This document shows, piece after piece, positions 1 through 64,000 of a DNA stretch of 64,000 bases; the first letter of the stretch is position 1, and each line of letters starts with the position of its first letter. This DNA comes from Deltaproteobacteria bacterium (GTDB lineage: Bacteria > Myxococcota_A > Polyangia > Fen-1088): assembly GCA_033763315.1 (NCBI GenBank), contig JANRKS010000034.1:224001-288000 (forward strand), written 5' to 3'. The position numbers were made by a program, and so were the translations under genes. The notes below the pieces were generated by a model. That model did no database searches. It saw only the letters and a program-made list of their open reading frames with translations, and had not been told where the DNA came from.

Positions 1-20
1 GCGTTCGTCGCAACATTGGC

Positions 21-1016
21 TTATACGGAATTGTCCTGCAGGCCGCGCCGCACGGCCAACGCGACGCCGCCCAACGTCCCCGCTTGGTCGCCGAGCAGCG
101 ACGGTTCAACGCGGATGTCGTCGGTGGGAAACATGCCAACGCGTTCTTTGATCACTTGCCGCACCGTCGCGAACAGGGGCTCGCCCAAACCTGCCACGCC
201 GCCGCCGATGACGATCATTTCGGGATGGATTGTGGTGATCGTGTTGGCGATGCCGATGCCCAAACACTGCGCGGCGCGCACGAGCGACGCTTGCACGCGA
301 TCATCGCCCGCGGCCGCGGCCTCGCCCAACAGTTTCACGCTGATTTTGCCAAAGTCGCCGCCCACCATGTCGTAAAGGCGGGGGGCTTGGCCGGAAAGCA
401 AGAGCCTCACACCTTCGGCTGTGAGGGCGGGGCCCGAGATGTAGAGTTCAAGGCAGCCGCGGTTGCCGCAGCCGCATCGCAAGCCGTTGGGATCAACCGT
501 TTGGTGGCCAAGCTCGCCCACCGATCCCGAACGGCCGAGCACAAGCTTACCGTCCATCACGATGCCGCCCCCAACCCCGGTGCCAAGCGCGTAAAAGGCA
601 AAGTTGCGCACGTGTTTGCCATGGCCATAAGCCAATTCCCCCAACGCGGCCATTCGGACGTCGTTGAGCAGATAAACGTCGCAGCCAAGCCGTGGGGCCA
701 GCCACTGGCGGACAGGCACGTTGCGCCACTGTGTGGTGAGGTTTGGCAAGAACAGCGTTTCGCCGGTCTGCAGGTTCGCCATACCGGGCACACCGATGCC
801 CAACGCCGCAGGACGCTGCCCCACCTTTTGAGCCAACGATTCGATCAAATCGCCGATGCGCGCCACCACGGCTTCGGGGCCTTCATATGAAAGCGTGGGC
901 ATGGTGCCCCGCGCGGCGATGCGGCCCTCTTCGTCCGCCAACACCGCAGCGATGTTTGTGCCGCCGAGATCGGCGCTGGCGAACAGCGGGCGTGATGCAG
1001 CAAGCGTCATGGTCAC
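21..1016 (-). CDS. ROK-family sugar kinase (glucokinase-like)
   Basis: ADLGGT ATP motif, NDVRMAALGE, GTGVGGG, GELGH, CGCGNRGCLE Zn motif; no N-terminal HTH. GTG at 1016 overlaps the upstream TGA (alternative ATG at 1010). Confidence 0.9.
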   Translation of the reverse strand: MTMTLAASRPLFASADLGGTNIAAVLADEEGRIAARGTMPTLSYEGPEAVVARIGDLIESLAQKVGQRPAALGIGVPGMANLQTGETLFLPNLTTQWRNVPVRQWLAPRLGCDVYLLNDVRMAALGELAYGHGKHVRNFAFYALGTGVGGGIVMDGKLVLGRSGSVGELGHQTVDPNGLRCGCGNRGCLELYISGPALTAEGVRLLLSGQAPRLYDMVGGDFGKISVKLLGEAAAAGDDRVQASLVRAAQCLGIGIANTITTIHPEMIVIGGGVAGLGEPLFATVRQVIKERVGMFPTDDIRVEPSLLGDQAGTLGGVALAVRRGLQDNSV

Positions 1017-1864
1017 ACACCCATCGGGTGCCACACGGTTTTCGTTTCAAGAAAGTCCGCGATCGACCACAGCGAAAGTTCCAAGGCCGCGGCCTCATCT
1101 TTGATAATCACGCGCTTGACGTTTTGACTGGCCGCTTGGGCCAACGCCACCCGCGCTTCGTCGTCAACGCCCGTGATGTCGATGGCATTGACGTCCATGT
1201 GCGCCGCCAAGCCCGGTGTGATCTCGGATTTGATGCCGCTGATGATGTTCACCACACCCGCGGGCACATCTGACGTCGCTAAGATTTCGCCCAAGGTGAT
1301 CGCAGCCAAAGGCCGCGTTTCCGATGGAATCACGACCACCGTGTTGCCGCACACAATCGCCGGCAAAACGCGCGCAAGCAACCCCTGCAACGCTGGTGTT
1401 TCAGGTGCCACCACACCGACCACCCCTGTGGCTTCGGGGAAGCTGAAGTTGAAGAATGGCCCTGCCACTGGATTCACGGTGCCGAGCACCATATGCACTT
1501 TATCGGCCCAGCCAGCGTAATACACGCACGTGTCAACGCAGGCTTCCACCTCGGCGCGCGCTTGTTTATCGGTAAGGCCCATCGCCATCAACTCTTCCGC
1601 AAGCTCGGCGCTGCGCGATTCGAGGCCCTCGGCAAGCCGGTACAGGATCTGCCCTCGGTTAAGCGTGGTGCGAGACGACCAATCGGCAAACGCTTTGCGC
1701 GCAGCTACCACGGCGTTGCGGATGTCTTTGCGCGAGCCTTTGCATGCGTTGGCCAGCAACTTGTCTCCCTTGGGTGAGCGAATGGCGTAATGACGGGCGG
1801 ATTCAGTGCGTGGGAACTGCCCACCGATGAACAACTTATAGGTCTTGCGAACTTGAAGGCGCAT
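1013..1864 (-). CDS. Short aldehyde dehydrogenase-family protein (NAD-binding half only, probably non-catalytic)
   Basis: KTYKLFIGGQFPRTES start, RGQILYRLAE, YYAGWADK, ends KTVWHPMGV. Lacks ELGGK and the catalytic Cys domain. Confidence 0.88.
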   Translation of the reverse strand: MRLQVRKTYKLFIGGQFPRTESARHYAIRSPKGDKLLANACKGSRKDIRNAVVAARKAFADWSSRTTLNRGQILYRLAEGLESRSAELAEELMAMGLTDKQARAEVEACVDTCVYYAGWADKVHMVLGTVNPVAGPFFNFSFPEATGVVGVVAPETPALQGLLARVLPAIVCGNTVVVIPSETRPLAAITLGEILATSDVPAGVVNIISGIKSEITPGLAAHMDVNAIDITGVDDEARVALAQAASQNVKRVIIKDEAAALELSLWSIADFLETKTVWHPMGV

Positions 1865-1879
1865 GGGTGTTTCCTGCCG

Positions 1880-3406
1880 TTATGAAAGTCGTACGTAAGG
1901 GTGTAGGCCCGCCATGCCGCCTTCGCGACCGAAGCCCGATTCCTTGTAGCCGCCAAACGGCGACGTTGGATCAAACTTGTTGTACGTGTTGGCCCAAATG
2001 ACGCCAGCGCGCAGTTTGGAAGCGATCTCGAGGATGCGTGAGCCCTTGTCCGTCCACACGCCTGCCGCCAAACCGTAGGGGCTATTGTTGGCGCGCGTGA
2101 GCGCTTCTTCGGGTGTGCGGAAGGTGAGCACCGAAAGCACCGGCCCAAAGATCTCCTCTTGAGCGATGCGGCTAGCTTGGGCCACACCTGTGAGCAACGA
2201 CGGGCGGTAGAAGAAGCCCTTGTCAGGCAGGGGGCACGAAGGCTGGTAAAGGTCGGCGCCTTCATCCACGCCCACTTGCACCAAGCTGCTGATCTTATCT
2301 AACTGAGCACGCGAGTTGATCGCGCCGATGTCGGTGTTTTTGTCCAGCGGATCACCCACGCGCAGCGTGGTCATGCGCGCTTTGAGTTTGGCAAGAAATG
2401 CATCGGCGATGCCTTCCTGCAAGAACAAGCGTGAGCCCGCACAACATACGTGGCCTTGGTTGAAGTAGATGCCGTTGATCACGCCTTCCACAGCCTGATC
2501 CAGTGGTGCATCGTCAAAGACGATGTTGGCGCTTTTGCCGCCCAATTCCAAGGTCAATCGCTTGCCCGTACCAGCGATCGCCTTTTGAATCAATTTGCCA
2601 ACTTCAGTTGAACCCGTGAAGGCCACCTTATTGATGTCGCCATGCTGAACGAGCGCCGCGCCTGTGGCAGGGCCGCCGGTCAGAATGTTCACAACGCCTG
2701 GAGGTAGATCGGCCTCTTGAATGACCTCTGCCAATAGGAGAGCCGTCAAAGGCGTGGTCTCCGCGGGCTTGAGCACCACCGTGTTGCCCGTGGCCAAGGC
2801 GGGCGCCAACTTCCACGCGGCCATCAACAACGGAAAGTTCCATGGGATCACTTGGCCTGCCACACCCAGGGGGCTCACAGTGCGTGCAGGGAACGCGTAA
2901 GGCAACTTGTCGGCCCAGCCGGCGTAGTGAAAGAAGTGGGCGTTTGCCAGCGGAATGTCGACGTCGCGCGATTCCTTGATGGGCTTGCCGCCGTTCATCG
3001 TTTCAACCAACATGAAGCGCTTGGCTTTTTCTTGGATGATGCGTGCGATGCGGAAAATGTATTTGCCGCGTTCAGCGCCGGGCATCTTCGACCAGTGTTT
3101 GTCGAACGCTTTGCGTGCCGACGCCACGGCCGTGGCCACGTCGGCGTCGCTGGCTTGCGCCACTTCGGCCAGCGGCTTTTCGGTGGCGGGGTTGATCGTG
3201 GTGAAGTAGGCGCCCGACTGTGGCGCGACGAACTTACCGTCGATGAATAAGTCGTAGCGCGGCGCGATCTGCGCGTCCGCGGTTGACTCAAGAGACGGGG
3301 CGTAGCTCCACATCTCACCTGCTGCACCGGGTGCCACACGTGCCAGGGTGGCCGCGTCGAGTGCAGTCTTGCCGTTGCTGCCGTTGTGCGTTTGTTTATC
3401 AAGCAT
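1880..3406 (-). CDS. NAD-dependent aldehyde dehydrogenase
   Basis: PWNFPL, LKPAE, FTGSTEVG, LELGGK (catalytic Glu), GHVCCAGS (catalytic Cys), EEIFGPV, PFGGYKESGFGREGG. Confidence 0.95.
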   Translation of the reverse strand: MLDKQTHNGSNGKTALDAATLARVAPGAAGEMWSYAPSLESTADAQIAPRYDLFIDGKFVAPQSGAYFTTINPATEKPLAEVAQASDADVATAVASARKAFDKHWSKMPGAERGKYIFRIARIIQEKAKRFMLVETMNGGKPIKESRDVDIPLANAHFFHYAGWADKLPYAFPARTVSPLGVAGQVIPWNFPLLMAAWKLAPALATGNTVVLKPAETTPLTALLLAEVIQEADLPPGVVNILTGGPATGAALVQHGDINKVAFTGSTEVGKLIQKAIAGTGKRLTLELGGKSANIVFDDAPLDQAVEGVINGIYFNQGHVCCAGSRLFLQEGIADAFLAKLKARMTTLRVGDPLDKNTDIGAINSRAQLDKISSLVQVGVDEGADLYQPSCPLPDKGFFYRPSLLTGVAQASRIAQEEIFGPVLSVLTFRTPEEALTRANNSPYGLAAGVWTDKGSRILEIASKLRAGVIWANTYNKFDPTSPFGGYKESGFGREGGMAGLHPYVRLS

Positions 3407-3433
3407 GAAGAAGCTCCGGGGGTGAAGTGATAG

Positions 3434-4405
3434 CTAGTCTTTGGAAAAGTAGTCGGGCGATTGGTACGCGCCTGTGGCCTGCGTGTGAATCTGCATCAGC
3501 AGATCGTTGACCAACGTGCTGGCGCCAAAGCGAAACAGATCCGGCGTCATCCAGGGGGCGCCCAGGGTTTCATAAACCAGCACCAAGTAGGCGAGGGCCG
3601 TCTTTGTGTCAGCGATGTTGCCGGCGGGCTTCATACCAATCATGCGGCCTGTGTAGCCGTAGAAGTCGCGGACGGCTTCCAACATCAACAAGGTGATCGG
3701 CGCCGTGGATTTGCCGTCGATCTTGCCTGTTGATGTTTTGATGAAATCGCCGCCCGCGCACATCGCGATGAAAGACGCTTGGCGAATGTTGTCGAACGTG
3801 CCGAGCTCGCCTGTCTCAAGGATGACCTTGAGGTGCGCGTCGCCGCAGGCTTCCTTCACCGCGGCGATCTCGTCGTAGACCGCTTGGTATTGGCCCGAGT
3901 GAAAGGCGCCACGGCTGATCACCATGTCGATTTCTTGGGCACCTGCGTCCACCGCTTGCCGCGTTTCCTCAAGCTTGATCGCCAGCGACGTTTGCCCGCT
4001 GGGAAAGCCCGTGGCCACCGAAGCCGTTTTCACTGTGCTGCCGGTGAGGAACTTGCGGACCAGCGGCACCATGGCCGGATACACGCAAACGGCAGCGCAG
4101 GATGGCATCGACCGGTCGAGCGGGTCGGGAGCGATCGCTTTGCGACACAACGACTCCACCTTACCGCGTGAGTCTTGGCCTTCGAGCGTGGTGATGTCCA
4201 CCATGCTGATGGCCAGCTTCATGCCCCAGATCTTGGATTGCTTCTTGATCGAGCGCTTCGACAGCGAAGCGGCACGTTCCTTCACAGCCACAGCGTCCAC
4301 GGGGGTGGACCAATTGAGCGCTTGCGTTAAGCCGATGTTCGGCAAAGGTGGCGTTTGGCTGTGGGGAATCACGGCTTTTCCGGCTGTGGTTTGAAGCTCA
4401 ATCAT
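3434..4405 (-). CDS. deoC: Deoxyribose-phosphate aldolase (long DeoC type)
   Basis: DITTLEGQD, AAVCVYP, VATGFPSG, GAQEIDMV, LKVILETGEL, FIKTSTGK (Schiff-base Lys), FRFGAS. Confidence 0.95.
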   Translation of the reverse strand: MIELQTTAGKAVIPHSQTPPLPNIGLTQALNWSTPVDAVAVKERAASLSKRSIKKQSKIWGMKLAISMVDITTLEGQDSRGKVESLCRKAIAPDPLDRSMPSCAAVCVYPAMVPLVRKFLTGSTVKTASVATGFPSGQTSLAIKLEETRQAVDAGAQEIDMVISRGAFHSGQYQAVYDEIAAVKEACGDAHLKVILETGELGTFDNIRQASFIAMCAGGDFIKTSTGKIDGKSTAPITLLMLEAVRDFYGYTGRMIGMKPAGNIADTKTALAYLVLVYETLGAPWMTPDLFRFGASTLVNDLLMQIHTQATGAYQSPDYFSKD

Positions 4406-4586
4406 GAAAAGGCCCTTCGCAGCGGGGTTAGGTACGACGATGTGGCTAAGCCACGTGTCCTGTTATGCGGTAGCGGACGTCACCAGTCAACGACGAGGTA
4501 ACGACGGTTCTCAAAAAGTGGCACCTGCGGTGCACGTGCGCGCTGAGCAAGCACGATGGCTTGGGCTTTGCAGCCTTGGATTCGCT

Positions 4587-5174
4587 ATGAAAAACGCCAG
4601 CTTTGGGTTTGCAATCTTCGCCTTGGCCGCTCTGGTTGCCTGTGGCAGTGACGACGGCGAAGGCGATTCTCCCTCGTCGCCGAGCGATCCGGGGCCGGTG
4701 CAGGGGCCAGTGGCCGCGACGGGCGCGTCGATTGAGCGTGGCCGTCCCGAGACGACCGTGGCCGGAACGAACCCAGGTGCAGGTGGGTCGGGTGAACCTG
4801 CACCCTCGGCCAACGGAGGCAACGGTGCCTCTGGCACAGGCCCCGCGTCGGACGCTGCGGCCAACAATCCCCCGCCGGCTGGCACCCCCCCGCCTGCCAC
4901 CAATCCGCCCCCCGCCAACAATCCACAGCCCGTGAGCGATCCGCCGCCGGGCACCAACGAATCGGACCCCGCGTGCGCGGGTAAAGCGGAAGGGGACGTG
5001 TGCGGCACTCCGTCTTGTCAAAGCGAGACGCACACAGTGCAAGGGCGCTGCGATAAGGAGCTCACCTGCGTTTACGTCAAGATCAAGTGTGACAAGTCGT
5101 GTGAGGGCGGGGTGTGCGTTGATGAGAAGCCCGGCAATGGCAAGGACGCGAGCGGCGGAAAGTCCAAGCCGTAA
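4587..5174 (+). CDS. Lipoprotein with Pro/Gly-rich linker and Cys-rich C-terminus
   Basis: MKNASFGFAIFALAALVA-C lipobox, low-complexity P/G/N linker, 8-Cys C-terminal module. Start moved from 4404 to the ATG at 4587. Confidence 0.7.
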   Translation: MKNASFGFAIFALAALVACGSDDGEGDSPSSPSDPGPVQGPVAATGASIERGRPETTVAGTNPGAGGSGEPAPSANGGNGASGTGPASDAAANNPPPAGTPPPATNPPPANNPQPVSDPPPGTNESDPACAGKAEGDVCGTPSCQSETHTVQGRCDKELTCVYVKIKCDKSCEGGVCVDEKPGNGKDASGGKSKP

Positions 5175-5406
5175 TGGCGCGGAAACGAAACGTGCGGCTT
5201 GGTTGTATGTCCGTGAAGTGGAACGCAAAGGTCGATCCCCAGCCTGCCAACCACTGAACGTGGTATGGGTGCGGGTTGCCGCACTTTCTCGAACCGCAAT
5301 GTCAGCAAGTTGAAGTCTGCGCTCCTGTGCAGATTGTCTGCAAGCCCAGTCCCTCTATCTGCAGAGAGCGGCTGGCCGGTGAACGCAAAAGCGAAGCGGC
5401 CAGGCT

Positions 5407-8400
5407 TTGAGAGCCACTCGCTTGGGTGTTGGGGCGCTTCTTGCACGTGCTGGGGGCGTTTTGGTACCCAAAGATTCCCAATCTGGCCTTCAAGCCGCTG
5501 TAGCACGCGCTCCACTGGAAGCGCCCTTTCGTTCAGAACTTTTCAGCGTTAGCCAACTCGAACACCACGCTCGAAGCTTGGCCGCCACTCATGAGGTGGG
5601 GCGCGTGGGCCGCGAGGCGGAGGATCTTTTGGGTCGCCTCGGCACAAACGCGCGCGTGCTCGCGCAGGCGTATTCGCAGGTTAGCGAGGCCATCACTCAG
5701 GGCAAGCGCATCACGCCCGCCGCTGAGTGGCTGCTGGATAACTATCACCTCATTGAAGAACAGGTGAGAACGGCGCGCCGGCACTTGCCGCGTGGTTACG
5801 TTCGTGAGCTGCCGTGTTTAACGAATTCAACATCGCCGGGGCGTCCGCGCGTCTACGACATCGCCATTGAACTTATCTCGCACGCCGATGGGCGCGTGGA
5901 TATGGAAGGGGTGCAAGCGTTCATCACGGCCTATCAAACCGTGACGCCGCTTGGATTAGGGGAGTTGTGGGCCATCCCCATCATGCTGCGTCTGGCGCTC
6001 ATCGAGAACCTTCGCCGCGTCTCTGTCGATGTGACGGCGGGGCAAAATGAACGCGCGCGCGCGTGCCTGTGGGCTGATCAGATGATCGCGATGGCCGCAA
6101 AAGAGCCGGGCAAGGTGGTGCTCGTGTTGGCGGACATGGTGCGTGACGTGACGTCACCCAGCAACGCCTTTGCCGCGGAGCTTGCGAGCCGCGTGCAGGC
6201 GCGCGGCCCCAGCCTGGCCATCGCGATGTCATGGCTTGAACAGCGCTTGGCCGAGCACGGGCAAACCGTGGAGCAGGTGTTTCAACTGACCAGTCAAACG
6301 CAAGCGTCAGCGCAAGTGTCTTTTGGCAACAGCATAGGCAGTTTGCGCTTTCTCGGTGCCACCGATTGGCGAGAGTTCGTTGAGGCCACCAGCGTGGTTG
6401 AGCACGCCTTGCGCACCGATCCCGCCGGTGTTTACCCGCAGATGGATTTCGCAACCCGCGATCGCTATCGGCACGTGGTGGAGCAAATCGCGAAGGCGAG
6501 CGATGTCACGCAAGCACAAGTGGCCTCTTGTGTTCTAGAGGCAGCGCGTGAACGCGATGCCGCTGGCGACAAGCGTGGTGCACACGTTGGCCATTTCTTG
6601 ATAGGCGAAGGGCACCTGCTTGTAGAGCGAGCCGTGTCTGCTCACTGGCCGTGGCTTCGCCGCGTAGGAAGCGTGTGCGAGCGGTTGCCCTTGCTGGTGT
6701 ACCTTGGTGCCATCGCGGCCACCACGGCCATTGCCACAAGCCCGTTGGTTTGGTGGGCCAAAGAACGCGGCTTCGATCGCGTGAGCTTGATCGCATGGTC
6801 CTTGTTGATCGCGTTGTGTGCCAGCCAAACCGCGTTGGCGTTGGTGCACTGGGCGGCCACAATTCTCGTCAAACCGCGGGTCTTGCCACGGTTGGATTTC
6901 TCCGAAGGCATTCCCCCGCAACACCGCACGGTGGTGGCGGTCCCCGCGCTGTTGACCGATCTGCGCGAAGTGGACGAGCTGCTCGAAGGTTTGGAAGTGC
7001 GCATGTTGGCCAACCGGGACAACAATGTTGTGTTCGCGTTGCTCACAGATCTTCGCGACGCCGCGGCTGAATCGGTGCAGGGTGATGCCGACGTCGTTGA
7101 GCGCGCGCGCGCGGGCATAACGACGCTCAATGAACGTTACGCAGGCCAAGCGGTGTTCTTCCTTTACCATCGCGATCGTCGCTTTAACCCGCGTGAAGGC
7201 GTGTGGATGGGATGGGAACGCAAGCGGGGAAAGCTTGAACAGTTTAACGAGGCCCTGCGCGGCGATGACAGTGGTTTCGCCCTCATCGTGGGGCCCAAAG
7301 CACAGATGGCCAACATAAAGTACGTGGTGGCGCTCGACGCCGACACACAGTTGCCGCGCGACGCTGCACGCTTGTTGGTGGGCACCCTGGCACACCCCTT
7401 GAACCGTCCTGTGTTTGATGACGCCGGGCGCGTGGTTTCGGGTTACAGTATTTTGCAACCGGGCCTTGGCATCACCATGCCCAGCGCGCGGCGATCGCTG
7501 TTTTCACGTTTGTTTGCCGGCGAATCAGGCATCGATCCGTATACGCGGGCGGTCTCCGACATTTACCAAGATCTGTTTGACGAAGGATCGTTTGTTGGCA
7601 AGGGAATCTATGATGTGGATGCGCTTCGCAAGGCGCTACGCAACCGTTTTCCAGAGAACCGCATCCTGAGCCACGACCTGCTTGAGGGCGCTCATGCACG
7701 CGCCGGCCTGGTGAGTGATGTGGTGCTGTTCGAGGACTATCCTTATGCCCACGCCGCGGACGTCAGCCGTCGCTCACGTTGGATCCGCGGCGATTGGCAA
7801 ATTACGCCTTGGTTGTGGCCGCGCGTGCCGTCCGCAGCATCTGGGCAACGTCTGCGCAATCCGTTGTCGGGCCTTTCACGTTGGAAGCTGTTAGACAACC
7901 TTCGCCGCAGCCTCTTGCCTGTGGCGTTGTTGGCGGCGCTGGTGATTGGCTGGCTGCTTCCGGGCGCGGCGCTGCTGCACACGCTCATAGTCGTTTCCAT
8001 CTTTGCGTTGCCGGGCTTGCTTACGGCGGCCACCGATCTGGCCAGACGCCCCAGCGACCTTCCGTTCAACTACCACGCGCTGAGCATCGCGCGCGCCCTC
8101 GCTCGGCAACTTCTGCGCGAGCTGTTCAACTTGGCGATGTTGCCTTACGACGCCTTTATAAGCATCGACGCCATCACGCGTACGGGCTTTCGTGTGTTGG
8201 TGAGCCACAAGCGCCTTTTGCAATGGCGCACGGCTAGCGACGCGCAACGCTCAGCCCACGCGGACGTCGCGGGTACCTACGTGTCCATGTGGAGTTTGCC
8301 GATCACCGCCATGGTTTTGGCCTTTGTGATCTTGCAACGCAACCCCGAGGCTTTGCCGGTGGCCGGATGTTTGTTGGCCCTGTGGATGTTCGCGCCTGCA

Positions 8401-11400
8401 GCCTCTTGGTGGGTGAGCCAACCGCTGCGGCCGGCGCAACCAGCGATGTCGAAAACCGATGTCGCGTTCTTGCGGATGGTGGCGCGGCGCACGTGGCGCT
8501 TCTTCGAGACATTCGTTGGTCCTGACGACAACGACTTGCCGCCCGACAACGTCCAGGAAGATCCGCCGCAGGGCATTGCTCACCGAACGTCCCCAACGAA
8601 CATTGGCATGTCGCTGTTGGCAAACCTGGCCGCGTTCGACTTTGGCTACATCGCTGGCAAAGAGGTGGTGGCCCGCACACAGCGAACGCTGGCGACCATG
8701 GATCGTTTGCAGCGGCACCGGGGCCACTTTTACAACTGGTATGATACCAAGACGCTTGAGCCCCTGCGCCCGCTTTACGTGTCAACGGTTGACAGCGGCA
8801 ATTTGGCAGGTCATTTGCTCACGTTGGCCGCGGGCCTCCGAGAGATGGAGACGGCGCCGGCTTTCTCGCCCGCCCGCGTCTTTGAAGGCCTGAGCACGAC
8901 GCTTGAAGTGATCATCGAAGTGGCTGGCACGCTTCCGACAGCGTCGGCTGAAGCTCTATCAGCGCTGCAGTCACAGGTACAGACGCAACCGGGCACGTTG
9001 CTGCAAGCCCACAACCAACTTCACACAATGGTGTCGCGGGCCGCCGAGCTGGCACAATCGGCTTTGGACGTGGTGGGCGACGAGACTCATTGGTGGATCG
9101 ACGCGTTTGAGTCGCAATGTCGTGGTTGGCTGGCTGAACTTGAAGCCTTGGCACCCTGGCTTTTGCTGTCGCCTCCGGAGATTCTGCTTGAACTGCCGGG
9201 TTTGACGCCGTTGGCGCTCGCGCGGCTTGAAGTTGGCAACGAAGCCATGCCCGCGCTGCGGGATGCCGTGGCTGCCAGTGCCGAGCGCGCCGCTTCACGC
9301 TTAACAGAGCTGCGTGCTCTGGGGGCGCGCTGCACTGAGCTTGCCGACCTCGAGTATGGCTTTCTCTACGACGACGCCCGCAGGTTGTTGTCGATAGGCT
9401 ACAACGTGGCCGACCACCGGCTCGACGCGAGCTTCTATGATCTGCTTGCTTCAGAAGCCCGCTTGGCCAGTTATGTGGCGATCGCACAGGGCAAACTTCC
9501 CCAAGAACATTGGTTTAGCCTGGGACGTTTGTTGACCACCTCCGCGGGCAAGCAGGCGCTGCTGTCGTGGAGCGGATCGATGTTTGAGTATTTGATGCCG
9601 TTGTTGGTGATGCCCACCTACGAGCAAACGCTGCTCGATGAAACCTATCGAGCGGTGGTTGAACGGCAAGTGGAGTATGGGCGCGAGCGAGGTGTGCCGT
9701 GGGGCGTATCTGAATCGGGATACAACAAAACCGACGCGCACCTCAACTATCAATACCGCGCGTTTGGTGTGCCAGGACTGGGCTTCAAGCGCGGCCTGGC
9801 CGATGATCTGGTTGTGGCGCCATACGCCAGTGCCATGGGCTTGATGATCAACCCGACCGCCTCATCCGCGAACCTACGCACGTTGGCGAAACAGGGCATC
9901 TTCGCGAGCTACGGCTTTTATGAAGCCATCGATTACACAACGCCGCGTTTGCCTCCCGGGCAGGACAGCGTGGTCGTCAAGTCGTTCATGGCTCACCACC
10001 AAGGCATGGCCCTTTTGTCACTCGTCTATCTGTTGTGTGAGCGGCCGATGCAACGGCGCTTCGCCTCGGACCCAGCGTTTTTAGCCACCGATCTTTTGCT
10101 GCAAGAGCGGGTGCCGAAGGCGACGGCGGTGTTCCCGCATTTGGCGGAGGTTGCCGCCTCGCGTGGACCGGCGGCCGAAAACAAGCCGAATCTGCGGTTT
10201 TTCAACACCTGGAACACGGAAGCACCCGAAGTTCACCTGCTTTCGAATGGGCAGTATCACGTGATGGTCACGAATGCGGGTGGTGGTTCAAGCCGCTGGC
10301 GCGATCTGTCTGTCACTCGTTGGCGCGAAGATCCCACGCGCGATCACTGGGGTACGTTCTGCTACGTCCGCGATCTGCAAACGGGAACGTTCTGGTCGGC
10401 CGCGCACCATCCGACACGGAAAGCGCCGTCAGGCTATGAGGTCATCTTTTCGGAAGGCCGCGCCGAATACCGCCGCCGCGATGGCGACATCGAAACGTTT
10501 ATGGAGATCAGCGTCTCCCCCGAAGACGACCTTGAATTGCGGCGCATCAGCATCACCAACCGTGGTGCCACGCCACGCCGGGTGGAGCTCACCAGCTACG
10601 CGGAAGTTGTGTTGGCGATGGCGGCTGCCGATGTGGCACATCCCGCCTTCAGCAATTTGTTTGTGCAAACCGAGCTACTGACGGACCGCCAGGCGATCTT
10701 GTGCACGCGCCGGCCGCGGTCCGGTGGCGAGCGGCCGCCGTGGATGATGCACTCGATGACCGTTCACGGCACAGCCTCGGGTGGCACATCCTTCGAAACG
10801 AGCCGCACGAACTTCATCGGCCGCGGCCGCACTGTGGCCGATCCCGTCGCTTTGCACGAACCTACGCTTGGCAACAGTGAGGGATCGGTGCTCGATCCCA
10901 TCGTGTCCATCCGCAACACGCTGGTTGTGCAACCTGATGAGACGTCTCACGTTCACATCGTCACGGGCATGGCCGAAACGCGTGAAGGCGCTTTGGCCCT
11001 GGTTGAAAAGTATCAAGATCGGCATCTGGCTGATCGTGTGTTCGAGCTGTCGTGGACGCAAAGCCAGGTGGTTCTGCGTCGCCTTGACGTGACAGAGGCT
11101 GACACACAATTGTTCGGTCGCTTGGCCAGCAACATCCTTTACGCCAATGCTGCGATGCGGGCGCCTGCCAGCGTGATTATGCGCAACCGCAGTGGCCAAT
11201 CGGGTCTGTGGGGGTATGGCATTTCGGGGGATCTACCGATTGTGTTGCTGCGCGTGGCGGATCTTTCGGCGCTGCCCCTGGTCAAGCAGCTTGTGCAAGC
11301 GCACGTGTATTGGCGCCTAAAGGGCCTGGCCACGGATCTTGTGATCTGGAACGACGATCAATCTGGTTACCGGCAAGAGCTGCACGATGGCATCATAAAC

Positions 11401-14061
11401 ACGATCGGCTCGTCGGCGGACGCCAACCTGTTGGATAAGCGTGGTGGCATCTTCGTGCGCCGCACGGATCAGATGTCCGACGATGATAAGTTGGTGATGC
11501 AAACCGTGGCACGCGTGATCGTAGCGGATACGGGTGGCACCTTGGCCAACCAAATGGATCGCCGCGCCCGCGGTGACGTGCGTGTGCCGCCTTTGGCAGC
11601 CACGCGCAAGCGTCGCGCGGAACCCTCGGAAGCGGCGAGTCCGGCGACGCCATCGACGCCGCAGTTATACGCGTGGAATGGCCTGGGTGGCTTTTCACCC
11701 GACGGGCGCGAGTACGTCATTACCACCGGGCCGGGCTTGGCCACACCCGCGCCGTGGGTCAACGTGATCGCCAACCCATGGTTTGGCACGGTGGTCAGTG
11801 AAACAGGGGCCGCCTATACGTGGTGTGAGAACGCGCATTCTTATCGTCTGTCGCCGTGGCACAACGATCCCGTCAGTGATCCGAGCGGTGAATGCTTTTA
11901 TGTGCGCGACGAAGAGGACGGCCGCGTGTGGTCGCCAACGCCGCAACCAGCCCCCGCTGCTGCGCCCTACACAACCCGCCATGGTTTTGGATACAGCACC
12001 TTTGCGTGTGAGGAGGGCGGCATCGCGACGACGCTCACGACTTTTGTGGCGACGGACGCACCGGTCAAGTTTGTGGTGTTAAAGGTGAGCAACCGTTCGG
12101 GCCGTCAACGGCGTGTGTCGTTGATGGGCTTTGTGGAATTGGTTATGGGGGCCGAGCGCGCCATCAATCTGCCGCACATCGTGACCGAGGTGGATCCGAA
12201 ATCAGGGGCGCTATTTGCCCGCAACGCCTACAGCAGTGACTTTGCGGCGCGCGTGGCGTTCATGGCCGGCAGTGAGCCGGCGCGGTCCGTATCGGGCGAT
12301 CGCCTAGAATTCCTTGGTCGCGCGGGCGCTTACGGCGCCCCGGCATGCATGACGCGTTCGCATCTGTCAGGCCGCGTGGGGGCGGGCTTCGATCCGTGCT
12401 TCGCGATGCAGCTGACACTTGATTTGGGTGACGGCCAAGAGCGCGAAATTGCGTTTATGTTTGGTTCGGGCCGCGACGTCACAGACGCACGGACGTTGGT
12501 GACACGCTTTCGTGGCACAGGGCCAGCCCACGCTGCGCTTGCGTTGGTCAACACGTATTGGCAGGCGACGCTGGGAGCCGTGAGCGTGCAAACGCCCGAT
12601 GTGGCGGTGAACGTGTTGGCGAATGGCTGGTTGTTGTACCAAGTCCTCGCTGCTCGTTTGTGGGCACGTAGCGGCTTTTATCAATCCGGCGGCGCGTTTG
12701 GATTCCGAGATCAGCTGCAAGATTCATTGGCCTTGGTGCACGCGCAGCCGCAACTGCTGCGCAGCCAAATCTTGCGCTGTGCTGAACACCAATTTCGCGA
12801 AGGTGACGTGCAACACTGGTGGCATCCGCCCTTGAGCCGGGGCGTGCGCACGCACATTTCTGACGATTATCTTTGGCTTCCCTTTGCGGTGTGCCGTTAC
12901 ATCGGGGCCGTGGGTGATACGGGCGTTCTAGAAGAACGCGCGGCTTTTCTTGAAGGCCGTGTGGTCAAGCGCGACGAGGATAGCTACTACGATCTGCCTG
13001 GGCGCTCCGATGAGCTTGGCACCGTTTACGAGCATTGCGTGCGCGCCATTAAACACGGGCTCCGCATGGGCGCCCATGGCTTGCCGTTGATGGGCAGCGG
13101 CGACTGGAACGACGGCATGAACCTTGTGGGCGAGCATGGCAAAGGCGAAAGCGTGTGGCTCGCCTTCTTCTTGTTCGACGTTCTGCAAAACTTTTCCCGG
13201 GTGGCGCAACAACGTGGTGACGAAGTGTTCGCGCAAATTTGCGTTGCCGAGGCAGCCAAGCTCAAAACCAACATCGAGGAACACGCCTGGGATGGCGCGT
13301 GGTACTTACGTGCGTTTTTCGACGATGGTCAAGCGATGGGGTCTGCCAGCAGCGTTGAATGTCAAATCGATTCGTTGCCGCAAAGCTGGTCCATCCTGTC
13401 GGGGGCAGGGCAGCCGCAACGCGTTCAACAAGCGCTGGCCGCCTTGGATGAGCGGTTGGTGAACCGGCCGCTGGGCTTGATCAAATTGTTTGATCCCGCG
13501 TTTGATACATCGCCGCAAAATCCGGGCTATGTGAAGGGTTACGTGCCCGGCGTGCGCGAGAACGGTGGGCAATACACGCACGCCGCGGTGTGGGCGGTGA
13601 TGGCATTTGCCGCGGCGGGCGACGCTGAGCGTGCGTGGGAACTGTTCGGCCTCATCAACCCGGTGAACCACGGCAACAGCGCCAAGACCATCTCGGTTTA
13701 TAAAGTGGAACCCTACGTGGTGGCGGCCGACGTCTACACCAACCCGCAGCACGCGGGGCGGGGCGGATGGACGTGGTACACAGGCTCGGCCGGTTGGATG
13801 TACCAGCTGATCATCGAATCGCTGCTAGGCTTGCACCTGGAAGTGGATCACTTGCGTTTGGCCCCGTTGCTCCCGAAGGCCTGGCCTTCTGTTGATGTGC
13901 GCTATCGTTTCCGCAACACCACGTACCACATCACCATGAGGCGACGCAGTGGCAGCAACTCGCTCACGCGCGTGGTGTGCGATGGCGCTGAGCAGCCGGA
14001 TAAGACGGTGCCGCTGGTCGACGATGGCGGCAACCACGAAGTGCAGGTGGACTTGGGCTGA
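5407..14061 (+). CDS. ndvB: Cyclic beta-1,2-glucan synthase (Cgs/NdvB/ChvB: GT84 + cyclisation domain + GH94 phosphorylase)
   Basis: 2884 aa; WLLDNYHLIEEQ, WERKRGKL, LDADT, SHDLLEG, RRSRWIRGDW, TM helices, SWSGSMFEYLMP, GAFGFRDQLQD, WNDG, RENGGQYTH, GGWTWYTGSAGW. Start codon uncertain. Confidence 0.95.
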   Translation: MRATRLGVGALLARAGGVLVPKDSQSGLQAAVARAPLEAPFRSELFSVSQLEHHARSLAATHEVGRVGREAEDLLGRLGTNARVLAQAYSQVSEAITQGKRITPAAEWLLDNYHLIEEQVRTARRHLPRGYVRELPCLTNSTSPGRPRVYDIAIELISHADGRVDMEGVQAFITAYQTVTPLGLGELWAIPIMLRLALIENLRRVSVDVTAGQNERARACLWADQMIAMAAKEPGKVVLVLADMVRDVTSPSNAFAAELASRVQARGPSLAIAMSWLEQRLAEHGQTVEQVFQLTSQTQASAQVSFGNSIGSLRFLGATDWREFVEATSVVEHALRTDPAGVYPQMDFATRDRYRHVVEQIAKASDVTQAQVASCVLEAARERDAAGDKRGAHVGHFLIGEGHLLVERAVSAHWPWLRRVGSVCERLPLLVYLGAIAATTAIATSPLVWWAKERGFDRVSLIAWSLLIALCASQTALALVHWAATILVKPRVLPRLDFSEGIPPQHRTVVAVPALLTDLREVDELLEGLEVRMLANRDNNVVFALLTDLRDAAAESVQGDADVVERARAGITTLNERYAGQAVFFLYHRDRRFNPREGVWMGWERKRGKLEQFNEALRGDDSGFALIVGPKAQMANIKYVVALDADTQLPRDAARLLVGTLAHPLNRPVFDDAGRVVSGYSILQPGLGITMPSARRSLFSRLFAGESGIDPYTRAVSDIYQDLFDEGSFVGKGIYDVDALRKALRNRFPENRILSHDLLEGAHARAGLVSDVVLFEDYPYAHAADVSRRSRWIRGDWQITPWLWPRVPSAASGQRLRNPLSGLSRWKLLDNLRRSLLPVALLAALVIGWLLPGAALLHTLIVVSIFALPGLLTAATDLARRPSDLPFNYHALSIARALARQLLRELFNLAMLPYDAFISIDAITRTGFRVLVSHKRLLQWRTASDAQRSAHADVAGTYVSMWSLPITAMVLAFVILQRNPEALPVAGCLLALWMFAPAASWWVSQPLRPAQPAMSKTDVAFLRMVARRTWRFFETFVGPDDNDLPPDNVQEDPPQGIAHRTSPTNIGMSLLANLAAFDFGYIAGKEVVARTQRTLATMDRLQRHRGHFYNWYDTKTLEPLRPLYVSTVDSGNLAGHLLTLAAGLREMETAPAFSPARVFEGLSTTLEVIIEVAGTLPTASAEALSALQSQVQTQPGTLLQAHNQLHTMVSRAAELAQSALDVVGDETHWWIDAFESQCRGWLAELEALAPWLLLSPPEILLELPGLTPLALARLEVGNEAMPALRDAVAASAERAASRLTELRALGARCTELADLEYGFLYDDARRLLSIGYNVADHRLDASFYDLLASEARLASYVAIAQGKLPQEHWFSLGRLLTTSAGKQALLSWSGSMFEYLMPLLVMPTYEQTLLDETYRAVVERQVEYGRERGVPWGVSESGYNKTDAHLNYQYRAFGVPGLGFKRGLADDLVVAPYASAMGLMINPTASSANLRTLAKQGIFASYGFYEAIDYTTPRLPPGQDSVVVKSFMAHHQGMALLSLVYLLCERPMQRRFASDPAFLATDLLLQERVPKATAVFPHLAEVAASRGPAAENKPNLRFFNTWNTEAPEVHLLSNGQYHVMVTNAGGGSSRWRDLSVTRWREDPTRDHWGTFCYVRDLQTGTFWSAAHHPTRKAPSGYEVIFSEGRAEYRRRDGDIETFMEISVSPEDDLELRRISITNRGATPRRVELTSYAEVVLAMAAADVAHPAFSNLFVQTELLTDRQAILCTRRPRSGGERPPWMMHSMTVHGTASGGTSFETSRTNFIGRGRTVADPVALHEPTLGNSEGSVLDPIVSIRNTLVVQPDETSHVHIVTGMAETREGALALVEKYQDRHLADRVFELSWTQSQVVLRRLDVTEADTQLFGRLASNILYANAAMRAPASVIMRNRSGQSGLWGYGISGDLPIVLLRVADLSALPLVKQLVQAHVYWRLKGLATDLVIWNDDQSGYRQELHDGIINTIGSSADANLLDKRGGIFVRRTDQMSDDDKLVMQTVARVIVADTGGTLANQMDRRARGDVRVPPLAATRKRRAEPSEAASPATPSTPQLYAWNGLGGFSPDGREYVITTGPGLATPAPWVNVIANPWFGTVVSETGAAYTWCENAHSYRLSPWHNDPVSDPSGECFYVRDEEDGRVWSPTPQPAPAAAPYTTRHGFGYSTFACEEGGIATTLTTFVATDAPVKFVVLKVSNRSGRQRRVSLMGFVELVMGAERAINLPHIVTEVDPKSGALFARNAYSSDFAARVAFMAGSEPARSVSGDRLEFLGRAGAYGAPACMTRSHLSGRVGAGFDPCFAMQLTLDLGDGQEREIAFMFGSGRDVTDARTLVTRFRGTGPAHAALALVNTYWQATLGAVSVQTPDVAVNVLANGWLLYQVLAARLWARSGFYQSGGAFGFRDQLQDSLALVHAQPQLLRSQILRCAEHQFREGDVQHWWHPPLSRGVRTHISDDYLWLPFAVCRYIGAVGDTGVLEERAAFLEGRVVKRDEDSYYDLPGRSDELGTVYEHCVRAIKHGLRMGAHGLPLMGSGDWNDGMNLVGEHGKGESVWLAFFLFDVLQNFSRVAQQRGDEVFAQICVAEAAKLKTNIEEHAWDGAWYLRAFFDDGQAMGSASSVECQIDSLPQSWSILSGAGQPQRVQQALAALDERLVNRPLGLIKLFDPAFDTSPQNPGYVKGYVPGVRENGGQYTHAAVWAVMAFAAAGDAERAWELFGLINPVNHGNSAKTISVYKVEPYVVAADVYTNPQHAGRGGWTWYTGSAGWMYQLIIESLLGLHLEVDHLRLAPLLPKAWPSVDVRYRFRNTTYHITMRRRSGSNSLTRVVCDGAEQPDKTVPLVDDGGNHEVQVDLG

Positions 14062-14123
14062 GCCGCTCACAAAAGCGTTCACCGCCGGTGACACAAAATC
14101 GGCGGCGCGGTGTTTGTGCCGGT

Positions 14124-14663
14124 ATGAAGCACTCACTTACCGTTGCTTTCGTGGCGCTGTTGGCGGCTTGGGCGCAGCCCGAATATGCCCACGCGGCCGA
14201 TGAATCACTGGCCGTTTACGTCCAAGGTATGGGCGGCTCACAATCCAATAACAGTGGGGTCTCTTTGGGAGGCTTCGGCGTTCAGGCCGGCCTGCAGGTG
14301 CTGTTTCTGGAAGCCTACGTCAGCCAAACGTCCTTTGGTGCAGACACAAGCGTCACTCGCGCGGTGGCAGGCACCGTGTTCGACGTGAACTTTGGCCCGT
14401 GGGAGTTGTCATTGCACCTGGGGGTGGGGGCCATCGCCGGTTCGGGTGACGCCTTGCTGGGCCCAGGAACATCTGGCGATCAGAGCGGGGCCGTTGCGCG
14501 CGTCGGCCTCGGTCTAGAGCGCGACTTGGGTGCTTTCTTCGCGGCCGGCGCGAGCTTGGAAAGCGAGACTTATTCAGTCAAATCCGCATCGGGTGACGAC
14601 CGTTGGTCGGGAGGCTCGAGCGTCTTCCTGTCGGGACACCTCAAGTTTGAGCTCGGCATTTAG
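14124..14663 (+). CDS. Secreted small outer-membrane beta-barrel-like protein
   Basis: Signal peptide ending AHA; alternating beta-strand pattern; C-terminal HLKFELGI. Confidence 0.6.
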   Translation: MKHSLTVAFVALLAAWAQPEYAHAADESLAVYVQGMGGSQSNNSGVSLGGFGVQAGLQVLFLEAYVSQTSFGADTSVTRAVAGTVFDVNFGPWELSLHLGVGAIAGSGDALLGPGTSGDQSGAVARVGLGLERDLGAFFAAGASLESETYSVKSASGDDRWSGGSSVFLSGHLKFELGI

Positions 14664-14727
14664 CCGCACCATCACGCCGCGCTTCGTCACGCCTGCCACG
14701 CGGCCGCAAAACCAGTACACTGCGGTT

Positions 14728-15585
14728 ATGAGCCCGCCCGACGAACACGCCGTTCCCTTTCCCGCGCCCTTGCCCGGGGCGATGAAGCTTTCGACGCAGC
14801 GACGTTTTGATCGCACGGCGCGGCTCATCGGCGATGCTGGGTTGGCCAAGTTGGCCGCCTCCACGGTGACGATTTTTGGCGTGGGCGGCGTGGGATCGTT
14901 TGCGGCCGAAGGCCTGGCACGCGCAGGCGTGGGGCGCTTGATCTTGGTTGATTTTGATCGCGTGTGCGTGACCAACGTCAACCGTCAGATCCACGCCATG
15001 AAAGGCACATTGGGCAAATCCAAGGTGGCCGTCATGGCGGAACGGTTGCTGCAAATCAATCCGGACATGCAGGTGCAAACGCGCAGTGAGTTCTATAGCG
15101 AGCGCACATCATCCCGGCTGCTCACGCCTGAGCCCGACGTCATCATCGACGCCATCGATAACGTGACGGCCAAGATTCATCTGTTGGCCACGGCCGTTCG
15201 CGAACGTTTGCGCATCGTCACCGCGATGGGCGCCGCCGCGCGCATGGATCCCACGCGCGTGAAAACCGCTGATCTGATGCTCACAAGTGGCTGTGGCTTG
15301 GCACGCGAAGTGCGCTCGTTGTTGCGAAAGAACTACGGCCTTGGCGAGCCCAACAAGGCGATGGGTGTCACCGCCGTTTACTCAGATGAGCCGGCCATCG
15401 CGCCCGTCCCGCTTGGTTATGACAACGGCGGCTTCGAGTGTGTGTGCCCGTCAGGCGACAATGGCTTGCACGATTGTGACTCGCGCATCGTTATCAACGG
15501 CAGCTCGCCGTTTGTGCCCTCGGTGTTCGGCATGACAGCCGCGTCTGTGGCCGTTCGCATGATCACCGGCACATACGTGCCCTAG
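14728..15585 (+). CDS. tcdA: tRNA threonylcarbamoyladenosine dehydratase (ThiF/E1-like)
   Basis: RFDRTARLIG, GVGGVGS, DFDRVCVTNVNRQ, IDAID, MGAAARMDPT, VYSDE, GSSPFVPSVFG. Confidence 0.9.
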   Translation: MSPPDEHAVPFPAPLPGAMKLSTQRRFDRTARLIGDAGLAKLAASTVTIFGVGGVGSFAAEGLARAGVGRLILVDFDRVCVTNVNRQIHAMKGTLGKSKVAVMAERLLQINPDMQVQTRSEFYSERTSSRLLTPEPDVIIDAIDNVTAKIHLLATAVRERLRIVTAMGAAARMDPTRVKTADLMLTSGCGLAREVRSLLRKNYGLGEPNKAMGVTAVYSDEPAIAPVPLGYDNGGFECVCPSGDNGLHDCDSRIVINGSSPFVPSVFGMTAASVAVRMITGTYVP

Positions 15586-16121
15586 TCTTTGCTGGGCTTC
15601 GCCGCTGGATCGAACCGCGCGATTTGCAATGAAGCTGGATCCACTTCATCGACCCAACCGGCCTTCGACGTGGGAAACGCGTCTGCGTAGGGGATATAGG
15701 GTTTTACGTCGAGGATCGGCGTGCCATCCAACAAATCGATGCCCTTGACGTGCAAGTGGCAGCCATCGACGCGCATCAATCTCACGACCGACAATCCAAT
15801 CGGGTTGGGACGATCGGGGGAACGCGTGGCGAACAGGCTGCGCCGCACGCGTTCGCCTCGCGGCGGGGTGACTTGGGGTGACCATGTGCCACCCCGGTGC
15901 AGCCAACTCACCACCCATACCCGCTCCATGCCTTGCAGGTCGGCGAGGGACTCGGGCGGGATCAGATTGGGGTCGAGCTCGAGCACCGCGGCCTGATCGG
16001 AATCGACGGCCGTGGCCTGCTGAGGCGTGCCAAAGCGACGTTCGTAGGGTGAGCGTACCCAACCGATGGGCGATGCCACGAAGGGACCTGCAGGTCGAGA
16101 AGGTGAATCCGGCGCCGTCAT
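15582..16121 (-). CDS. trmO: TrmO/TsaA-family SAM-binding tRNA m6t6A37 methyltransferase (single-domain form)
   Basis: PIGWVRSPY, FGTPQQ, LFATRSPDRPNPIGLS, GIDLLDGTPILDVKPYIPYAD. Confidence 0.88.
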   Translation of the reverse strand: MTAPDSPSRPAGPFVASPIGWVRSPYERRFGTPQQATAVDSDQAAVLELDPNLIPPESLADLQGMERVWVVSWLHRGGTWSPQVTPPRGERVRRSLFATRSPDRPNPIGLSVVRLMRVDGCHLHVKGIDLLDGTPILDVKPYIPYADAFPTSKAGWVDEVDPASLQIARFDPAAKPSKD

Positions 16122-16163
16122 ACGTTTGACTTATGCGATGTGAACGCAATCTTCAAACGCCAG

Positions 16164-17234
16164 ATGACGACAAGCGCTCTGCGTGGGAAAGTTTCGTACT
16201 CCTTTACCCAATCCGTGGCCGCCTCCGACGCAAAGCCTATAAGCTCCGAAACCCTTCGTGCGGCCGCACGTGAGGCGAGGTTTACGTTGGTGGGTTTCGC
16301 CGAACCATTGCCCATCGACGGGGCGCCGTTGCGCGCGTGGTTGGCGAACGGGCACGCGGCCGATATGGATTGGATGCACAAAAATGTAGAGGAGCGGCTA
16401 GATCCTTCGCTGGTTGTGCCCAACGTGCGCACGGTGATGGCGCTGGGCATTGGCTACCGCCGCCCGGCCAATGAACGTTCGCGCGTCGCCAGCTACGCGC
16501 GTGGCCGCGACTACCATTACGCTCACCGCGATCGCATGCGCAAAATGCGTAAAGCGCTGATGGATTTGGATCCCACGATGCGCATCTACGCGTGCGTCGA
16601 TACGGGTATGGCCATGGAGAAGGTGTGGGCTGAACGTGCGGGCTTGGGTTGGATCGGTAAGAACGGTTTGCTTATCAACCGCGAGCTCGGCTCGTGGGTC
16701 ACCTTGTCGGTGATGTACTTTGATCGCGCGGTCGACGTTTACGATAAGCCGCACGAATTTCTGTGTGGCGATTGTGTGCGTTGCCTCAACGGCTGCCCCA
16801 CGGGCGCCTTCCCCTCACCTGGCGTGGTGGACGCGCGGTTGTGCCTTTCTTATCAATCGATCGAGAACCGCGGCGAGGTGCCGGAGCGTTTGCGCCGGGG
16901 CTTCGTGGGCCGCATCTTTGGGTGCGACATTTGCCAAGACGTGTGCCCGTGGAACCGGGATGACATTCCTGTTGGAGATCGTCGTTTCGAGCCACGGCCG
17001 CTGTCGTCGCTTTCCCCGGCACAGATCGCGGCGCTCGGGGAGGAAGAATTCAAGGCGTTGTCTGCGGGCATGGCGGTGGCGCGCGCGCAATATCACGGCC
17101 TGCGCCGCAACGCTTTGCTCACGTTAGGCGCGCAGCGAGATCAGAAAAGCCGCCCGGTGATCGAGCGGCTTTGCGATGACGAAAGCCCGATAGTTGCGGA
17201 AGCGGCACGCTGGGCGTTGCAACGTTTGGGTTGA
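16164..17234 (+). CDS. queG: Epoxyqueuosine reductase
   Basis: YARGRDYH, VDTG..MEK.WAERAGLGWIGKN, two 4Fe-4S motifs (CGDCVRCLNGCPT, GCDICQDVCPWN), HEAT-like tail. Confidence 0.93.
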   Translation: MTTSALRGKVSYSFTQSVAASDAKPISSETLRAAAREARFTLVGFAEPLPIDGAPLRAWLANGHAADMDWMHKNVEERLDPSLVVPNVRTVMALGIGYRRPANERSRVASYARGRDYHYAHRDRMRKMRKALMDLDPTMRIYACVDTGMAMEKVWAERAGLGWIGKNGLLINRELGSWVTLSVMYFDRAVDVYDKPHEFLCGDCVRCLNGCPTGAFPSPGVVDARLCLSYQSIENRGEVPERLRRGFVGRIFGCDICQDVCPWNRDDIPVGDRRFEPRPLSSLSPAQIAALGEEEFKALSAGMAVARAQYHGLRRNALLTLGAQRDQKSRPVIERLCDDESPIVAEAARWALQRLG

Positions 17235-17254
17235 GTCAGCGATCGGCCAGGCGG

Positions 17255-17674
17255 CTAAAGCGCTCCCGCCGCGCGGCCCCGCGTAACCCAGGTGCCCCGC
17301 TTCCATGCGACCACAAGCAGCAGGGCGGCAAAAACCGCGGGCATCACAGCCATGGGTGCAGCGCCCATCCGAACCGTGGTCACGACGGCCCCCACCATGA
17401 TGATGAATAAACCTACCGCTGCCACGGGCGTCAGCGCCGGTTTGATGCGCAAGAGCAGAGGCAGGATCAGGCCCAACGCGCCCAGGATTTCTGCGGCGCC
17501 GATGAAATGAATGAAACCGCCGGAAAAACCTGTTCCTTTCGTCATTTCCTCAACCGGCATGAGGAATTTGGACACGCCCGAGAACAGGAACATCGCCGCA
17601 AGCACCCCTTGAATGATCCACAAGGTGATGTTGGCTGCGCGTGAAGGCGAGGGCGATTTTGATACGTCGTTCAT
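17255..17674 (-). CDS. DoxX-family membrane protein
   Basis: Four TM segments; LWIIQGVLAAMFLFSGVSK, FIGAAEILGALGLILP. Confidence 0.85.
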   Translation of the reverse strand: MNDVSKSPSPSRAANITLWIIQGVLAAMFLFSGVSKFLMPVEEMTKGTGFSGGFIHFIGAAEILGALGLILPLLLRIKPALTPVAAVGLFIIMVGAVVTTVRMGAAPMAVMPAVFAALLLVVAWKRGTWVTRGRAAGAL

Positions 17675-17748
17675 GATGGGATCCTTTGTTGGTTGCCCTT
17701 ATACGACGAACGGCTCGCGCTTGCCTCGACACGCCCTGATGGCGATTA

Positions 17749-18294
17749 TCATTTCTTGCCCCAATGCTCCGGGTGCGTGCAACCATCGAAATGATCTCGC
17801 GCCACGTTACCGACGTAACCAAGCTCTTGGTGAATGCCAATGTCGGTTGTGTAGTAGGCCTCGATGGTGGCCGCCTTAAGCTCGACGAAAAACAGCTCGC
17901 CCTCGGATGCGGGAGCGGCTTCAGCTTTGGCCAAGCTCGCCAAAACGGCGTCTTGAGCTTGCGGGTTCAGGCTTGTAAATGCCTTGCCCGTTTGGCGACG
18001 CGACTCCTTGTCGAACGCCTGCAACCCGGCGCGCCATCGTTGCTTCGTCTTGTCAATGCGCGCTGCCAATAGATGATCAAGAAAGGGGGCCACCAACGCG
18101 GCGCGGGCGCCGCCTGAGTGCTCATCCGCAGGGATGATTCGTTCAGTGGCGGCGTCTAAAATCGCATTCTCAGCTGTAGTGAGAACGTGGCCACCCGCCA
18201 TTGCCAGCCGCTGTCGAAAGGCCAACGCGCTCGGCGCCAAGGCGCCGCTCGCTCCGATGATCTGCAACGCACGTCGTCGTGAGGTTGGTTCCAT
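17749..18294 (-). CDS. Gluconate 2-dehydrogenase subunit 3-family Tat protein
   Basis: SRRRAL twin-arginine signal, ERIIPADE..GA, FFVELKAATIEAYYTT.IG..ELGY.GN. Translationally coupled to the GMC gene. Confidence 0.85.
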   Translation of the reverse strand: MEPTSRRRALQIIGASGALAPSALAFRQRLAMAGGHVLTTAENAILDAATERIIPADEHSGGARAALVAPFLDHLLAARIDKTKQRWRAGLQAFDKESRRQTGKAFTSLNPQAQDAVLASLAKAEAAPASEGELFFVELKAATIEAYYTTDIGIHQELGYVGNVARDHFDGCTHPEHWGKK

Positions 18295-19889
18295 CACAGC
18301 GCCCTCCGGCGGCTTTGGGCAAGAAGATGGCGGGCCGCGCGCACGGACAGCGCCATCAACGTTAACGTTGGGTTCTTCTCAGGGAATGTGGGAAACGTGC
18401 TGCCGTCAGCCACAACGAGGTTGGGCACGTTATGCACTTGGCCCCACCGGTTTACCACGGATGTCTTTGGGTCATCGCCCATGCGGCAAGTGCCCGTCTC
18501 GTGGCTCGCGAAGCCACCAATGCGATTGCCACCAAACATCAGCTTCGCGCCGGCCATCTCGTGAATCTCGCGTGTCACGGCCATCATATCGGCGAACAGC
18601 GCGCGATCTTCGTCGCAGAACGAAAACTGCACGGTCGGCAAAGGAATGCCGAAGGGATCCGTTCGGTCTTTGTCAACGCTCACGAAGTTTTCGAATCTGG
18701 CCATCACCTTGCCGAAGGAGCCCATCTGCAACATCGCCGGTGCCAAAGAACGCACCTTCGCCTTCCATTGCGCGCCAAAACCAGGAACAGCGGGCGCGTG
18801 GTGAGGAAAATCGTAACGCGCAAACTGCGTTTGAATTTGAAAGCCGCCCTTATAGCCTTTGGTTTGGCGCGCGAAGCGCGGAATAATCGAGTGATCCAAC
18901 GCGCCATCGTTGTTTGTCATGGGCGCATCGCTCAAGGCCTCAAGATAGCCGAAGAAGTCAGCTTTTGAGTGGCCGCACAGCCAGCGACCAACCAGGCCAT
19001 TGTCGTTGCCCACGCCGTTGGGAGATTGGGGGCTGACCGAGTTCAAAAGCAAGCGGGGCGTCTCGATGCCTCCACAGGCCAGAACCACAGCTTTAGCGTG
19101 TAGCTCCTCTTCTTTGCCGGTCACGCGATCAATGATGGAGACTCCGGCGGCACGGCCTTTTTCGTTCAAGATCACAGCCCGTGCAAGCGCATTGGTGCGC
19201 AACCTCAGCCTTCCTGACGATTCAGCCGCGGGAAACAGCGCATTGGTGGTGTTGAAGATGGATTGGGAATGGCAACCCGACATGCAGTGGCCACAGTAGT
19301 GGCAGGCGCCACGCGTGCCGCGGACTTTGGTTGATATCGCCTTGCGCGTGGGAATCATGCGAATCTTGAGTTTCTCGCAAGCACGCGCCGCCAGAACCTC
19401 AGCGCAACGGAAGGCGGGTGGTTTTCCCCAATAGACGCTGTCTGGCACCACCTCCAAGTTCTCTCGCGTGCCCACGATTCCTACGGTGCGTTCGACGTAT
19501 TCATAGAACGGCACAAGTTCATTGTAGGAAAGTGGCCAGTCCACCTCGATGTCGTTGACCGTGTTTTCACGAAAATCATCCTTCGAGAACCGCAAACACA
19601 CTGCGTTCCAGTGCATGCTGCGCCCGCCAAGCGTGCGAATGCGATCCACAGCGACGTTATCCGTAGTCTTGTAGACCACGTCGCCAATGCTCTTGTCATA
19701 AAACGGTGAGGGGCGGCGGCGATCAGGCAGCTCGTAAGGATAAGCATGCGTGTCTAGCTGCGACAGATCCACTTTGGTTCCCGCTTCCAGGAGCAACACA
19801 TTTACCCCGGCACGCGCGAGTTCATACGCGGCGAACCCACCCGTGGGCCCCGAGCCAACCACAATCACATCGAAATCTGACTCTTTCAT
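18294..19889 (-). CDS. GMC-family FAD oxidoreductase with Fe-S Cys cluster (membrane sugar/glycoside dehydrogenase large subunit)
   Basis: VVGSGPTGG FAD motif, LGGRSMHW, CHYCGHCMSGC, HETGTCRMG, KNPTLT. ATG 19889 overlaps the upstream TGA. Confidence 0.9.
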   Translation of the reverse strand: MKESDFDVIVVGSGPTGGFAAYELARAGVNVLLLEAGTKVDLSQLDTHAYPYELPDRRRPSPFYDKSIGDVVYKTTDNVAVDRIRTLGGRSMHWNAVCLRFSKDDFRENTVNDIEVDWPLSYNELVPFYEYVERTVGIVGTRENLEVVPDSVYWGKPPAFRCAEVLAARACEKLKIRMIPTRKAISTKVRGTRGACHYCGHCMSGCHSQSIFNTTNALFPAAESSGRLRLRTNALARAVILNEKGRAAGVSIIDRVTGKEEELHAKAVVLACGGIETPRLLLNSVSPQSPNGVGNDNGLVGRWLCGHSKADFFGYLEALSDAPMTNNDGALDHSIIPRFARQTKGYKGGFQIQTQFARYDFPHHAPAVPGFGAQWKAKVRSLAPAMLQMGSFGKVMARFENFVSVDKDRTDPFGIPLPTVQFSFCDEDRALFADMMAVTREIHEMAGAKLMFGGNRIGGFASHETGTCRMGDDPKTSVVNRWGQVHNVPNLVVADGSTFPTFPEKNPTLTLMALSVRAARHLLAQSRRRAL

Positions 19890-21127
19890 CGCTGACCCCC
19901 ATGGGCGTTTGTAACTGGATTCTCGAGCCAGTAAAGCCCCGACTTTCCCGGACACACAAGATCCAGATCACCGTCCTTGTCCAAATCCACCGGAACCAGA
20001 TCCAAGCCGGTGCCGATGCTGCCGGGCGGAAAATCCCTCTGGGCGTCGCGCCGTTCTGGATCGGAGGGCGCTCGACTGGCTGGCTGCCCCTCGTAGATCA
20101 ATTCGCGGTGAAACGCACCGACGCTGCGATCAAATGTGTAGGCCACAATCACGGGAGCTTCTGTGGCGCCGGCCTCAGCTTCGTGCGCGTAAATCCGCTT
20201 GCCGGTGACCACCGATGGGCCGTGGCCCAGATCCGCAATCATCAAAGCATGTGCTTGCGTGAACGACGTATCGATCACCTGCGTTTGCCATTTGGTTTGC
20301 AAGCCGCCCTTTGCAGGCATTTGCCTTGCCCAGCTCACCCCTCGGTCGTGTGCGTGGCCCCAGAGCAGATCCGAAAGGCCATCGCCGTCAAAGTCGGCCA
20401 CGAGAATGGGAACGCTGGCGGTGCCCAGGCTTGGGATCGCGTGGGGCACCCAGGCTTGCTGGGCAGAGCCCGCGTACCAGCGCTGAGGCACCACCACGTC
20501 GGCGTAGCCGTCGCCATCGACATCGCCCAGGCCCACCCCGTGGCCGCCTTCGCCCACCACATGTTTGACGAAAAACGGCGCGTGCGGACCGATGTACTCG
20601 AAATAAACGGCCGTATTAACTGTGTTCGGCAACAAATCCACGTCGCCATCGCCATCAATATCGGTGAGGCGGCACGTTTCGCTCGGGCCCGGCGTATCGA
20701 TGACGTGCTCACGCCACAGACCGGCGACGACGCCACCAGGATTTTCGACCCACGCCACGGACTTGCTGAAGTAGGCGCAGGTCACAACATCAATGTGCCC
20801 GTCGCCGTTGACGTCCAAAGGCAGGTCGCCAAAGTCCTCACTGTAGTGGCGGTTTGGCGAAGCAGGGATCTGCCGCACTTTGCGAGGCCGCCAACCTGGC
20901 CCAACGTAAAGCGTGTCGCCGCTGATAATGTCCAATTGCCCGTCGCCGTCGAAATCGGCCACCCCGGCGGCCTCGTAAACGGAAGTGGCAGCCACTGTGT
21001 GCGGAATCCAGGCCGCGGGCGGCGTGGCCTTTGGCGTGCCCGCAGCCACCGCACAGCCCCCTGTGCAAAGCGCATAAAGCAGGGGGGCTCTGGCGGCGGC
21101 TCGGTGCAAAGAAGCAATTTTCAACAC
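19886..21127 (-). CDS. FG-GAP/VCBS repeat beta-propeller secreted or lipoprotein
   Basis: Repeated DxDGDGxxD motifs (DFDGDGQLD, DVNGDGHID, DIDGDGDVD, DVDGDGYAD, DFDGDGLSD, DLDKDGDLD). Confidence 0.85.
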   Translation of the reverse strand: MLKIASLHRAAARAPLLYALCTGGCAVAAGTPKATPPAAWIPHTVAATSVYEAAGVADFDGDGQLDIISGDTLYVGPGWRPRKVRQIPASPNRHYSEDFGDLPLDVNGDGHIDVVTCAYFSKSVAWVENPGGVVAGLWREHVIDTPGPSETCRLTDIDGDGDVDLLPNTVNTAVYFEYIGPHAPFFVKHVVGEGGHGVGLGDVDGDGYADVVVPQRWYAGSAQQAWVPHAIPSLGTASVPILVADFDGDGLSDLLWGHAHDRGVSWARQMPAKGGLQTKWQTQVIDTSFTQAHALMIADLGHGPSVVTGKRIYAHEAEAGATEAPVIVAYTFDRSVGAFHRELIYEGQPASRAPSDPERRDAQRDFPPGSIGTGLDLVPVDLDKDGDLDLVCPGKSGLYWLENPVTNAHGGQR

Positions 21128-21160
21128 GCCCCCACGTTATGACTCAAGTGGCTTTGTGGC

Positions 21161-21197
21161 TTGCGCAGATTCGGCGTCGTTTTGTATAAAATCAGCA
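21161..21197. promoter_or_regulatory. Candidate AraC-family tandem binding sites (21-bp period)
   Basis: TTGCGCAGATTCGGCG (21161) and TTGTATAAAATCAGCA (21182) share TTG...A.A.TC.GC. They lie between the divergent AraC and FG-GAP genes. Confidence 0.45.
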
Positions 21198-21202
21198 TCC
21201 CT

Positions 21203-21982
21203 ATGCCGCAGGCGCCATCAACCTCACAGAAACGGCGTGGCTCCGCGTCATCCGTTGGCCAAACTCCGCACGCGGCAAACAGTTGGTTAGAAAATCTGTT
21301 CGACTATCTGCCCGACGTTGTGTCGTGGGCCAAGGATTTGGAAGGCCGCTTCATCACGGGAAACGCAGCGTTGCTGCGACTGCTCGGCGCCCCGCGGCTC
21401 GGCGACGTGGTGGGCCGAAGGGACAGCGATTTTTTCCCCGCCCATCTTTGCGAAGCCTACGCCAGGGATGATGCCGAAGTCGCAAAGACTGGCCGCGCCA
21501 TTGTCGATCGCATCGAGCCGGTGCGAGACGCTGGCGGGCGGTTGGTGTGGCAAAACACAACGAAGATTCCCATACATAACGCCGATGGCGTCGTGGTGGG
21601 CGTGGCAGGCATCACGCGCAGCCTCAAGCGTGTGGCGCCGTCGGCGGCCCGGTTCGCGGTGTTGGGGCCGGCGGTGGAGGCCATGATGAACCGCTATGAT
21701 GAGCCGTTGACGATGACCTCCTTGGCGCGGGCGGTGCACCTTTCCATTAGTCAATTTGAACGCCGGTTCGTGAAGCATTTTGGCACCACGCCGCTGCGGT
21801 ATTTGTCGCGTGTCCGTGTGGCAGCGGCTGGCCAACTGCTCGTGGGCACCAAGCTGCCGTTGTCCGAGATTGCCTTGCGCACGGGCTTTTGCGATCAAAG
21901 CCATTTTTCTCACCAGTTCCTGAGGCACACGGGGCTATCGCCCGGCCGTTACCGGGCGCGTTTTGACCAGACCGAGCCCTAG
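21203..21982 (+). CDS. PAS-domain AraC-family transcriptional regulator
   Basis: PAS_4 (WAKDLEGRF..N, GRRDSDFFP, YARDD); AraC HTH (SISQFERRF, GFCDQSHFS.QF...TGLSPGRYR). Confidence 0.9.
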   Translation: MPQAPSTSQKRRGSASSVGQTPHAANSWLENLFDYLPDVVSWAKDLEGRFITGNAALLRLLGAPRLGDVVGRRDSDFFPAHLCEAYARDDAEVAKTGRAIVDRIEPVRDAGGRLVWQNTTKIPIHNADGVVVGVAGITRSLKRVAPSAARFAVLGPAVEAMMNRYDEPLTMTSLARAVHLSISQFERRFVKHFGTTPLRYLSRVRVAAAGQLLVGTKLPLSEIALRTGFCDQSHFSHQFLRHTGLSPGRYRARFDQTEP

Positions 21983-22092
21983 GGCTTGCGCCAACGTCTG
22001 TGCGCCTGCACCGGCGGATCCTTGGGGATTAGACGCTGCCGCGTGGCGCCGCCCGTTAAGGCCGGGCGCGAAACCTCCGATGTGGCCGTCGA

Positions 22093-23799
22093 ATGCTGAC
22101 GTTTTCACCCGATGCCATGACCGCCGAAACGCAGATGAGGGCGGTGCTCTTCTACCTCACAACCTTCGGCTACATTGACGGTGATTTTGACCTTTCCGAG
22201 AAGGCGTTCGTCAGCGCCTACATCGGCCGCCTGATCCGCCACCGCATCGATACGTCAGCTGCGCCGCCACAAGGTGAACTGCGCGAGGAGCTGATCGCCA
22301 AATATACGAAGCACTTTGCAGAAGTGTTTCAAAGCATCGACGCGCAGGTGAAGGATCTGTTTACGGAGTCGGTGGCCGAAGGGGAGGATCAAGACCAATT
22401 TGTCCACGCAAAGCTGAAGCTGCGTTGCTTCGAGTTCTTCAAAAGCTTCGACAAAGCCAACCAGGAACAGTTGATGGAGACCATCGACGAACTGGTGGCG
22501 GCGGACGGCCAGGTGCATCCAGCCGAAGAAAAATTTCGTGGCGAGCTCGCTGAATTGTTGCAGGCAGATCTCGGGATCGAGTTGCTTGACGAAAGCACCG
22601 ACCTGCCCCCCGCCGTGGAGGTGCGCACCGCGGCTGTGCTGCCTCCCGCAACTGAGAATCATCCCTTCTTCGAGCAGTTTGAGCATCACTACACCGCCGC
22701 CCCCGATCGGTTGCAGGCGCAAGTGGCTGCGGATCGAAAACTCATTGATGACGTGATACAGGCGCTTGCACACCAACGGGCGGCAGGGCAGGGCAAGCTG
22801 GCGGGCAAGGACAGCGTGCTCGACTTTCTGAATCAAACGCCGCCCGTGCAGCCGTTTCTCGATGGCCATGTGCACGTGATCCCACCGCAGCCTGGTGTCA
22901 GATATGAGCTTACGGTGCTAGGCGATCTGCACGGTTGCTACAGCTGCCTCAAAGCGGCACTGATGCAGTCAGACTTCTTCGGTAAGGTGAACCGTTATCG
23001 CGCCGACCCAAGCAAGCACCCCTTTCCCAAACTCATCCTGCTTGGCGATTACATCGACCGGGGCCTGTTCAGTTACCACGGCATTTTACGCGCGGCCATG
23101 CAGCTTTACTTGCGCGCGCCTGAGCACGTGGTTCTACTGCGGGGAAACCACGAGTATTACATTGAGCATCAAGGCCGCGTCTATGGCGCCGTGCGACCAA
23201 GCGAGGCAATGGATACCTTGAAGTCGCACTTTTCTGTTGAAGTGTTCCGCCACTACATGCAGCTGTTCGACGCCTTGCCGAATATGGTGTTCTTCGATCG
23301 CTTCTTCTTCGTTCACGGCGGCATTCCACGCGATCGCACAATGAAAGAGAAGTACAAGGATCTGTCGAGTTTGAACAACTGGGACATACGGTTCGAGATG
23401 ATGTGGAGCGATCCAAGTCTTGCAGACGTCATTCCTGCGGCCCTGCAGGAACAGACCGCCCGATTCCCTTTTGGCCGTTTGCAAAGCTTGGCGTTCATGC
23501 AACGCATCGGGTGCCACACGCTGATCCGGGGCCACGAAAAAATCGATGAGGGTTTCCGACGCGTGTACGAAGAAGATGGCCAGTTGCTGATCTCGTTGTT
23601 TTCGTCCGGTGGCGCTGACAACGAGGATTTGCCTGAGGACAGCAGCTACCGCACGGTCACGCCGATGGCGCTCACCTTGACGTGGCACGAAGGACAGGCG
23701 CAGATCGTGCCTTGGCCCATCGATTACCGCCCCTACAACGATCCCTCGCGCAATGGCTTTTATCTAACCGACCCAGAGATCGAGCATCGGTCCACGTAG
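22093..23799 (+). CDS. TerB-like N-terminal domain fused to a PPP-family Ser/Thr phosphatase
   Basis: TerB-like motifs IDGDFDLSEKAF and AADGQVHPAEEKF; metallophosphatase motifs GDLHG, GDYIDRG, LRGNHE, HGG, WSDP, IRGHE, SLFS. Confidence 0.85.
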   Translation: MLTFSPDAMTAETQMRAVLFYLTTFGYIDGDFDLSEKAFVSAYIGRLIRHRIDTSAAPPQGELREELIAKYTKHFAEVFQSIDAQVKDLFTESVAEGEDQDQFVHAKLKLRCFEFFKSFDKANQEQLMETIDELVAADGQVHPAEEKFRGELAELLQADLGIELLDESTDLPPAVEVRTAAVLPPATENHPFFEQFEHHYTAAPDRLQAQVAADRKLIDDVIQALAHQRAAGQGKLAGKDSVLDFLNQTPPVQPFLDGHVHVIPPQPGVRYELTVLGDLHGCYSCLKAALMQSDFFGKVNRYRADPSKHPFPKLILLGDYIDRGLFSYHGILRAAMQLYLRAPEHVVLLRGNHEYYIEHQGRVYGAVRPSEAMDTLKSHFSVEVFRHYMQLFDALPNMVFFDRFFFVHGGIPRDRTMKEKYKDLSSLNNWDIRFEMMWSDPSLADVIPAALQEQTARFPFGRLQSLAFMQRIGCHTLIRGHEKIDEGFRRVYEEDGQLLISLFSSGGADNEDLPEDSSYRTVTPMALTLTWHEGQAQIVPWPIDYRPYNDPSRNGFYLTDPEIEHRST

Positions 23800-23801
23800 T
23801 G

Positions 23802-25157
23802 TCACGCAGTCGCCTGCTGCACGCGCGGACCGTTGTGGGGCGCAATGAAGAATCCGCGCTTGCCCGTGCGCACGGGCGGCGTCGTTAGGCTTAAGTTCGT
23901 TCGTGAAAAGATGGTTGCCAGCACCACCTTCATTTCGGTTAGGGCGAAGGCCATGCCCAAGCAACGGCGCCCGCCGCCGCCAAACGGCATCCACGTATAC
24001 GGCGGCACCTTGGCGTTTAAAAATCGCTCCGGTTCAAAAGCCAGTGGGTTTGGGTAGAGGTCGGGGCGTCGATGCAGCACGACCTCTGAGTTCGCCACAA
24101 ACACACCCGCTGCAAGCGTGTAACTGCGAAGTTGTAGATCGCGGCGCAACAGCCGCGCGCCCGCCGTTGGCATAATCGGCCGCAGGCGCATCGATTCCTT
24201 GATCACGGCGTCGAGGTAAGGCAAGCGTTCCAATGCTGCGCCATCAAGTGGTGTATTGTTGATGTTGGTGTTCAACTCGATCCGCAGATGTGCCAAGGAT
24301 TCTGGCGACTCCAGTAAGCAGCTGCACGCCCAGGCCAAGGCGCTTGCTGTGGTTTCGTGACCCGCCAGCAACTGGACGATCAATTCATCGCGCAAAGCTT
24401 CATCTGAAAGTGGTCGGCCTTCTTCGTCCTTCGCCCGCAGCAACATCGCCAAGATGTCGGTGCCTTCGCCGCTTCGTGAACGACGCCGGGCAATTTCTTG
24501 ATCGAGGGCAGCGCGCGTTTGCTTAAGCAGGCGAACGATCTTCCCCCACGGGCTAAATCGGCCAAGATTGATCTGCAACGGCTTCAACAGCAACAGCGGT
24601 GACGCTGCCGCTTCGGTCGCGGCGCGCGCCAAAAGGTGCCGCAACCGCGCGATCTGATCATCGCCTTCATCTTCAAGGCCAAAAACTGCCCGCAAAATCA
24701 CTTCAAGCGCAATCTTCTGCAGCTCTTCGTGCAAGGAAAATGAATCACGCGTGGGCCAAGTGGCGACGGCCTTCTTCGCCACGTCTTCCATCAGTGATAT
24801 GTAGCCCGCCATCCGGTCGCCTTGGTATGCGGGCGTCACTGCTCGGCGGCGTTTGATGTGGGCTTGGCCATCCAACGTAAGGGACGTGTTGCGTCCCGTG
24901 ATGGCGCCGAACAGTCGGTGGTTGGGCTCCCCCGCGTGCGCGTCATCTGGCGCTTGATTGAACATTGTGCGCAGATCCTCAGGGTTGCTGAGGTGAACAA
25001 GTGGCCCGTATCCCAAAATGCGCAAGGTGAAAGCATCGCCCCACCGATCATGGCACTTCTCGACAAGCCCGATCGGATCGCGCACCAGGTGCATCGTTTG
25101 CAAAAAGGCCGGAGCCGCAGGACCGGGGGGAAGCTTCGTAGTTACGGCCAATTTCAC
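23802..25157 (-). CDS. Cytochrome P450
   Basis: AGHETT I-helix, ESMR (ExxR), PERF, FGGGGRRCLG haem ligand. Confidence 0.95.
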   Translation of the reverse strand: MKLAVTTKLPPGPAAPAFLQTMHLVRDPIGLVEKCHDRWGDAFTLRILGYGPLVHLSNPEDLRTMFNQAPDDAHAGEPNHRLFGAITGRNTSLTLDGQAHIKRRRAVTPAYQGDRMAGYISLMEDVAKKAVATWPTRDSFSLHEELQKIALEVILRAVFGLEDEGDDQIARLRHLLARAATEAAASPLLLLKPLQINLGRFSPWGKIVRLLKQTRAALDQEIARRRSRSGEGTDILAMLLRAKDEEGRPLSDEALRDELIVQLLAGHETTASALAWACSCLLESPESLAHLRIELNTNINNTPLDGAALERLPYLDAVIKESMRLRPIMPTAGARLLRRDLQLRSYTLAAGVFVANSEVVLHRRPDLYPNPLAFEPERFLNAKVPPYTWMPFGGGGRRCLGMAFALTEMKVVLATIFSRTNLSLTTPPVRTGKRGFFIAPHNGPRVQQATA

Positions 25158-25309
25158 TGTTACCGCAGTTTATCCGACTTGTTACCTAAAGGGGCATACA
25201 GGGTGCTGACCCGCAAGAACGTTTCGATTTGACCACAAAAGGACCTCTCATAGCGCCCACGCCTTCGACTTGCTAAACGCGAGAACGGTGAAACGAAGGG
25301 CACCAGCAC

Positions 25310-27727
25310 GTGGCGTCTGTGGAAACGAATCTTGAGTTTCTCGTTGGCGGCGGCGCTATGGGCGAGCGCATTCGGTCACATGACTGGGCAAGCACAGCTT
25401 TGCGTGAACCTCGATTGTGGTCACAAGGCCTTCGCACAGCCGTCCGCGTTCTGTTAACGACCCAGCATCCAATGTTCATCTTTTGGGGGCAGGACCATAT
25501 TTGCCTCTACAACGACGCGTATTCGCGCTCGCTTGGTCCCGAGAAGCACCCGTCGATGCTGGGCGCGCCGGGGCGTCCCGCGTGGCAAGAAATTTGGCCG
25601 ATCATTGGTCCGCAAATCGAATACGTCATGCGAGGCTTCGGATCCACCTGGCATGAGAATCAATTGGTTCCGATCATCCGCCACGGTGCGCTTCAGGATG
25701 TGTATTGGACCTACGGATTTAGTCCGATCGATGAACCCGAAGCGCCAAACGGCGTGGGCGGTGTGTTGGTTATCTGCACGGAAACCACGGAACAGGTGCT
25801 TGCCAAGCAGCGGCTTGCAGAAGAGCGCGAACGTTTCGTTCAGCTGTTCGATCAAGCACCGACCTTCTTGGCCCTGCTCAAGGGGCCAGAACACGTAATT
25901 GAGTTTGCCAATCCCGGCTACCTGGAACTCGTAGGCCACCGGCCTGTCGTAGGGCGCAAGGTGGCAGATGCGCTTCCAGAGGCAGTGGCGCAAGGCTATC
26001 TCAAGCTCTTAGATAGCGTTTACCAGGGTGGAAAATCATTCTCAGCGCACGGTGCAAAGTTTGTGGGGCAGACGTTACCTGGCGGCCGGAGCGACGAGCG
26101 GTACATCGATTTTGTCTATCAACCCATCACTGACAGCGATGGCCGCGTAAACGGCATTCTCGTGCAAGGCGTTGACGTCACCGCGCGGGCCGCGGCCGAT
26201 CGTGCACTGGAATTGAGCCGCTCCAGATTGGACTACGCCACGCGCCTCTCTGGTGTTGGCTTCTGGTACTGCGATCTTCCTTTTGACGAATTGGTTTGGG
26301 ACGATCGGGTCAAAGAGCACTTCTTCTTCCCGCCGGCTGCGCGAATTACGATCGATGACTTTTACGAAAGGATTCACGAAGAGGATCGCGCGGCAACGCG
26401 CGCCGCAATCGACGCATCGATTCAAGGCCGAACTCCGTACGACATCGTTTACCGTACGGTGGATCCGGAGACGGGCGCCGTTAAATGGATTAGAGCGCTG
26501 GGCGGGGCTGATTATGCAAATGACGGCACGCCATTGCGCTTTGATGGCGTAACGGTGGACGTTTCGGCGCAAAAGCTTGATCAGGAGCGCCTGTCGAAGT
26601 TGAACCACCAACTGCGCGAGCAAGATCGACGAAAAGACGAGTTCATCGCGACGTTGTCGCACGAGCTGCGCAATCCATTGTCACCGATTCGTGCGGCCGC
26701 TGCCGTCATCGCTGCCCCGCAAGTGGCGCCCGCGCAGTTGCAGCGCGCACAAGCGATCATCGAACGACAAGTGGGTCACATGGCCATGCTGCTCGACGAT
26801 CTGCTCGACGTTGCACGGATCACGCAAGGAAAACTGCAGCTCAAGAAGAAGGTTGTGGCGCTGTTTGATGTGGTCGATGCGGCCGTTGAAGCGATACGTC
26901 CCACGTTGAGCAAGAAGGATCATCGACTGTCGTTGCGCTTGCCGACCGAACCCGTGTTGCTTGAGGCCGATCCGGTGCGGCTGTCGCAGGTCCTATCGAA
27001 CCTGTTGATGAACGCCGCCAAGTACAGCGACCCCGGCAGTCAGATTGCGTTGGCTGGTGCGATCGAGGGGAACACCTTAGTCTTATCCGTAAAAGACAAT
27101 GGCATTGGCATTTCGGCGAAAGCCATCGACGGAATCTTCGAGATGTTCTCGCAGATCGAGGGAGTGATGGGCAGGTCAGACGGCGGGTTGGGCATCGGCC
27201 TGGCGCTGGTCAAGGGGCTAACTCAATTGCACGGCGGGACGGTTGAAGCACACAGCGGTGGCATCGGTCATGGCAGCGAATTCATCGTGCGCCTTCCGCT
27301 CTCTTCGCCGACGCTTGTGTCAACAACAACGATGGCCGATCCGACAGCAACCTCGCGCACGCGTCGTCGGATACTCGTTGCTGACGACAATCAAGACGTG
27401 GCGGAAACACTTGCGATGATGCTGGAGCTTGCGGGGCACGAAGTGCGCACCGCACATCTGGGCCGAACGGCGATCGCCGTGGCTGAATCGTTCTGCCCTG
27501 ACACTGTGCTGCTCGACATCGGTATGCCTGACATGTCCGGCTATGAAGTGGCTCGCCACTTACGGCGTGAGCCTTTGGGTGCCAAGCTTCATCTAATTGC
27601 TCTTACTGGTTGGGGGCAGGAAGAAGATAGGCGGCGTGCCTTCGAAGCGGGGTTTGATCACCATTTGACAAAACCGGTTGATCCTGCGCAGCTGGAAACC
27701 TTGATCGCTAGGGCTGGCTCGCCTTAA
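25310..27727 (+). CDS. Cytoplasmic multi-PAS hybrid histidine kinase with receiver domain
   Basis: Three PAS-like domains, LSHELRNPL H-box, NLLMNAAKY, DNGIG, GLGIGL, receiver ADDN/LLDIGMP/KP. Confidence 0.93.
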   Translation: MASVETNLEFLVGGGAMGERIRSHDWASTALREPRLWSQGLRTAVRVLLTTQHPMFIFWGQDHICLYNDAYSRSLGPEKHPSMLGAPGRPAWQEIWPIIGPQIEYVMRGFGSTWHENQLVPIIRHGALQDVYWTYGFSPIDEPEAPNGVGGVLVICTETTEQVLAKQRLAEERERFVQLFDQAPTFLALLKGPEHVIEFANPGYLELVGHRPVVGRKVADALPEAVAQGYLKLLDSVYQGGKSFSAHGAKFVGQTLPGGRSDERYIDFVYQPITDSDGRVNGILVQGVDVTARAAADRALELSRSRLDYATRLSGVGFWYCDLPFDELVWDDRVKEHFFFPPAARITIDDFYERIHEEDRAATRAAIDASIQGRTPYDIVYRTVDPETGAVKWIRALGGADYANDGTPLRFDGVTVDVSAQKLDQERLSKLNHQLREQDRRKDEFIATLSHELRNPLSPIRAAAAVIAAPQVAPAQLQRAQAIIERQVGHMAMLLDDLLDVARITQGKLQLKKKVVALFDVVDAAVEAIRPTLSKKDHRLSLRLPTEPVLLEADPVRLSQVLSNLLMNAAKYSDPGSQIALAGAIEGNTLVLSVKDNGIGISAKAIDGIFEMFSQIEGVMGRSDGGLGIGLALVKGLTQLHGGTVEAHSGGIGHGSEFIVRLPLSSPTLVSTTTMADPTATSRTRRRILVADDNQDVAETLAMMLELAGHEVRTAHLGRTAIAVAESFCPDTVLLDIGMPDMSGYEVARHLRREPLGAKLHLIALTGWGQEEDRRRAFEAGFDHHLTKPVDPAQLETLIARAGSP

Positions 27728-28241
27728 AATAGGCTGGATTCGTGAAGGGAATGACTTGCTTCACTTTCCAGCCGTCTTCTGTGGTGAGTTGCAGATTCGC
27801 CAACACTGAGTCGCGTCTGGCTCGGCTACAACAATCGAAACTTGTCTCTACCACCTCGAATAACACTGTGGCATCGCTTTGTGAAAGCGCGCGCAACTCC
27901 ATCCGCACATAAAGAAAGTCACCGTTCCAGCTGGCGATTTGCGAAACTTGTTCGGGCGTCAGCACGAGAAAATTTAGCTTGTCTAAGGTCGGCAAGATGG
28001 CCGCTGTGATGTAGTCACTGTCAGCCATCACCACCACATATGGTTGCTTGCGTAGACGCGAAAGTCGAAGCCCCTTGGCCACCACGAGCTCGCGCAAGGT
28101 CGCTTGCAATACAGGGTCTAACGCTTCGCTTGCGGGCTCGGCCTTTGTGGGCTTAAAGCGTCTTAGCGCTGCGCTGCCAGAGAGTGCACATCCACACAGG
28201 GAAACGATCAACACGATCGCGAGCGTACGTCCCATTTGCAT
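27708..28241 (-). CDS. Hypothetical lipoprotein
   Basis: LAIVLIVSLCG-C lipobox-like signal and a globular-looking body. The 3' end overlaps the convergent kinase by 20 bp. Confidence 0.5.
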   Translation of the reverse strand: MQMGRTLAIVLIVSLCGCALSGSAALRRFKPTKAEPASEALDPVLQATLRELVVAKGLRLSRLRKQPYVVVMADSDYITAAILPTLDKLNFLVLTPEQVSQIASWNGDFLYVRMELRALSQSDATVLFEVVETSFDCCSRARRDSVLANLQLTTEDGWKVKQVIPFTNPAYFKASQP

Positions 28242-28412
28242 ACGCTTTTTGACCGCGTGCCCGGTGGCTATGGTCAACAAATGTTGTTTCAGAAAAGATT
28301 GACCCGCGGGATGTACGCGAAGGTCTAAAGCATCCCGGCATTGTGCGGTCCTGGCACACGCTTTGGTTAAGCGTGTTTCCGTGCCGGCCGATGTGCCTCG
28401 CGCTCTGAGTCG

Positions 28413-29804
28413 TCAGCGCACGTTCTGCCTCACGATAGGATCGTGTTTTTTGTTGCCGGGTTTGCCGCTGAGCGCGGCTGTTTTTAGATTCACGATGTTC
28501 TTGAACACATAGGCGCTGCCCCACTTTGGCTCGGGCGTTTGCGTGTCCCACTGCAGGTCTACGCTCTGCAGCTGTAGCCCATCAATAGATTCGAACACAA
28601 AGCCGTGCGTGGCGCGCTTGTCTGGCTTGTTTTCAGGCAGCATGCGCACGTAGACGTTGCTTATCTTGATGTCGCTAAGAGGTCGATCTGCGTGTCCTGC
28701 CACCACTGAGGTTCCCCGGGCCGAGCCTTGGGCGCCATCAATTGTGATGTGCTCAATCTTGCCGAGGGGGGATGTTGGTTCGCGACGCTTCAGCACAAAC
28801 TTCATGAGTTCGGCGCTGCCCCACCAGTTCCAGTGCCGTCGGTTCGTCTCGAAAGTGATGTTGCTGAACCGCACATCGCTGACGGTGCCACCGTCTTGCA
28901 CGTTGATGCCAATCACCTTGTTCGAGTCGCGAACAACGATGTTTGAGAACACCACGTGCGAAATGTTGGCGTGCGTTTCAGTGCCTATCATCATGGGCGT
29001 GGATGATGAACCCAAGATGCTGTTGGTCACCAAGATATTGTTGACTGGGTTCGCGGGCGCAGATTCATCCTCGAACGCAACCGACTTGATGCAGATCGCA
29101 TCGTCCGCCGTTATCACCGTTGAATCCGAGATGACAACGTTTGAAGACGAAACAATGTCAATGCCATCAGAATTGATGCCTTTTTCCAGGTCGGAAAGCA
29201 CCGTGACGGCGTGAATCTTCACGTCGCTGCAATCTTGCAAACGTACATTCCAGTAGGGGGCGTTCTTGACGGTCACTTGCTCAAAGCGAATGTTGTGGCT
29301 GTCTTGGAGTAAGAAAAGGTACTTCTGTACCTCTCCCGTTCGATAATATCGCTTCATCTCGACGCCTGCCGATTCGGCAAGCTTCTGTTCTTCCGCGATC
29401 TCCACGTCGGGGCGGCGCACGGGTTCGTAAGCCCACGTGGCGGCGCCATCGAATGTTCCTCCTCCCGTTACGGCCACGTTCTCCACGCCCTTGGCGTTAA
29501 CGAGCGCCGGAACATCTTTTGGCCAGTCCGCAGGCGCACGGCTCATCTGGACGATGGCACCATAGTCTAGATGGAGCTCAACGTTGTCTTTGAGCCAGAT
29601 GGGGCCGCTGATGGTGAGACCCGGCGGCACAACGGCCACCCCGCCACCCCGCTTCGCACACGTGTCGATCGCCGCTTGAATGCCGGCGGCGTTGCGCTTC
29701 TCCACACGGCACACACTCTGGGCACGGGCGGACGCAATCCCAGCGCAAGTGATTGCCGCATACAAAACGGCACTACGGGAAACCTGAGTGAACAGTCTCG
29801 GCAT
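28413..29804 (-). CDS. Secreted GH28 pectin-type beta-helix glycoside hydrolase
   Basis: Signal peptide (ARA), IQAAIDTC..GGG, NSDGID, DDAICIK, IGTET, beta-helix repeats. Confidence 0.88.
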   Translation of the reverse strand: MPRLFTQVSRSAVLYAAITCAGIASARAQSVCRVEKRNAAGIQAAIDTCAKRGGGVAVVPPGLTISGPIWLKDNVELHLDYGAIVQMSRAPADWPKDVPALVNAKGVENVAVTGGGTFDGAATWAYEPVRRPDVEIAEEQKLAESAGVEMKRYYRTGEVQKYLFLLQDSHNIRFEQVTVKNAPYWNVRLQDCSDVKIHAVTVLSDLEKGINSDGIDIVSSSNVVISDSTVITADDAICIKSVAFEDESAPANPVNNILVTNSILGSSSTPMMIGTETHANISHVVFSNIVVRDSNKVIGINVQDGGTVSDVRFSNITFETNRRHWNWWGSAELMKFVLKRREPTSPLGKIEHITIDGAQGSARGTSVVAGHADRPLSDIKISNVYVRMLPENKPDKRATHGFVFESIDGLQLQSVDLQWDTQTPEPKWGSAYVFKNIVNLKTAALSGKPGNKKHDPIVRQNVR

Positions 29805-29881
29805 GGTTGGCAGCCATTGTGCCAGATGGTCTTCCGAGAATCAGGGCAAAAGGGGCATCACTTTTAAGAGACGCGACGACT

Positions 29882-29895
29882 AGGACTAAAGACCC
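29882..29895. promoter_or_regulatory. DosR/NarL-type response regulator box upstream of GH28
   Basis: AGGAC-TAAA-GACCC, about 80 bp upstream of the GH28 start. Confidence 0.55.
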
Positions 29896-29913
29896 TCCCT
29901 TTGGTCGGTTGAA

Positions 29914-30255
29914 CTAGTGGTGGGGCCGAGCTTCGAGCACTTGCTGAAGTTTTTGTGAAAGCGCGCTGTTCAACCGCTCAAGTTCGGCAAGTCGGCTCTC
30001 AAGCGCCTCGATCCGCGCTTCAGGTTCGATTAAGTGAATCGCCGGGTCGTGTAAAGAAATTCTAAGCTCTTTTTTCCATCGAAAGAGGAGCGTAACGGGA
30101 ATGTCGTAACGCCGGCCTATCTCTGAGATGCTCTTGTACTGCGCGAAGCCTTGAACGAGGATGTGTCTCTTTTGATCGTTCGTAAGACGCCGTCGTCGAC
30201 CAGGGATAAGCGGAGGGATGTTCACTTCGTCATTAGACAACGTCGAAAATCTCAT
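29914..30255 (-). CDS. Solo transposase OrfA-like HTH protein (IS3/IS66 TnpA-like HTH plus coiled coil)
   Basis: RRRRLTNDQKRHIL...SISEIGRRYDIPVTLLFRWKK, then the zipper RIEALESRLAELERLNSAL. AAGGAAG SD before ATG 30255. No DDE OrfB follows. Confidence 0.7.
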   Translation of the reverse strand: MRFSTLSNDEVNIPPLIPGRRRRLTNDQKRHILVQGFAQYKSISEIGRRYDIPVTLLFRWKKELRISLHDPAIHLIEPEARIEALESRLAELERLNSALSQKLQQVLEARPHH

Positions 30256-30319
30256 AAGTTCTTCCTTACACGACGCAGGCCACTCTTTCATGCTCTACGA
30301 CGTGCCTTGCATGAAAGCT

Positions 30320-30333
30320 GGGACCTTAGTCCC
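30320..30333. promoter_or_regulatory. DosR-type box with perfect inverted arms upstream of the HTH gene
   Basis: GGGAC-CTTA-GTCCC, 65 bp upstream of ATG 30255. Confidence 0.65.
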
Positions 30334-30394
30334 GCGTCGTCGAGGCCAATCAGCCATCTCGAGGTCCTTTAAAGGTGTGAGTTCGCGATGAGAT

Positions 30395-33271
30395 TCATGC
30401 ATGAAGCGGGATCCGTACGGTCAGGCGAGTGCCGCCTGCGGGCCCCGGCTGCAAGTCGAACGTGCCCCCCACAAGTTCGGCGCGCGCGCGCATGCCACCG
30501 ACACCTAACCCTCGCGGCGATCCCTCGCGGCTTGGACGGTTTCTGGGCAACCCAATGCCGTCATCTTGCACAATGAGCGTCACAACCGCGTCAAACTCAA
30601 GCGTGACCTCAACATGTGTTGCCTTTGCGTGCTTGATGACATTGGTCACGGCCTCTCGACATAAGTAGAAGATTTGCGTCGCAACGATGGCGGGTAAGAT
30701 GGCCGTTTGCCCTGATGTTGCAAAGCTGAGCTGAACGTCGCCTGCCTGCGTGATCCTTTGCAAGCGCTGTTGAATGTCTGATGAAAGGTCAGCCGCGTTT
30801 ACAGTGCCGGCGCGCAAACCCCAAATGGCGCTGCGCATGTCCGCCATGCCATCGATCACCAGATCTGCGGCCCGCGCTAGGTGTTCCCGTGCCTGGCCTG
30901 CATTCTTGTCCAACCATAAGCCGGCCGCATCGACGTGCATCTTCACGCCGGTAAGATCTTGTTCAATGCTGTCGTGAATGTCGTGCGCGATCCGCGTGCG
31001 GTCCCTCTGCAGAGCTCGTTGCAACCGCAGTTCGCGACGACGACGCGTAAGTATGCCGACGGCTCCCATTGCCACAAACGTCAGCGCCGCGGCAAGCACG
31101 AACCACTTGCGCAGGTATACAGGCGGCAGCAAGACGATGCTCGTTGCCGCCTGCACCTGCAGGTCAGGACGATCGACGTTATAGGCTGCAACCTCGAAGG
31201 TGTAGCTTCCCGCCCTCAGGCGGGAATACGCGGCGTCTGTGCGAAGGCCCTGCTCAAGCCATGTTTCGTTCCACCCCTTGAGTCGAGTCCGGTAGCGAAG
31301 GCGGGAGGCGTTCCACAACGTCGGTGCTCGGTACGACACAGATAAGGCGCCGTCACCGACAGCCATGGGGCGTTGAGTGTCGTTCTGCGCGACTCCATTG
31401 AGCGTCAATGTATCAATGTGCACAGATAAAGGGGGAGGGGCTTGCACCAGTGATGGCGGCCTTACGCCCGCGAGTCCGGAAAGCATCGAAAACCACAAGC
31501 GGCCTTGGGGGTCCTTGCTCGCGGGGGGAGAGAATTGGCGAGTCGCTTGAGAATTTCGCAGACCGTCGGTGGTCTGGTAGCTGATCGAAGTGACCGTGGC
31601 CGCCCATCCATCCAGAACCGATTCAGCCTGCGCCCGCGAGATGCGAAAGATGCCGTGCATGCTGCTGAACCACAGCCAGCCATCGCCATCCTCCAAAACC
31701 GCGTGCAGATGATCATCCCACAAACCTTGCTTTGTGGTGATGCGTTCCATGCGGCCTTGCTTGATGCGTATCAGTCCGGCCCCGTCCGATGCAGCCCAAA
31801 TGGTACCGGAGGCGTCTTCGTGCAGACTCAACGGGTGGGCTTGAGAAGGCAGCGTGAACGTCGAGACGCCGCCGCCCAGCAGCCTAATGATGGTTCCGTC
31901 GCTGCGGGCGGCCCACACGGCCCGATCGCGAGCCTGCAAAACGTCGAATACGAGATTCTTGGTGTTCTTGGTGCCTTGGTAGATCATGTCGAAGCGGTGG
32001 CCACTCTTTTGACCTACGCCTCCGTCTTGGAGTCCCATTAGAAGTGACCCGTCCACCGTCGTGCGCAGCACATGAATGCCAAAGTCGGCTGGTTGATTTT
32101 CAAGTTGTACGGGCGAGAAACGTTTGGCTTTCAGATCAAGCCTGACCAATCGGTTTATTAGGCCCGCCGCCCAGACGTCTCCGTCGGGGGTTATCGCGAC
32201 GGTTCGCAAATCGATGTGCTTGAGGCCGTTTGTCGCATCAAAATTGTACACCCGGCCTTCTCTGTAGCTGGTCAAGCCATAGCCTTGCGTAAACCACACG
32301 GTGCCGTCACTTGTGGTTGCTACCGAGAATGCAAAATCGCCATTGACGCCCTCCGCGCGCCCAAGATTGAACAAAGGCGGATCCAATCGAACCTGGGCGA
32401 GTCCTTGCACGGTTCCCGCCCATAGACCCTGTGCATCGCGCATCATCGACGTGACGATCGGGTAGGGCATCCCTTCTCTCATGGCTAGCTCGTGGGTTGC
32501 GTCGCCGCCGGAGAGTGGAAAAGCGCGAATGCCGTGATCCTGTGCTAGCCAAAGAAGCTGGTGGTCTTCGTCCACAAGGATGTGATAGGTGGCGATCGTC
32601 GGATCGCCGTAGCTTTGTGATGCAATCGTCCCATCGGGCGTGAATGAATATAAGCTGCTCGTCTTCGCGGGAGACGTAACGACGGCGAACGCGCCTCCCG
32701 TGGCTGACACCGCGACAAATCTGGTGGGCTCATTGAGGATGGTGCGTGCAACTCCGTCCCAGCGAATGAGACCTTGGTCAGTCGCCAGCCACACAATCTT
32801 GTTGTGTCTGGCAACCTGGTGGGCCGACGCCTTGAATAGCAAACGCGGGGAACTTGGCGGCGCCCATGCGAACGTTCCGTCTGCAGTGGCGATGAAGACG
32901 TCGTCTCCCTCTGCACCGACCAATGCCTTTGCACCAGGCATTGTGAAAGTTTGAACGGCGTGGGCCCGCACTTGGATTAGTGTGCCTTCCTCGCACAACG
33001 CGGATACGTAGCCGTTGGGGGCGGCAATGAGTTCTGTGCGGCAGTCGTGACGAAAGCACCACCAGTCAAAACCGTTGAAGCGGCACAATCCCATGTCGCC
33101 CGACGACCACAAAAACCCATCGCCGTCGATGGACGTAGCCACCACACCCGTTTGTTTCTCGTGCACCTTCACTTCACCCAGCAATGGCGCGTTGGCCAGC
33201 GCCGGCGGCGAAAGAAGCAATAGCGAACACACCAAACCTAATCCGACGCAGCCCAGCGCCTTCGCGTGCAT
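30395..33271 (-). CDS. Membrane sensor histidine kinase with periplasmic beta-propeller/Y_Y_Y domain and HisKA_3
   Basis: Signal peptide, two-component-propeller repeats (GLWAGT..GL, GTIWAASDGAGL), Y_Y_Y (YRTRLKG..W...YSRLRAGSYTFEV), TM, RIAHDIHD, EAVTNVIKHA, DDGIG. Confidence 0.92.
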   Translation of the reverse strand: MHAKALGCVGLGLVCSLLLLSPPALANAPLLGEVKVHEKQTGVVATSIDGDGFLWSSGDMGLCRFNGFDWWCFRHDCRTELIAAPNGYVSALCEEGTLIQVRAHAVQTFTMPGAKALVGAEGDDVFIATADGTFAWAPPSSPRLLFKASAHQVARHNKIVWLATDQGLIRWDGVARTILNEPTRFVAVSATGGAFAVVTSPAKTSSLYSFTPDGTIASQSYGDPTIATYHILVDEDHQLLWLAQDHGIRAFPLSGGDATHELAMREGMPYPIVTSMMRDAQGLWAGTVQGLAQVRLDPPLFNLGRAEGVNGDFAFSVATTSDGTVWFTQGYGLTSYREGRVYNFDATNGLKHIDLRTVAITPDGDVWAAGLINRLVRLDLKAKRFSPVQLENQPADFGIHVLRTTVDGSLLMGLQDGGVGQKSGHRFDMIYQGTKNTKNLVFDVLQARDRAVWAARSDGTIIRLLGGGVSTFTLPSQAHPLSLHEDASGTIWAASDGAGLIRIKQGRMERITTKQGLWDDHLHAVLEDGDGWLWFSSMHGIFRISRAQAESVLDGWAATVTSISYQTTDGLRNSQATRQFSPPASKDPQGRLWFSMLSGLAGVRPPSLVQAPPPLSVHIDTLTLNGVAQNDTQRPMAVGDGALSVSYRAPTLWNASRLRYRTRLKGWNETWLEQGLRTDAAYSRLRAGSYTFEVAAYNVDRPDLQVQAATSIVLLPPVYLRKWFVLAAALTFVAMGAVGILTRRRRELRLQRALQRDRTRIAHDIHDSIEQDLTGVKMHVDAAGLWLDKNAGQAREHLARAADLVIDGMADMRSAIWGLRAGTVNAADLSSDIQQRLQRITQAGDVQLSFATSGQTAILPAIVATQIFYLCREAVTNVIKHAKATHVEVTLEFDAVVTLIVQDDGIGLPRNRPSREGSPRGLGVGGMRARAELVGGTFDLQPGPAGGTRLTVRIPLHA

Positions 33272-33276
33272 GCGCC

Positions 33277-33942
33277 TTAGTCCTTGTGGCGCTGGGGAAG
33301 TTCGATGATGCCCCGTTGCAGGGCGATCGTCACGGCGTGCGTGCGATCGGTGGCGCCTAGCTTTACGAACACGTTCGACATGTGGTTCTTCACTGTCTTC
33401 TCAGCGAGGCCGAGCGAACTTGCGATGTGCGCGTTCGAGAGGCCCTCGGACACGCCTTCGAGCACCTCTATCTCCCTCGCCGTTAGGTCAGATGAAGAGG
33501 CGCGCGCGCCCAAGCTCGCCACGGCACCTGCTGACAAATACTTTCCGCCGCGCGCCACACATCGGATCGCTTCTAACAGCACCACAGCGGGCGCCGACTT
33601 AAGAACGTAACCTCGCGCTCCAGCCGCCAAGCACGTTTCGATCGCTTTGTCGCCGTCTGCGCTCGATAACATCAAGACGCGCACGTCTGGAAAGCGTTCG
33701 CCCAACACCTGCACCCCGCTCAGACCGTCCATCTGTGGCAGTCGTAGATCCATCAACACGATCTGCGGATGATGTTGACTCACTGCTTCGAGGCCTTCGC
33801 GCGCTGTGGCAGCCGTTGCCACAATTCTCATATCATCCTGCGATGAGATGATGGCCGACAAGCCATCGCGCACCACAGCGTGATCGTCGACTAGCAAAAC
33901 GCTTATGCCTTTATCGTTCGCGGAACTCTTGTCGTCACCCAT
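33277..33942 (-). CDS. NarL/LuxR-family response regulator with DosR-like recognition helix
   Basis: VDDH, LMDLRLP, GYVLK receiver; LTAREIEVL...LAEKTVKNHMSNVFVKLG HTH. Confidence 0.95.
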   Translation of the reverse strand: MGDDKSSANDKGISVLLVDDHAVVRDGLSAIISSQDDMRIVATAATAREGLEAVSQHHPQIVLMDLRLPQMDGLSGVQVLGERFPDVRVLMLSSADGDKAIETCLAAGARGYVLKSAPAVVLLEAIRCVARGGKYLSAGAVASLGARASSSDLTAREIEVLEGVSEGLSNAHIASSLGLAEKTVKNHMSNVFVKLGATDRTHAVTIALQRGIIELPQRHKD

Positions 33943-34024
33943 GGGACAGTCTCCTCACCTCTGCGGTTGCGTTCGCTTGACAGACACTCGGAATGTGAGC
34001 CGGAAAGTCTTGTCGTGCTCGTTT

Positions 34025-34045
34025 GGGGCCAAAGACCTATGTCCT
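34025..34045. promoter_or_regulatory. Overlapping DosR-type boxes between the divergent response regulator and lipoprotein operon
   Basis: GGGGC-CAAA-GACCT (34025-34038) and AAGAC-CTAT-GTCCT (34032-34045). Confidence 0.55.
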
Positions 34046-34156
34046 TTCTGTTGCGAGCGAAGCCATATAAAGGGAACTCCTCTGAGCCGCACGAACTGCA
34101 TGCCAATCAGGAATGCGCTTCGGTCACGGCAAGAATCTTAGCGAAAGAAGTGCCCA

Positions 34157-35116
34157 ATGCGCCACAACGTATACCTGATCTTATCTCTGCTGACCGCGAC
34201 GTTATGTATGGGGAACTGCTCCAGCAGCTCGTCAAGCGATGATGGTGCAGGTGGCGACGGCGGTGGGTCTGCAAGCGGAGGTAAAGGCGGCGGAGGCGGT
34301 GGCAAAGGTGGCTCGGGTGGCAAAGGTGGCTCGGCTGGCACTGCTGCAGGCGGTGCAGGTGGTTCGTCTTCCACTGGCGGCAGTGCAGCGGGCAGTGGCG
34401 GTATGGCTGCAGGCGGTACCGCAGGATCGTCGATGGGCGGTGCGGCTGGCTCGTCGCCGATGCAGGGTGGCAGTGCCGGCACGCCGCCTGCGATCAGCGG
34501 TGATGGAGTGTTCTTCTCAGGTCGTGAGATGACCGTGTCAAAGCTCGTGGCTGGCGATGCGATGCCAGGCTACTTCTACGCAAGCCCCAGCGCTCCCGCG
34601 GGCGTCGTGGTGGAGACTGTGAGCGACCCCGCGTTGCCCGAAGGAACGAAGTACGCCGTTACGGCCACTTTAGATCCCTCCTTGGAAGGCAATTTCATTT
34701 TCGGATGGAACTTTAGGCAAAACACAGCGGATTTAAAGTGGAACTATTTCGATGCCAGCGCCTATGCCGGCCTTTCATTTTGGGTCAAGAGCGAGACCAC
34801 CGCGGCGGCTTTGGTGTTCACGGGTTACTTTCAGTACGACGCAAGGAACTTCACGCCCGCGTCGGAATACGGCGGTACTTGCAGCACCGAACCGTGCGCG
34901 GCTTTCACCGAATACCCCGCCGTGGTGGCACGCAAAGCGACGTGGACTCGCGTCGTACAAAAGTTCTCGTATCAAACGGCTGGTGAACCAATGCTCTCCG
35001 CGCTTGGCCGGATCGATCTGCTTCAACTTCGATTGGGCACCGGTGGACCGGCTGCAAAGGTCTTCGTTACTGGTCTACAATTGCTGAAGGAAGCTGACCT
35101 TCCGCCGTCCCCATAA
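34157..35116 (+). CDS. Gly-linker lipoprotein with carbohydrate-binding (CBM11-like) jelly-roll domain
   Basis: LCMGN-C lipobox, about 90-aa G/S/A linker, FDASAYAGLSFWVKS, GGTC...C, WTRVVQKFS. Confidence 0.6.
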   Translation: MRHNVYLILSLLTATLCMGNCSSSSSSDDGAGGDGGGSASGGKGGGGGGKGGSGGKGGSAGTAAGGAGGSSSTGGSAAGSGGMAAGGTAGSSMGGAAGSSPMQGGSAGTPPAISGDGVFFSGREMTVSKLVAGDAMPGYFYASPSAPAGVVVETVSDPALPEGTKYAVTATLDPSLEGNFIFGWNFRQNTADLKWNYFDASAYAGLSFWVKSETTAAALVFTGYFQYDARNFTPASEYGGTCSTEPCAAFTEYPAVVARKATWTRVVQKFSYQTAGEPMLSALGRIDLLQLRLGTGGPAAKVFVTGLQLLKEADLPPSP

Positions 35117-35169
35117 GCCCAACGCGCTCGACCTGTTGGTTGTTGGTCCGTTAGCAAGAGGAGAAAGTA

Positions 35170-36219
35170 ATGCAGGCAGGGTGCGCTGTTTATGTCGCTG
35201 TTTGCTTTGCCTTTGTTGCCTGTTCCTCTGCACAGCAGAGCACAACGAACGGTGAGAATGAAGCCGGGTCTTCGCAAGCGGGCGCGGGTGGAGCGGGGCA
35301 AGGTGGTGAAGGCGACACCGCAGGCGCAGCAGGCCTACCGAACGATACAAACGGCGGGCGTGGTGGCTCTGCTGCCGGTGGTGCGCCCGCTGGTTCGGGC
35401 GGTGCCGCCGCTGGGGGCGGCGCTGCTGCAAATGCGGGCGGCACCGCAGGAAAGGCCGCCACCGGGGGCACTTCGGGTGCTCCCGGGAGCGACTGCGGTA
35501 AGCTTGCCGACTGCGACACTTTCGAAAGCTACACGCCTGGAAGCCGCCCTGGTGGCCCTTGGACCGGATTCGAGACAACCAACGGGAGCGTCACCGTCGA
35601 CGAAACACGCGCATTCAGGGGAAGCAAACGTTCCGTCAAGATCTCGATCAACCCCGCCGCCGAGATGACCGCTCGCATGCGGCATGCAGGCACTGGTCTG
35701 CTGCCCGCGGACGAGATCTTCATGCGTATGATGGTATGGATGGATGCCCCGCCGCGTGGTTCGGGCCACTGGAACTGGATGTGGGGCGAAGGCACCGTGA
35801 CTCAGAAGAGTGGCGGCAAATTGATTAATGCATTTATCGCGTCGGGCGGCAGTCTGAGCGGCGGCACCTGGATGCTCTACGGCGGATCTGCCAACAACGG
35901 GTTTCAAGATTGCTTCGCACAAGCCAGTACAGCCTTTCCTGTAGGGCGCTGGGTTTGTTACGAAGCGCACTTCAACGGAAAATCAAACTCAGCCGAAACG
36001 TGGATCGACGGAAAGCGAGACGAGCTGCTCAGCGTTGAGGATGCGCAACCATTAACGGGGCAGTGCGTGCCGGGATTCAACTACACAAACAACTTGTGGT
36101 ACATCCCGCGCATCGAGAAGGCGTTCTTCGGATTCAAGGTCTATCACACGCTCAACGCTTCAGCGACCGCCTGGATTGACGACGTTGCGATTTCCACCAC
36201 GCGCATCGGCTGCCCGTAA
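35170..36219 (+). CDS. Gly-linker lipoprotein with Cip1-like/lyase-like beta-sandwich domain
   Basis: FAFVA-C lipobox, G/A linker, CDTFES, VTVDETRAFRG..SVKI, FMRMMVWMD, PVGRWVCYE, WIDDVAISTTRIGC. AGGAG SD. Confidence 0.65.
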   Translation: MQAGCAVYVAVCFAFVACSSAQQSTTNGENEAGSSQAGAGGAGQGGEGDTAGAAGLPNDTNGGRGGSAAGGAPAGSGGAAAGGGAAANAGGTAGKAATGGTSGAPGSDCGKLADCDTFESYTPGSRPGGPWTGFETTNGSVTVDETRAFRGSKRSVKISINPAAEMTARMRHAGTGLLPADEIFMRMMVWMDAPPRGSGHWNWMWGEGTVTQKSGGKLINAFIASGGSLSGGTWMLYGGSANNGFQDCFAQASTAFPVGRWVCYEAHFNGKSNSAETWIDGKRDELLSVEDAQPLTGQCVPGFNYTNNLWYIPRIEKAFFGFKVYHTLNASATAWIDDVAISTTRIGCP

Positions 36220-36283
36220 AGTCAGATTCACGCGCTCGTAAGGCTTTGCGGTCAGTCAATCACGAGTACAATTTGAGGGCTGC

Positions 36284-37156
36284 ATGTCCCCCAATTCGCG
36301 TCCGAAGATCAAATGTCTGGCGGCGTTCATTCACTTTGGCCTGCTTTCATTCTTCATTGCGTGTTCAACAGGTGCCGGCAAAGGGAGAACGGCCGCTCGA
36401 AACGAGCTTGAGCAACCGACGGGTGGGATGTTGACAGGCGTTGTGCCCTGCTCACGGCCGCCAGGGTTCTGGCCGTTCGCAACGGACGGAGCCGTATCTC
36501 TTACGTATGATGACGCTTTGAAAAGTCCTGTGCGCCATGCGTTGCCCGCGCTTGATGCCCACGGCTTTAAGGCTACGTTCTTCCTGACGACCGGTAAGCG
36601 TTGGGAGCCAGCGCTTTGGAAACCCTTGGCGCGAAACGGGCACGAACTCGCCTCCCATTCCGTCACCCACAACTCGACCCTTACGCGAGCGGCGATGGAG
36701 CAAGAGGTTGTGACCAGCCTGGCATCCATTGCGGCCTTGGAGGCAACACAGCCTCACTTTAGCTTCGCGTATCCGAATGGGCAGCCAAACGGCGCAGATG
36801 GCTCTTACGAACCCGTCGTTCTGCGACACGCGCTGGCGGCCCGCGGGCTCAACGGCGCCTCTTTGGCGTTGGGGACGCCTGTTGATTACGGAAACATCCC
36901 CGCGCGCATCTTGGGCGCCAGCGATGATCTAGTGGCCATCATCCACGAGACGTTGGAGCGACACCAGTGGACCGTGTTTGTGGTGCATGGCATTGAGGAC
37001 GATCTCTATCTCAACATTCCGAAAAAGAAGCACGACGAGCTCGTGGCGCTGTTGGCGCGGAAGAATGTTTGGGTCGCTCCGTTTATCACTGTCGCGGACT
37101 ACTTAAAGAGATGCCAGGCGCGCGTCAGCGAAGTGGCGGGCGATGCATCTGGATGA
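36284..37156 (+). CDS. Polysaccharide deacetylase (CE4/NodB) lipoprotein
   Basis: FFIA-C lipobox; SLTYDDA, ATFFL, HELASHSVTH, FAYPNG, VVHG. Confidence 0.88.
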   Translation: MSPNSRPKIKCLAAFIHFGLLSFFIACSTGAGKGRTAARNELEQPTGGMLTGVVPCSRPPGFWPFATDGAVSLTYDDALKSPVRHALPALDAHGFKATFFLTTGKRWEPALWKPLARNGHELASHSVTHNSTLTRAAMEQEVVTSLASIAALEATQPHFSFAYPNGQPNGADGSYEPVVLRHALAARGLNGASLALGTPVDYGNIPARILGASDDLVAIIHETLERHQWTVFVVHGIEDDLYLNIPKKKHDELVALLARKNVWVAPFITVADYLKRCQARVSEVAGDASG

Positions 37157-37455
37157 ACTGTATCGCGGGTGCAGAATCCCCCGTGGCTGTAAGGCTAACG
37201 TCGATGACGTAATACCCCAACCTGTTCGCGACGCTCGGGATCTGAGCGTAACTCTCTCTTGTCCTCCGAGGCTCCACCATTGACAGTCACGTGATGTGTC
37301 TGTTGCATGATCTCGGTTGTTGTTCGTCGCCGCACCAACTGCATGATGGCGTCGTACTCGAGATAATTCCCAGCCGTGTAGCTGTGGTAGATCATGAGGT
37401 CCGGATACCAAGGATTTGGCATGGGGCCGATGGCGGCAAGAGCGACGAACGGCAT
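37125..37455 (-). pseudogene. Possible frameshifted gene remnant
   Basis: Protein-like frame MPFVALAAIGPMPNPWYPDLMIYHSY...EDKR continues in another frame (ESYAQIPSVANRLGYYVIDVSLTATGDSAPAIQFIQMHRPPLR*) across an AGAGAGAG tract at about 37252-37260. No family recognised. Confidence 0.3.
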
Positions 37456-37489
37456 TGAGTAAGGATAACTGAGTGCGTTCACGAAACGA

Positions 37490-37603
37490 AGGACCAAAGA
37501 CCTCGACGGCAAGGTGCCGAAAGGCCCATGTCGCCTAGGTCGTTCACGGGCCCACGAAACGTCGACCCGGGTCATGTGTCGACGGGCCTAGGCCTTGGGT
37601 CCC
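37490..37603. promoter_or_regulatory. Cluster of three DosR-type boxes upstream of the ECF sigma gene
   Basis: AGGAC-CAAA-GACCT (37490), GTGCC-GAAA-GGCCC (37514), AGGCC-TTGG-GTCCC (37590). Confidence 0.55.
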
Positions 37604-37717
37604 TATCGTTGAGCAAACGCGACGCCTAACATGTGTTGAAGGGCGCCTATGCGAACGCATTGGGGACCATGGAGGCATTCCGATGTCATCGCCCGACGTC
37701 ATAAACGTTGAGATGCC

Positions 37718-38431
37718 ATGATACGACCGCTCAATGCTCGTCGCTCGTCGCCATCCATTTGCAGTATGGAGATGGAGAAAGCGGCAGTGGCCACCAGACT
37801 TGATTTTCTCGTGCGCGCCGTGCGCGCCGGGGACTCCCGACGTTTCAGCGAAGTGGTTTCGCTGCTGCAAACGGGAGTGCGAAGCATTTTGGCGGTGATG
37901 ATCCCCGACACAAGCCTCGTCCCCGACCTTGCGCACGAAACCTTCGTTGTGGCCTACATGAAGCTAGACGAGTATCAAGAAGGCACTGACTTTCCGGCTT
38001 GGGTAAAGGCCATAGCCCGCAACCTTGCCAGCAATGAGCGGCGTCGGTGGATTCGGGAGCGGCGCTTTTCTTCACGCTACGCCACCGCCATCGAGAACGG
38101 CATCGTCGGCCCCATGTTCGATGAGCTGACAGAGAAACTAGAGCTTGAACAACAGACACAACTTTTGGCGTCGTTGAATGAGTGTTTAGCGGAGCTTTCG
38201 CCAGGGGCGAGGAAGACGGTCGAGCTGTTCTATTTGAAAGGCCAGTCCGTGGCCGATATCGCCGCCAGCAGCGGACGCTCAACAGGGGCCACCAAGTCCC
38301 AGTTGTTTCGCGCCCGTGCGGCTTTGGCCGAATGCTTAGCGGCGAAAGGATGGTTACGACTGGTCAAAAACGGACGGGTGCAAACCCCAAAGGTGGTTCA
38401 AGGTCGGAACGGGCACTTGAAGGTCTATTGA
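37718..38431 (+). CDS. ECF sigma-70 factor with no adjacent anti-sigma
   Basis: Region 2 DLAHETFVVAY...FPAWVKAIARN; region 4 LNECLAELS...SVADIA...ATKSQLFRAR. Start may be 37766. Confidence 0.9.
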   Translation: MIRPLNARRSSPSICSMEMEKAAVATRLDFLVRAVRAGDSRRFSEVVSLLQTGVRSILAVMIPDTSLVPDLAHETFVVAYMKLDEYQEGTDFPAWVKAIARNLASNERRRWIRERRFSSRYATAIENGIVGPMFDELTEKLELEQQTQLLASLNECLAELSPGARKTVELFYLKGQSVADIAASSGRSTGATKSQLFRARAALAECLAAKGWLRLVKNGRVQTPKVVQGRNGHLKVY

Positions 38432-38510
38432 TCAAGGCCTGCGAGGGTTCCCTATATGAAGAGAACCATCTTTGATTGTCTGAACAACACTATCGCCAGG
38501 TTGGGACATT

Positions 38511-39932
38511 TCAGCTTCCTAAAAGATCGGAATCGAGATTGCCCGTTGAGTATTTAGGGTTGCCGAACTTTGTGGCGGCCATGATGCCCATGGCGTGCTG
38601 AAACGTGACGAAGAGATTGTTGTGAGGCACATTTTTCGCCGTAAAAAGCCGCCCCGTGCGGAACATCTTGCCCCCCGCGCCGCTGGCTACAACCCATGGA
38701 TAGTTATCGCGCGAGTGGATGTTTCCCTTGCCAAGCTCATTGACCCAAACAACCGTCGTGTGATCGAACAGGTTGCCGTCGCCTTCGGGCACTGCCTTCA
38801 ATCGCTCTATGAGCCCAGCGAACTGCTGCGCGTACCAAGTGTTGATCTTCACCAGGTTCGCTCGCGCGGTGGCGTCCGAGTCTCCCGCGTGAGAAATGTC
38901 GTGATGCTGCTCAGCGATGTTTAGCCAAGGGAATGTGAGATAACTCTCAGCAAACGACCATTGCAGGCTTGCCACGCGGGTGAGATCACATGCAAGCGCC
39001 ATCGTGAGCAGGTCCATTTGCAGCTTCCCTACGGCTTCGTAGTTCTTGGCCGATCGAAAATCAATCGTGGGCGGTGTGTTTGGCTTTTTGCATGCGTTGG
39101 GCATCGATCCCTTTGGATCGCCACCCGGCTGCAGTTGTCGCTCAATGCCCCGCAAGGAATCTAGGTGCGCTTCTATCTTCCGGCGATCGGCAGCACCCAG
39201 CCGTTGGCTCAGCGTCTGGTAGTCAGGAAGCACCAAGTCAAGCACCGATTTGCGCTGTGCCCTTAGAACATCTGCCGCTTGCCGTGCCGCGTCCGCCGTC
39301 GGATCGTTCGCTGTGGTCAATTCCCCAAACACGCGGCGAAACATGGCCGCTGGATCACTTTCGGGTGGCAGCCGCTTGAAGGAACCCTCGTAACACATCG
39401 CGGCCGCCATGTGTAAGACGGCCACGGGAAGCGACACCACGCCAAACTCAAGTGAACGGAATTTTGTGGTTGTTCCAATCGTCTTTGCGATCTCCTGATC
39501 AATCGAGGGACCGCCTGCCGATCCATCCACGAGATGCCCATTGGCGCCGGTGCCGCCGGGGCCCACAACAAGGTCAGTGCAGGTCAATAAATGTCCCATG
39601 GCAACGTCGTGCGGGTTGTCGCCGGGACCCGAATTTCCCGATAGGCCGTGCACACCTTGCAGCAGCAAGAGTTCATTCTTGTGCGCCTCGAGCGGTGACA
39701 GGATGGGGCCCATCTTGAAGGATGAATCAGGGAGCCAGTCTTTTGCCACGGTGCCGTTGGCGCTGAAGAACAGAACGAAGCGACGAGGAAAACCGCCGAC
39801 CGCATGCATGGGATCAAGCGTCGCCGCGTAAGCCTTGCGTGACGGCGCCATCGCATCGAGAAATGGCAGCGCAATGGCGATGCCGCCTGCGCCTCGAAGC
39901 ACCGTGCGGCGGTCAAGAATGTGGCGGCTCAT
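38511..39932 (-). CDS. DUF1552-family Tat-exported protein
   Basis: LDRRTVLRGAGGIAIALPFLDAM, SIDQEIA, SVLD, ALACDLTRVA, HHDISH, HNNLF. AAGGAG SD; ATGA overlap with the upstream gene. Confidence 0.9.
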   Translation of the reverse strand: MSRHILDRRTVLRGAGGIAIALPFLDAMAPSRKAYAATLDPMHAVGGFPRRFVLFFSANGTVAKDWLPDSSFKMGPILSPLEAHKNELLLLQGVHGLSGNSGPGDNPHDVAMGHLLTCTDLVVGPGGTGANGHLVDGSAGGPSIDQEIAKTIGTTTKFRSLEFGVVSLPVAVLHMAAAMCYEGSFKRLPPESDPAAMFRRVFGELTTANDPTADAARQAADVLRAQRKSVLDLVLPDYQTLSQRLGAADRRKIEAHLDSLRGIERQLQPGGDPKGSMPNACKKPNTPPTIDFRSAKNYEAVGKLQMDLLTMALACDLTRVASLQWSFAESYLTFPWLNIAEQHHDISHAGDSDATARANLVKINTWYAQQFAGLIERLKAVPEGDGNLFDHTTVVWVNELGKGNIHSRDNYPWVVASGAGGKMFRTGRLFTAKNVPHNNLFVTFQHAMGIMAATKFGNPKYSTGNLDSDLLGS

Positions 39933-41596
39933 AGTTTGTCTCCTTCGTTTTGAATTCGTCGGTATCGAAACGCATCTGTGTTTACCGTTCCTGCGATCAG
40001 CTCGCGCAGGCTGCCGTGGCCCGCCGCCTGCGCCTTTGCGAGCCGATCCAAATCGCATGTATCGGCTTGCGTTTCCGCGCGTCCCATGGCGAACCGGAAC
40101 CACTGCGAAACCGCGCAAGCACTCACCTGAGCGCTGGTCCCCAACTTGCGCCCCAAAGCGAGCGCGCCCACGAACGGTCCGTCGACGTCGGTTTGGACGA
40201 GCTCTCCGCTCGCATCCACAGGCCGCCCGCCCTCCAGGCTGCGCCAATGGCCTACGCCGTCATAGTTCTCGAATGCCAGGCCCAATGGATCCATCAGCTG
40301 GTGGCAAGGACGACAGGCCGGATCAGTTGCGTGCTGTGTGAAGCGCTCCCGCGTGGTGAGCTTCGGATCAAGATCGGGCGGTTTGATGTTCAAATTGGCG
40401 GGCGGCGCGGGTGGGTGTGTACACAAGAGTGCCTCACGAACGAACTTGCCCCGCGCCACGGGTGAGCTTTGATTCGTTTTTGCATGCACCGAAAGCAACC
40501 CAGCCTGTGTGAGCAACCCACCTCGCTGTGCGGGATTCAGCGAAACCTTCTGGAAAGCATCGCCCGTGGGGCCGCCTTCGAGGCCATAGAACTGCGCGAG
40601 CCGCTTATTAACGAATGTGTATGGCGCCGTGAGCAGCGTGCCTATCGTTCCGTCGCCCTTCCAGATCGCCTCGGTCACGAATTGGTCTTGTTCTTCGCGC
40701 AAGAGGGGCAAGAGGTCGGACGTGAAAGCGGGGTAAACGGCGGTGTCCTTTTCAACCAGGTCAAGCCGGCTGACACCAAGCCATTGCGCAAAGAAGTGAT
40801 GGACGGTTGCCTGCGCGCGCGGATGAGCGAGCATGCGATCCACTTGCTGCCCAAGGCCAGCCGGCGTCGCCAGTTTGCCCTGTTCAGCTGCCTTGAAGAG
40901 TTCGGCGTCGGGCATGGTGCCCCACAAAAGATAAGACAGCCGAGAGGCCATCTCCCAGTCATCTGGGGCAACCACGCCTTCGCTAACGGTGACGGCACTG
41001 GTCTCGACCCGGTACAAGAAGTGAGGGGACGCCATTAGCGCGTGCAGCAAAAGCTCAAGTGTTTTTGTGTGATCGTTGGTGGCGCGTAAGGTCTTATAGG
41101 CACTGTCAAAACGACCGACTTCCGCCGCGGCCAGCGGTCGACGCCAAACGCGGCGGCCGACTTGTTGAACGAATGAGGTGCCACACGTTGCCTCTGCGGT
41201 CTTGGAGGTGTCGCAGCTAAAGAACGTGGACAGCTTTTTCATCGCGCGTGCCGCGATTTGCTCCGCGGCGGTGAAATACGATTCGGCCAGCAGCGGGCTT
41301 GTGCCAAATGATTCGGCCGCGTTGTCGAAACCGTACGGCGCTTCTTCTGTGGGGAAACCGGCAGCAGGTTTCGTTGTGTCGCCGAACAGATCCTCCAGCG
41401 TGCGATCGAACTCGAAGCGCGTCAGCCTGCGCAGCGGTGAGCTTGCTGGCATTGGGCTTTTGCACGTGACGGCCTGACCGCCGCCGTTCGACGACGAGGA
41501 GGAGGGGCGGTCGGGCGCGCCAGGGTTCTGACCGATTGCCCCGGTGCAGTTGACGCAAGCAGCGAACAGAACGACGAGCGCGACATGCTTAGCCAT
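39929..41596 (-). CDS. DUF1587/1595/1592/1588/1585 lipoprotein with CxxCH haem c motif
   Basis: LFAA-C lipobox, LRRLT, SPHFLYRVE, ASRLSYLLW, RGGLLTQ, SPVARG, TTRER, CRPCH (40301-40315), ENYDGVG.WR. Confidence 0.9.
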   Translation of the reverse strand: MAKHVALVVLFAACVNCTGAIGQNPGAPDRPSSSSSNGGGQAVTCKSPMPASSPLRRLTRFEFDRTLEDLFGDTTKPAAGFPTEEAPYGFDNAAESFGTSPLLAESYFTAAEQIAARAMKKLSTFFSCDTSKTAEATCGTSFVQQVGRRVWRRPLAAAEVGRFDSAYKTLRATNDHTKTLELLLHALMASPHFLYRVETSAVTVSEGVVAPDDWEMASRLSYLLWGTMPDAELFKAAEQGKLATPAGLGQQVDRMLAHPRAQATVHHFFAQWLGVSRLDLVEKDTAVYPAFTSDLLPLLREEQDQFVTEAIWKGDGTIGTLLTAPYTFVNKRLAQFYGLEGGPTGDAFQKVSLNPAQRGGLLTQAGLLSVHAKTNQSSPVARGKFVREALLCTHPPAPPANLNIKPPDLDPKLTTRERFTQHATDPACRPCHQLMDPLGLAFENYDGVGHWRSLEGGRPVDASGELVQTDVDGPFVGALALGRKLGTSAQVSACAVSQWFRFAMGRAETQADTCDLDRLAKAQAAGHGSLRELIAGTVNTDAFRYRRIQNEGDKL

Positions 41597-41825
41597 AAAA
41601 CCAAATGTCCGACGCACGCCCCAGGTTTCGTTCTTTTCCTTCCAGCAGAGGTTACACAGCAACGACTACGGCCCGGATGATGACAATGGCCAACTTGCGC
41701 GCAACAATTTCCCCGCAAAGCGATGGGTGTGCCTCGAATGCAAGTCCCCATCTCCGTGATGTCGGAGCATGGCATTAACCACTGGAAGTATGGTCAGCAG
41801 TGGCTCACGGCGGGCGCCAGGAAGC

Positions 41826-42740
41826 TTACGTCGGCCTGATCTTCTGCCGAAACTGCTCTGGCGTGACTCCCACCTGGCGACGGAAGAACTTGACGAAGTT
41901 CGTGGCCTCAGTGAATCCCAACTGTTCAGACACGCGGGCGGCAGGCCATGCCGTGTGCGCGATGAGCCGTTTGGCTTCTAATGCCACACGTTCGTCGATC
42001 ACCGATTTCGGTGTTTTGCCGAGAATTTGCAGACACGCACGCGACAAAGTCTTTTGTGAACAACCCAACGTGCGGGCGTAATCGGCCACCGCACGAGTCT
42101 TGGCCAGCTTTTCTTCAAGCGCCAAGCGAAGCTGCCGGACCACCATCAGGTGTGGGTGATCTTGCGCCGGCCACGCGGGCCCCTCGTTCTTCGCGCTGCC
42201 AGCAAGCGCAAACAGCAGTGCGTGCAGCAAGTGGCCGATGACACGCTCGCCGCGTTGGGAGCTATCATAGGCGTTGTATTGTTGATTGACCGCAGAAAAC
42301 AAGCTCTCAAGATTTCCGCGCTCTTCGCGCGCAGGCGTGAGTTTGACTGGCCAATCCTCGACATTCAAAGGCGCGTCGGCCGATGCGACGTCATTGTGCT
42401 TGATTGCCTGTGGGAACAAGAAGCGTTCCTTGAATATGACGACGATGCCATCGATACGATCACGTCCATCGAATATGTGAACTTGGCCCGGGCTTACTTT
42501 GATGATGTCGCCGGGTGCGCAGGCATAGTCGACGAAGTCGACCGTGTGCTTGCCCGCACCCTTCGTTACCAGAAGAAAAAAGTGGAAGGTGATGCGCGTG
42601 GGCAGCGTTAGATCATGGTCGAGCTGTCGCTGGTGAAGGTCGTGAAGCCAGAACGACTCTACAGCCAACGTCGGATGGCGAGGCTGCTTGAAGGCCACAT
42701 CCTTGATGATCGCTTGAACGGCAGTGTTTTGAGCTTTCAT
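41826..42740 (-). CDS. AraC-family regulator with cupin sensor domain
   Basis: GAGKHTVDF..Y...PGQVH; VADYARTLG, EAKRLIAH, LGFTEATNFVKFFRR. Confidence 0.92.
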   Translation of the reverse strand: MKAQNTAVQAIIKDVAFKQPRHPTLAVESFWLHDLHQRQLDHDLTLPTRITFHFFLLVTKGAGKHTVDFVDYACAPGDIIKVSPGQVHIFDGRDRIDGIVVIFKERFLFPQAIKHNDVASADAPLNVEDWPVKLTPAREERGNLESLFSAVNQQYNAYDSSQRGERVIGHLLHALLFALAGSAKNEGPAWPAQDHPHLMVVRQLRLALEEKLAKTRAVADYARTLGCSQKTLSRACLQILGKTPKSVIDERVALEAKRLIAHTAWPAARVSEQLGFTEATNFVKFFRRQVGVTPEQFRQKIRPT

Positions 42741-42842
42741 GAGGTTCACAGACACCAAGGACCTGCTGCAGGAACGTGCCTCGGCGGCACGCGTGTGCAT
42801 GAAGGTATGCCCTACATTTGGCCGAAATCCTCGCCTTTATTT

Positions 42843-45800
42843 TCACTGGCCAGGTGCGCCGTGGTTCATCCAACGTGTGTCACATTTGTGGCTCAAAAGC
42901 GCCTGCAATTCCTTCCAGCGGTGCATTGACCGCGCAAAGTGGTCTTTTACTTGTCCCTTGACGTTCCACGTGTGAAGCGTCACCGAGCGTGAGAAACCCG
43001 CACGGCGCAGCGGTTGAAGCCAGGCTTTCCCCACGTCCACGTCACCTTCGTCAAGCGGCAGGATCGTCCGCGTGAAATCCGTGACCGCAAGCCCATCCTC
43101 GCGATTGGTGCCATTGATCGTAGCCGCGACGGCCAGGTGTGCCGTTTCTTCAATGGTTTGCGCCCAGTCCTTGAGCCTGCCACCTTTTTGTTCTTGAGCC
43201 ATGTTCAACGCGAACCGCACGTTGGCGTGATTTACGCCATTGATGACCGAAACCGCGTCTTGCGCGGAAGCAACGCTGTAGCCGACGTGAGGGTACAACA
43301 CCAACGTCACCCCCCGGGCCTCAGCCATGGTGGCCAGCTTGCGAACGGCGGCGTTGAGGGATTCGCCCTTGAGACCATTGATTGTGACCCACAGCTCAGG
43401 GACTTGGCCTTGCATGGCCTCAAGCAATTGTGCCGTTTTGACATCATCGTCCATGGCACCATCAATGGCTGTTAACACCGCTTTGATGGCAAAGGCATGG
43501 GAGCGCACGGCGGGGAGCGCAAGATACTTTCGAATCTTGGCAGCATCGGGCCACGGTAGCACCAGGTGGTCGTAGCCAAGCGATTGCAGGAACGGCACCC
43601 GTTGATCAAACGGTATGTCGTAAAGCGTAAACTCGAACGTACCCAAAGATGTGGATGCGTGAACGGGCGCGGCGGGAGCATGAAAGTCATAGCGGCCCGA
43701 TTGCACGTCAAATACCGCAAATCCTGGCTCTGGCGCCAGCGGCGTTACCCCCGGCGCGACGCTGGCGGGGCGACCCCTTTCCGTCACCAGAGCCGGCGCG
43801 CGTGACGGCACGAACACGCGTGCGGTGGCGTGCACCGGCACTTCGACGGCCAGCGAGACGCCTTGTTGATTGCTGGTCCAGCGCGCACGGATCATTCCAC
43901 GCACCGATGCGTGCTCTGCCGTTGCAGACGTGATGCCGCCGCCCGGTACGGGGCGAATGATTACGCGCTTGAACCCCGGCGCCTCGGGATCGCTCGCAAT
44001 GCCGGCGACGTTGGGATAGATCCAGCCGCCCACCGATCCGAGCGCATACTGATTGAGGCTGTTCATGTCTCCACGGTTTTCGGGGCCTCGGTTCGGATCA
44101 TAGCTGTCCCAGCGCTCCCATAGGGTTGTGGCTCCTGCGTTCACGGCCTGCAGCCAGGAGGGATATGTATCGCGCATCAGAAGGCTGTATGCGAGATCAT
44201 CTCGTCCCGCGCGCGACAGCGCGGGCATGATCGCCGCCGTTCCCAACAACCCCGTCTTCAGATGCCCCGTTTGTTCCACAAGTTGCGCGAGCTTCCGCTC
44301 ACCCGCTTGTCGCAGCTGCGGAGGATAGGCGTCGAAGTGTAAAGCCACTGCGTAAGCGGTTTGCGTGTTCACGCCCATACTGCCATCGGCAGCGACAAAC
44401 GCCTTTTGATAGGCGCGGCGAATGTCGTTTGCCAGCGTGTTGAAACGCTGGGCGTCCTCTTGTTTCCCCAGGAGCCCTGCGACCTTGGCCACGAGCAACG
44501 CAACATGTTGGTGGTAAAGCGGCGCGAGAATTTTGTGCGGCGTCTCTTCAAGCGACAACCAATCGCCAAAGCTCCAGTCTTTGTTCAGCAAGTTCGGGCT
44601 GCGGCTGGTTTTGTAATCGACCCAGCGAACCATAGCGTCGTAGCCTTGCTCAAGAACACGTTTGTCCCCGTAGCGTTGGTAGAGCCACCACGGCAGCATC
44701 ACCCCGGCGTCAGCCCAAGCGTAGCTGCCGTGCGCGAGGAACGGCAGGCTGGGGGCGACATCGGGGAACGATCCATTGGGGAGCTGCGCGTCCCGCAAAT
44801 CTGTCGCGTATTTCGATAAAAATGCCGCCAGATCGAACGAGAACGCCGCTGCCGGCGCGAACAACACAATGTCGGCGGCCCAACCCATGCGCTCGTCACG
44901 TTGTGGGCAGTCCGTTGGAATTGAATGAAAGTTGTTGCGAGCGGTCCACGTCATGTTGGCATGCAGCTGGTTGAGCCTGCGGTCCGAAGTCTTGAACGTC
45001 CCGACGCGCGGCACATCTGTGTGGGTCACCACGCCCTGCAAGTCCGATCGCTTCATGTCGACGGCGCCTTCGACCTCGACGTAACGAAACCCGTGATATG
45101 TGAAGCGCGGCTCGAACAGCTCCACCCCCGATCCCTTCGCGATGTACCGATCCGTGCTGCCTGCCGTGCGCAGGTTGCTCGTGAACAAAGAGCCATCGGG
45201 ATTCAGTACCTCAGCGTAGCGAAGCGTCACTTCACGACCTGCCGGTGCCCGCAGTCGAACTTTGACGTTGCCCGCAATGTTTTGTCCTAGGTCGAACACA
45301 TATTGTCCGGTCTGCCCTTTCGTGACGCTCACCGCGGGGATGATTTGCGTGATGCGCTCGGGCGCCTCTATGGGTGCCTGCAGTACGCCGACCGTTGGAT
45401 TGAGTGGTACAACGGCCCGCCACCCTTCGTTCTTGGTTACACGTGCGCTCCAGCCTGGCAGCTCACGACGTGCGTCGTAGACCACGCCATCGAACAAATC
45501 GGTTGAGCGGTAGGGGCCGGTGTTGCCTTGCCAGTCATCGTCTGTGGCAATGACCTGCGTGCTCCCGTCGTCAAATTCGAGATGAAGCTGTGCCAACAGC
45601 GCTTTGTGTACGCCCCAAATGTTCTGCCCCGCGCCGTTTCGGCCAGAGAACCACCCATCAGCCACAATGACCCCAAGCACATTGGTGCCTTTACGAATCC
45701 TGGTGGTGACGTCGTAGGTTTGGTAACGAAGGCGGGCGCCATAGTCCGTCCACCCCGGAGCCAGGCGGTGATCAGAGAGCTCGGCGCCATTGAGGTGCGT

Positions 45801-46877
45801 CTCATAGACGCCTGTTGCGGTGATATAAAGACGCGCGGTTCGCACGGAACGATTGGCCGTGAAGGCTCGCCGCAGGTACGCGGGGGGCACCAACTTGTCC
45901 GCCCGTGCAAAGCTAGCGTCGCCATTTTGCGGCTGCCCGAACGGCCCCAGTTCGCGCGCAGGCTGCCACGCAGACGTTTTGCGGTTTCCATCGCCTGTTT
46001 TGACGGAAGGGCCGTAGTTTGTCATCCACGTGTCGTCGCTGTCGATGCGTAGACGTGTCCCATTCTCCATATCAAGCATCAATACGGCGGCCGCTGCTTC
46101 TTGCGGTGCAAAGGGTGACTCGATCGTTAGGACGTTGTCCCCCGGACGCAGAGCTGAAGTCACGTCAAAGCGCCGCGGATCGTCGTGAGGCGATGAGAAT
46201 TTCGGATAGCGCCGGCCGTTGATATCAATCACATGAGCGGCGTCGTCCTCCCAGGGCATGCCCACCCGTGGCCCCACGTAAACGAGCTCTGCCCGGCGCA
46301 CCACAGCCGTGGGCGGCAGCACAAAGGTTTTGCGCAAGGCCACTCGTTTCGCGCTGGCGGCCTGGCTCACGTCGCGCAGCCAGATCCATTTTGCACCCAC
46401 GAGCGGCAGACGCTCATCGGTGTTAAGGGGCGAGATGCCTATCCACTTCCCCTTCCAATTAGAGGCCTGCAACAACCCCATCTCGAAATGCGCGGGGCGC
46501 GACACCGCCACGCGACCGTGTTGATCCCACACGCGAACCATCCAGTGGTAGCGCCCCCGCGACTCAAGCGGCGGTCCGCCGTACTCGACGTGCACGTTGT
46601 TGTCGCTATCGACGCGTCCGCTGCTCCAGATGGCGGTCTGTGAGCGAGGGCCTGGCGGCGTGTTGCTGTAAACCAAAACCTCATATGCCGTTTGTCGCGT
46701 GCCGCGTGCGCGGCTGCTCGCCACCCAAGAAAATCGAGGGATACGCGCGTCAATGCCGAGCGGGTTGGTTTGGTATTCGCAGCGCAAATCGCCGACATTC
46801 CATTCCGACGAAGCCCATGCGTGTGGAGTTGGTGGCGCGATCAGAGCGACGAGGAAGAAGAAGGCAGCGATCTTCAT
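42843..46877 (-). CDS. Secreted GH78 alpha-L-rhamnosidase fused to a C-terminal xylose-isomerase/AP-endonuclease-2-like TIM barrel
   Basis: Signal peptide (AWA), LRCEYQTNPLGID, PGWTDY, DLGQN, FTYHGFRYVE, PTDCPQRDERMGW, GATTLWERWD, MNSLNQY. After SGRYDF the frame continues into LQSLGYD...LVLYPH...INGT...PLDEGD. Confidence 0.9.
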   Translation of the reverse strand: MKIAAFFFLVALIAPPTPHAWASSEWNVGDLRCEYQTNPLGIDARIPRFSWVASSRARGTRQTAYEVLVYSNTPPGPRSQTAIWSSGRVDSDNNVHVEYGGPPLESRGRYHWMVRVWDQHGRVAVSRPAHFEMGLLQASNWKGKWIGISPLNTDERLPLVGAKWIWLRDVSQAASAKRVALRKTFVLPPTAVVRRAELVYVGPRVGMPWEDDAAHVIDINGRRYPKFSSPHDDPRRFDVTSALRPGDNVLTIESPFAPQEAAAAVLMLDMENGTRLRIDSDDTWMTNYGPSVKTGDGNRKTSAWQPARELGPFGQPQNGDASFARADKLVPPAYLRRAFTANRSVRTARLYITATGVYETHLNGAELSDHRLAPGWTDYGARLRYQTYDVTTRIRKGTNVLGVIVADGWFSGRNGAGQNIWGVHKALLAQLHLEFDDGSTQVIATDDDWQGNTGPYRSTDLFDGVVYDARRELPGWSARVTKNEGWRAVVPLNPTVGVLQAPIEAPERITQIIPAVSVTKGQTGQYVFDLGQNIAGNVKVRLRAPAGREVTLRYAEVLNPDGSLFTSNLRTAGSTDRYIAKGSGVELFEPRFTYHGFRYVEVEGAVDMKRSDLQGVVTHTDVPRVGTFKTSDRRLNQLHANMTWTARNNFHSIPTDCPQRDERMGWAADIVLFAPAAAFSFDLAAFLSKYATDLRDAQLPNGSFPDVAPSLPFLAHGSYAWADAGVMLPWWLYQRYGDKRVLEQGYDAMVRWVDYKTSRSPNLLNKDWSFGDWLSLEETPHKILAPLYHQHVALLVAKVAGLLGKQEDAQRFNTLANDIRRAYQKAFVAADGSMGVNTQTAYAVALHFDAYPPQLRQAGERKLAQLVEQTGHLKTGLLGTAAIMPALSRAGRDDLAYSLLMRDTYPSWLQAVNAGATTLWERWDSYDPNRGPENRGDMNSLNQYALGSVGGWIYPNVAGIASDPEAPGFKRVIIRPVPGGGITSATAEHASVRGMIRARWTSNQQGVSLAVEVPVHATARVFVPSRAPALVTERGRPASVAPGVTPLAPEPGFAVFDVQSGRYDFHAPAAPVHASTSLGTFEFTLYDIPFDQRVPFLQSLGYDHLVLPWPDAAKIRKYLALPAVRSHAFAIKAVLTAIDGAMDDDVKTAQLLEAMQGQVPELWVTINGLKGESLNAAVRKLATMAEARGVTLVLYPHVGYSVASAQDAVSVINGVNHANVRFALNMAQEQKGGRLKDWAQTIEETAHLAVAATINGTNREDGLAVTDFTRTILPLDEGDVDVGKAWLQPLRRAGFSRSVTLHTWNVKGQVKDHFARSMHRWKELQALLSHKCDTRWMNHGAPGQ

Positions 46878-47004
46878 GCGACGACTATGCCCCAATGAGA
46901 TCCGTCCGAAGTAAAATGCGTGCGCGTGTCGCGCGTTGGCACACAACGCTGCAAGACACGCGACCAAGCGGCGCTGCGTGTCTTGCCTGGCGTGCGCGAG
47001 ACCG

Positions 47005-47772
47005 TTAAAGCATCCCGTTTAAGTTCTTCGATTCCGCCGGGATCTCCTGCACAACATCCCAGTGTTCGGCGATCTTTCCCTTTGCGATTCGAAACAAATC
47101 AAAGAACACGCTGTGTTTGCCACCTATGGTTCCACGACCCATGGTGAGCACCATGTTGCCTTCACCAAGCATGTACTTGACTTCGTTGTAGCGAATCTCT
47201 GCGCCCGCTGCCGCCGCCGCCGCGAAGCCCTTTTGCAATCCGGAGACGCCATCTGCGATCATCGGGCTATGCTGAATGTACTTGTCACCATCAAAGAACT
47301 CTGGCATTGCGGCAAAATTTCCGCCGATGATGACTTGTTCAAAGAAGTTCTTGATTAGGGCCTTGTTCTGTTGTGTCAGCTCTGCATCTTCTATCTCTGT
47401 GGGGCCATCCAGCATTGTGTGACCGCTGGCCGTGTGTTCCGGTTGCGGTTGTGCCGCAGACCAATGCTCCATCACCTTGCCATCGCGCAGTCGGAAAACG
47501 TCGAAGGCCGCCACCTTGCCGCCCCAAAAGTAGTCGCTGTGCATCGCCACCATGTTTCCGTCAGTGATGGTGCGTACGCGTCTGATTATGGGGCGCTGCT
47601 CTGGCGGGGCCTTGCCGATCTCTCCCATGAACAAGAGAAGGCCATCAAGGCCATCGGGCGCCGTGGGATCGTGTTGGATGTAGTCCTTCACAACAACAGA
47701 TTTGACGAAGTCGATGTCCCCTTTGCCGAATCCATCTAACAAAAGCTTTTCTGCGATCTGCCGGTTGTTCAT
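47005..47772 (-). CDS. Tandem SnoaL/NTF2-like domain protein
   Basis: Two repeats, YIQHDP..PDG...DVFRL.DGK..EHW and YIQHSP..ADG...DLFRI.KGKIAEHWD. GGAGG SD before ATG 47772. Confidence 0.88.
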   Translation of the reverse strand: MNNRQIAEKLLLDGFGKGDIDFVKSVVVKDYIQHDPTAPDGLDGLLLFMGEIGKAPPEQRPIIRRVRTITDGNMVAMHSDYFWGGKVAAFDVFRLRDGKVMEHWSAAQPQPEHTASGHTMLDGPTEIEDAELTQQNKALIKNFFEQVIIGGNFAAMPEFFDGDKYIQHSPMIADGVSGLQKGFAAAAAAGAEIRYNEVKYMLGEGNMVLTMGRGTIGGKHSVFFDLFRIAKGKIAEHWDVVQEIPAESKNLNGML

Positions 47773-47936
47773 CTGTTCCTCCAGGGGTGGGTGAGGGTGA
47801 ATGCAAGATAAGGCTGCCTGAAGGTTTTGGCCTTTGACGCGGATCACTCTCAAGGTCACGACCGGACAGTCGTGCGGTCAAAGTGCGCAACGGTGCTGTT
47901 TGTTCACGCCAGACACACGCTGCGCTGCTTGTTTCG

Positions 47937-47950
47937 TCGTTGCGCAACGA
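47937..47950. promoter_or_regulatory. Perfect 14-bp palindrome, candidate operator
   Basis: TCGTTGCGCAACGA, with a partial copy TGCGCAACG at 47884; upstream of the SnoaL gene. Confidence 0.35.
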
Positions 47951-47972
47951 TCATCGCGCTCTACGGGCATGG

Positions 47973-48018
47973 CCTACCCTGATGACTGGGTGCCGCCGAA
48001 GCGTCATCACGGGTTAGG
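47973..48018 (-). terminator. Imperfect stem-loop downstream of the Ser/Thr kinase gene
   Basis: CCTA-CCC-TGATGAC pairs with GTCATCA-C-GGG-T-TAGG, about 37 nt after the kinase stop. No U-tract. Confidence 0.3.
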
Positions 48019-48054
48019 AGTCCCACGCACGGCCGCACCTCGGTGGGGCGCGGG

Positions 48055-49473
48055 TCACTTCAACTTGAAGTCGAGCGGCTTGTCTTCCAGACGCCTTTTG
48101 GCCTTCACTAGGGGCGCCGTCGCTTTGGCGCCGCCTGCCTCCGTGAGAGCGGCGCCTGCACTGGCAGCCGCAGCCGTGGTGCTCTCACCGTGTTCTGCAC
48201 GTTGCGCGGCTTGCATTTGCGTTCTGTCTTGAAGAGCGGTACGCGCGCGATCACGCAGCAGAAATCGCCAAGAAACAACAGCGGCGACAAACAGAAACAC
48301 AGTGGCGAGAGACAAGTTGCGCACCGTGAGCACAGTCTTGGCGCGTGCTGGGTTGGATCTGTGGAACCCCATGAGCGAATGCGCGTTGACGGCCACGCTG
48401 GCGTCACGATCTTTTGCGGGTAAGGTTGCGGCAAGTGCAGGGGATCCGGCTTTGCTCACCAGCCCCTTGGAGTTTAGTGTGATGTTTTCGCCGGAATCCG
48501 TTAGCGTATCCTCGGTCCGAGGGCCGCGCGCGGGGTGAATCGACTCGAACGCATTGATTCTCCCAATCCACAAGGCGGTTTCAGTTGAGGCGAAGGGTGA
48601 AAGCGCTTGAGCCAAGGCGCCCGCGGAGGGGTAGCGTTCTTCCGGCGCGCGAGCCATCACTTTGCACAGAACCTTCTCCAGGCCCACTGGCACGTCGGGG
48701 CGGAAGTCAGAGACGTTCGGCGGGTCGCGGTTCATAACGGCGGCGCACAACTCACCAATCGTCGCGCCATCATAGGGAACCTTGCCGGTCATCGCTTTGA
48801 ACAGCGCGGCACCGAGTGACCACAAATCCGATCGTGCGTCCACCGACTTGGCAGACATGAACTGTTCCGGCGGCATGTAACTTGGCGAGCCCAAAAACTC
48901 GCTCGAAGCCGTGATTTCGGCGGGTGAGTCTGTCGTTAACGATGATTTAGAGACACCGAAGTCGAGGATTTTCAGCAGCAAACTTCCATCGTCTCGTTTG
49001 CAGAGGAAGAGGTTCGCAGGTTTGATGTCGCGGTGGACAATCCCCACGGCGTGCGCTGCCGCGAGGCCCGAACACGCCTGTACGCACAAGTCTATAACTA
49101 GGCCGATCGGCAGATGACCTTCGTTCACAATCATCTCGTCGAGGCTCAAACCCGCGAGGTGTTCCATGACAAGGTAGCGCGCGCCGTCGTCAAGGATTCC
49201 CGTATCATACACACGGACGACGTGTTCGCTTTGAACGCTGGCGGCGGCGGCCGCCTCGCGTTGAAAACGCTCTAAGGATGCGGCGCGCGCTGCGTATTGT
49301 GGGCGCAAAAACTTGATGGCGACAAGATGTCCCATATCGATGTGGCGAGCAGAAACCACGGTACCCATGCCGCCGCTGCCCAACACGTCCAGCACCTGGT
49401 ATTTACCGGCGATCACAACACCTGGTTGTGCAGGGAGCGGGGTATCAAGTTCGGCCGAGCTCTCAGTGACCAT
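48055..49473 (-). CDS. Hanks-type Ser/Thr protein kinase with C-terminal TM segment
   Basis: LGSGGMGTV, VAIK, HRDIKPAN, DFG, GSPSYMPPEQ, DLWSLG. GGGAG SD before ATG 49473. Confidence 0.95.
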   Translation of the reverse strand: MVTESSAELDTPLPAQPGVVIAGKYQVLDVLGSGGMGTVVSARHIDMGHLVAIKFLRPQYAARAASLERFQREAAAAASVQSEHVVRVYDTGILDDGARYLVMEHLAGLSLDEMIVNEGHLPIGLVIDLCVQACSGLAAAHAVGIVHRDIKPANLFLCKRDDGSLLLKILDFGVSKSSLTTDSPAEITASSEFLGSPSYMPPEQFMSAKSVDARSDLWSLGAALFKAMTGKVPYDGATIGELCAAVMNRDPPNVSDFRPDVPVGLEKVLCKVMARAPEERYPSAGALAQALSPFASTETALWIGRINAFESIHPARGPRTEDTLTDSGENITLNSKGLVSKAGSPALAATLPAKDRDASVAVNAHSLMGFHRSNPARAKTVLTVRNLSLATVFLFVAAVVSWRFLLRDRARTALQDRTQMQAAQRAEHGESTTAAAASAGAALTEAGGAKATAPLVKAKRRLEDKPLDFKLK

Positions 49474-49585
49474 GTTTCTCCCTACAATGGCCGCGGCCAT
49501 CAGCGAAGTGAAATCTCTTTTGAAAGTACGGTTTTTTACTATTTCGCAGCGGCACATCTCGTCGCGCTCAGTTACAACCTGGGCC

Positions 49586-50530
49586 ATGTATCGTGGCAGC
49601 CAACGCAATCAACCGACGCCATGTCGCAGGCCGTCGCTGTCGATGATGGCTTTTTGCCTGCTGTTCAACATGGCAAGCACGCGCCTTGTTCAAGCGGAGG
49701 CTGGATCGGGCGAGGGGCAAGTTTCGGACTGGGCTTCACAGCTGGGGGAAGAGGCGAAGAAGGACTACTGGAAGGGCAGGAAGCTTTACGAAGAGAACGA
49801 GATGGAGCTTGCTTTTAAGGCGTTTGCGTCGGCATACGAAAGCTCAAGAGATCCTCGCTTGATCTGGAACATGGCGCTTTGTGCTCGAGGTATGCGCCAC
49901 TTTGCTCATGCGAAGCGGCTCGTGAAAGAATACGTCAAGGATGCGCGCAGCCAAAACGTGCTGTCGCCACAGGATGAAGCCACAGCCGATGCGTTTGTGA
50001 AGGCCGTCTCGGGGCGCGTGGTCACCGCGGGGTTCTCGCTTGCGCCGAAGGACGCCGTGGTGCTCATTGATGGCGAGGTGCTTCCGCCTGTGCCTGAGCC
50101 TGCCTCCAGGGATGTGGACGTGGGTTCGCACCACGTGGAAGTTCAGGCCAAGGGGTTTCGCACGCAGGCGTTTCGGCAGAGCTTCGAGTTGGGAAAGCCG
50201 AATCAAGTGGATGTGAGCTTGGAGCCTGAAGGTGCGCCCGTTTTCATGTACACAGCTTCAGGCAACTCAATTCATGTTGACGGTCGCACCGTGGGCACGG
50301 GCGCTTGGTCAGGTACCCTGACGCCCGGAAGCCATGTTCTTGAGGTGCGAGATCCCGTAGGCAACCTGGAGCGTCGCGAGGTTTACCTTCAGGACCGTGA
50401 GAAGCGGATCTTGGAACTGTGGCCAAGTCGGTCCGTGGCACCTTGGGTGTGGGCCATGGGCGCATTCGTGGTGGGACTGGCGTTTGGCTCAGCTGGTGCA
50501 TTAATCCTTGAGAATCAGGGTGTTCTTTAA
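49586..50530 (+). CDS. TPR + PEGA domain protein
   Basis: TPR (GRKLYE...FASAYE...LIWNMALC), PEGA (AVVLIDG...GSHHVEVQAKGF; IHVDG...PGSHVLEV), C-terminal hydrophobic segment. Start uncertain. Confidence 0.8.
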   Translation: MYRGSQRNQPTPCRRPSLSMMAFCLLFNMASTRLVQAEAGSGEGQVSDWASQLGEEAKKDYWKGRKLYEENEMELAFKAFASAYESSRDPRLIWNMALCARGMRHFAHAKRLVKEYVKDARSQNVLSPQDEATADAFVKAVSGRVVTAGFSLAPKDAVVLIDGEVLPPVPEPASRDVDVGSHHVEVQAKGFRTQAFRQSFELGKPNQVDVSLEPEGAPVFMYTASGNSIHVDGRTVGTGAWSGTLTPGSHVLEVRDPVGNLERREVYLQDREKRILELWPSRSVAPWVWAMGAFVVGLAFGSAGALILENQGVL

Positions 50531-50570
50531 AGTCACTGTGTTGCGATCGTAAAATTGAAAGCGGGTCTTC

Positions 50571-50762
50571 ATGCTCATATTTCTGCTTCTAATCATTGGT
50601 GTGGCGGCGTTCTTTGGCGCGATCATGCTGTTGTTCTTTGCCGCCACCGGAGAGCCGCCCACGCCAAGGCGGATGATTGTGCGGCTCACCGCGCGGGTGA
50701 GGCGTTTCTCACAAACGATCGGCTATGGCCCGTCGCCGAAAAGCAAAGATGGTTCGCCATAA
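50571..50762 (+). CDS. Small membrane protein (63 aa)
   Basis: N-terminal TM helix and basic tail; fits the gap between the PEGA and kinase genes. Confidence 0.45.
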   Translation: MLIFLLLIIGVAAFFGAIMLLFFAATGEPPTPRRMIVRLTARVRRFSQTIGYGPSPKSKDGSP

Positions 50763-50776
50763 AGGCCGTGTGCGCG

Positions 50777-51766
50777 ATGTTCCAGCCGGGAGAAACGATC
50801 GCTGATCGCTATAAGGTCGTCCGCAAGATCGGTGCAGGCGGCTACGCTGAAGTGTTTGAGGCGCACGAAGGCTCAACAGGTGCGCGCGTGGCGCTTAAGG
50901 CTCTCCTGCCGTCTTTCTCTGAGGACGACGAGGCGTTGGCGCGGTTTCGTCGCGAGGCTTCAATCACTGCCAAAATAAAGCATCCGAACGTCGCTCGCAC
51001 GTACGGTTTCGCCAGCCTTCCCGATGGCAGGCCGTACATGGTCATGGAGTATCTACAAGGACGCGATCTTGCAGAGTTTCTCCGCACAGAGGTCATTGCC
51101 CCCGCTGCGGCCGTGGAGGTGGTGCAGCAAGTGGCTCAGGGCCTTGCCGCCGCGCATGCGTTGGGTTTTGTGCATCGCGATCTTAAACCTGAAAACGTGT
51201 TTATCGATGACCGCCCGCAGGCATCTGACGGAACTCCCGTTCGCTTCAAGGTTCTTGATTTCGGCGCCACTCGAAGATCCATCGGTGGCACGGCTTTGAC
51301 CGCGACGGGCGAAGCGGTGGGAACTCCCGAGTACATGTCGCCAGAGCAGGCCACAGGCGCGGAGGCCATTGATCACCGCACCGATCAATTTACGTTGGCC
51401 GTTTTGGCCTTTGAGTTGCTTACGGGGCGATCTCCCTTCGCAGCGCCAGACCTCGTGGGCACCTTGCGAAAGGTGGTGCAAGAGGTGCCTCCCGCGTTCG
51501 CAAGTTGCGGCGTCAACCTGCCTTCCACGATTGAGGCCGTCGTTGCAAAGGCATTGAGCAAAAGCCCTGCCGAGCGATTCCCGAACGTCACCGCGTTTGC
51601 AGAAGCTTTGGTTGCGGCCGCAGCGCCGCTGGGGCCACCGGATCTTTCGTGCTTCGTTTCGCGGCCGCCCCTCACGCGAAAGCGCCTCGCCCTGCTCTTA
51701 TGGTTGGCCGCCTTGTGCGTTGCTACGTCCGCAGGTTGCGTGTGGGCGGTGCTTGCGTTGCGCTGA
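50777..51766 (+). CDS. Hanks-type Ser/Thr protein kinase with C-terminal membrane anchor
   Basis: IGAGGYAEV, VALK, HRDLKPEN, DFG, GTPEYMSPEQ, terminal TM helix. Confidence 0.93.
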   Translation: MFQPGETIADRYKVVRKIGAGGYAEVFEAHEGSTGARVALKALLPSFSEDDEALARFRREASITAKIKHPNVARTYGFASLPDGRPYMVMEYLQGRDLAEFLRTEVIAPAAAVEVVQQVAQGLAAAHALGFVHRDLKPENVFIDDRPQASDGTPVRFKVLDFGATRRSIGGTALTATGEAVGTPEYMSPEQATGAEAIDHRTDQFTLAVLAFELLTGRSPFAAPDLVGTLRKVVQEVPPAFASCGVNLPSTIEAVVAKALSKSPAERFPNVTAFAEALVAAAAPLGPPDLSCFVSRPPLTRKRLALLLWLAALCVATSAGCVWAVLALR

Positions 51767-51774
51767 CGTCATGG

Positions 51775-53169
51775 CTAGCCCATAAAGCCTGCCAGGCCGC
51801 CACGACCTGCGTCTTGCACACCCCACGTCTCCTCGGGCAGCCCCATGGCGTTCAGGATGCTGACAAGCAGCCGGTTGTGCTCAACACCTAAGCCCTTGCG
51901 TGGTTCCCCGGCGCGGATGTATTGCCCCGTTTTTACGCCAAGGTTTTTGCCACCGATGGTCATAAACTGCATCGGGTAGCCGGCATGATCCTGCCCGTGT
52001 TCCGAGCCCACCACCACAAGCGTGTTGTCCAACATCGTTCCGCCCGTCTCCGGGATCGAGCTTAGCCGCCTGCACAACGCCGCCACTTGTTCTGACATCC
52101 AGATCTTCGCACGTTTATAGTCTTCGACGCTGGGATCGTTGTGAGATAAAGCGTGCCAACCTTGGGGCAGGTTGATGGGTGCAAAATTTGATGTCGCATC
52201 GTGATCATCTCGCCCCCAATTCTTGAACTCCACCACGCGGGTGAGATCACAAGCCAGCGCTGTGACCGTGATATCGATCATCATATTCATCACCTTCGGA
52301 ACGTCATGCGTGATGTGGTTTGTCCAAACAACGTTGGGCTCAAGTGCAAGGGGCCCGCAAGCTTGGCCTGATCCAGCCGTAGCAAAACCAGCAGAGAGCT
52401 GTTTTTCAAGTGACCTGCACGTTTCAGCCTGCGCCTCGGCGCGGGCCCGATCGGCCGCACCCAGCCGCTTCGCAAACGCCGTGGCTTCCTTGGCGCAGTA
52501 GTCGAGCACGCTTTTGCGGTTTGCCAGCCTTGCCATCACTTGCGGATCGGGTTGCGTCTTCGCTGTGAAGAGGCCATCGAAAAGCCGCGTGTATAGTGCA
52601 TACGGATTTCGCTCGATCGATCCGCGGACCTGGTTCCCGGTGTAATCGTGAACATGCGTTTGGTCGGGCTGCACGCCAAGTCCAAGCAGGGGACAACGGG
52701 GTGTTGCGAGTTTTCCGATTTTCTCGCTCATGTGGAAATCAATCGAGGCATTGCGCGCTTTGCCCCAGGACGGGTGAGGCGGCACTTTTTCGGCCTCGGC
52801 AGAGCCCGTCCAAAGCTGGATTGAGTAGTTGTTGTGGCTACTCGTGTCCTTCATGGGGGCGTTCTTCTGTTCAAGGTTCTGTATCACGACCATTTGATCG
52901 CGAAACATTTCGAGCGGCTTGAGCATGTGACCAAACACGCCGGTGGCGTAGGAGGTGCCGGCCTTGTAGTACCAAGACTCAGGAATGCTTTGCCCACCGC
53001 CTGGCAGGCCATTGGGGTGCTCGAAGAGAATCACCCGGCGTGGAGCCCCACCTTCGGCTGCATGCGCCTGCGGCAGGAAAGAACGGCCGAAAGGCCGCAG
53101 CGTGGGCGCCGCACCAGCGCCAATCAAGAGGGTTTGTAAGACGCTTCGTCGCGTGGCTGATTTCGTCAT
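51775..53169 (-). CDS. DUF1552-family Tat-exported protein (second, divergent paralogue)
   Basis: ATRRSVLQ Tat signal, PNG, SID, SVLD, ALACDLTRV, WHALSH, HNRLLVSI. GGAGG SD; TGATG coupling. Confidence 0.85.
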   Translation of the reverse strand: MTKSATRRSVLQTLLIGAGAAPTLRPFGRSFLPQAHAAEGGAPRRVILFEHPNGLPGGGQSIPESWYYKAGTSYATGVFGHMLKPLEMFRDQMVVIQNLEQKNAPMKDTSSHNNYSIQLWTGSAEAEKVPPHPSWGKARNASIDFHMSEKIGKLATPRCPLLGLGVQPDQTHVHDYTGNQVRGSIERNPYALYTRLFDGLFTAKTQPDPQVMARLANRKSVLDYCAKEATAFAKRLGAADRARAEAQAETCRSLEKQLSAGFATAGSGQACGPLALEPNVVWTNHITHDVPKVMNMMIDITVTALACDLTRVVEFKNWGRDDHDATSNFAPINLPQGWHALSHNDPSVEDYKRAKIWMSEQVAALCRRLSSIPETGGTMLDNTLVVVGSEHGQDHAGYPMQFMTIGGKNLGVKTGQYIRAGEPRKGLGVEHNRLLVSILNAMGLPEETWGVQDAGRGGLAGFMG

Positions 53170-54932
53170 CAAAGGCCTCCTGGAAAGTTGCGTGCGTCGC
53201 GATAAAGGAATGAATCAGTGACGGTCAACGCTGCCAGAACATCGATCAGAGCCTCGCGGGGGACCTCTGCCGCAACAGCGGCTATCGATCCCTTGTCCAC
53301 GGGCAACCTATCGTCGATGTTGCCGGTGTCCCGCCCCAGCATAAATTCAAGCAGGTGGCTTACGAAGCAGTCATGCACCATCTGGCTGTTTGCCAGCTTG
53401 GTCACAAGCTCCGGTGCACCCTCAAATGTCCCATCCACGTCGGTGTCTACAAGCTTGCCCCGCGCTGATAGCGCCACCGTTCGGTCGCCAACCTTTTCGG
53501 TGTCGCGATCGCGTCCGATGACGTCGAATCGTTCAAACGCCCAACCGATGTCATCAATGCTCTTGTGGCAGGCCTGACACGAAGGGCTGTCGGAATGAGC
53601 CGCAAACCGCTCGCGGGTTGTGAGGTTTGGGTCGATGGAAGGTGGCGGTATGCCCGGTGGCGGCTCGGGCAGCACCTGGCAAAACATTTTGCGACGCACG
53701 AAGACCCCTGGAAATATCGGCGAAAACCGTGCTGAAGACGTTTGCGCTGCGATGAAAGCCGGTGTTGTTAGGAGCCCCAAACGCCGTGTTTTGTCGAGTG
53801 TGAGTGGGTTAAAGGTGGACCCTTTTGTGACTACGCCCCCGTAAAGTTGGCCAACGTTGCCGTCGGCGAAGGTGTTAGCCGCTGTGAGCAGGTCAGCGAA
53901 GCTACCTTTGCGGTTCCCGAAGGCGACGTCCTCGATCAGCAATCGACTTTCCTCCAACATCGACGTCACCAGGGCAGGTGAGAACAGGAGATCGTTTTTG
54001 CTCACCCCCCGTGCAATGTCGCTGATTTCCAGCCACTGCCAGAAGAAATCGCGTACGGCCCCGCGGGCGCGGACGTCGCCGAGCAACCGGTGCGCTTGTT
54101 CGAGAATGCTGTTGCGCGTTCGAAGGCCGACGTCCGCGGCGTCGAGAAGCGCATCATCAGGGCCCGAGCGCCACAGAAAGTACGATAAAGCGCTGGCGAT
54201 CTCCTGTGAGGTCAAGGGGCTCACGGCCTCCCCAGGCGCTCCACCGATCTCTGTGCGGAACAAGAAGGTAGGCGAATGCATCATGCCTTCGACCACCACA
54301 CCCATCGCTGTGGCAAAGTCACCGCGCGGGCGCGCTTGGTCGTAAAGGGCTTGCAAAGCGGCGCGCTGATCAAGCGTCACTTTCCCACGAAACATACGAC
54401 GCCCATAGCGGGTGATGAACTCACCAAGACAAGCGTGCTCTTGATCTTGCGCGATGTCCTTGGCGCATGGCAACACCGTCGGTAGCATCTTGATCACTTG
54501 GCCTGCCACGGCCTCGGCGCCGGTGGCCAACTGAAGGGCAAAGGGGACCGAGACATCGAGGCCTTCAAACACATTGTCGAAGTTGTGGCGCGCAACTTCG
54601 TCGATGATGTTCACTTGAGCTGGTTGGCTGCCTGCAAAGAACGCGTCCCGCACGCTGTTGGAGATTTCTACGGCGGTTAGCCGGCGAATGTGCGCGGGCG
54701 CGGGGCGAAGGGTGGCCGGCGGCCCGTCTGGCCCGTCAATTGGGCTTTCATTTTGCGGCGGCCGCGCGGGACCGACGTCGCCAGCAGATCCCTTCTCGAC
54801 TTGCGTGGGGGCGCTGACTGTGCCCGAGCAGCCCGCAGCCAGAGCCAACCCCAGGATGATGCCGGCGTACCAGGGCCGTTTTTGTGCTGATGTTTCATCA
54901 AGCTTGCGCGTCTGCGGACCCATGTTCCCCAT
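53169..54932 (-). CDS. DUF1592/1588-family lipoprotein with CxxCH haem c motif (second paralogue)
   Basis: LAAG-C lipobox, IRRLT, SPTFLFRTE, ASALSYFLW, RLGLLTT, TTRER, CQACH (53565-53579), ERFDVIG. Confidence 0.88.
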   Translation of the reverse strand: MGNMGPQTRKLDETSAQKRPWYAGIILGLALAAGCSGTVSAPTQVEKGSAGDVGPARPPQNESPIDGPDGPPATLRPAPAHIRRLTAVEISNSVRDAFFAGSQPAQVNIIDEVARHNFDNVFEGLDVSVPFALQLATGAEAVAGQVIKMLPTVLPCAKDIAQDQEHACLGEFITRYGRRMFRGKVTLDQRAALQALYDQARPRGDFATAMGVVVEGMMHSPTFLFRTEIGGAPGEAVSPLTSQEIASALSYFLWRSGPDDALLDAADVGLRTRNSILEQAHRLLGDVRARGAVRDFFWQWLEISDIARGVSKNDLLFSPALVTSMLEESRLLIEDVAFGNRKGSFADLLTAANTFADGNVGQLYGGVVTKGSTFNPLTLDKTRRLGLLTTPAFIAAQTSSARFSPIFPGVFVRRKMFCQVLPEPPPGIPPPSIDPNLTTRERFAAHSDSPSCQACHKSIDDIGWAFERFDVIGRDRDTEKVGDRTVALSARGKLVDTDVDGTFEGAPELVTKLANSQMVHDCFVSHLLEFMLGRDTGNIDDRLPVDKGSIAAVAAEVPREALIDVLAALTVTDSFLYRDARNFPGGL

Positions 54933-54962
54933 GTCGAAAACCTCTCGTGGCGGGTGAGGTAG

Positions 54963-55057
54963 GTTGGGTCCACGACCACTTGAAATCGGATCAGATTAAG
55001 TTTCTTCGTCCCGGATGACGATTCCCTGATCCGTTTTGCGGCGCTGGTGAGACAAAC
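54963..55057. promoter_or_regulatory. Twin divergent ECF-type promoter-like elements
   Basis: Plus 55026-55057 CTGATCCGTTTTGCGGCGCTGGTGAGACAAAC; minus 54994-54963 CTGATCCGATTTCAAGTGGTCGTGGACCCAAC. Confidence 0.55.
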
Positions 55058-55109
55058 AGGGGAGCTCTTGTGCGCGGGTTCCTGCCGCGTGGGTTGGGCC
55101 GCAATCATC

Positions 55110-55733
55110 ATGCAATCTCACCCGCAGCCTTTCGGGGCCCCAGAGCGCGAACCCACGGATGCCCATCTGGTGCCGGCGGCGCGCCGCGGTGATGTGCTTG
55201 CGAAGGAGCTGTTGTTCCGACGTCACGTCAATATGGCCTTTGGCATGGCGCTGCGAGTGCTGGGAAGGCGACAGGACGTGGAAGATCTCGTGCATGAAAG
55301 CTTCATGGAGGCGTTGAGTTCGCTTCACAAACTACGTGAAGATATGCACTTCGGCACATGGCTGGGTCGCATCGTCATCAACCGCACATTGAAGCATCGG
55401 CGCAGGGAACGTTTGCGACAAAGACTGGGCCTAGACGCTTCTCAATCTGTGGATGTTTCAGAATTTGTGTCTGAAGCGGCGCCGCCCGATGTGCTGGCCG
55501 AACTCAATGCGATCTACGTGCGGTTAAGCGGTCTGCCTGAGCGTTCGAGGGTTGCCTTGATCATGCGGCGTGTGGAAGGGCGCAAAATGGAAGAGATTGC
55601 GGCGCTGATGGGCGTGTCCCTTGGCACGGTGAAGCGGCTGCTGACGCGCGCCGAGGATATGTTGGCCAAGGCGCTTGCCCCAACGAAGCGCGCACAGGCG
55701 GGGCGTGCAAGCGGGAGGGGTGATGGAGCCTAA
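55110..55733 (+). CDS. ECF sigma-70 factor
   Basis: LFRRH...DVEDLVHESFMEA...FGTWLGRIVIN; region 4 EEIAALMGVSLGTVKRLL. Confidence 0.92.
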   Translation: MQSHPQPFGAPEREPTDAHLVPAARRGDVLAKELLFRRHVNMAFGMALRVLGRRQDVEDLVHESFMEALSSLHKLREDMHFGTWLGRIVINRTLKHRRRERLRQRLGLDASQSVDVSEFVSEAAPPDVLAELNAIYVRLSGLPERSRVALIMRRVEGRKMEEIAALMGVSLGTVKRLLTRAEDMLAKALAPTKRAQAGRASGRGDGA

Positions 55734-56868
55734 GGATGTGACAGCGTATCTGCAGCGCGCGGGCTGCTCCGACATCGAACAGACGCGCATGTGGCGAAGG
55801 CTTGAACGCGCGCTCGCTTCGACCGATGCCCCCCCACGCGCACGTCTTGCGGCACGGTGTTGGCGTGCAGCCACGATGGTCTTGTTGCTTGGGGCCGGTG
55901 GTGCAGCCACAATCTTTGGGATGATCAGCGCTCGCAACAGCGACGCACCACAGCCGTCGGAGCTTGTGGCACAGACCATGACCGGGAAGGTCACTACGAC
56001 GGCCGGCGATCGCGCTGAGATCGTTGTGCTGGACGATGGAGCGCGCGTGGCTTTATCCGCCCACGCCCAAGCCACCTTTGCAGCGACCGAGCATGAAACC
56101 ATCGTACACCTGCTTCGCGGCGACGCTTCGTTCCAAGCCGCACGCGCGCACGGCTCTGACAGACGCCCAGAGCGGCGGCACTTCACCGTGCATGTACAGC
56201 GGCTTGCTGTGGTTGTCGTGGGTATGCGCTTTCGCATAGATACGTTGGTTGACGAAGGCGCGGCAACGCGCATCACATGTGAAGACGGACACGTGGAGGT
56301 GCGTGGCAAAGGGCGTTCGCCCATGGTCTTGGCTGCAGGCGAGACATGGACAGCGGCAACAACAGCGATGGCTCCTGCACCTGGGCCTGCGACCGCGCGC
56401 AAGCCGATGGCCGCTGCTGTGTCCTCACGGCCGCACACCAAACGCACAAGCGTCATAGCATCCACAAGCTTGTCAAAAGAAGAGGCGGCTATCGAGCCGG
56501 AGGCATACAAAGCGTTCGAGCGGGCTGACCGTGCGTGGGTGCAAGGGCGCGCAGCCGAGGCAGCAAACATGTTCGATGCCGTTCGACGTCGGTACCCCAA
56601 CGACGCCACGGCACCATTGGCTGCTTTTCAGCTGGGGCGCATCCGCTTAGACGCGCTTGCAGATCCGCGCGGCGCGGTTGAGGCCTTGCAATCGGCGCGC
56701 GCGCGCGCGGGGGACACGCTGCGCGAAGACATTGACGCTCGTTTGGTTGAGGCGTTCGATCGAAGTGGGCAGACGCAGAACTGTTTGCGGGCGCGGTCGC
56801 GCTACCTTGCGGCCTATCCCGCCGGGCATCACCGTGACAATGTGAGCCAGCGTTGCCGCCAACCTTGA
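55723..56868 (+). CDS. FecR-domain anti-sigma factor with C-terminal TPR
   Basis: TM, FecR (LDDGARVAL, L.RG.A.F, VVVVGMRFRI, C.DG.VEV), TPR (RRYPND..APLAAFQLGR; YLAAYPAG.H). GGGAGG SD. Confidence 0.85.
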   Translation: MEPKDVTAYLQRAGCSDIEQTRMWRRLERALASTDAPPRARLAARCWRAATMVLLLGAGGAATIFGMISARNSDAPQPSELVAQTMTGKVTTTAGDRAEIVVLDDGARVALSAHAQATFAATEHETIVHLLRGDASFQAARAHGSDRRPERRHFTVHVQRLAVVVVGMRFRIDTLVDEGAATRITCEDGHVEVRGKGRSPMVLAAGETWTAATTAMAPAPGPATARKPMAAAVSSRPHTKRTSVIASTSLSKEEAAIEPEAYKAFERADRAWVQGRAAEAANMFDAVRRRYPNDATAPLAAFQLGRIRLDALADPRGAVEALQSARARAGDTLREDIDARLVEAFDRSGQTQNCLRARSRYLAAYPAGHHRDNVSQRCRQP

Positions 56869-57860
56869 GAGCCCGGCTGGTGCTCGCCTGGATTGCGGTA
56901 GCCGTTGCGGCTGGGGCGCGGCCGCGCTGCCTCAACGCTGCCGACGGAACCATTTGCGTTGCAGATGGCAACGAGCGCGTGGCATTGCGAGTGCCACTAA
57001 AGGATCCCTTGTGGCCCCTTGTGCCGGCGGTTCTGGCGCACCTTCAAGTGGAGCTGAAAGAAGTGGGCGTTTGCCTAAGCGGTGACGGCGACTCAAACCG
57101 CAGGCTGGTTGTGATGCGCAGCCTTGACTTGTTGGCTGCCGACGTCGAGATCGTGGTCGCTGATGGTACAGGAATTCCGCGTACACGCATGCTGGAGCTT
57201 CGGGCGGTTCCAGTGCACGCAAGGCCGTTGACGCTTGGAATTGCAACGATGGAGTTGCTTGGCGCCGTTGCGACAAAGCCGCGTGCACGGGTGCCGGTTC
57301 CGCTGGTGGCTGCGCCTGCGCCTGCGACGCCCGAAGCAACGGCGCGCCTGCACGTTGCCTTGGGTTTTGCCGCGCAGTCGTTCATGGGCGGCCGTGGCCA
57401 CGCACATGCGGGTCCCGATGTCGAAGTGGCACTGGGCGTGACGGAACGGAGCTCAATCAACCTACACGCCGCCTACCTCATGGCACCCGATGTACACACT
57501 TCATATGGCGCCGGCTCTGTTCGGGCTTTTGTGGCTGGTATAGGTGGCACACGCGTTTTGACGTCTTCGGCGCGCAGCTGGGGCGCTGCCGTTCTTGCGG
57601 AAACTCATATGCTTCGCCTGGCGGCTGTGGGCCACAGTGTGGATGTCGACGCCAGCGGACGCGCGGGATCGGCTATCGCGTGGGTCGTCGATGCTGGACC
57701 GCGTGCGTGGATCAGCTTGCACCCGCGCTTGCGGATGGAGATGACGCTCACGGCGGGGATCGTCCTTCGCAGCGTGGCGCTGACCGACGGAGAGCAAGTC
57801 GTTGCACAAGCGTCCGCGTTCGCGGGCACGGGCACCCTGCGGTTGGCAGCCGCCTTTTAG
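56865..57860 (+). CDS. Hypothetical exported protein with C-terminal beta-barrel-like region
   Basis: TTGA overlap with the FecR gene, signal-like N-terminus, amphipathic strands, terminal Phe (LAAAF). Confidence 0.6.
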   Translation: MRARLVLAWIAVAVAAGARPRCLNAADGTICVADGNERVALRVPLKDPLWPLVPAVLAHLQVELKEVGVCLSGDGDSNRRLVVMRSLDLLAADVEIVVADGTGIPRTRMLELRAVPVHARPLTLGIATMELLGAVATKPRARVPVPLVAAPAPATPEATARLHVALGFAAQSFMGGRGHAHAGPDVEVALGVTERSSINLHAAYLMAPDVHTSYGAGSVRAFVAGIGGTRVLTSSARSWGAAVLAETHMLRLAAVGHSVDVDASGRAGSAIAWVVDAGPRAWISLHPRLRMEMTLTAGIVLRSVALTDGEQVVAQASAFAGTGTLRLAAAF

Positions 57861-57867
57861 GGCTTCA

Positions 57868-58653
57868 TCAGGGGAGCCCTGCCGCCAAGTGTGCAACCTC
57901 CGCTGCAGACAAGGGCCGATCGTATATTCGTGCGTCGTCGAGCCAACCTGTGAATGGCTCGCCCTGTCCTGGTGAGTTGGCAAGACGAGCCACGGTGGTT
58001 GGCCCCGTTTGTGCCGGCGTGGTTGAACTGCCCACGAGAACGCCATCGACATAACAAGCGTGAAGCGTGCCATCGAAGGTGTAGGCCACATGGTGCCAAG
58101 CGTCTTGTGACGGTAAAGGCCCTTCGCAAAGGTGCACACCAATACGTCTCCACGCCGCAAATGTGACAACGTTCGATTCGGGTGTGTCACGGCGAATGCC
58201 AAACTGCACGGCCGAAGTTGTGATGTCGCCGATGCCAATCACGTCTTGTGAAAGCGAGCCAACGTCTTTGGCCAGATAGCGAAACCAGACCGCAAGCGTC
58301 TGAGGCCCGTTGACGCGTGGATACTGGCCCGTCAGATCCACCTGCTGCCTGCGTGAGCCATCGAAGGCCAAGCTGCGTGGGTTTGCGAACTGTAGCGGCG
58401 CTGTGATCAACGACGGTTCGGGTCCGTTGATGGGAATGCCGTGGGCGTTTTGGGATGAGGAGTCAAGCACGGGTGATCCAGGGCTGGTTTCGTCGAGCCG
58501 GAAGTGGCCCCGCAGCCCCGCCACAAGCGGCTTTGGAAGCGAGCCCGCGTCACGGGTCATCAACTCAAACAACGGCAGGCGTGCCTCCCCACACGCCGAA
58601 GCAAGGATGGCGATCAATCTTAGAGCCCGGATGTTGTCGCGAACGCGTGTCAT
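57868..58653 (-). CDS. LamG/concanavalin-like lipoprotein
   Basis: LASA-C lipobox; FRLDE, LAFDG, WHHVAYTFDG..YVDG, FTGWLDDARIYDRPLSAAEV. Confidence 0.85.
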   Translation of the reverse strand: MTRVRDNIRALRLIAILASACGEARLPLFELMTRDAGSLPKPLVAGLRGHFRLDETSPGSPVLDSSSQNAHGIPINGPEPSLITAPLQFANPRSLAFDGSRRQQVDLTGQYPRVNGPQTLAVWFRYLAKDVGSLSQDVIGIGDITTSAVQFGIRRDTPESNVVTFAAWRRIGVHLCEGPLPSQDAWHHVAYTFDGTLHACYVDGVLVGSSTTPAQTGPTTVARLANSPGQGEPFTGWLDDARIYDRPLSAAEVAHLAAGLP

Positions 58654-58778
58654 GTGACGTTCTCATCGCGATTGTACTTTGTCGCGACGCCACTTGGTGA
58701 AAGTTGTCGGCGCTTTAGCAACTGCGTCGAAGCAAAAATCTTGAGCCACGATCTCATCGGCCCGCGTCTAGATGCCTT

Positions 58779-60470
58779 ATGCGAGTTCATTCACCTCAGT
58801 TCAATGTGACCGTCCTTGTGCTTCTGTTGTCGATGGGCTGTGCGGCTTCGATCAGCGATGACGATGGTGCGGGCGGGACGGGGGGTGAAGACGGCAAGGG
58901 CGGCGAGGCAGGGGCTGGTGAAGGGGGCGAGGCCGTCGTCGACAGTGCTGGCCGTGGTGGGCAAGCGAGCGGCGGTGCGTCGCTTACCGGTGGCGTCGCG
59001 GGAACCGCCGGACCGCAGGGCGGCAACACCACAACCCCCATAGGCGGCAACGGCATGTCCGCTTCGGGGGGCAACGCTGCCCCGGCGACGTTTGATGTCC
59101 CGAAACATCTATTGGCCACGGCCGAGGGCACAAAGAGCGAAGCCGCTCCGTCTGGGGTGCCCGCAACATGGAGCTGGGTTGTGGGCGCGACGGCACCGAA
59201 GTTATCGCCTCCCACCGCGGCTCACACACACGCCAATTATTGGGGTGCCGTGTTTCGTGGGCCGTCGAATAACACACCGAGCAACACGCACGTTGAGATT
59301 CGTGAATGCCAAGCTTGGGTTTTGTACCGCGGGTCCACGCAATGGGTGCGCATTGACAATGACGTGGGCCTTGGTGGTTCGACTTTTTCGCCCACCTACG
59401 CTGGTGGTGGACCAGCGCCTTTGTTGACGAAACAAACAAGTGGAGCGGATGTGGTACCTGCCCCTGGGTACATTTGGCACTACTGGCCCTCGAACAGCTA
59501 CCAAGCCATTCGGAGCACGGAGGTGCGCGAGGTCATTTCGAATTGTCAGACGCGGCTGGCTCTGCGCGACCCCAAAGGTACGGACGATCGGGACACCGCT
59601 GATTACATCAATCATGTGGGCATCGATTGGCGCGATCCCGCAGATCCAGCGTGTGTCAACAGCAACCGAGTGTGTCCAAGCTTCGGTGTGAGCATGTTCT
59701 TCAAGGTCGGCAAAGAGTGGCGCAACAACACGTTCCATAGCGTTACCAAGGCCGATATCGATGCAGGTGTGCCTCTGCCACCGGCGTCGATGTTCGCCGT
59801 GAGCTCTGCCGTGACGCCGCCAGCCGCGGGGGGGCCTTTACGCATCGTCATAATCGGCGATTCAATCACCGAACAAGTGGCTTCTTGGATTCATCCGTTT
59901 CAGCAGAACTTGATGTCGGCAGGATGCGCGTTTGAGCTCATCGGCTACGAACGCAGTCCGTACAATGGCGCTTACGTCGCACCTGCGGGCCTTTCGGCTC
60001 GTCGCATCGCTGCGGGTGGCTTTTCAAGCCGCGGCATTCGAAACTGGATCGATGCGAACGGCCGTCAGTTTGGCGGGGTTCCTGATCTCTTGATCGAGTA
60101 CTTGGGCGTCAACAACGTGTACGGAGGCTTTTTGGATGGAAAGTACAATCCGGATGTGAAAGCCGACGCAGCAGGCGCCTATGTGACAGACACGAAAGAA
60201 ATTCTTGGTTGGGCTCGTCTGCAAAACCCGCGTGTCGCCGCGTTCTTGATGAAGATTCAAGACAACCTTTTGGCCCAGATTGGCGTAGCCATCGAGCAAG
60301 TGGTCAAAGAGGCGAGCACAGCCGCGTCGGTGGTGCAATCCGTGGTGCCCGCCAGCGGCGTGTCCCGCGGCACGGATGTGCATCCGGACGCCGCCGGAGC
60401 CGCCCGGTTGGCGACGCCGATCTCCGAAGCCGTAATCGCCTTTATGAAGAACGCCGGTCGCTGCCGCTAG
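58779..60470 (+). CDS. Gly-linker lipoprotein: uncharacterised Trp-rich domain plus C-terminal SGNH/GDSL esterase
   Basis: LSMG-C lipobox, G-rich linker, middle domain (NTHVEIR..WVL..W, WHYWP, VGIDW), SGNH blocks IGDSIT, LGVNN, DVHP. Confidence 0.75.
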   Translation: MRVHSPQFNVTVLVLLLSMGCAASISDDDGAGGTGGEDGKGGEAGAGEGGEAVVDSAGRGGQASGGASLTGGVAGTAGPQGGNTTTPIGGNGMSASGGNAAPATFDVPKHLLATAEGTKSEAAPSGVPATWSWVVGATAPKLSPPTAAHTHANYWGAVFRGPSNNTPSNTHVEIRECQAWVLYRGSTQWVRIDNDVGLGGSTFSPTYAGGGPAPLLTKQTSGADVVPAPGYIWHYWPSNSYQAIRSTEVREVISNCQTRLALRDPKGTDDRDTADYINHVGIDWRDPADPACVNSNRVCPSFGVSMFFKVGKEWRNNTFHSVTKADIDAGVPLPPASMFAVSSAVTPPAAGGPLRIVIIGDSITEQVASWIHPFQQNLMSAGCAFELIGYERSPYNGAYVAPAGLSARRIAAGGFSSRGIRNWIDANGRQFGGVPDLLIEYLGVNNVYGGFLDGKYNPDVKADAAGAYVTDTKEILGWARLQNPRVAAFLMKIQDNLLAQIGVAIEQVVKEASTAASVVQSVVPASGVSRGTDVHPDAAGAARLATPISEAVIAFMKNAGRCR

Positions 60471-60563
60471 GGTGGGGCCTCAGTACATGGTTGTTCTTCG
60501 CAGCACCCACGCGCTTGTGCGCCGAAGTTAGGGTTGAGCGCATCCTGCCGATGTTGTTTAACG

Positions 60564-61313
60564 ATGCCTCGTGTCCACAAGCAAAAGCGCACCGGCACCA
60601 GGCTTGTCATTTATTTGGCGCTGCATACCGTTGCTTGTGGGCGGTTTGGCTACGAACTGCAAAGCGGCGCCAACGCCGTGGACGCGTCCTTGTATGACGC
60701 GGGTGACGAAGAGGTTAGCTCGGCGAATGACGCAGCCAACCCCCCAGATGTTTCGCCCAAAGACGGGGCGATGATTGAAGATGCCGACGCCGGAACAAGT
60801 GGAGTAGGGGGTGCAGACCTCGACCTTGCGCCGCTGCTTGAACAAGGCTGGAAGGTCGTGTTCTCGTCCGACTTTAGCAGCCATTCCTCGGACTTCCCCA
60901 GCACGAAGGTGACTGAGTGTGGCGCGTTCGGTTCCGTCTTGGGTGGCGTCGACGTCTTGGGGCTCAAAGACAAGATAAACCTGCTGCTGAGTTTGCCGAC
61001 GCACAGCGAAGTCCAGGTCATAGCCGATTTTGTGACGATCGACTCATGGGACAACGAAAGGGCCTACCTCGACATAGAGAATCAACGCATGGTGGAGATC
61101 TCATGTGGAGGCGCAAGTAGCGCTTCTTGCAACCGCACCGCTGACCAATGCGGCAATGTCATAGGTGCCATCGGCCTTGATGGCCAAGTGCGCATGCAGG
61201 CCACCTTGCCTCACTCCGCCTATAAAGTGCAGATCGTTATTGGTGCCGTTTTAGACCAGCCGCGGCTCGATGAATCGTGGGGAGTCAACAACCTCGCTGT
61301 TCTCGTGAGGTGA
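60564..61313 (+). CDS. Lipoprotein with IDSWD/ESWG beta-sandwich domain
   Basis: TVA-CGRFGY lipobox, acidic linker, CG...LGG, H...IDSWDNE, DESWGVNNL. Confidence 0.65.
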   Translation: MPRVHKQKRTGTRLVIYLALHTVACGRFGYELQSGANAVDASLYDAGDEEVSSANDAANPPDVSPKDGAMIEDADAGTSGVGGADLDLAPLLEQGWKVVFSSDFSSHSSDFPSTKVTECGAFGSVLGGVDVLGLKDKINLLLSLPTHSEVQVIADFVTIDSWDNERAYLDIENQRMVEISCGGASSASCNRTADQCGNVIGAIGLDGQVRMQATLPHSAYKVQIVIGAVLDQPRLDESWGVNNLAVLVR

Positions 61314-61336
61314 GCGTCAAGAACGTGGTCGCTTGT

Positions 61337-62845
61337 CTAGAACGATAGCTGTGCCTGAATCTTGAAGGCCGACTGGTCAGGCAGCGTCTCAAGCGGAACT
61401 TGGCCCGCGCGCAACTGAATGCGCTCGCCGTAGCCGTAACGTGAATACTGCAAAAAGATGAGGCCTTCGCCCATGAAGCGCGCACGGAAGCTGAGGCGCG
61501 GCGATAAAATGCGCATGCTGTTCGCCTCGTCGTCCACGTTGAGAACGACTCGGTCGTAGCGAACTGAAGCGCCCACCCACGACGTGGGCCACCAGGCCAC
61601 ATCGGCGCCCCACTTGAACGATCGACGCCCGTCACGATTGATCATTGGGTCCAGATCTGCCTGTTTGCTGGCGATCTTCGTATACACGCCAAACACACTC
61701 AGCAGCACGTCTTTGCCGCGACGAAGCGCATCCTCTTGGCCGCGAGAGTTTCTAAGCAACGCCGCAAGGCTGTAGTCATATTGAAACGCGAACGTGTTGA
61801 GGCCGCCCGTGCCGTTGTCGCTGGCTTCGCTGCCAAAATAGTTGTCTGTGAGGCCCTTGCCGCCGTATGAGTGCATGACCTCCAAAACGGGTGACATGTA
61901 CTGCGCACGCGTGGCTGATAAGTGCGAGTACGCCACGTATAATCTTCCCGCGAAGTCATTGGTAAAACGCGCGTCTATGCCCGTCACATCCAAGGTCGCT
62001 TCTTTGATGTCTTTGAGTTGGCGCAGATCACTTTCGCCCGTGTCTAGACGGTAGATACCCACCTCATATTTCTGGTCATATGCCAAGCGAACGGCTCCGT
62101 ACCGCAACGTGGCCAGGCCTTGGCTTGCTTCAAGTTGTTCAAGGTGGCTGCCTACCCCCGCTATCAATGACAGGACGAAGTTTTTGTATTCGAGGTCTGT
62201 GGCTGCCTGCATGCCCGCCTGGTGGGTGCGGCCAAAGACGTAAGTGTCGTATTTGGCAAGGTACCCGAAGCGGTCCCAAAACGATCCGCCTTTGAGACGC
62301 ACGCGTGCGTGTACGTCCGCCACTTGGTGCTCATATCGCAGCGTCACGAAGCCTTGTGCAATGCCTAGTTGCCGCTGTGAATCCGGATAAGCGGCGTCTG
62401 AAAACAGTGATCCGAAAAGGCCAACGGTGCCCGTGATATATCGGTTGCCACCCATCAGAAAGATTTCTGAATAGTCGGTCTCTTGGTTGCGCGTGTACGC
62501 AAAACCAGAGAGATAGTAGTCATCATCAATCAACCACGGCGAGCGCAAATTTGTGCCCGACCCATCCTCACGCGCGCGCGAGGCCAGGCGCATCGGTGAT
62601 CGTAGATATCCATGCCAGCCGAACTTGAAATCCAGGCTCTGGTTGTCGTGGCCGGGCGCGGGGCGATCTTCGGGGAAGAAGAATGTGCCCCATACGTCTG
62701 TCGCGGTGGAAGGTGTGGTGGCCGTGGGGGCCGCGGCGTCGGCCTGCGTTGACAGTGTTTCTGTGCTTTCGTCGGCGCGCAACGAAGTTGGGACGCTGAC
62801 CGAATGTAGGATGATACAGGTGATGGTTATGAAGGCGCGAATCAT
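61337..62845 (-). CDS. Outer-membrane beta-barrel protein, candidate carbohydrate porin
   Basis: Signal peptide, FGWHGYLRSPMR, aromatic-rich strands, YDTYVFGRTH, C-terminal FKIQAQLSF. Confidence 0.65.
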   Translation of the reverse strand: MIRAFITITCIILHSVSVPTSLRADESTETLSTQADAAAPTATTPSTATDVWGTFFFPEDRPAPGHDNQSLDFKFGWHGYLRSPMRLASRAREDGSGTNLRSPWLIDDDYYLSGFAYTRNQETDYSEIFLMGGNRYITGTVGLFGSLFSDAAYPDSQRQLGIAQGFVTLRYEHQVADVHARVRLKGGSFWDRFGYLAKYDTYVFGRTHQAGMQAATDLEYKNFVLSLIAGVGSHLEQLEASQGLATLRYGAVRLAYDQKYEVGIYRLDTGESDLRQLKDIKEATLDVTGIDARFTNDFAGRLYVAYSHLSATRAQYMSPVLEVMHSYGGKGLTDNYFGSEASDNGTGGLNTFAFQYDYSLAALLRNSRGQEDALRRGKDVLLSVFGVYTKIASKQADLDPMINRDGRRSFKWGADVAWWPTSWVGASVRYDRVVLNVDDEANSMRILSPRLSFRARFMGEGLIFLQYSRYGYGERIQLRAGQVPLETLPDQSAFKIQAQLSF

Positions 62846-62856
62846 GATGGCGACCT

Positions 62857-63999
62857 TCAGCGTCGGCGCCCGCGGGCGACAATGGCGGCTACGAATGCCA
62901 AGGCCACCAGCATCGCCGCGGCTGCGGGCTCGGACGGCGTGCCTACCGTACATAAGCATGCACTTTCATAACGGGCGCCTGCCGAGGGAGTGTCACCACC
63001 TCGGTTCTCGCCACCCGTCGCTCCACCGGAGCCATTCGCACTACCGGGAGCGGCGCCTTCGCCTAGGCCCGAACCACCGTTGTTTCCGCCTTGGCCCGCC
63101 TCCCCCGGCACGCCGCCGTCTCCGGGTGGTGGGGCGGCACCGAGCGGTGGGGGAAGGCGTGGATCGCCTCCGTCGCACGTGGCCAATGGCATTGAATAAC
63201 CATCGCCGTCACCGCAGTCGTTCGGCTCGATGAGGCCCGCTCGATCGAGCAGCGTCATCATGTAAGCGCCGGCCGCGTAGCCCACCATCGGAATGCTACC
63301 TGTGTAGGCCCCAAGCGTGCCCGTGGAAACGGCGTTGTAAAGCTCAGGGACCAAGTTGAAATTGACCATCGCCTTTTCAACGACAATGTTCACCAGATTG
63401 TCTGCGTCTTTGGTGCGCCCGGCGCGCCGCAAACCATCGGCGATTCGCAGATCGAGCAGCACCCACTCGTTGTTGTCGTAGGGATCGTTGCCCACATTGC
63501 GACGCTTGAATCCACCGCTCGCTACGCGCAGCCGCTCAAGAAGCTCGAACGTCTTTGTGGCCGTGGCGCCCTTATAGTCCCGTATCAGGTTCCATGTGAA
63601 CAGCTCGGCCACGGCGCCGTCCTCTGGCCTCGTTTCGAGATCTTCGAGGTTGCCGCCAATCTCACCACGACGGTTAACGAACAGAGTCGTTATGGCAGTC
63701 CGGATCTTTGCCGCCATATCTTTGTACTTGGTTGTGTCTGCCTCTTCGCCCAACTTCTTGGCCAGAGCACCCAAGTCACACAGGCCGCGCGCAGAGGCGG
63801 CCGTGGTGTAAAAGTAGGTTCGTTTCTTGGCCTCGTGCACCTCCCATATAGAGGCATCGGCGCGCATCACATTCTTATCGGTGAGGTTGCCTGCAATGGG
63901 ATCGGCAACCTTCTTGATGATCCAGTCGTAAACCGTGAGGTTTGGATCGTGAAGAACCTTTGATCGCAACCACTCGACATCGCCCGAGGCTTCGACGTA
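62857..63999 (-). CDS. GH15-like (alpha/alpha)6 glycoside hydrolase with MYXO-CTERM-like tail (5' end outside the window)
   Basis: Frame open to the window edge (YVEASGDVEWL), DASIWEVH, VPELY, G/P linker, then ACLC...hydrophobic helix...RGRRR. Confidence 0.7.
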   Translation of the reverse strand, partial: YVEASGDVEWLRSKVLHDPNLTVYDWIIKKVADPIAGNLTDKNVMRADASIWEVHEAKKRTYFYTTAASARGLCDLGALAKKLGEEADTTKYKDMAAKIRTAITTLFVNRRGEIGGNLEDLETRPEDGAVAELFTWNLIRDYKGATATKTFELLERLRVASGGFKRRNVGNDPYDNNEWVLLDLRIADGLRRAGRTKDADNLVNIVVEKAMVNFNLVPELYNAVSTGTLGAYTGSIPMVGYAAGAYMMTLLDRAGLIEPNDCGDGDGYSMPLATCDGGDPRLPPPLGAAPPPGDGGVPGEAGQGGNNGGSGLGEGAAPGSANGSGGATGGENRGGDTPSAGARYESACLCTVGTPSEPAAAAMLVALAFVAAIVARGRRR

Positions 64000-64000
64000 T

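Follow-up and report, generated by a model that had tools for sequence, protein, structure and literature searches.

A probable local regulon with DosR-like boxes around a propeller-sensor two-component system in a deltaproteobacterial genome

We analyzed a 64,000-nucleotide stretch of deltaproteobacterial DNA, hereafter the window, in which positions 28413–38431 form a locus with six DosR-like boxes distributed around a two-component system (table 1). Our preferred reading, which we consider somewhat likely from the sequence evidence, is that a propeller kinase of the HTCS type drives a NarL-type regulator whose DNA specificity resembles that of DosR, and that this regulator controls its own operon together with the GH28, lipoprotein/CE4, and ECF genes. 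The boxes, a recognition helix identical to that of DosR, and the association of box and helix genome-wide and across phyla make it probable that this regulator controls the local genes.

Table 1. Genes and boxes of the locus, in window coordinates
Feature	Position	Strand	Sequence	Description
GH28 glycoside hydrolase, 463 aa	28413..29804	-		Pfam Glyco_hydro_28 2.6e-18; N-terminal signal-like sequence; last minus-strand-side gene
Box 1	29882..29895		AGGACTAAAGACCC	Exact match; 78–91 bp 5' of GH28 ATG
OrfA-like HTH ORF, solitary, 125 aa	29914..30291	-		Pfam HTH_Tnp_1 1.1e-7
Box 2	30320..30333		GGGACCTTAGTCCC	Exact match; perfect 5-4-5 palindrome, between kinase stop and HTH ORF start
Sensor histidine kinase, 958 aa	30395..33271	-		Signal sequence, Reg_prop propellers, Y_Y_Y, HisKA_3, HATPase_c (Pfam)
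Response regulator, NarL/FixJ-type, 221 aa	33277..33942	-	LGLAEKTVKNHMSN (helix)	Pfam Response_reg and GerE
Boxes 3a/3b, overlapping	34025..34045		GGGGCCAAAGACCT (34025), AAGACCTATGTCCT (34032)	One mismatch each; divergent promoter region
Probable lipoprotein, 319 aa	34157..35116	+		Signal-like N-terminus with Cys, Gly/Ser/Ala-rich linker, C-terminal beta-sandwich
Lipoprotein, 349 aa, Cip1-like/polysaccharide-lyase-like core	35170..36219	+		Pfam PF21340 7.5e-10
CE4-type polysaccharide deacetylase, 290 aa	36284..37156	+		Pfam Polysacc_deac_1 8.7e-17
Box 4	37490..37503		AGGACCAAAGACCT	Exact match; 215–228 bp 5' of ECF ATG
Box 5	37590..37603		AGGCCTTGGGTCCC	One mismatch; 115–128 bp 5' of ECF ATG
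ECF-type sigma factor, 237 aa	37718..38431	+		Pfam Sigma70_r2, r4_2, Sigma70_ECF

The strict pattern is the 14-mer RGGAC-N4-GWCCY. Among the sites listed in the original prediction, those at 29882, 30320, and 37490 match it exactly and those at 34025, 34032, and 37590 with one mismatch, whereas 37514 (GTGCCGAAAGGCCC) was rejected with at least three mismatches. The arms at 30320, described as perfect, do read as a palindrome, and the distances to start codons bear out the genes to which the boxes had been assigned. Box 2 lies 62 bp past the kinase stop and 29–42 bp 5' of the small HTH ORF's start codon; boxes 3a and 3b lie 83–103 bp before the regulator ATG and 112–132 bp before that of the divergent lipoprotein gene. 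All four gaps of at least 100 bp in the locus carry a box at no more than one mismatch, and none was found at this threshold in the flanking gaps 28281–28412 and 38432–38510. Box 3b retains the GAC-N4-GTC core, box 4 falls inside a doubtful 126-aa ORF (37195–37575, minus strand), and box 2 is absent from the list of terminator-like sites. The form GGGAC-N4-GTCCC occurs at four sites in the genome, box 2 being one; a 17-mer identical to box 2 is present at position 17996 of contig C2. Four of the six locus boxes, as well as the box on contig C11 described below, have GACC instead of GTCC in one arm and are thus not true palindromes. The box before the GH28 gene is oriented opposite to that before the ECF gene, an arrangement more in keeping with a dimer site than with a promoter element.

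The predicted helix LAEKTVKN was found in the regulator translation. It is identical to DosR residues 176–183, within the segment 175–188 given in PMC5861037 as FLAEKTVKNYVSRL, and includes Lys179, Lys182, and Asn183, the residues making base contacts according to PMC4082495. The DosR binding motif on which the original prediction relied agrees with the published consensus, TTSGGGACTWWAGTCCCSAA (PMC2275270); relative to the published core, box 1 has two mismatches and box 2 one. Besides the regulator, only one ORF in the genome matches [EQD]KTVK[NT]. We rejected it as a DosR orthologue: its kinase and targets are different, and in a PDB search VraR, the best match (4.7e-36), scored above DevR (3c3w, 5e-31). 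The EKTVKN helix is widespread in NarL-family regulators (e.g., chain 7x1k), and residues outside it may tune specificity.

Since the strict pattern derives from these very sites, the following window, genome, and gap figures are not true P-values: three positions in the window (four strand matches) and no others, against 0.47 matches expected in shuffled windows, where four were reached in 2 of 100 shuffles; 8 of the 11 distinct one-mismatch positions of the window within the locus (binomial 3.8e-5), the one-mismatch total itself not being enriched (17 vs. 20.4 expected); 29 strict positions in 7.63 Mb, with a probability of 0.011 for any 8-kb span holding at least three; and six sites at no more than one mismatch in the 987 bp of locus gaps, compared with 0.15 expected from the genome intergenic rate. 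An independent scan defined a priori used the published DosR core (GGGACTWWAGTCCC) with up to two mismatches over the whole 7.63 Mb. It returned 16 sites, six of them intergenic by crude gene calls, and three of the 16 lie no more than 4.1 kb from the only two genes encoding the LAEKTVKN helix (Poisson P = 8e-6, or about 1e-4 by our own arithmetic with the margin widened to 10 kb). Nine of the 11 genome positions of GGAC-YWWR-GWCC (82%) are intergenic, compared with 12% (194/1602) for 48 arm-permuted patterns pooled, this pattern and its mirror included. Single box arms are only 1.2–1.4 times denser in intergenic DNA. At a minimum, the OrfA-like ORF, the DUF1552 gene at 38511, and one gene on C11 escaped the gene caller, which is codon-based and crude; owing to the missed C11 gene, the "intergenic" strict match at C11:20063 is in fact coding.

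A paralogue of the regulator, encoded at C11:13132–13782, is 77% identical and keeps the LAEKTVKN helix. A strict box, GGGACTTTAGACCT (C11:13835), lies 53–66 bp 5' of the paralogue's start codon, in the gap shared with a divergent GH42 gene; the probability of a strict site by chance in this 145-bp gap is 5.5e-4. It is the only intergenic box at that locus, which also encodes GH2, DUF1552/DUF1592, and a propeller kinase. As both helix and box recur at C11, sites are probably shared or cross-regulated between the two systems, the C2 copy of box 2 among them. In other phyla, 73 loci around EKTVKN-helix regulators (564 kb) contain 12 boxes in 10 loci, compared with a mean of 1.66 and a maximum of 6 for 44 permuted controls; 86 loci without this helix (364 kb) contain none (control mean 0.86). 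The assignment of the boxes to the regulator has withstood the a priori scan with the published core, the paralogue test, and the cross-phylum comparison. The closest orthologues, in the related genomes G014 and G104, are 63–66% identical with the same helix (kinase 39% identical), next to Fic, MatE, methyltransferase, and FKBP genes. Their contigs (16.5 and 5 kb) have no site better than three mismatches; the boxes leave no phylogenetic footprint at these orthologous loci. Most of the 13 GGAC-YWWR-GWCC sites in G014 and G104 are covered by long ORFs.

It is very improbable that the cluster arose by chance, DosR-like words having been sought in some 1 kb of intergenic sequence and a pattern then fitted to them. 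The derivation of the pattern from the sites, the one-mismatch total of the window, the orthologous loci without boxes, and a rough estimate that three 14-mers with 10 common positions can occur by chance in 1 kb would favor such an origin; the published-core scan, the box of the paralogue, the intergenic excess over permuted patterns, and the cross-phylum count (12 vs. 0) speak against it. The boxes might instead be real cis-elements read mainly by the C11 paralogue or another factor, or only 34025/34032 might function and the rest be decoys, which we regard as unlikely. With an identical helix in two regulators, sequence alone cannot assign the sites to either; the best palindrome (30320) and its C2 copy are distant from either regulator's own promoter, and the weakest boxes are found at the promoter of the window's regulator, with one mismatch each. 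However, the boxes cluster at the regulator gene of the window, with a single intergenic counterpart at the C11 locus, and the helix occurs in no further ORF of the genome.

The ORF between boxes 1 and 2, originally taken for a second-tier HTH regulator, is instead a solitary HTH_Tnp_1 ORF resembling TnpA of IS3/IS66 (weak NCBIfam matches to IS66 TnpA and IS3), with seven diverged copies in the genome and atypical codon composition (GC3 0.55 vs. a typical 0.73). The two boxes flanking it are inverted relative to each other, share 11 of 14 positions, and both have CGACGAC just outside. They could mark the ends of a decayed OrfA-only insertion element as its terminal inverted repeats, or be sites of its OrfA-like protein, the other boxes being unrelated look-alikes. 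We give this little credence: none of six other HTH_Tnp_1 copies is flanked by boxes (one adjoins a single one-mismatch site), the boxes at C11:13835 and C2:17996 occur without any HTH_Tnp_1 gene, CGACG-type pentamers are, as judged rather than counted, common in DNA of 60% G+C, and the motif equals the published site of DosR, whose helix is the same.

The propeller/Y_Y_Y sensor was recognized by Pfam and matches solved HTCS sensor domains in the PDB (3v9f, 7e-14; 4a2l, 4e-13). The kinase core matches DesK by PDB sequence search and resembles DesK, NarQ, and LiaS. Genes for a GH28 enzyme, a lipoprotein, a deacetylase, and an ECF factor are present as predicted. The best NCBIfam match of the GH28 protein is polygalacturonase PglB (5.7e-54, under its cut-off), that of the ECF factor TIGR02989 (2.1e-30, also under its cut-off), and the Cip1-like protein has an FVAC lipobox-like motif. 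The possible resemblance of the C-terminus of the 319-aa lipoprotein to CBM30/CIA30 is a lead only, with a TM of 0.68 to the CBM30-aligned part in the ESM Atlas and no Pfam match even at an E of 5. In agreement with the proposed SusC/D-free locus, no TonB-receptor or SusD family was found among the 39 called genes of the window and three further ORFs. GH28, the Cip1-like protein, CE4, and the CBM-like lead give the locus a glycan context, and a GH78 rhamnosidase is encoded at 42843–46967. A glycan, pectin in particular, may be the inducer, but the original claim of such induction was overstated: its sole basis is the neighboring genes, and only 4 of the genome's 25 other propeller-kinase loci have a clear GH, CE, or Cip1-like neighbor.

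The regulon that we propose would be run by a classical two-component system with DosR-like DNA recognition at its output. The periplasmic double-propeller/Y_Y_Y domain would bind a signal, most likely an oligosaccharide released from a pectin-like or acetylated polysaccharide, and the HisKA_3 kinase would phosphorylate the receiver domain of the regulator. A GerE dimer would then bind GGGAC-N4-G(T/A)CCC-like boxes in every promoter-capable gap of its own locus. We infer this binding, its sense (activation or repression), the ligand, and the boxes used. Binding would set transcription of the regulator-kinase operon, with possible read-through to the OrfA-like ORF and GH28, and that of GH28, the divergent lipoprotein/Cip1-like/CE4 operon, and the ECF sigma gene. 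This would be a neat, readable, and fairly ordinary local gene circuit.

Several known systems share parts of this organization. As in Bacteroides HTCS (4a2l/4a2m, 3v9f), periplasmic Reg_prop propellers and Y_Y_Y precede a membrane span and a kinase, carbohydrate-active enzymes are encoded alongside, and the solved sensor domains are matched at the sequence level. Unlike HTCS, the kinase is not a hybrid (it has neither fused receiver nor AraC domain), HisKA_3 replaces HisKA, the NarL-type regulator is separate, and the window has no SusC/SusD-type genes. BguR likewise couples a double-propeller and Y_Y_Y sensor to a GerE-type DNA-binding output, and a motif is predicted in the DNA separating the regulator gene from the first structural gene. 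However, its sensor is fused directly to GerE without phosphorelay, whereas a HisKA_3 kinase and a receiver domain intervene here, and that system belongs to a different phylum and, unlike this locus, involves a SusC/D pair.

DosR/DevR of Mycobacterium tuberculosis is a NarL-family response regulator with a solved DNA complex (1ZLK/3C57). The regulator shares with it the Response_reg and GerE architecture, the helix LAEKTVKN with its three base-contacting residues, the box type GGGAC-T-WW-A-GTCCC, and boxes in divergent promoter regions. The cytoplasmic GAF/haem kinase of DosR contrasts with the periplasmic propeller/Y_Y_Y sensor, and its hypoxia targets with glycoside hydrolase, lipoprotein, deacetylase, and ECF sigma genes; most boxes here, unlike those of DosR, have GACC in one arm. 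NarL/LiaR/VraR-type systems combine a HisKA_3 kinase with a NarL-type regulator and are commonly autoregulated. They have a membrane or intramembrane sensor instead of a large periplasmic propeller, and the VraR helix reads TLKTVKT or TIKTVKT instead of AEKTVKN. The HisKA_3/HATPase_c kinase core, VraR as the best PDB match, and a box in the regulator's own promoter region are the features in common with this group.

The locus at window positions 28413–38431 comprises two divergent gene sets. Among the Pfam matches of the scanned proteins called in the window, neither SusC-like TonB-dependent transporters nor SusD-like proteins were found, in line with the SusC/D-free locus originally predicted. 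One further ORF, of 126 aa (37195–37575, minus strand), was rejected as doubtful: it belongs to no family and its single near-identical relative has a frameshifted C-terminus. This sole database relative, located on a 34-kb contig, is near-identical over the first ~105 residues (one substitution); from roughly residue 106 onward the two differ as if one were frameshifted. The ORF is probably under no coding constraint. Such near-identity implies that a very close relative of the locus is present in public data.

Coordinates of the features discussed (no prefix, window positions; C, contigs of the genome holding the window; L, gene loci)
Feature	Location	Strand	Content
NarL-type response regulator	33942–33277	minus	
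Histidine kinase, 958 aa	33271–30395	minus	Reg_prop, Y_Y_Y, HisKA_3, HATPase_c
HTH_Tnp_1 ORF, 125 aa	30291–29914	minus	
GH28 hydrolase	29804–28413	minus	
Plus-strand set	34157–38431	plus	319-aa probable lipoprotein without Pfam family; 349-aa lipoprotein, Cip1-like core; CE4 deacetylase; ECF sigma factor
DUF1592/DUF1552 in window	38511–41662; 51775–54932		
Example propeller kinases	C26:98679–102307; C5:12395–16015; C40:217917–221532		
Recurring Cip1-like loci	C2:577686–579736 (L239 13148–15198); C40:221640–222632 (L256 9724–10716)		

The N-terminus of the regulator is a receiver domain (Pfam Response_reg, 2.9e-24) that retains the expected acidic pocket, the phospho-acceptor Asp, and the conserved Ser and Lys. 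The motifs LLVDDH, LMDLRLP, MLSS, and VLKS are read in its translation and are invariant across a five-sequence alignment. The C-terminus is a GerE/LuxR HTH (Pfam GerE, 1.7e-19), with VraR, DevR, ChrA, and NarL among its PDB matches, and the helix region reads LGLAEKTVKNHMSN. The sensor part of the kinase carries the Pfam families Reg_prop and Y_Y_Y and matches in PDB the solved sensor domains 3v9f and 4a2l of the Bacteroides hybrid two-component systems (HTCS), which supports the propeller sensor of HTCS type proposed earlier. The regulator–kinase pair looks functional.

The DosR-like boxes announced in the original prediction were for the most part recovered with our own motif-scanning and counting scripts. 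Those at 29882, 30320, and 37490 match RGGAC-N4-GWCCY exactly, 30320 being a perfect 5-4-5 palindrome, and those at 34025, 34032, and 37590 with one mismatch; the one listed at 37514 does not match. Each of the promoter-capable gaps of at least 100 bp in the locus (109, 103, 214, and 561 bp) holds one or more of these six sites, and none lies in its short gaps or in either flanking gap. Six sites in 987 bp of locus gaps compare with 0.15 expected from the genome intergenic rate. The strict pattern has three positions in the 64-kb window, all within the locus, and 29 in the 7.63-Mb genome; when 29 sites were placed randomly, 1.1% of trials had an 8-kb span with three of them. Relaxing the pattern to one mismatch gives no enrichment for the window as a whole (17 matches vs. 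20.4 expected), but eight of the 11 distinct positions lie inside the 10-kb locus. Upstream of the DUF1592 operon of the window there is no box. In most boxes one arm reads GACC where a palindrome would have GTCC, so the real motif may be asymmetric. A terminator scan gave no terminator-like structure at 30320, and a scan for sigma-70-type promoters, with one found vs. 3.9 expected, was uninformative for this organism.

Because the pattern behind these enrichment figures was itself derived from the sites, independent tests of the link between box and regulator were sought. The 14-base core of the published DosR consensus, fixed a priori, was found in the whole genome at two sites with one mismatch and 14 with two, six of the 16 being intergenic according to crude gene calls. 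The helix pattern [EQD]KTVK[NT] occurs in two of 39,265 ORFs of at least 70 aa: the regulator and a paralogue 77% identical to it (C11:13132–13782). Three of the 16 core sites are no more than 4.1 kb away from one or the other gene, for 0.037 expected (P = 8e-6 with a margin picked after seeing the data; about 1e-4 by our own arithmetic with 10 kb). The paralogue gene is transcribed divergently from a GH42 gene and has a GH2 gene after it, and the same 12 kb include DUF1552/DUF1592 genes and a propeller kinase. In the 145-bp gap before it, 53–66 bp from the ATG, lies a strict box, GGGACTTTAGACCT (chance 5.5e-4), and when the upstream regions of the two regulators were aligned nothing common was seen besides the box. 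A second strict match on this contig, C11:20063, lies inside a gene missed by the gene caller and was discounted as chance. The C11 regulator is located ~8 kb from the kinase of its locus.

Of two other intergenic sites within two mismatches of the DosR core, C34:297542 (L023 9542) precedes by ~1 kb a GH49-like gene that has an ECF sigma gene after it, and C19:104568 (L140 4568) lies 16 bp before another ECF sigma gene.

The position of the boxes was also compared with that of permuted patterns. GGAC-YWWR-GWCC has 11 genome positions, nine of them intergenic and six of these outside the locus, vs. 12% intergenic (194/1602) for 48 arm-permuted patterns pooled, box pattern and mirror included; no permuted pattern unrelated to the box exceeded 40%. 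The rarity of the box is explained by its arms GGGAC, GGACC, and GACCC, which occur less often than nearly all pentamers of the same composition. These arms are 1.2–1.4 times denser in intergenic DNA, an excess too small for arm density to account for the intergenic bias.

Beyond this genome, 159 loci around NarL-family relatives from several phyla were classed by whether they encode the EKTVKN helix. Where the helix is encoded (73 loci, 564 kb), there are 12 boxes in ten loci, vs. a mean of 1.66 and a maximum of 6 for 44 permuted controls; where it is not (86 loci, 364 kb), there is none, for a control mean of 0.86. These loci come partly from related organisms, so that they are not fully independent, and base composition differs between the two sets. 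The contrast between near and far box density around the collection genes is weak (ratio 1.7; controls, 0.2 to 1.4). Genes of EKTVKN-helix regulators in Actinomycetota and in Beta- and Alphaproteobacteria are adjoined by palindromes of DosR-like form, for example GGGACCAAGGTCCC and GGGACTTTGGTCCC (L031, L062, L065, L067, L070, L078, L080, and L083). The pairing of helix and box seems to be widespread beyond mycobacteria.

Footprinting in relatives counts against the assignment. The only orthologues found, in two related genomes (G014 and G104), are regulators that keep the helix at 63–66% identity and a kinase at 39%. These genes adjoin Fic, MatE, methyltransferase, and FKBP genes, an unrelated neighborhood, and their contigs contain no box better than three mismatches. 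The core pattern has 13 sites in these two genomes, most covered by long ORFs, fewer than the reversed-pattern control. With the queries used, the regulator–kinase pair was absent from two genomes of the same genus, and no orthologue was found in the genome-contig (best identity 42%) or metagenome-contig (48%) collections.

The boxes at 29882 and 30320 could instead be the ends of a decayed element. They flank the 125-aa ORF as an imperfect inverted pair in which, by our reading, 11 of 14 positions agree, and both have CGACGAC just outside. The ORF encodes an HTH_Tnp_1 protein with weak matches to IS3 and IS66 TnpA, its third-position G+C is 0.55 vs. a typical 0.73, and the gene has seven diverged copies in the genome. 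No transposase gene (DDE/rve or IS66 TnpC) lies beside it, and the 109 bp between it and the GH28 gene are too short for such an ORF. Given these transposase-like matches and atypical composition, the second-tier regulatory role originally assigned to this gene is unjustified. Against the decayed-element reading, the other six HTH_Tnp_1 copies in the genome lack such flanking boxes, and the same box occurs on C11 and C2 without any HTH_Tnp_1 gene. We favor the alternative that the regulator, possibly with its paralogue, binds the boxes and controls local genes, which we regard as probable from the sequence data. The observation itself is largely real, and for an argument made by computation alone the assignment of the regulator to the boxes has good support.

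A glycan ligand of the sensor is plausible, in keeping with its HTCS type; both ligand and sign of regulation are inferred. The GH28 protein is nearest to polygalacturonases, below the family cut-off, and other glycan-related neighbors in the locus are the Cip1-like protein, the CE4 deacetylase, and, as a lead, a CBM30/CIA30-like part of the 319-aa probable lipoprotein; a GH78 rhamnosidase 5 kb past the locus also speaks for a glycan. Among the 145 called proteins of at least 150 aa surveyed around 25 other propeller kinases, clear GH, CE, or Cip1-like neighbors were found in four loci only, which argues against a general glycan rule; this rises to seven of 25 when 3-keto-disaccharide hydrolases and Sde182-like proteins are counted. 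DUF1592 and/or DUF1552 genes are present in 15 of these 25 loci. A second propeller kinase likewise has a Cip1-like gene paired with a CE4 deacetylase gene next to it, and a third Cip1-like gene directly precedes a DUF1592 gene.

Other carbohydrate-related genes are found in the window. At 41826–46967, beside the DUF1592 operon, an AraC-type regulator accompanies a 1374-aa GH78 alpha-L-rhamnosidase whose C-terminus is a xylose-isomerase-like barrel; together with GH28, GH78 fits a rhamnogalacturonan theme. At 5407–14061, a 2884-aa protein combines GH94 supersandwich and catalytic domains with a glucoamylase-like domain, an architecture we take to be typical of cyclic beta-1,2-glucan synthases.

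The genome encodes 28 propeller/HisKA_3 kinases (phmmer, E<1e-20; 25 matches in a separate genome search), and 23 of the 28 best NarL-type regulator matches lie within 600 bp of one. It also has 120 DUF1592 (PSD4) genes, mostly paired with DUF1552; a full-text literature search for both names together found no paper. Sixteen of the 28 kinases are located within 8 kb of a DUF1592 gene, whereas random placement, repeated 2000 times, gave 5.8 on average and never more than 13. At C2:17996–18009 (L001 7997–8010), a 17-mer is identical to that holding the box at 30320. This box lies 54 bp before a DUF1592–DUF1552 operon, an adjacency unsurprising with 120 such genes. On its other side, at 111 bp, begins a divergent ORF of 1078 aa without Pfam family. 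The site may be a distant member of the regulon. At window positions 51775–56868, a second pair of ECF sigma and FecR-like genes is divergent from another DUF1592–DUF1552 operon. The closest kinase paralogue (44% identical; C34:316434–319337, L024 8434–11337) has no adjacent NarL-type regulator and is divergent to a CBM9/glucose-sorbosone dehydrogenase protein gene.

Two paralogous regulators on C26, with helices ISESTVKNH and ITHNTVKNH, have the perfect 5-4-5 palindromes AGGAAGTTGTTCCT and CAGAAGTTGTTCTG upstream of operons 98679–102307 and 112831–116441. Chance alone often produces such palindromes in 350 bp, and what is of note is therefore just their shared core, GAAGTTGTTC. It hints that every paralogue may have its own pair of helix and box. 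A joint reading, speculative and in our view unlikely, would make the locus one case of a genome-wide system that replaces the polysaccharide utilisation loci of Bacteroidota. In it, some 28 propeller kinases of HTCS type would each act via a separate NarL-type regulator with its own helix/box pair (AEKTVKN with GGGAC-N4-GWCCC; xxNTVKN/ESTVKN with GAAGTTGTTC-type palindromes) on DUF1592/DUF1552 pairs with or without carbohydrate-active enzymes. DUF1592/DUF1552 would form an envelope capture or uptake module replacing SusC/D, and control by glycans would have co-opted the helix/box pair of DosR.

An autoregulated two-component system controlling its neighboring genes is textbook biology. If the assignment is true, the DNA specificity of NarL-family regulators would be readable from the recognition helix across phyla, the targets of a sensor system in an uncultured bacterium would be predictable from sequence alone, and an HTCS-type glycan sensor would be seen to signal by an ordinary phosphorelay in a SusC/D-free setting outside Bacteroidota. 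The likelier source of novelty is the genome-wide pattern, in which 28 kinases are linked to 120 uncharacterised DUF1592/DUF1552 pairs.

The locus is best described as a two-component system of NarL type, with a sensor like those of HTCS and a DNA specificity that is probably DosR-like. The DosR helix and binding motif named in the original prediction agree with the published sequence, contact residues, and consensus: residues 175–188 are printed as FLAEKTVKNYVSRL (PMC5861037), base contacts are made by Lys179, Lys182, and Asn183 (PMC4082495), and the consensus site is TTSGGGACTWWAGTCCCSAA (PMC2275270). The recognition helix LAEKTVKN with these three residues is equally present in the regulator described here, and boxes of the DosR type (GGGACT-WW-AGTCCC) are statistically associated with its gene. 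The EKTVKN helix is present in further NarL-family proteins, which counts against the assignment. The regulator reaches no NCBIfam equivalog cut-off; in PDB, three VraR sequences rank above DevR for the whole protein, and DosR chains come at rank 13 and below of 21 for the C-terminal domain alone. With VraR scoring higher and both kinase and targets differing, we rejected DosR orthology. DosR/DevR is partnered by GAF/haem kinases of the DosS/DosT type, whereas the adjacent kinase here combines Reg_prop/Y_Y_Y with HisKA_3 and resembles DosT/DevS in its ATPase domain only (PDB search). The kinase shares with HTCS the periplasmic Reg_prop propellers and the Y_Y_Y sensor. HTCS, however, unite kinase, receiver, and AraC-type HTH in one polypeptide, whereas the 958-aa protein ends at HATPase_c, without receiver or HTH.
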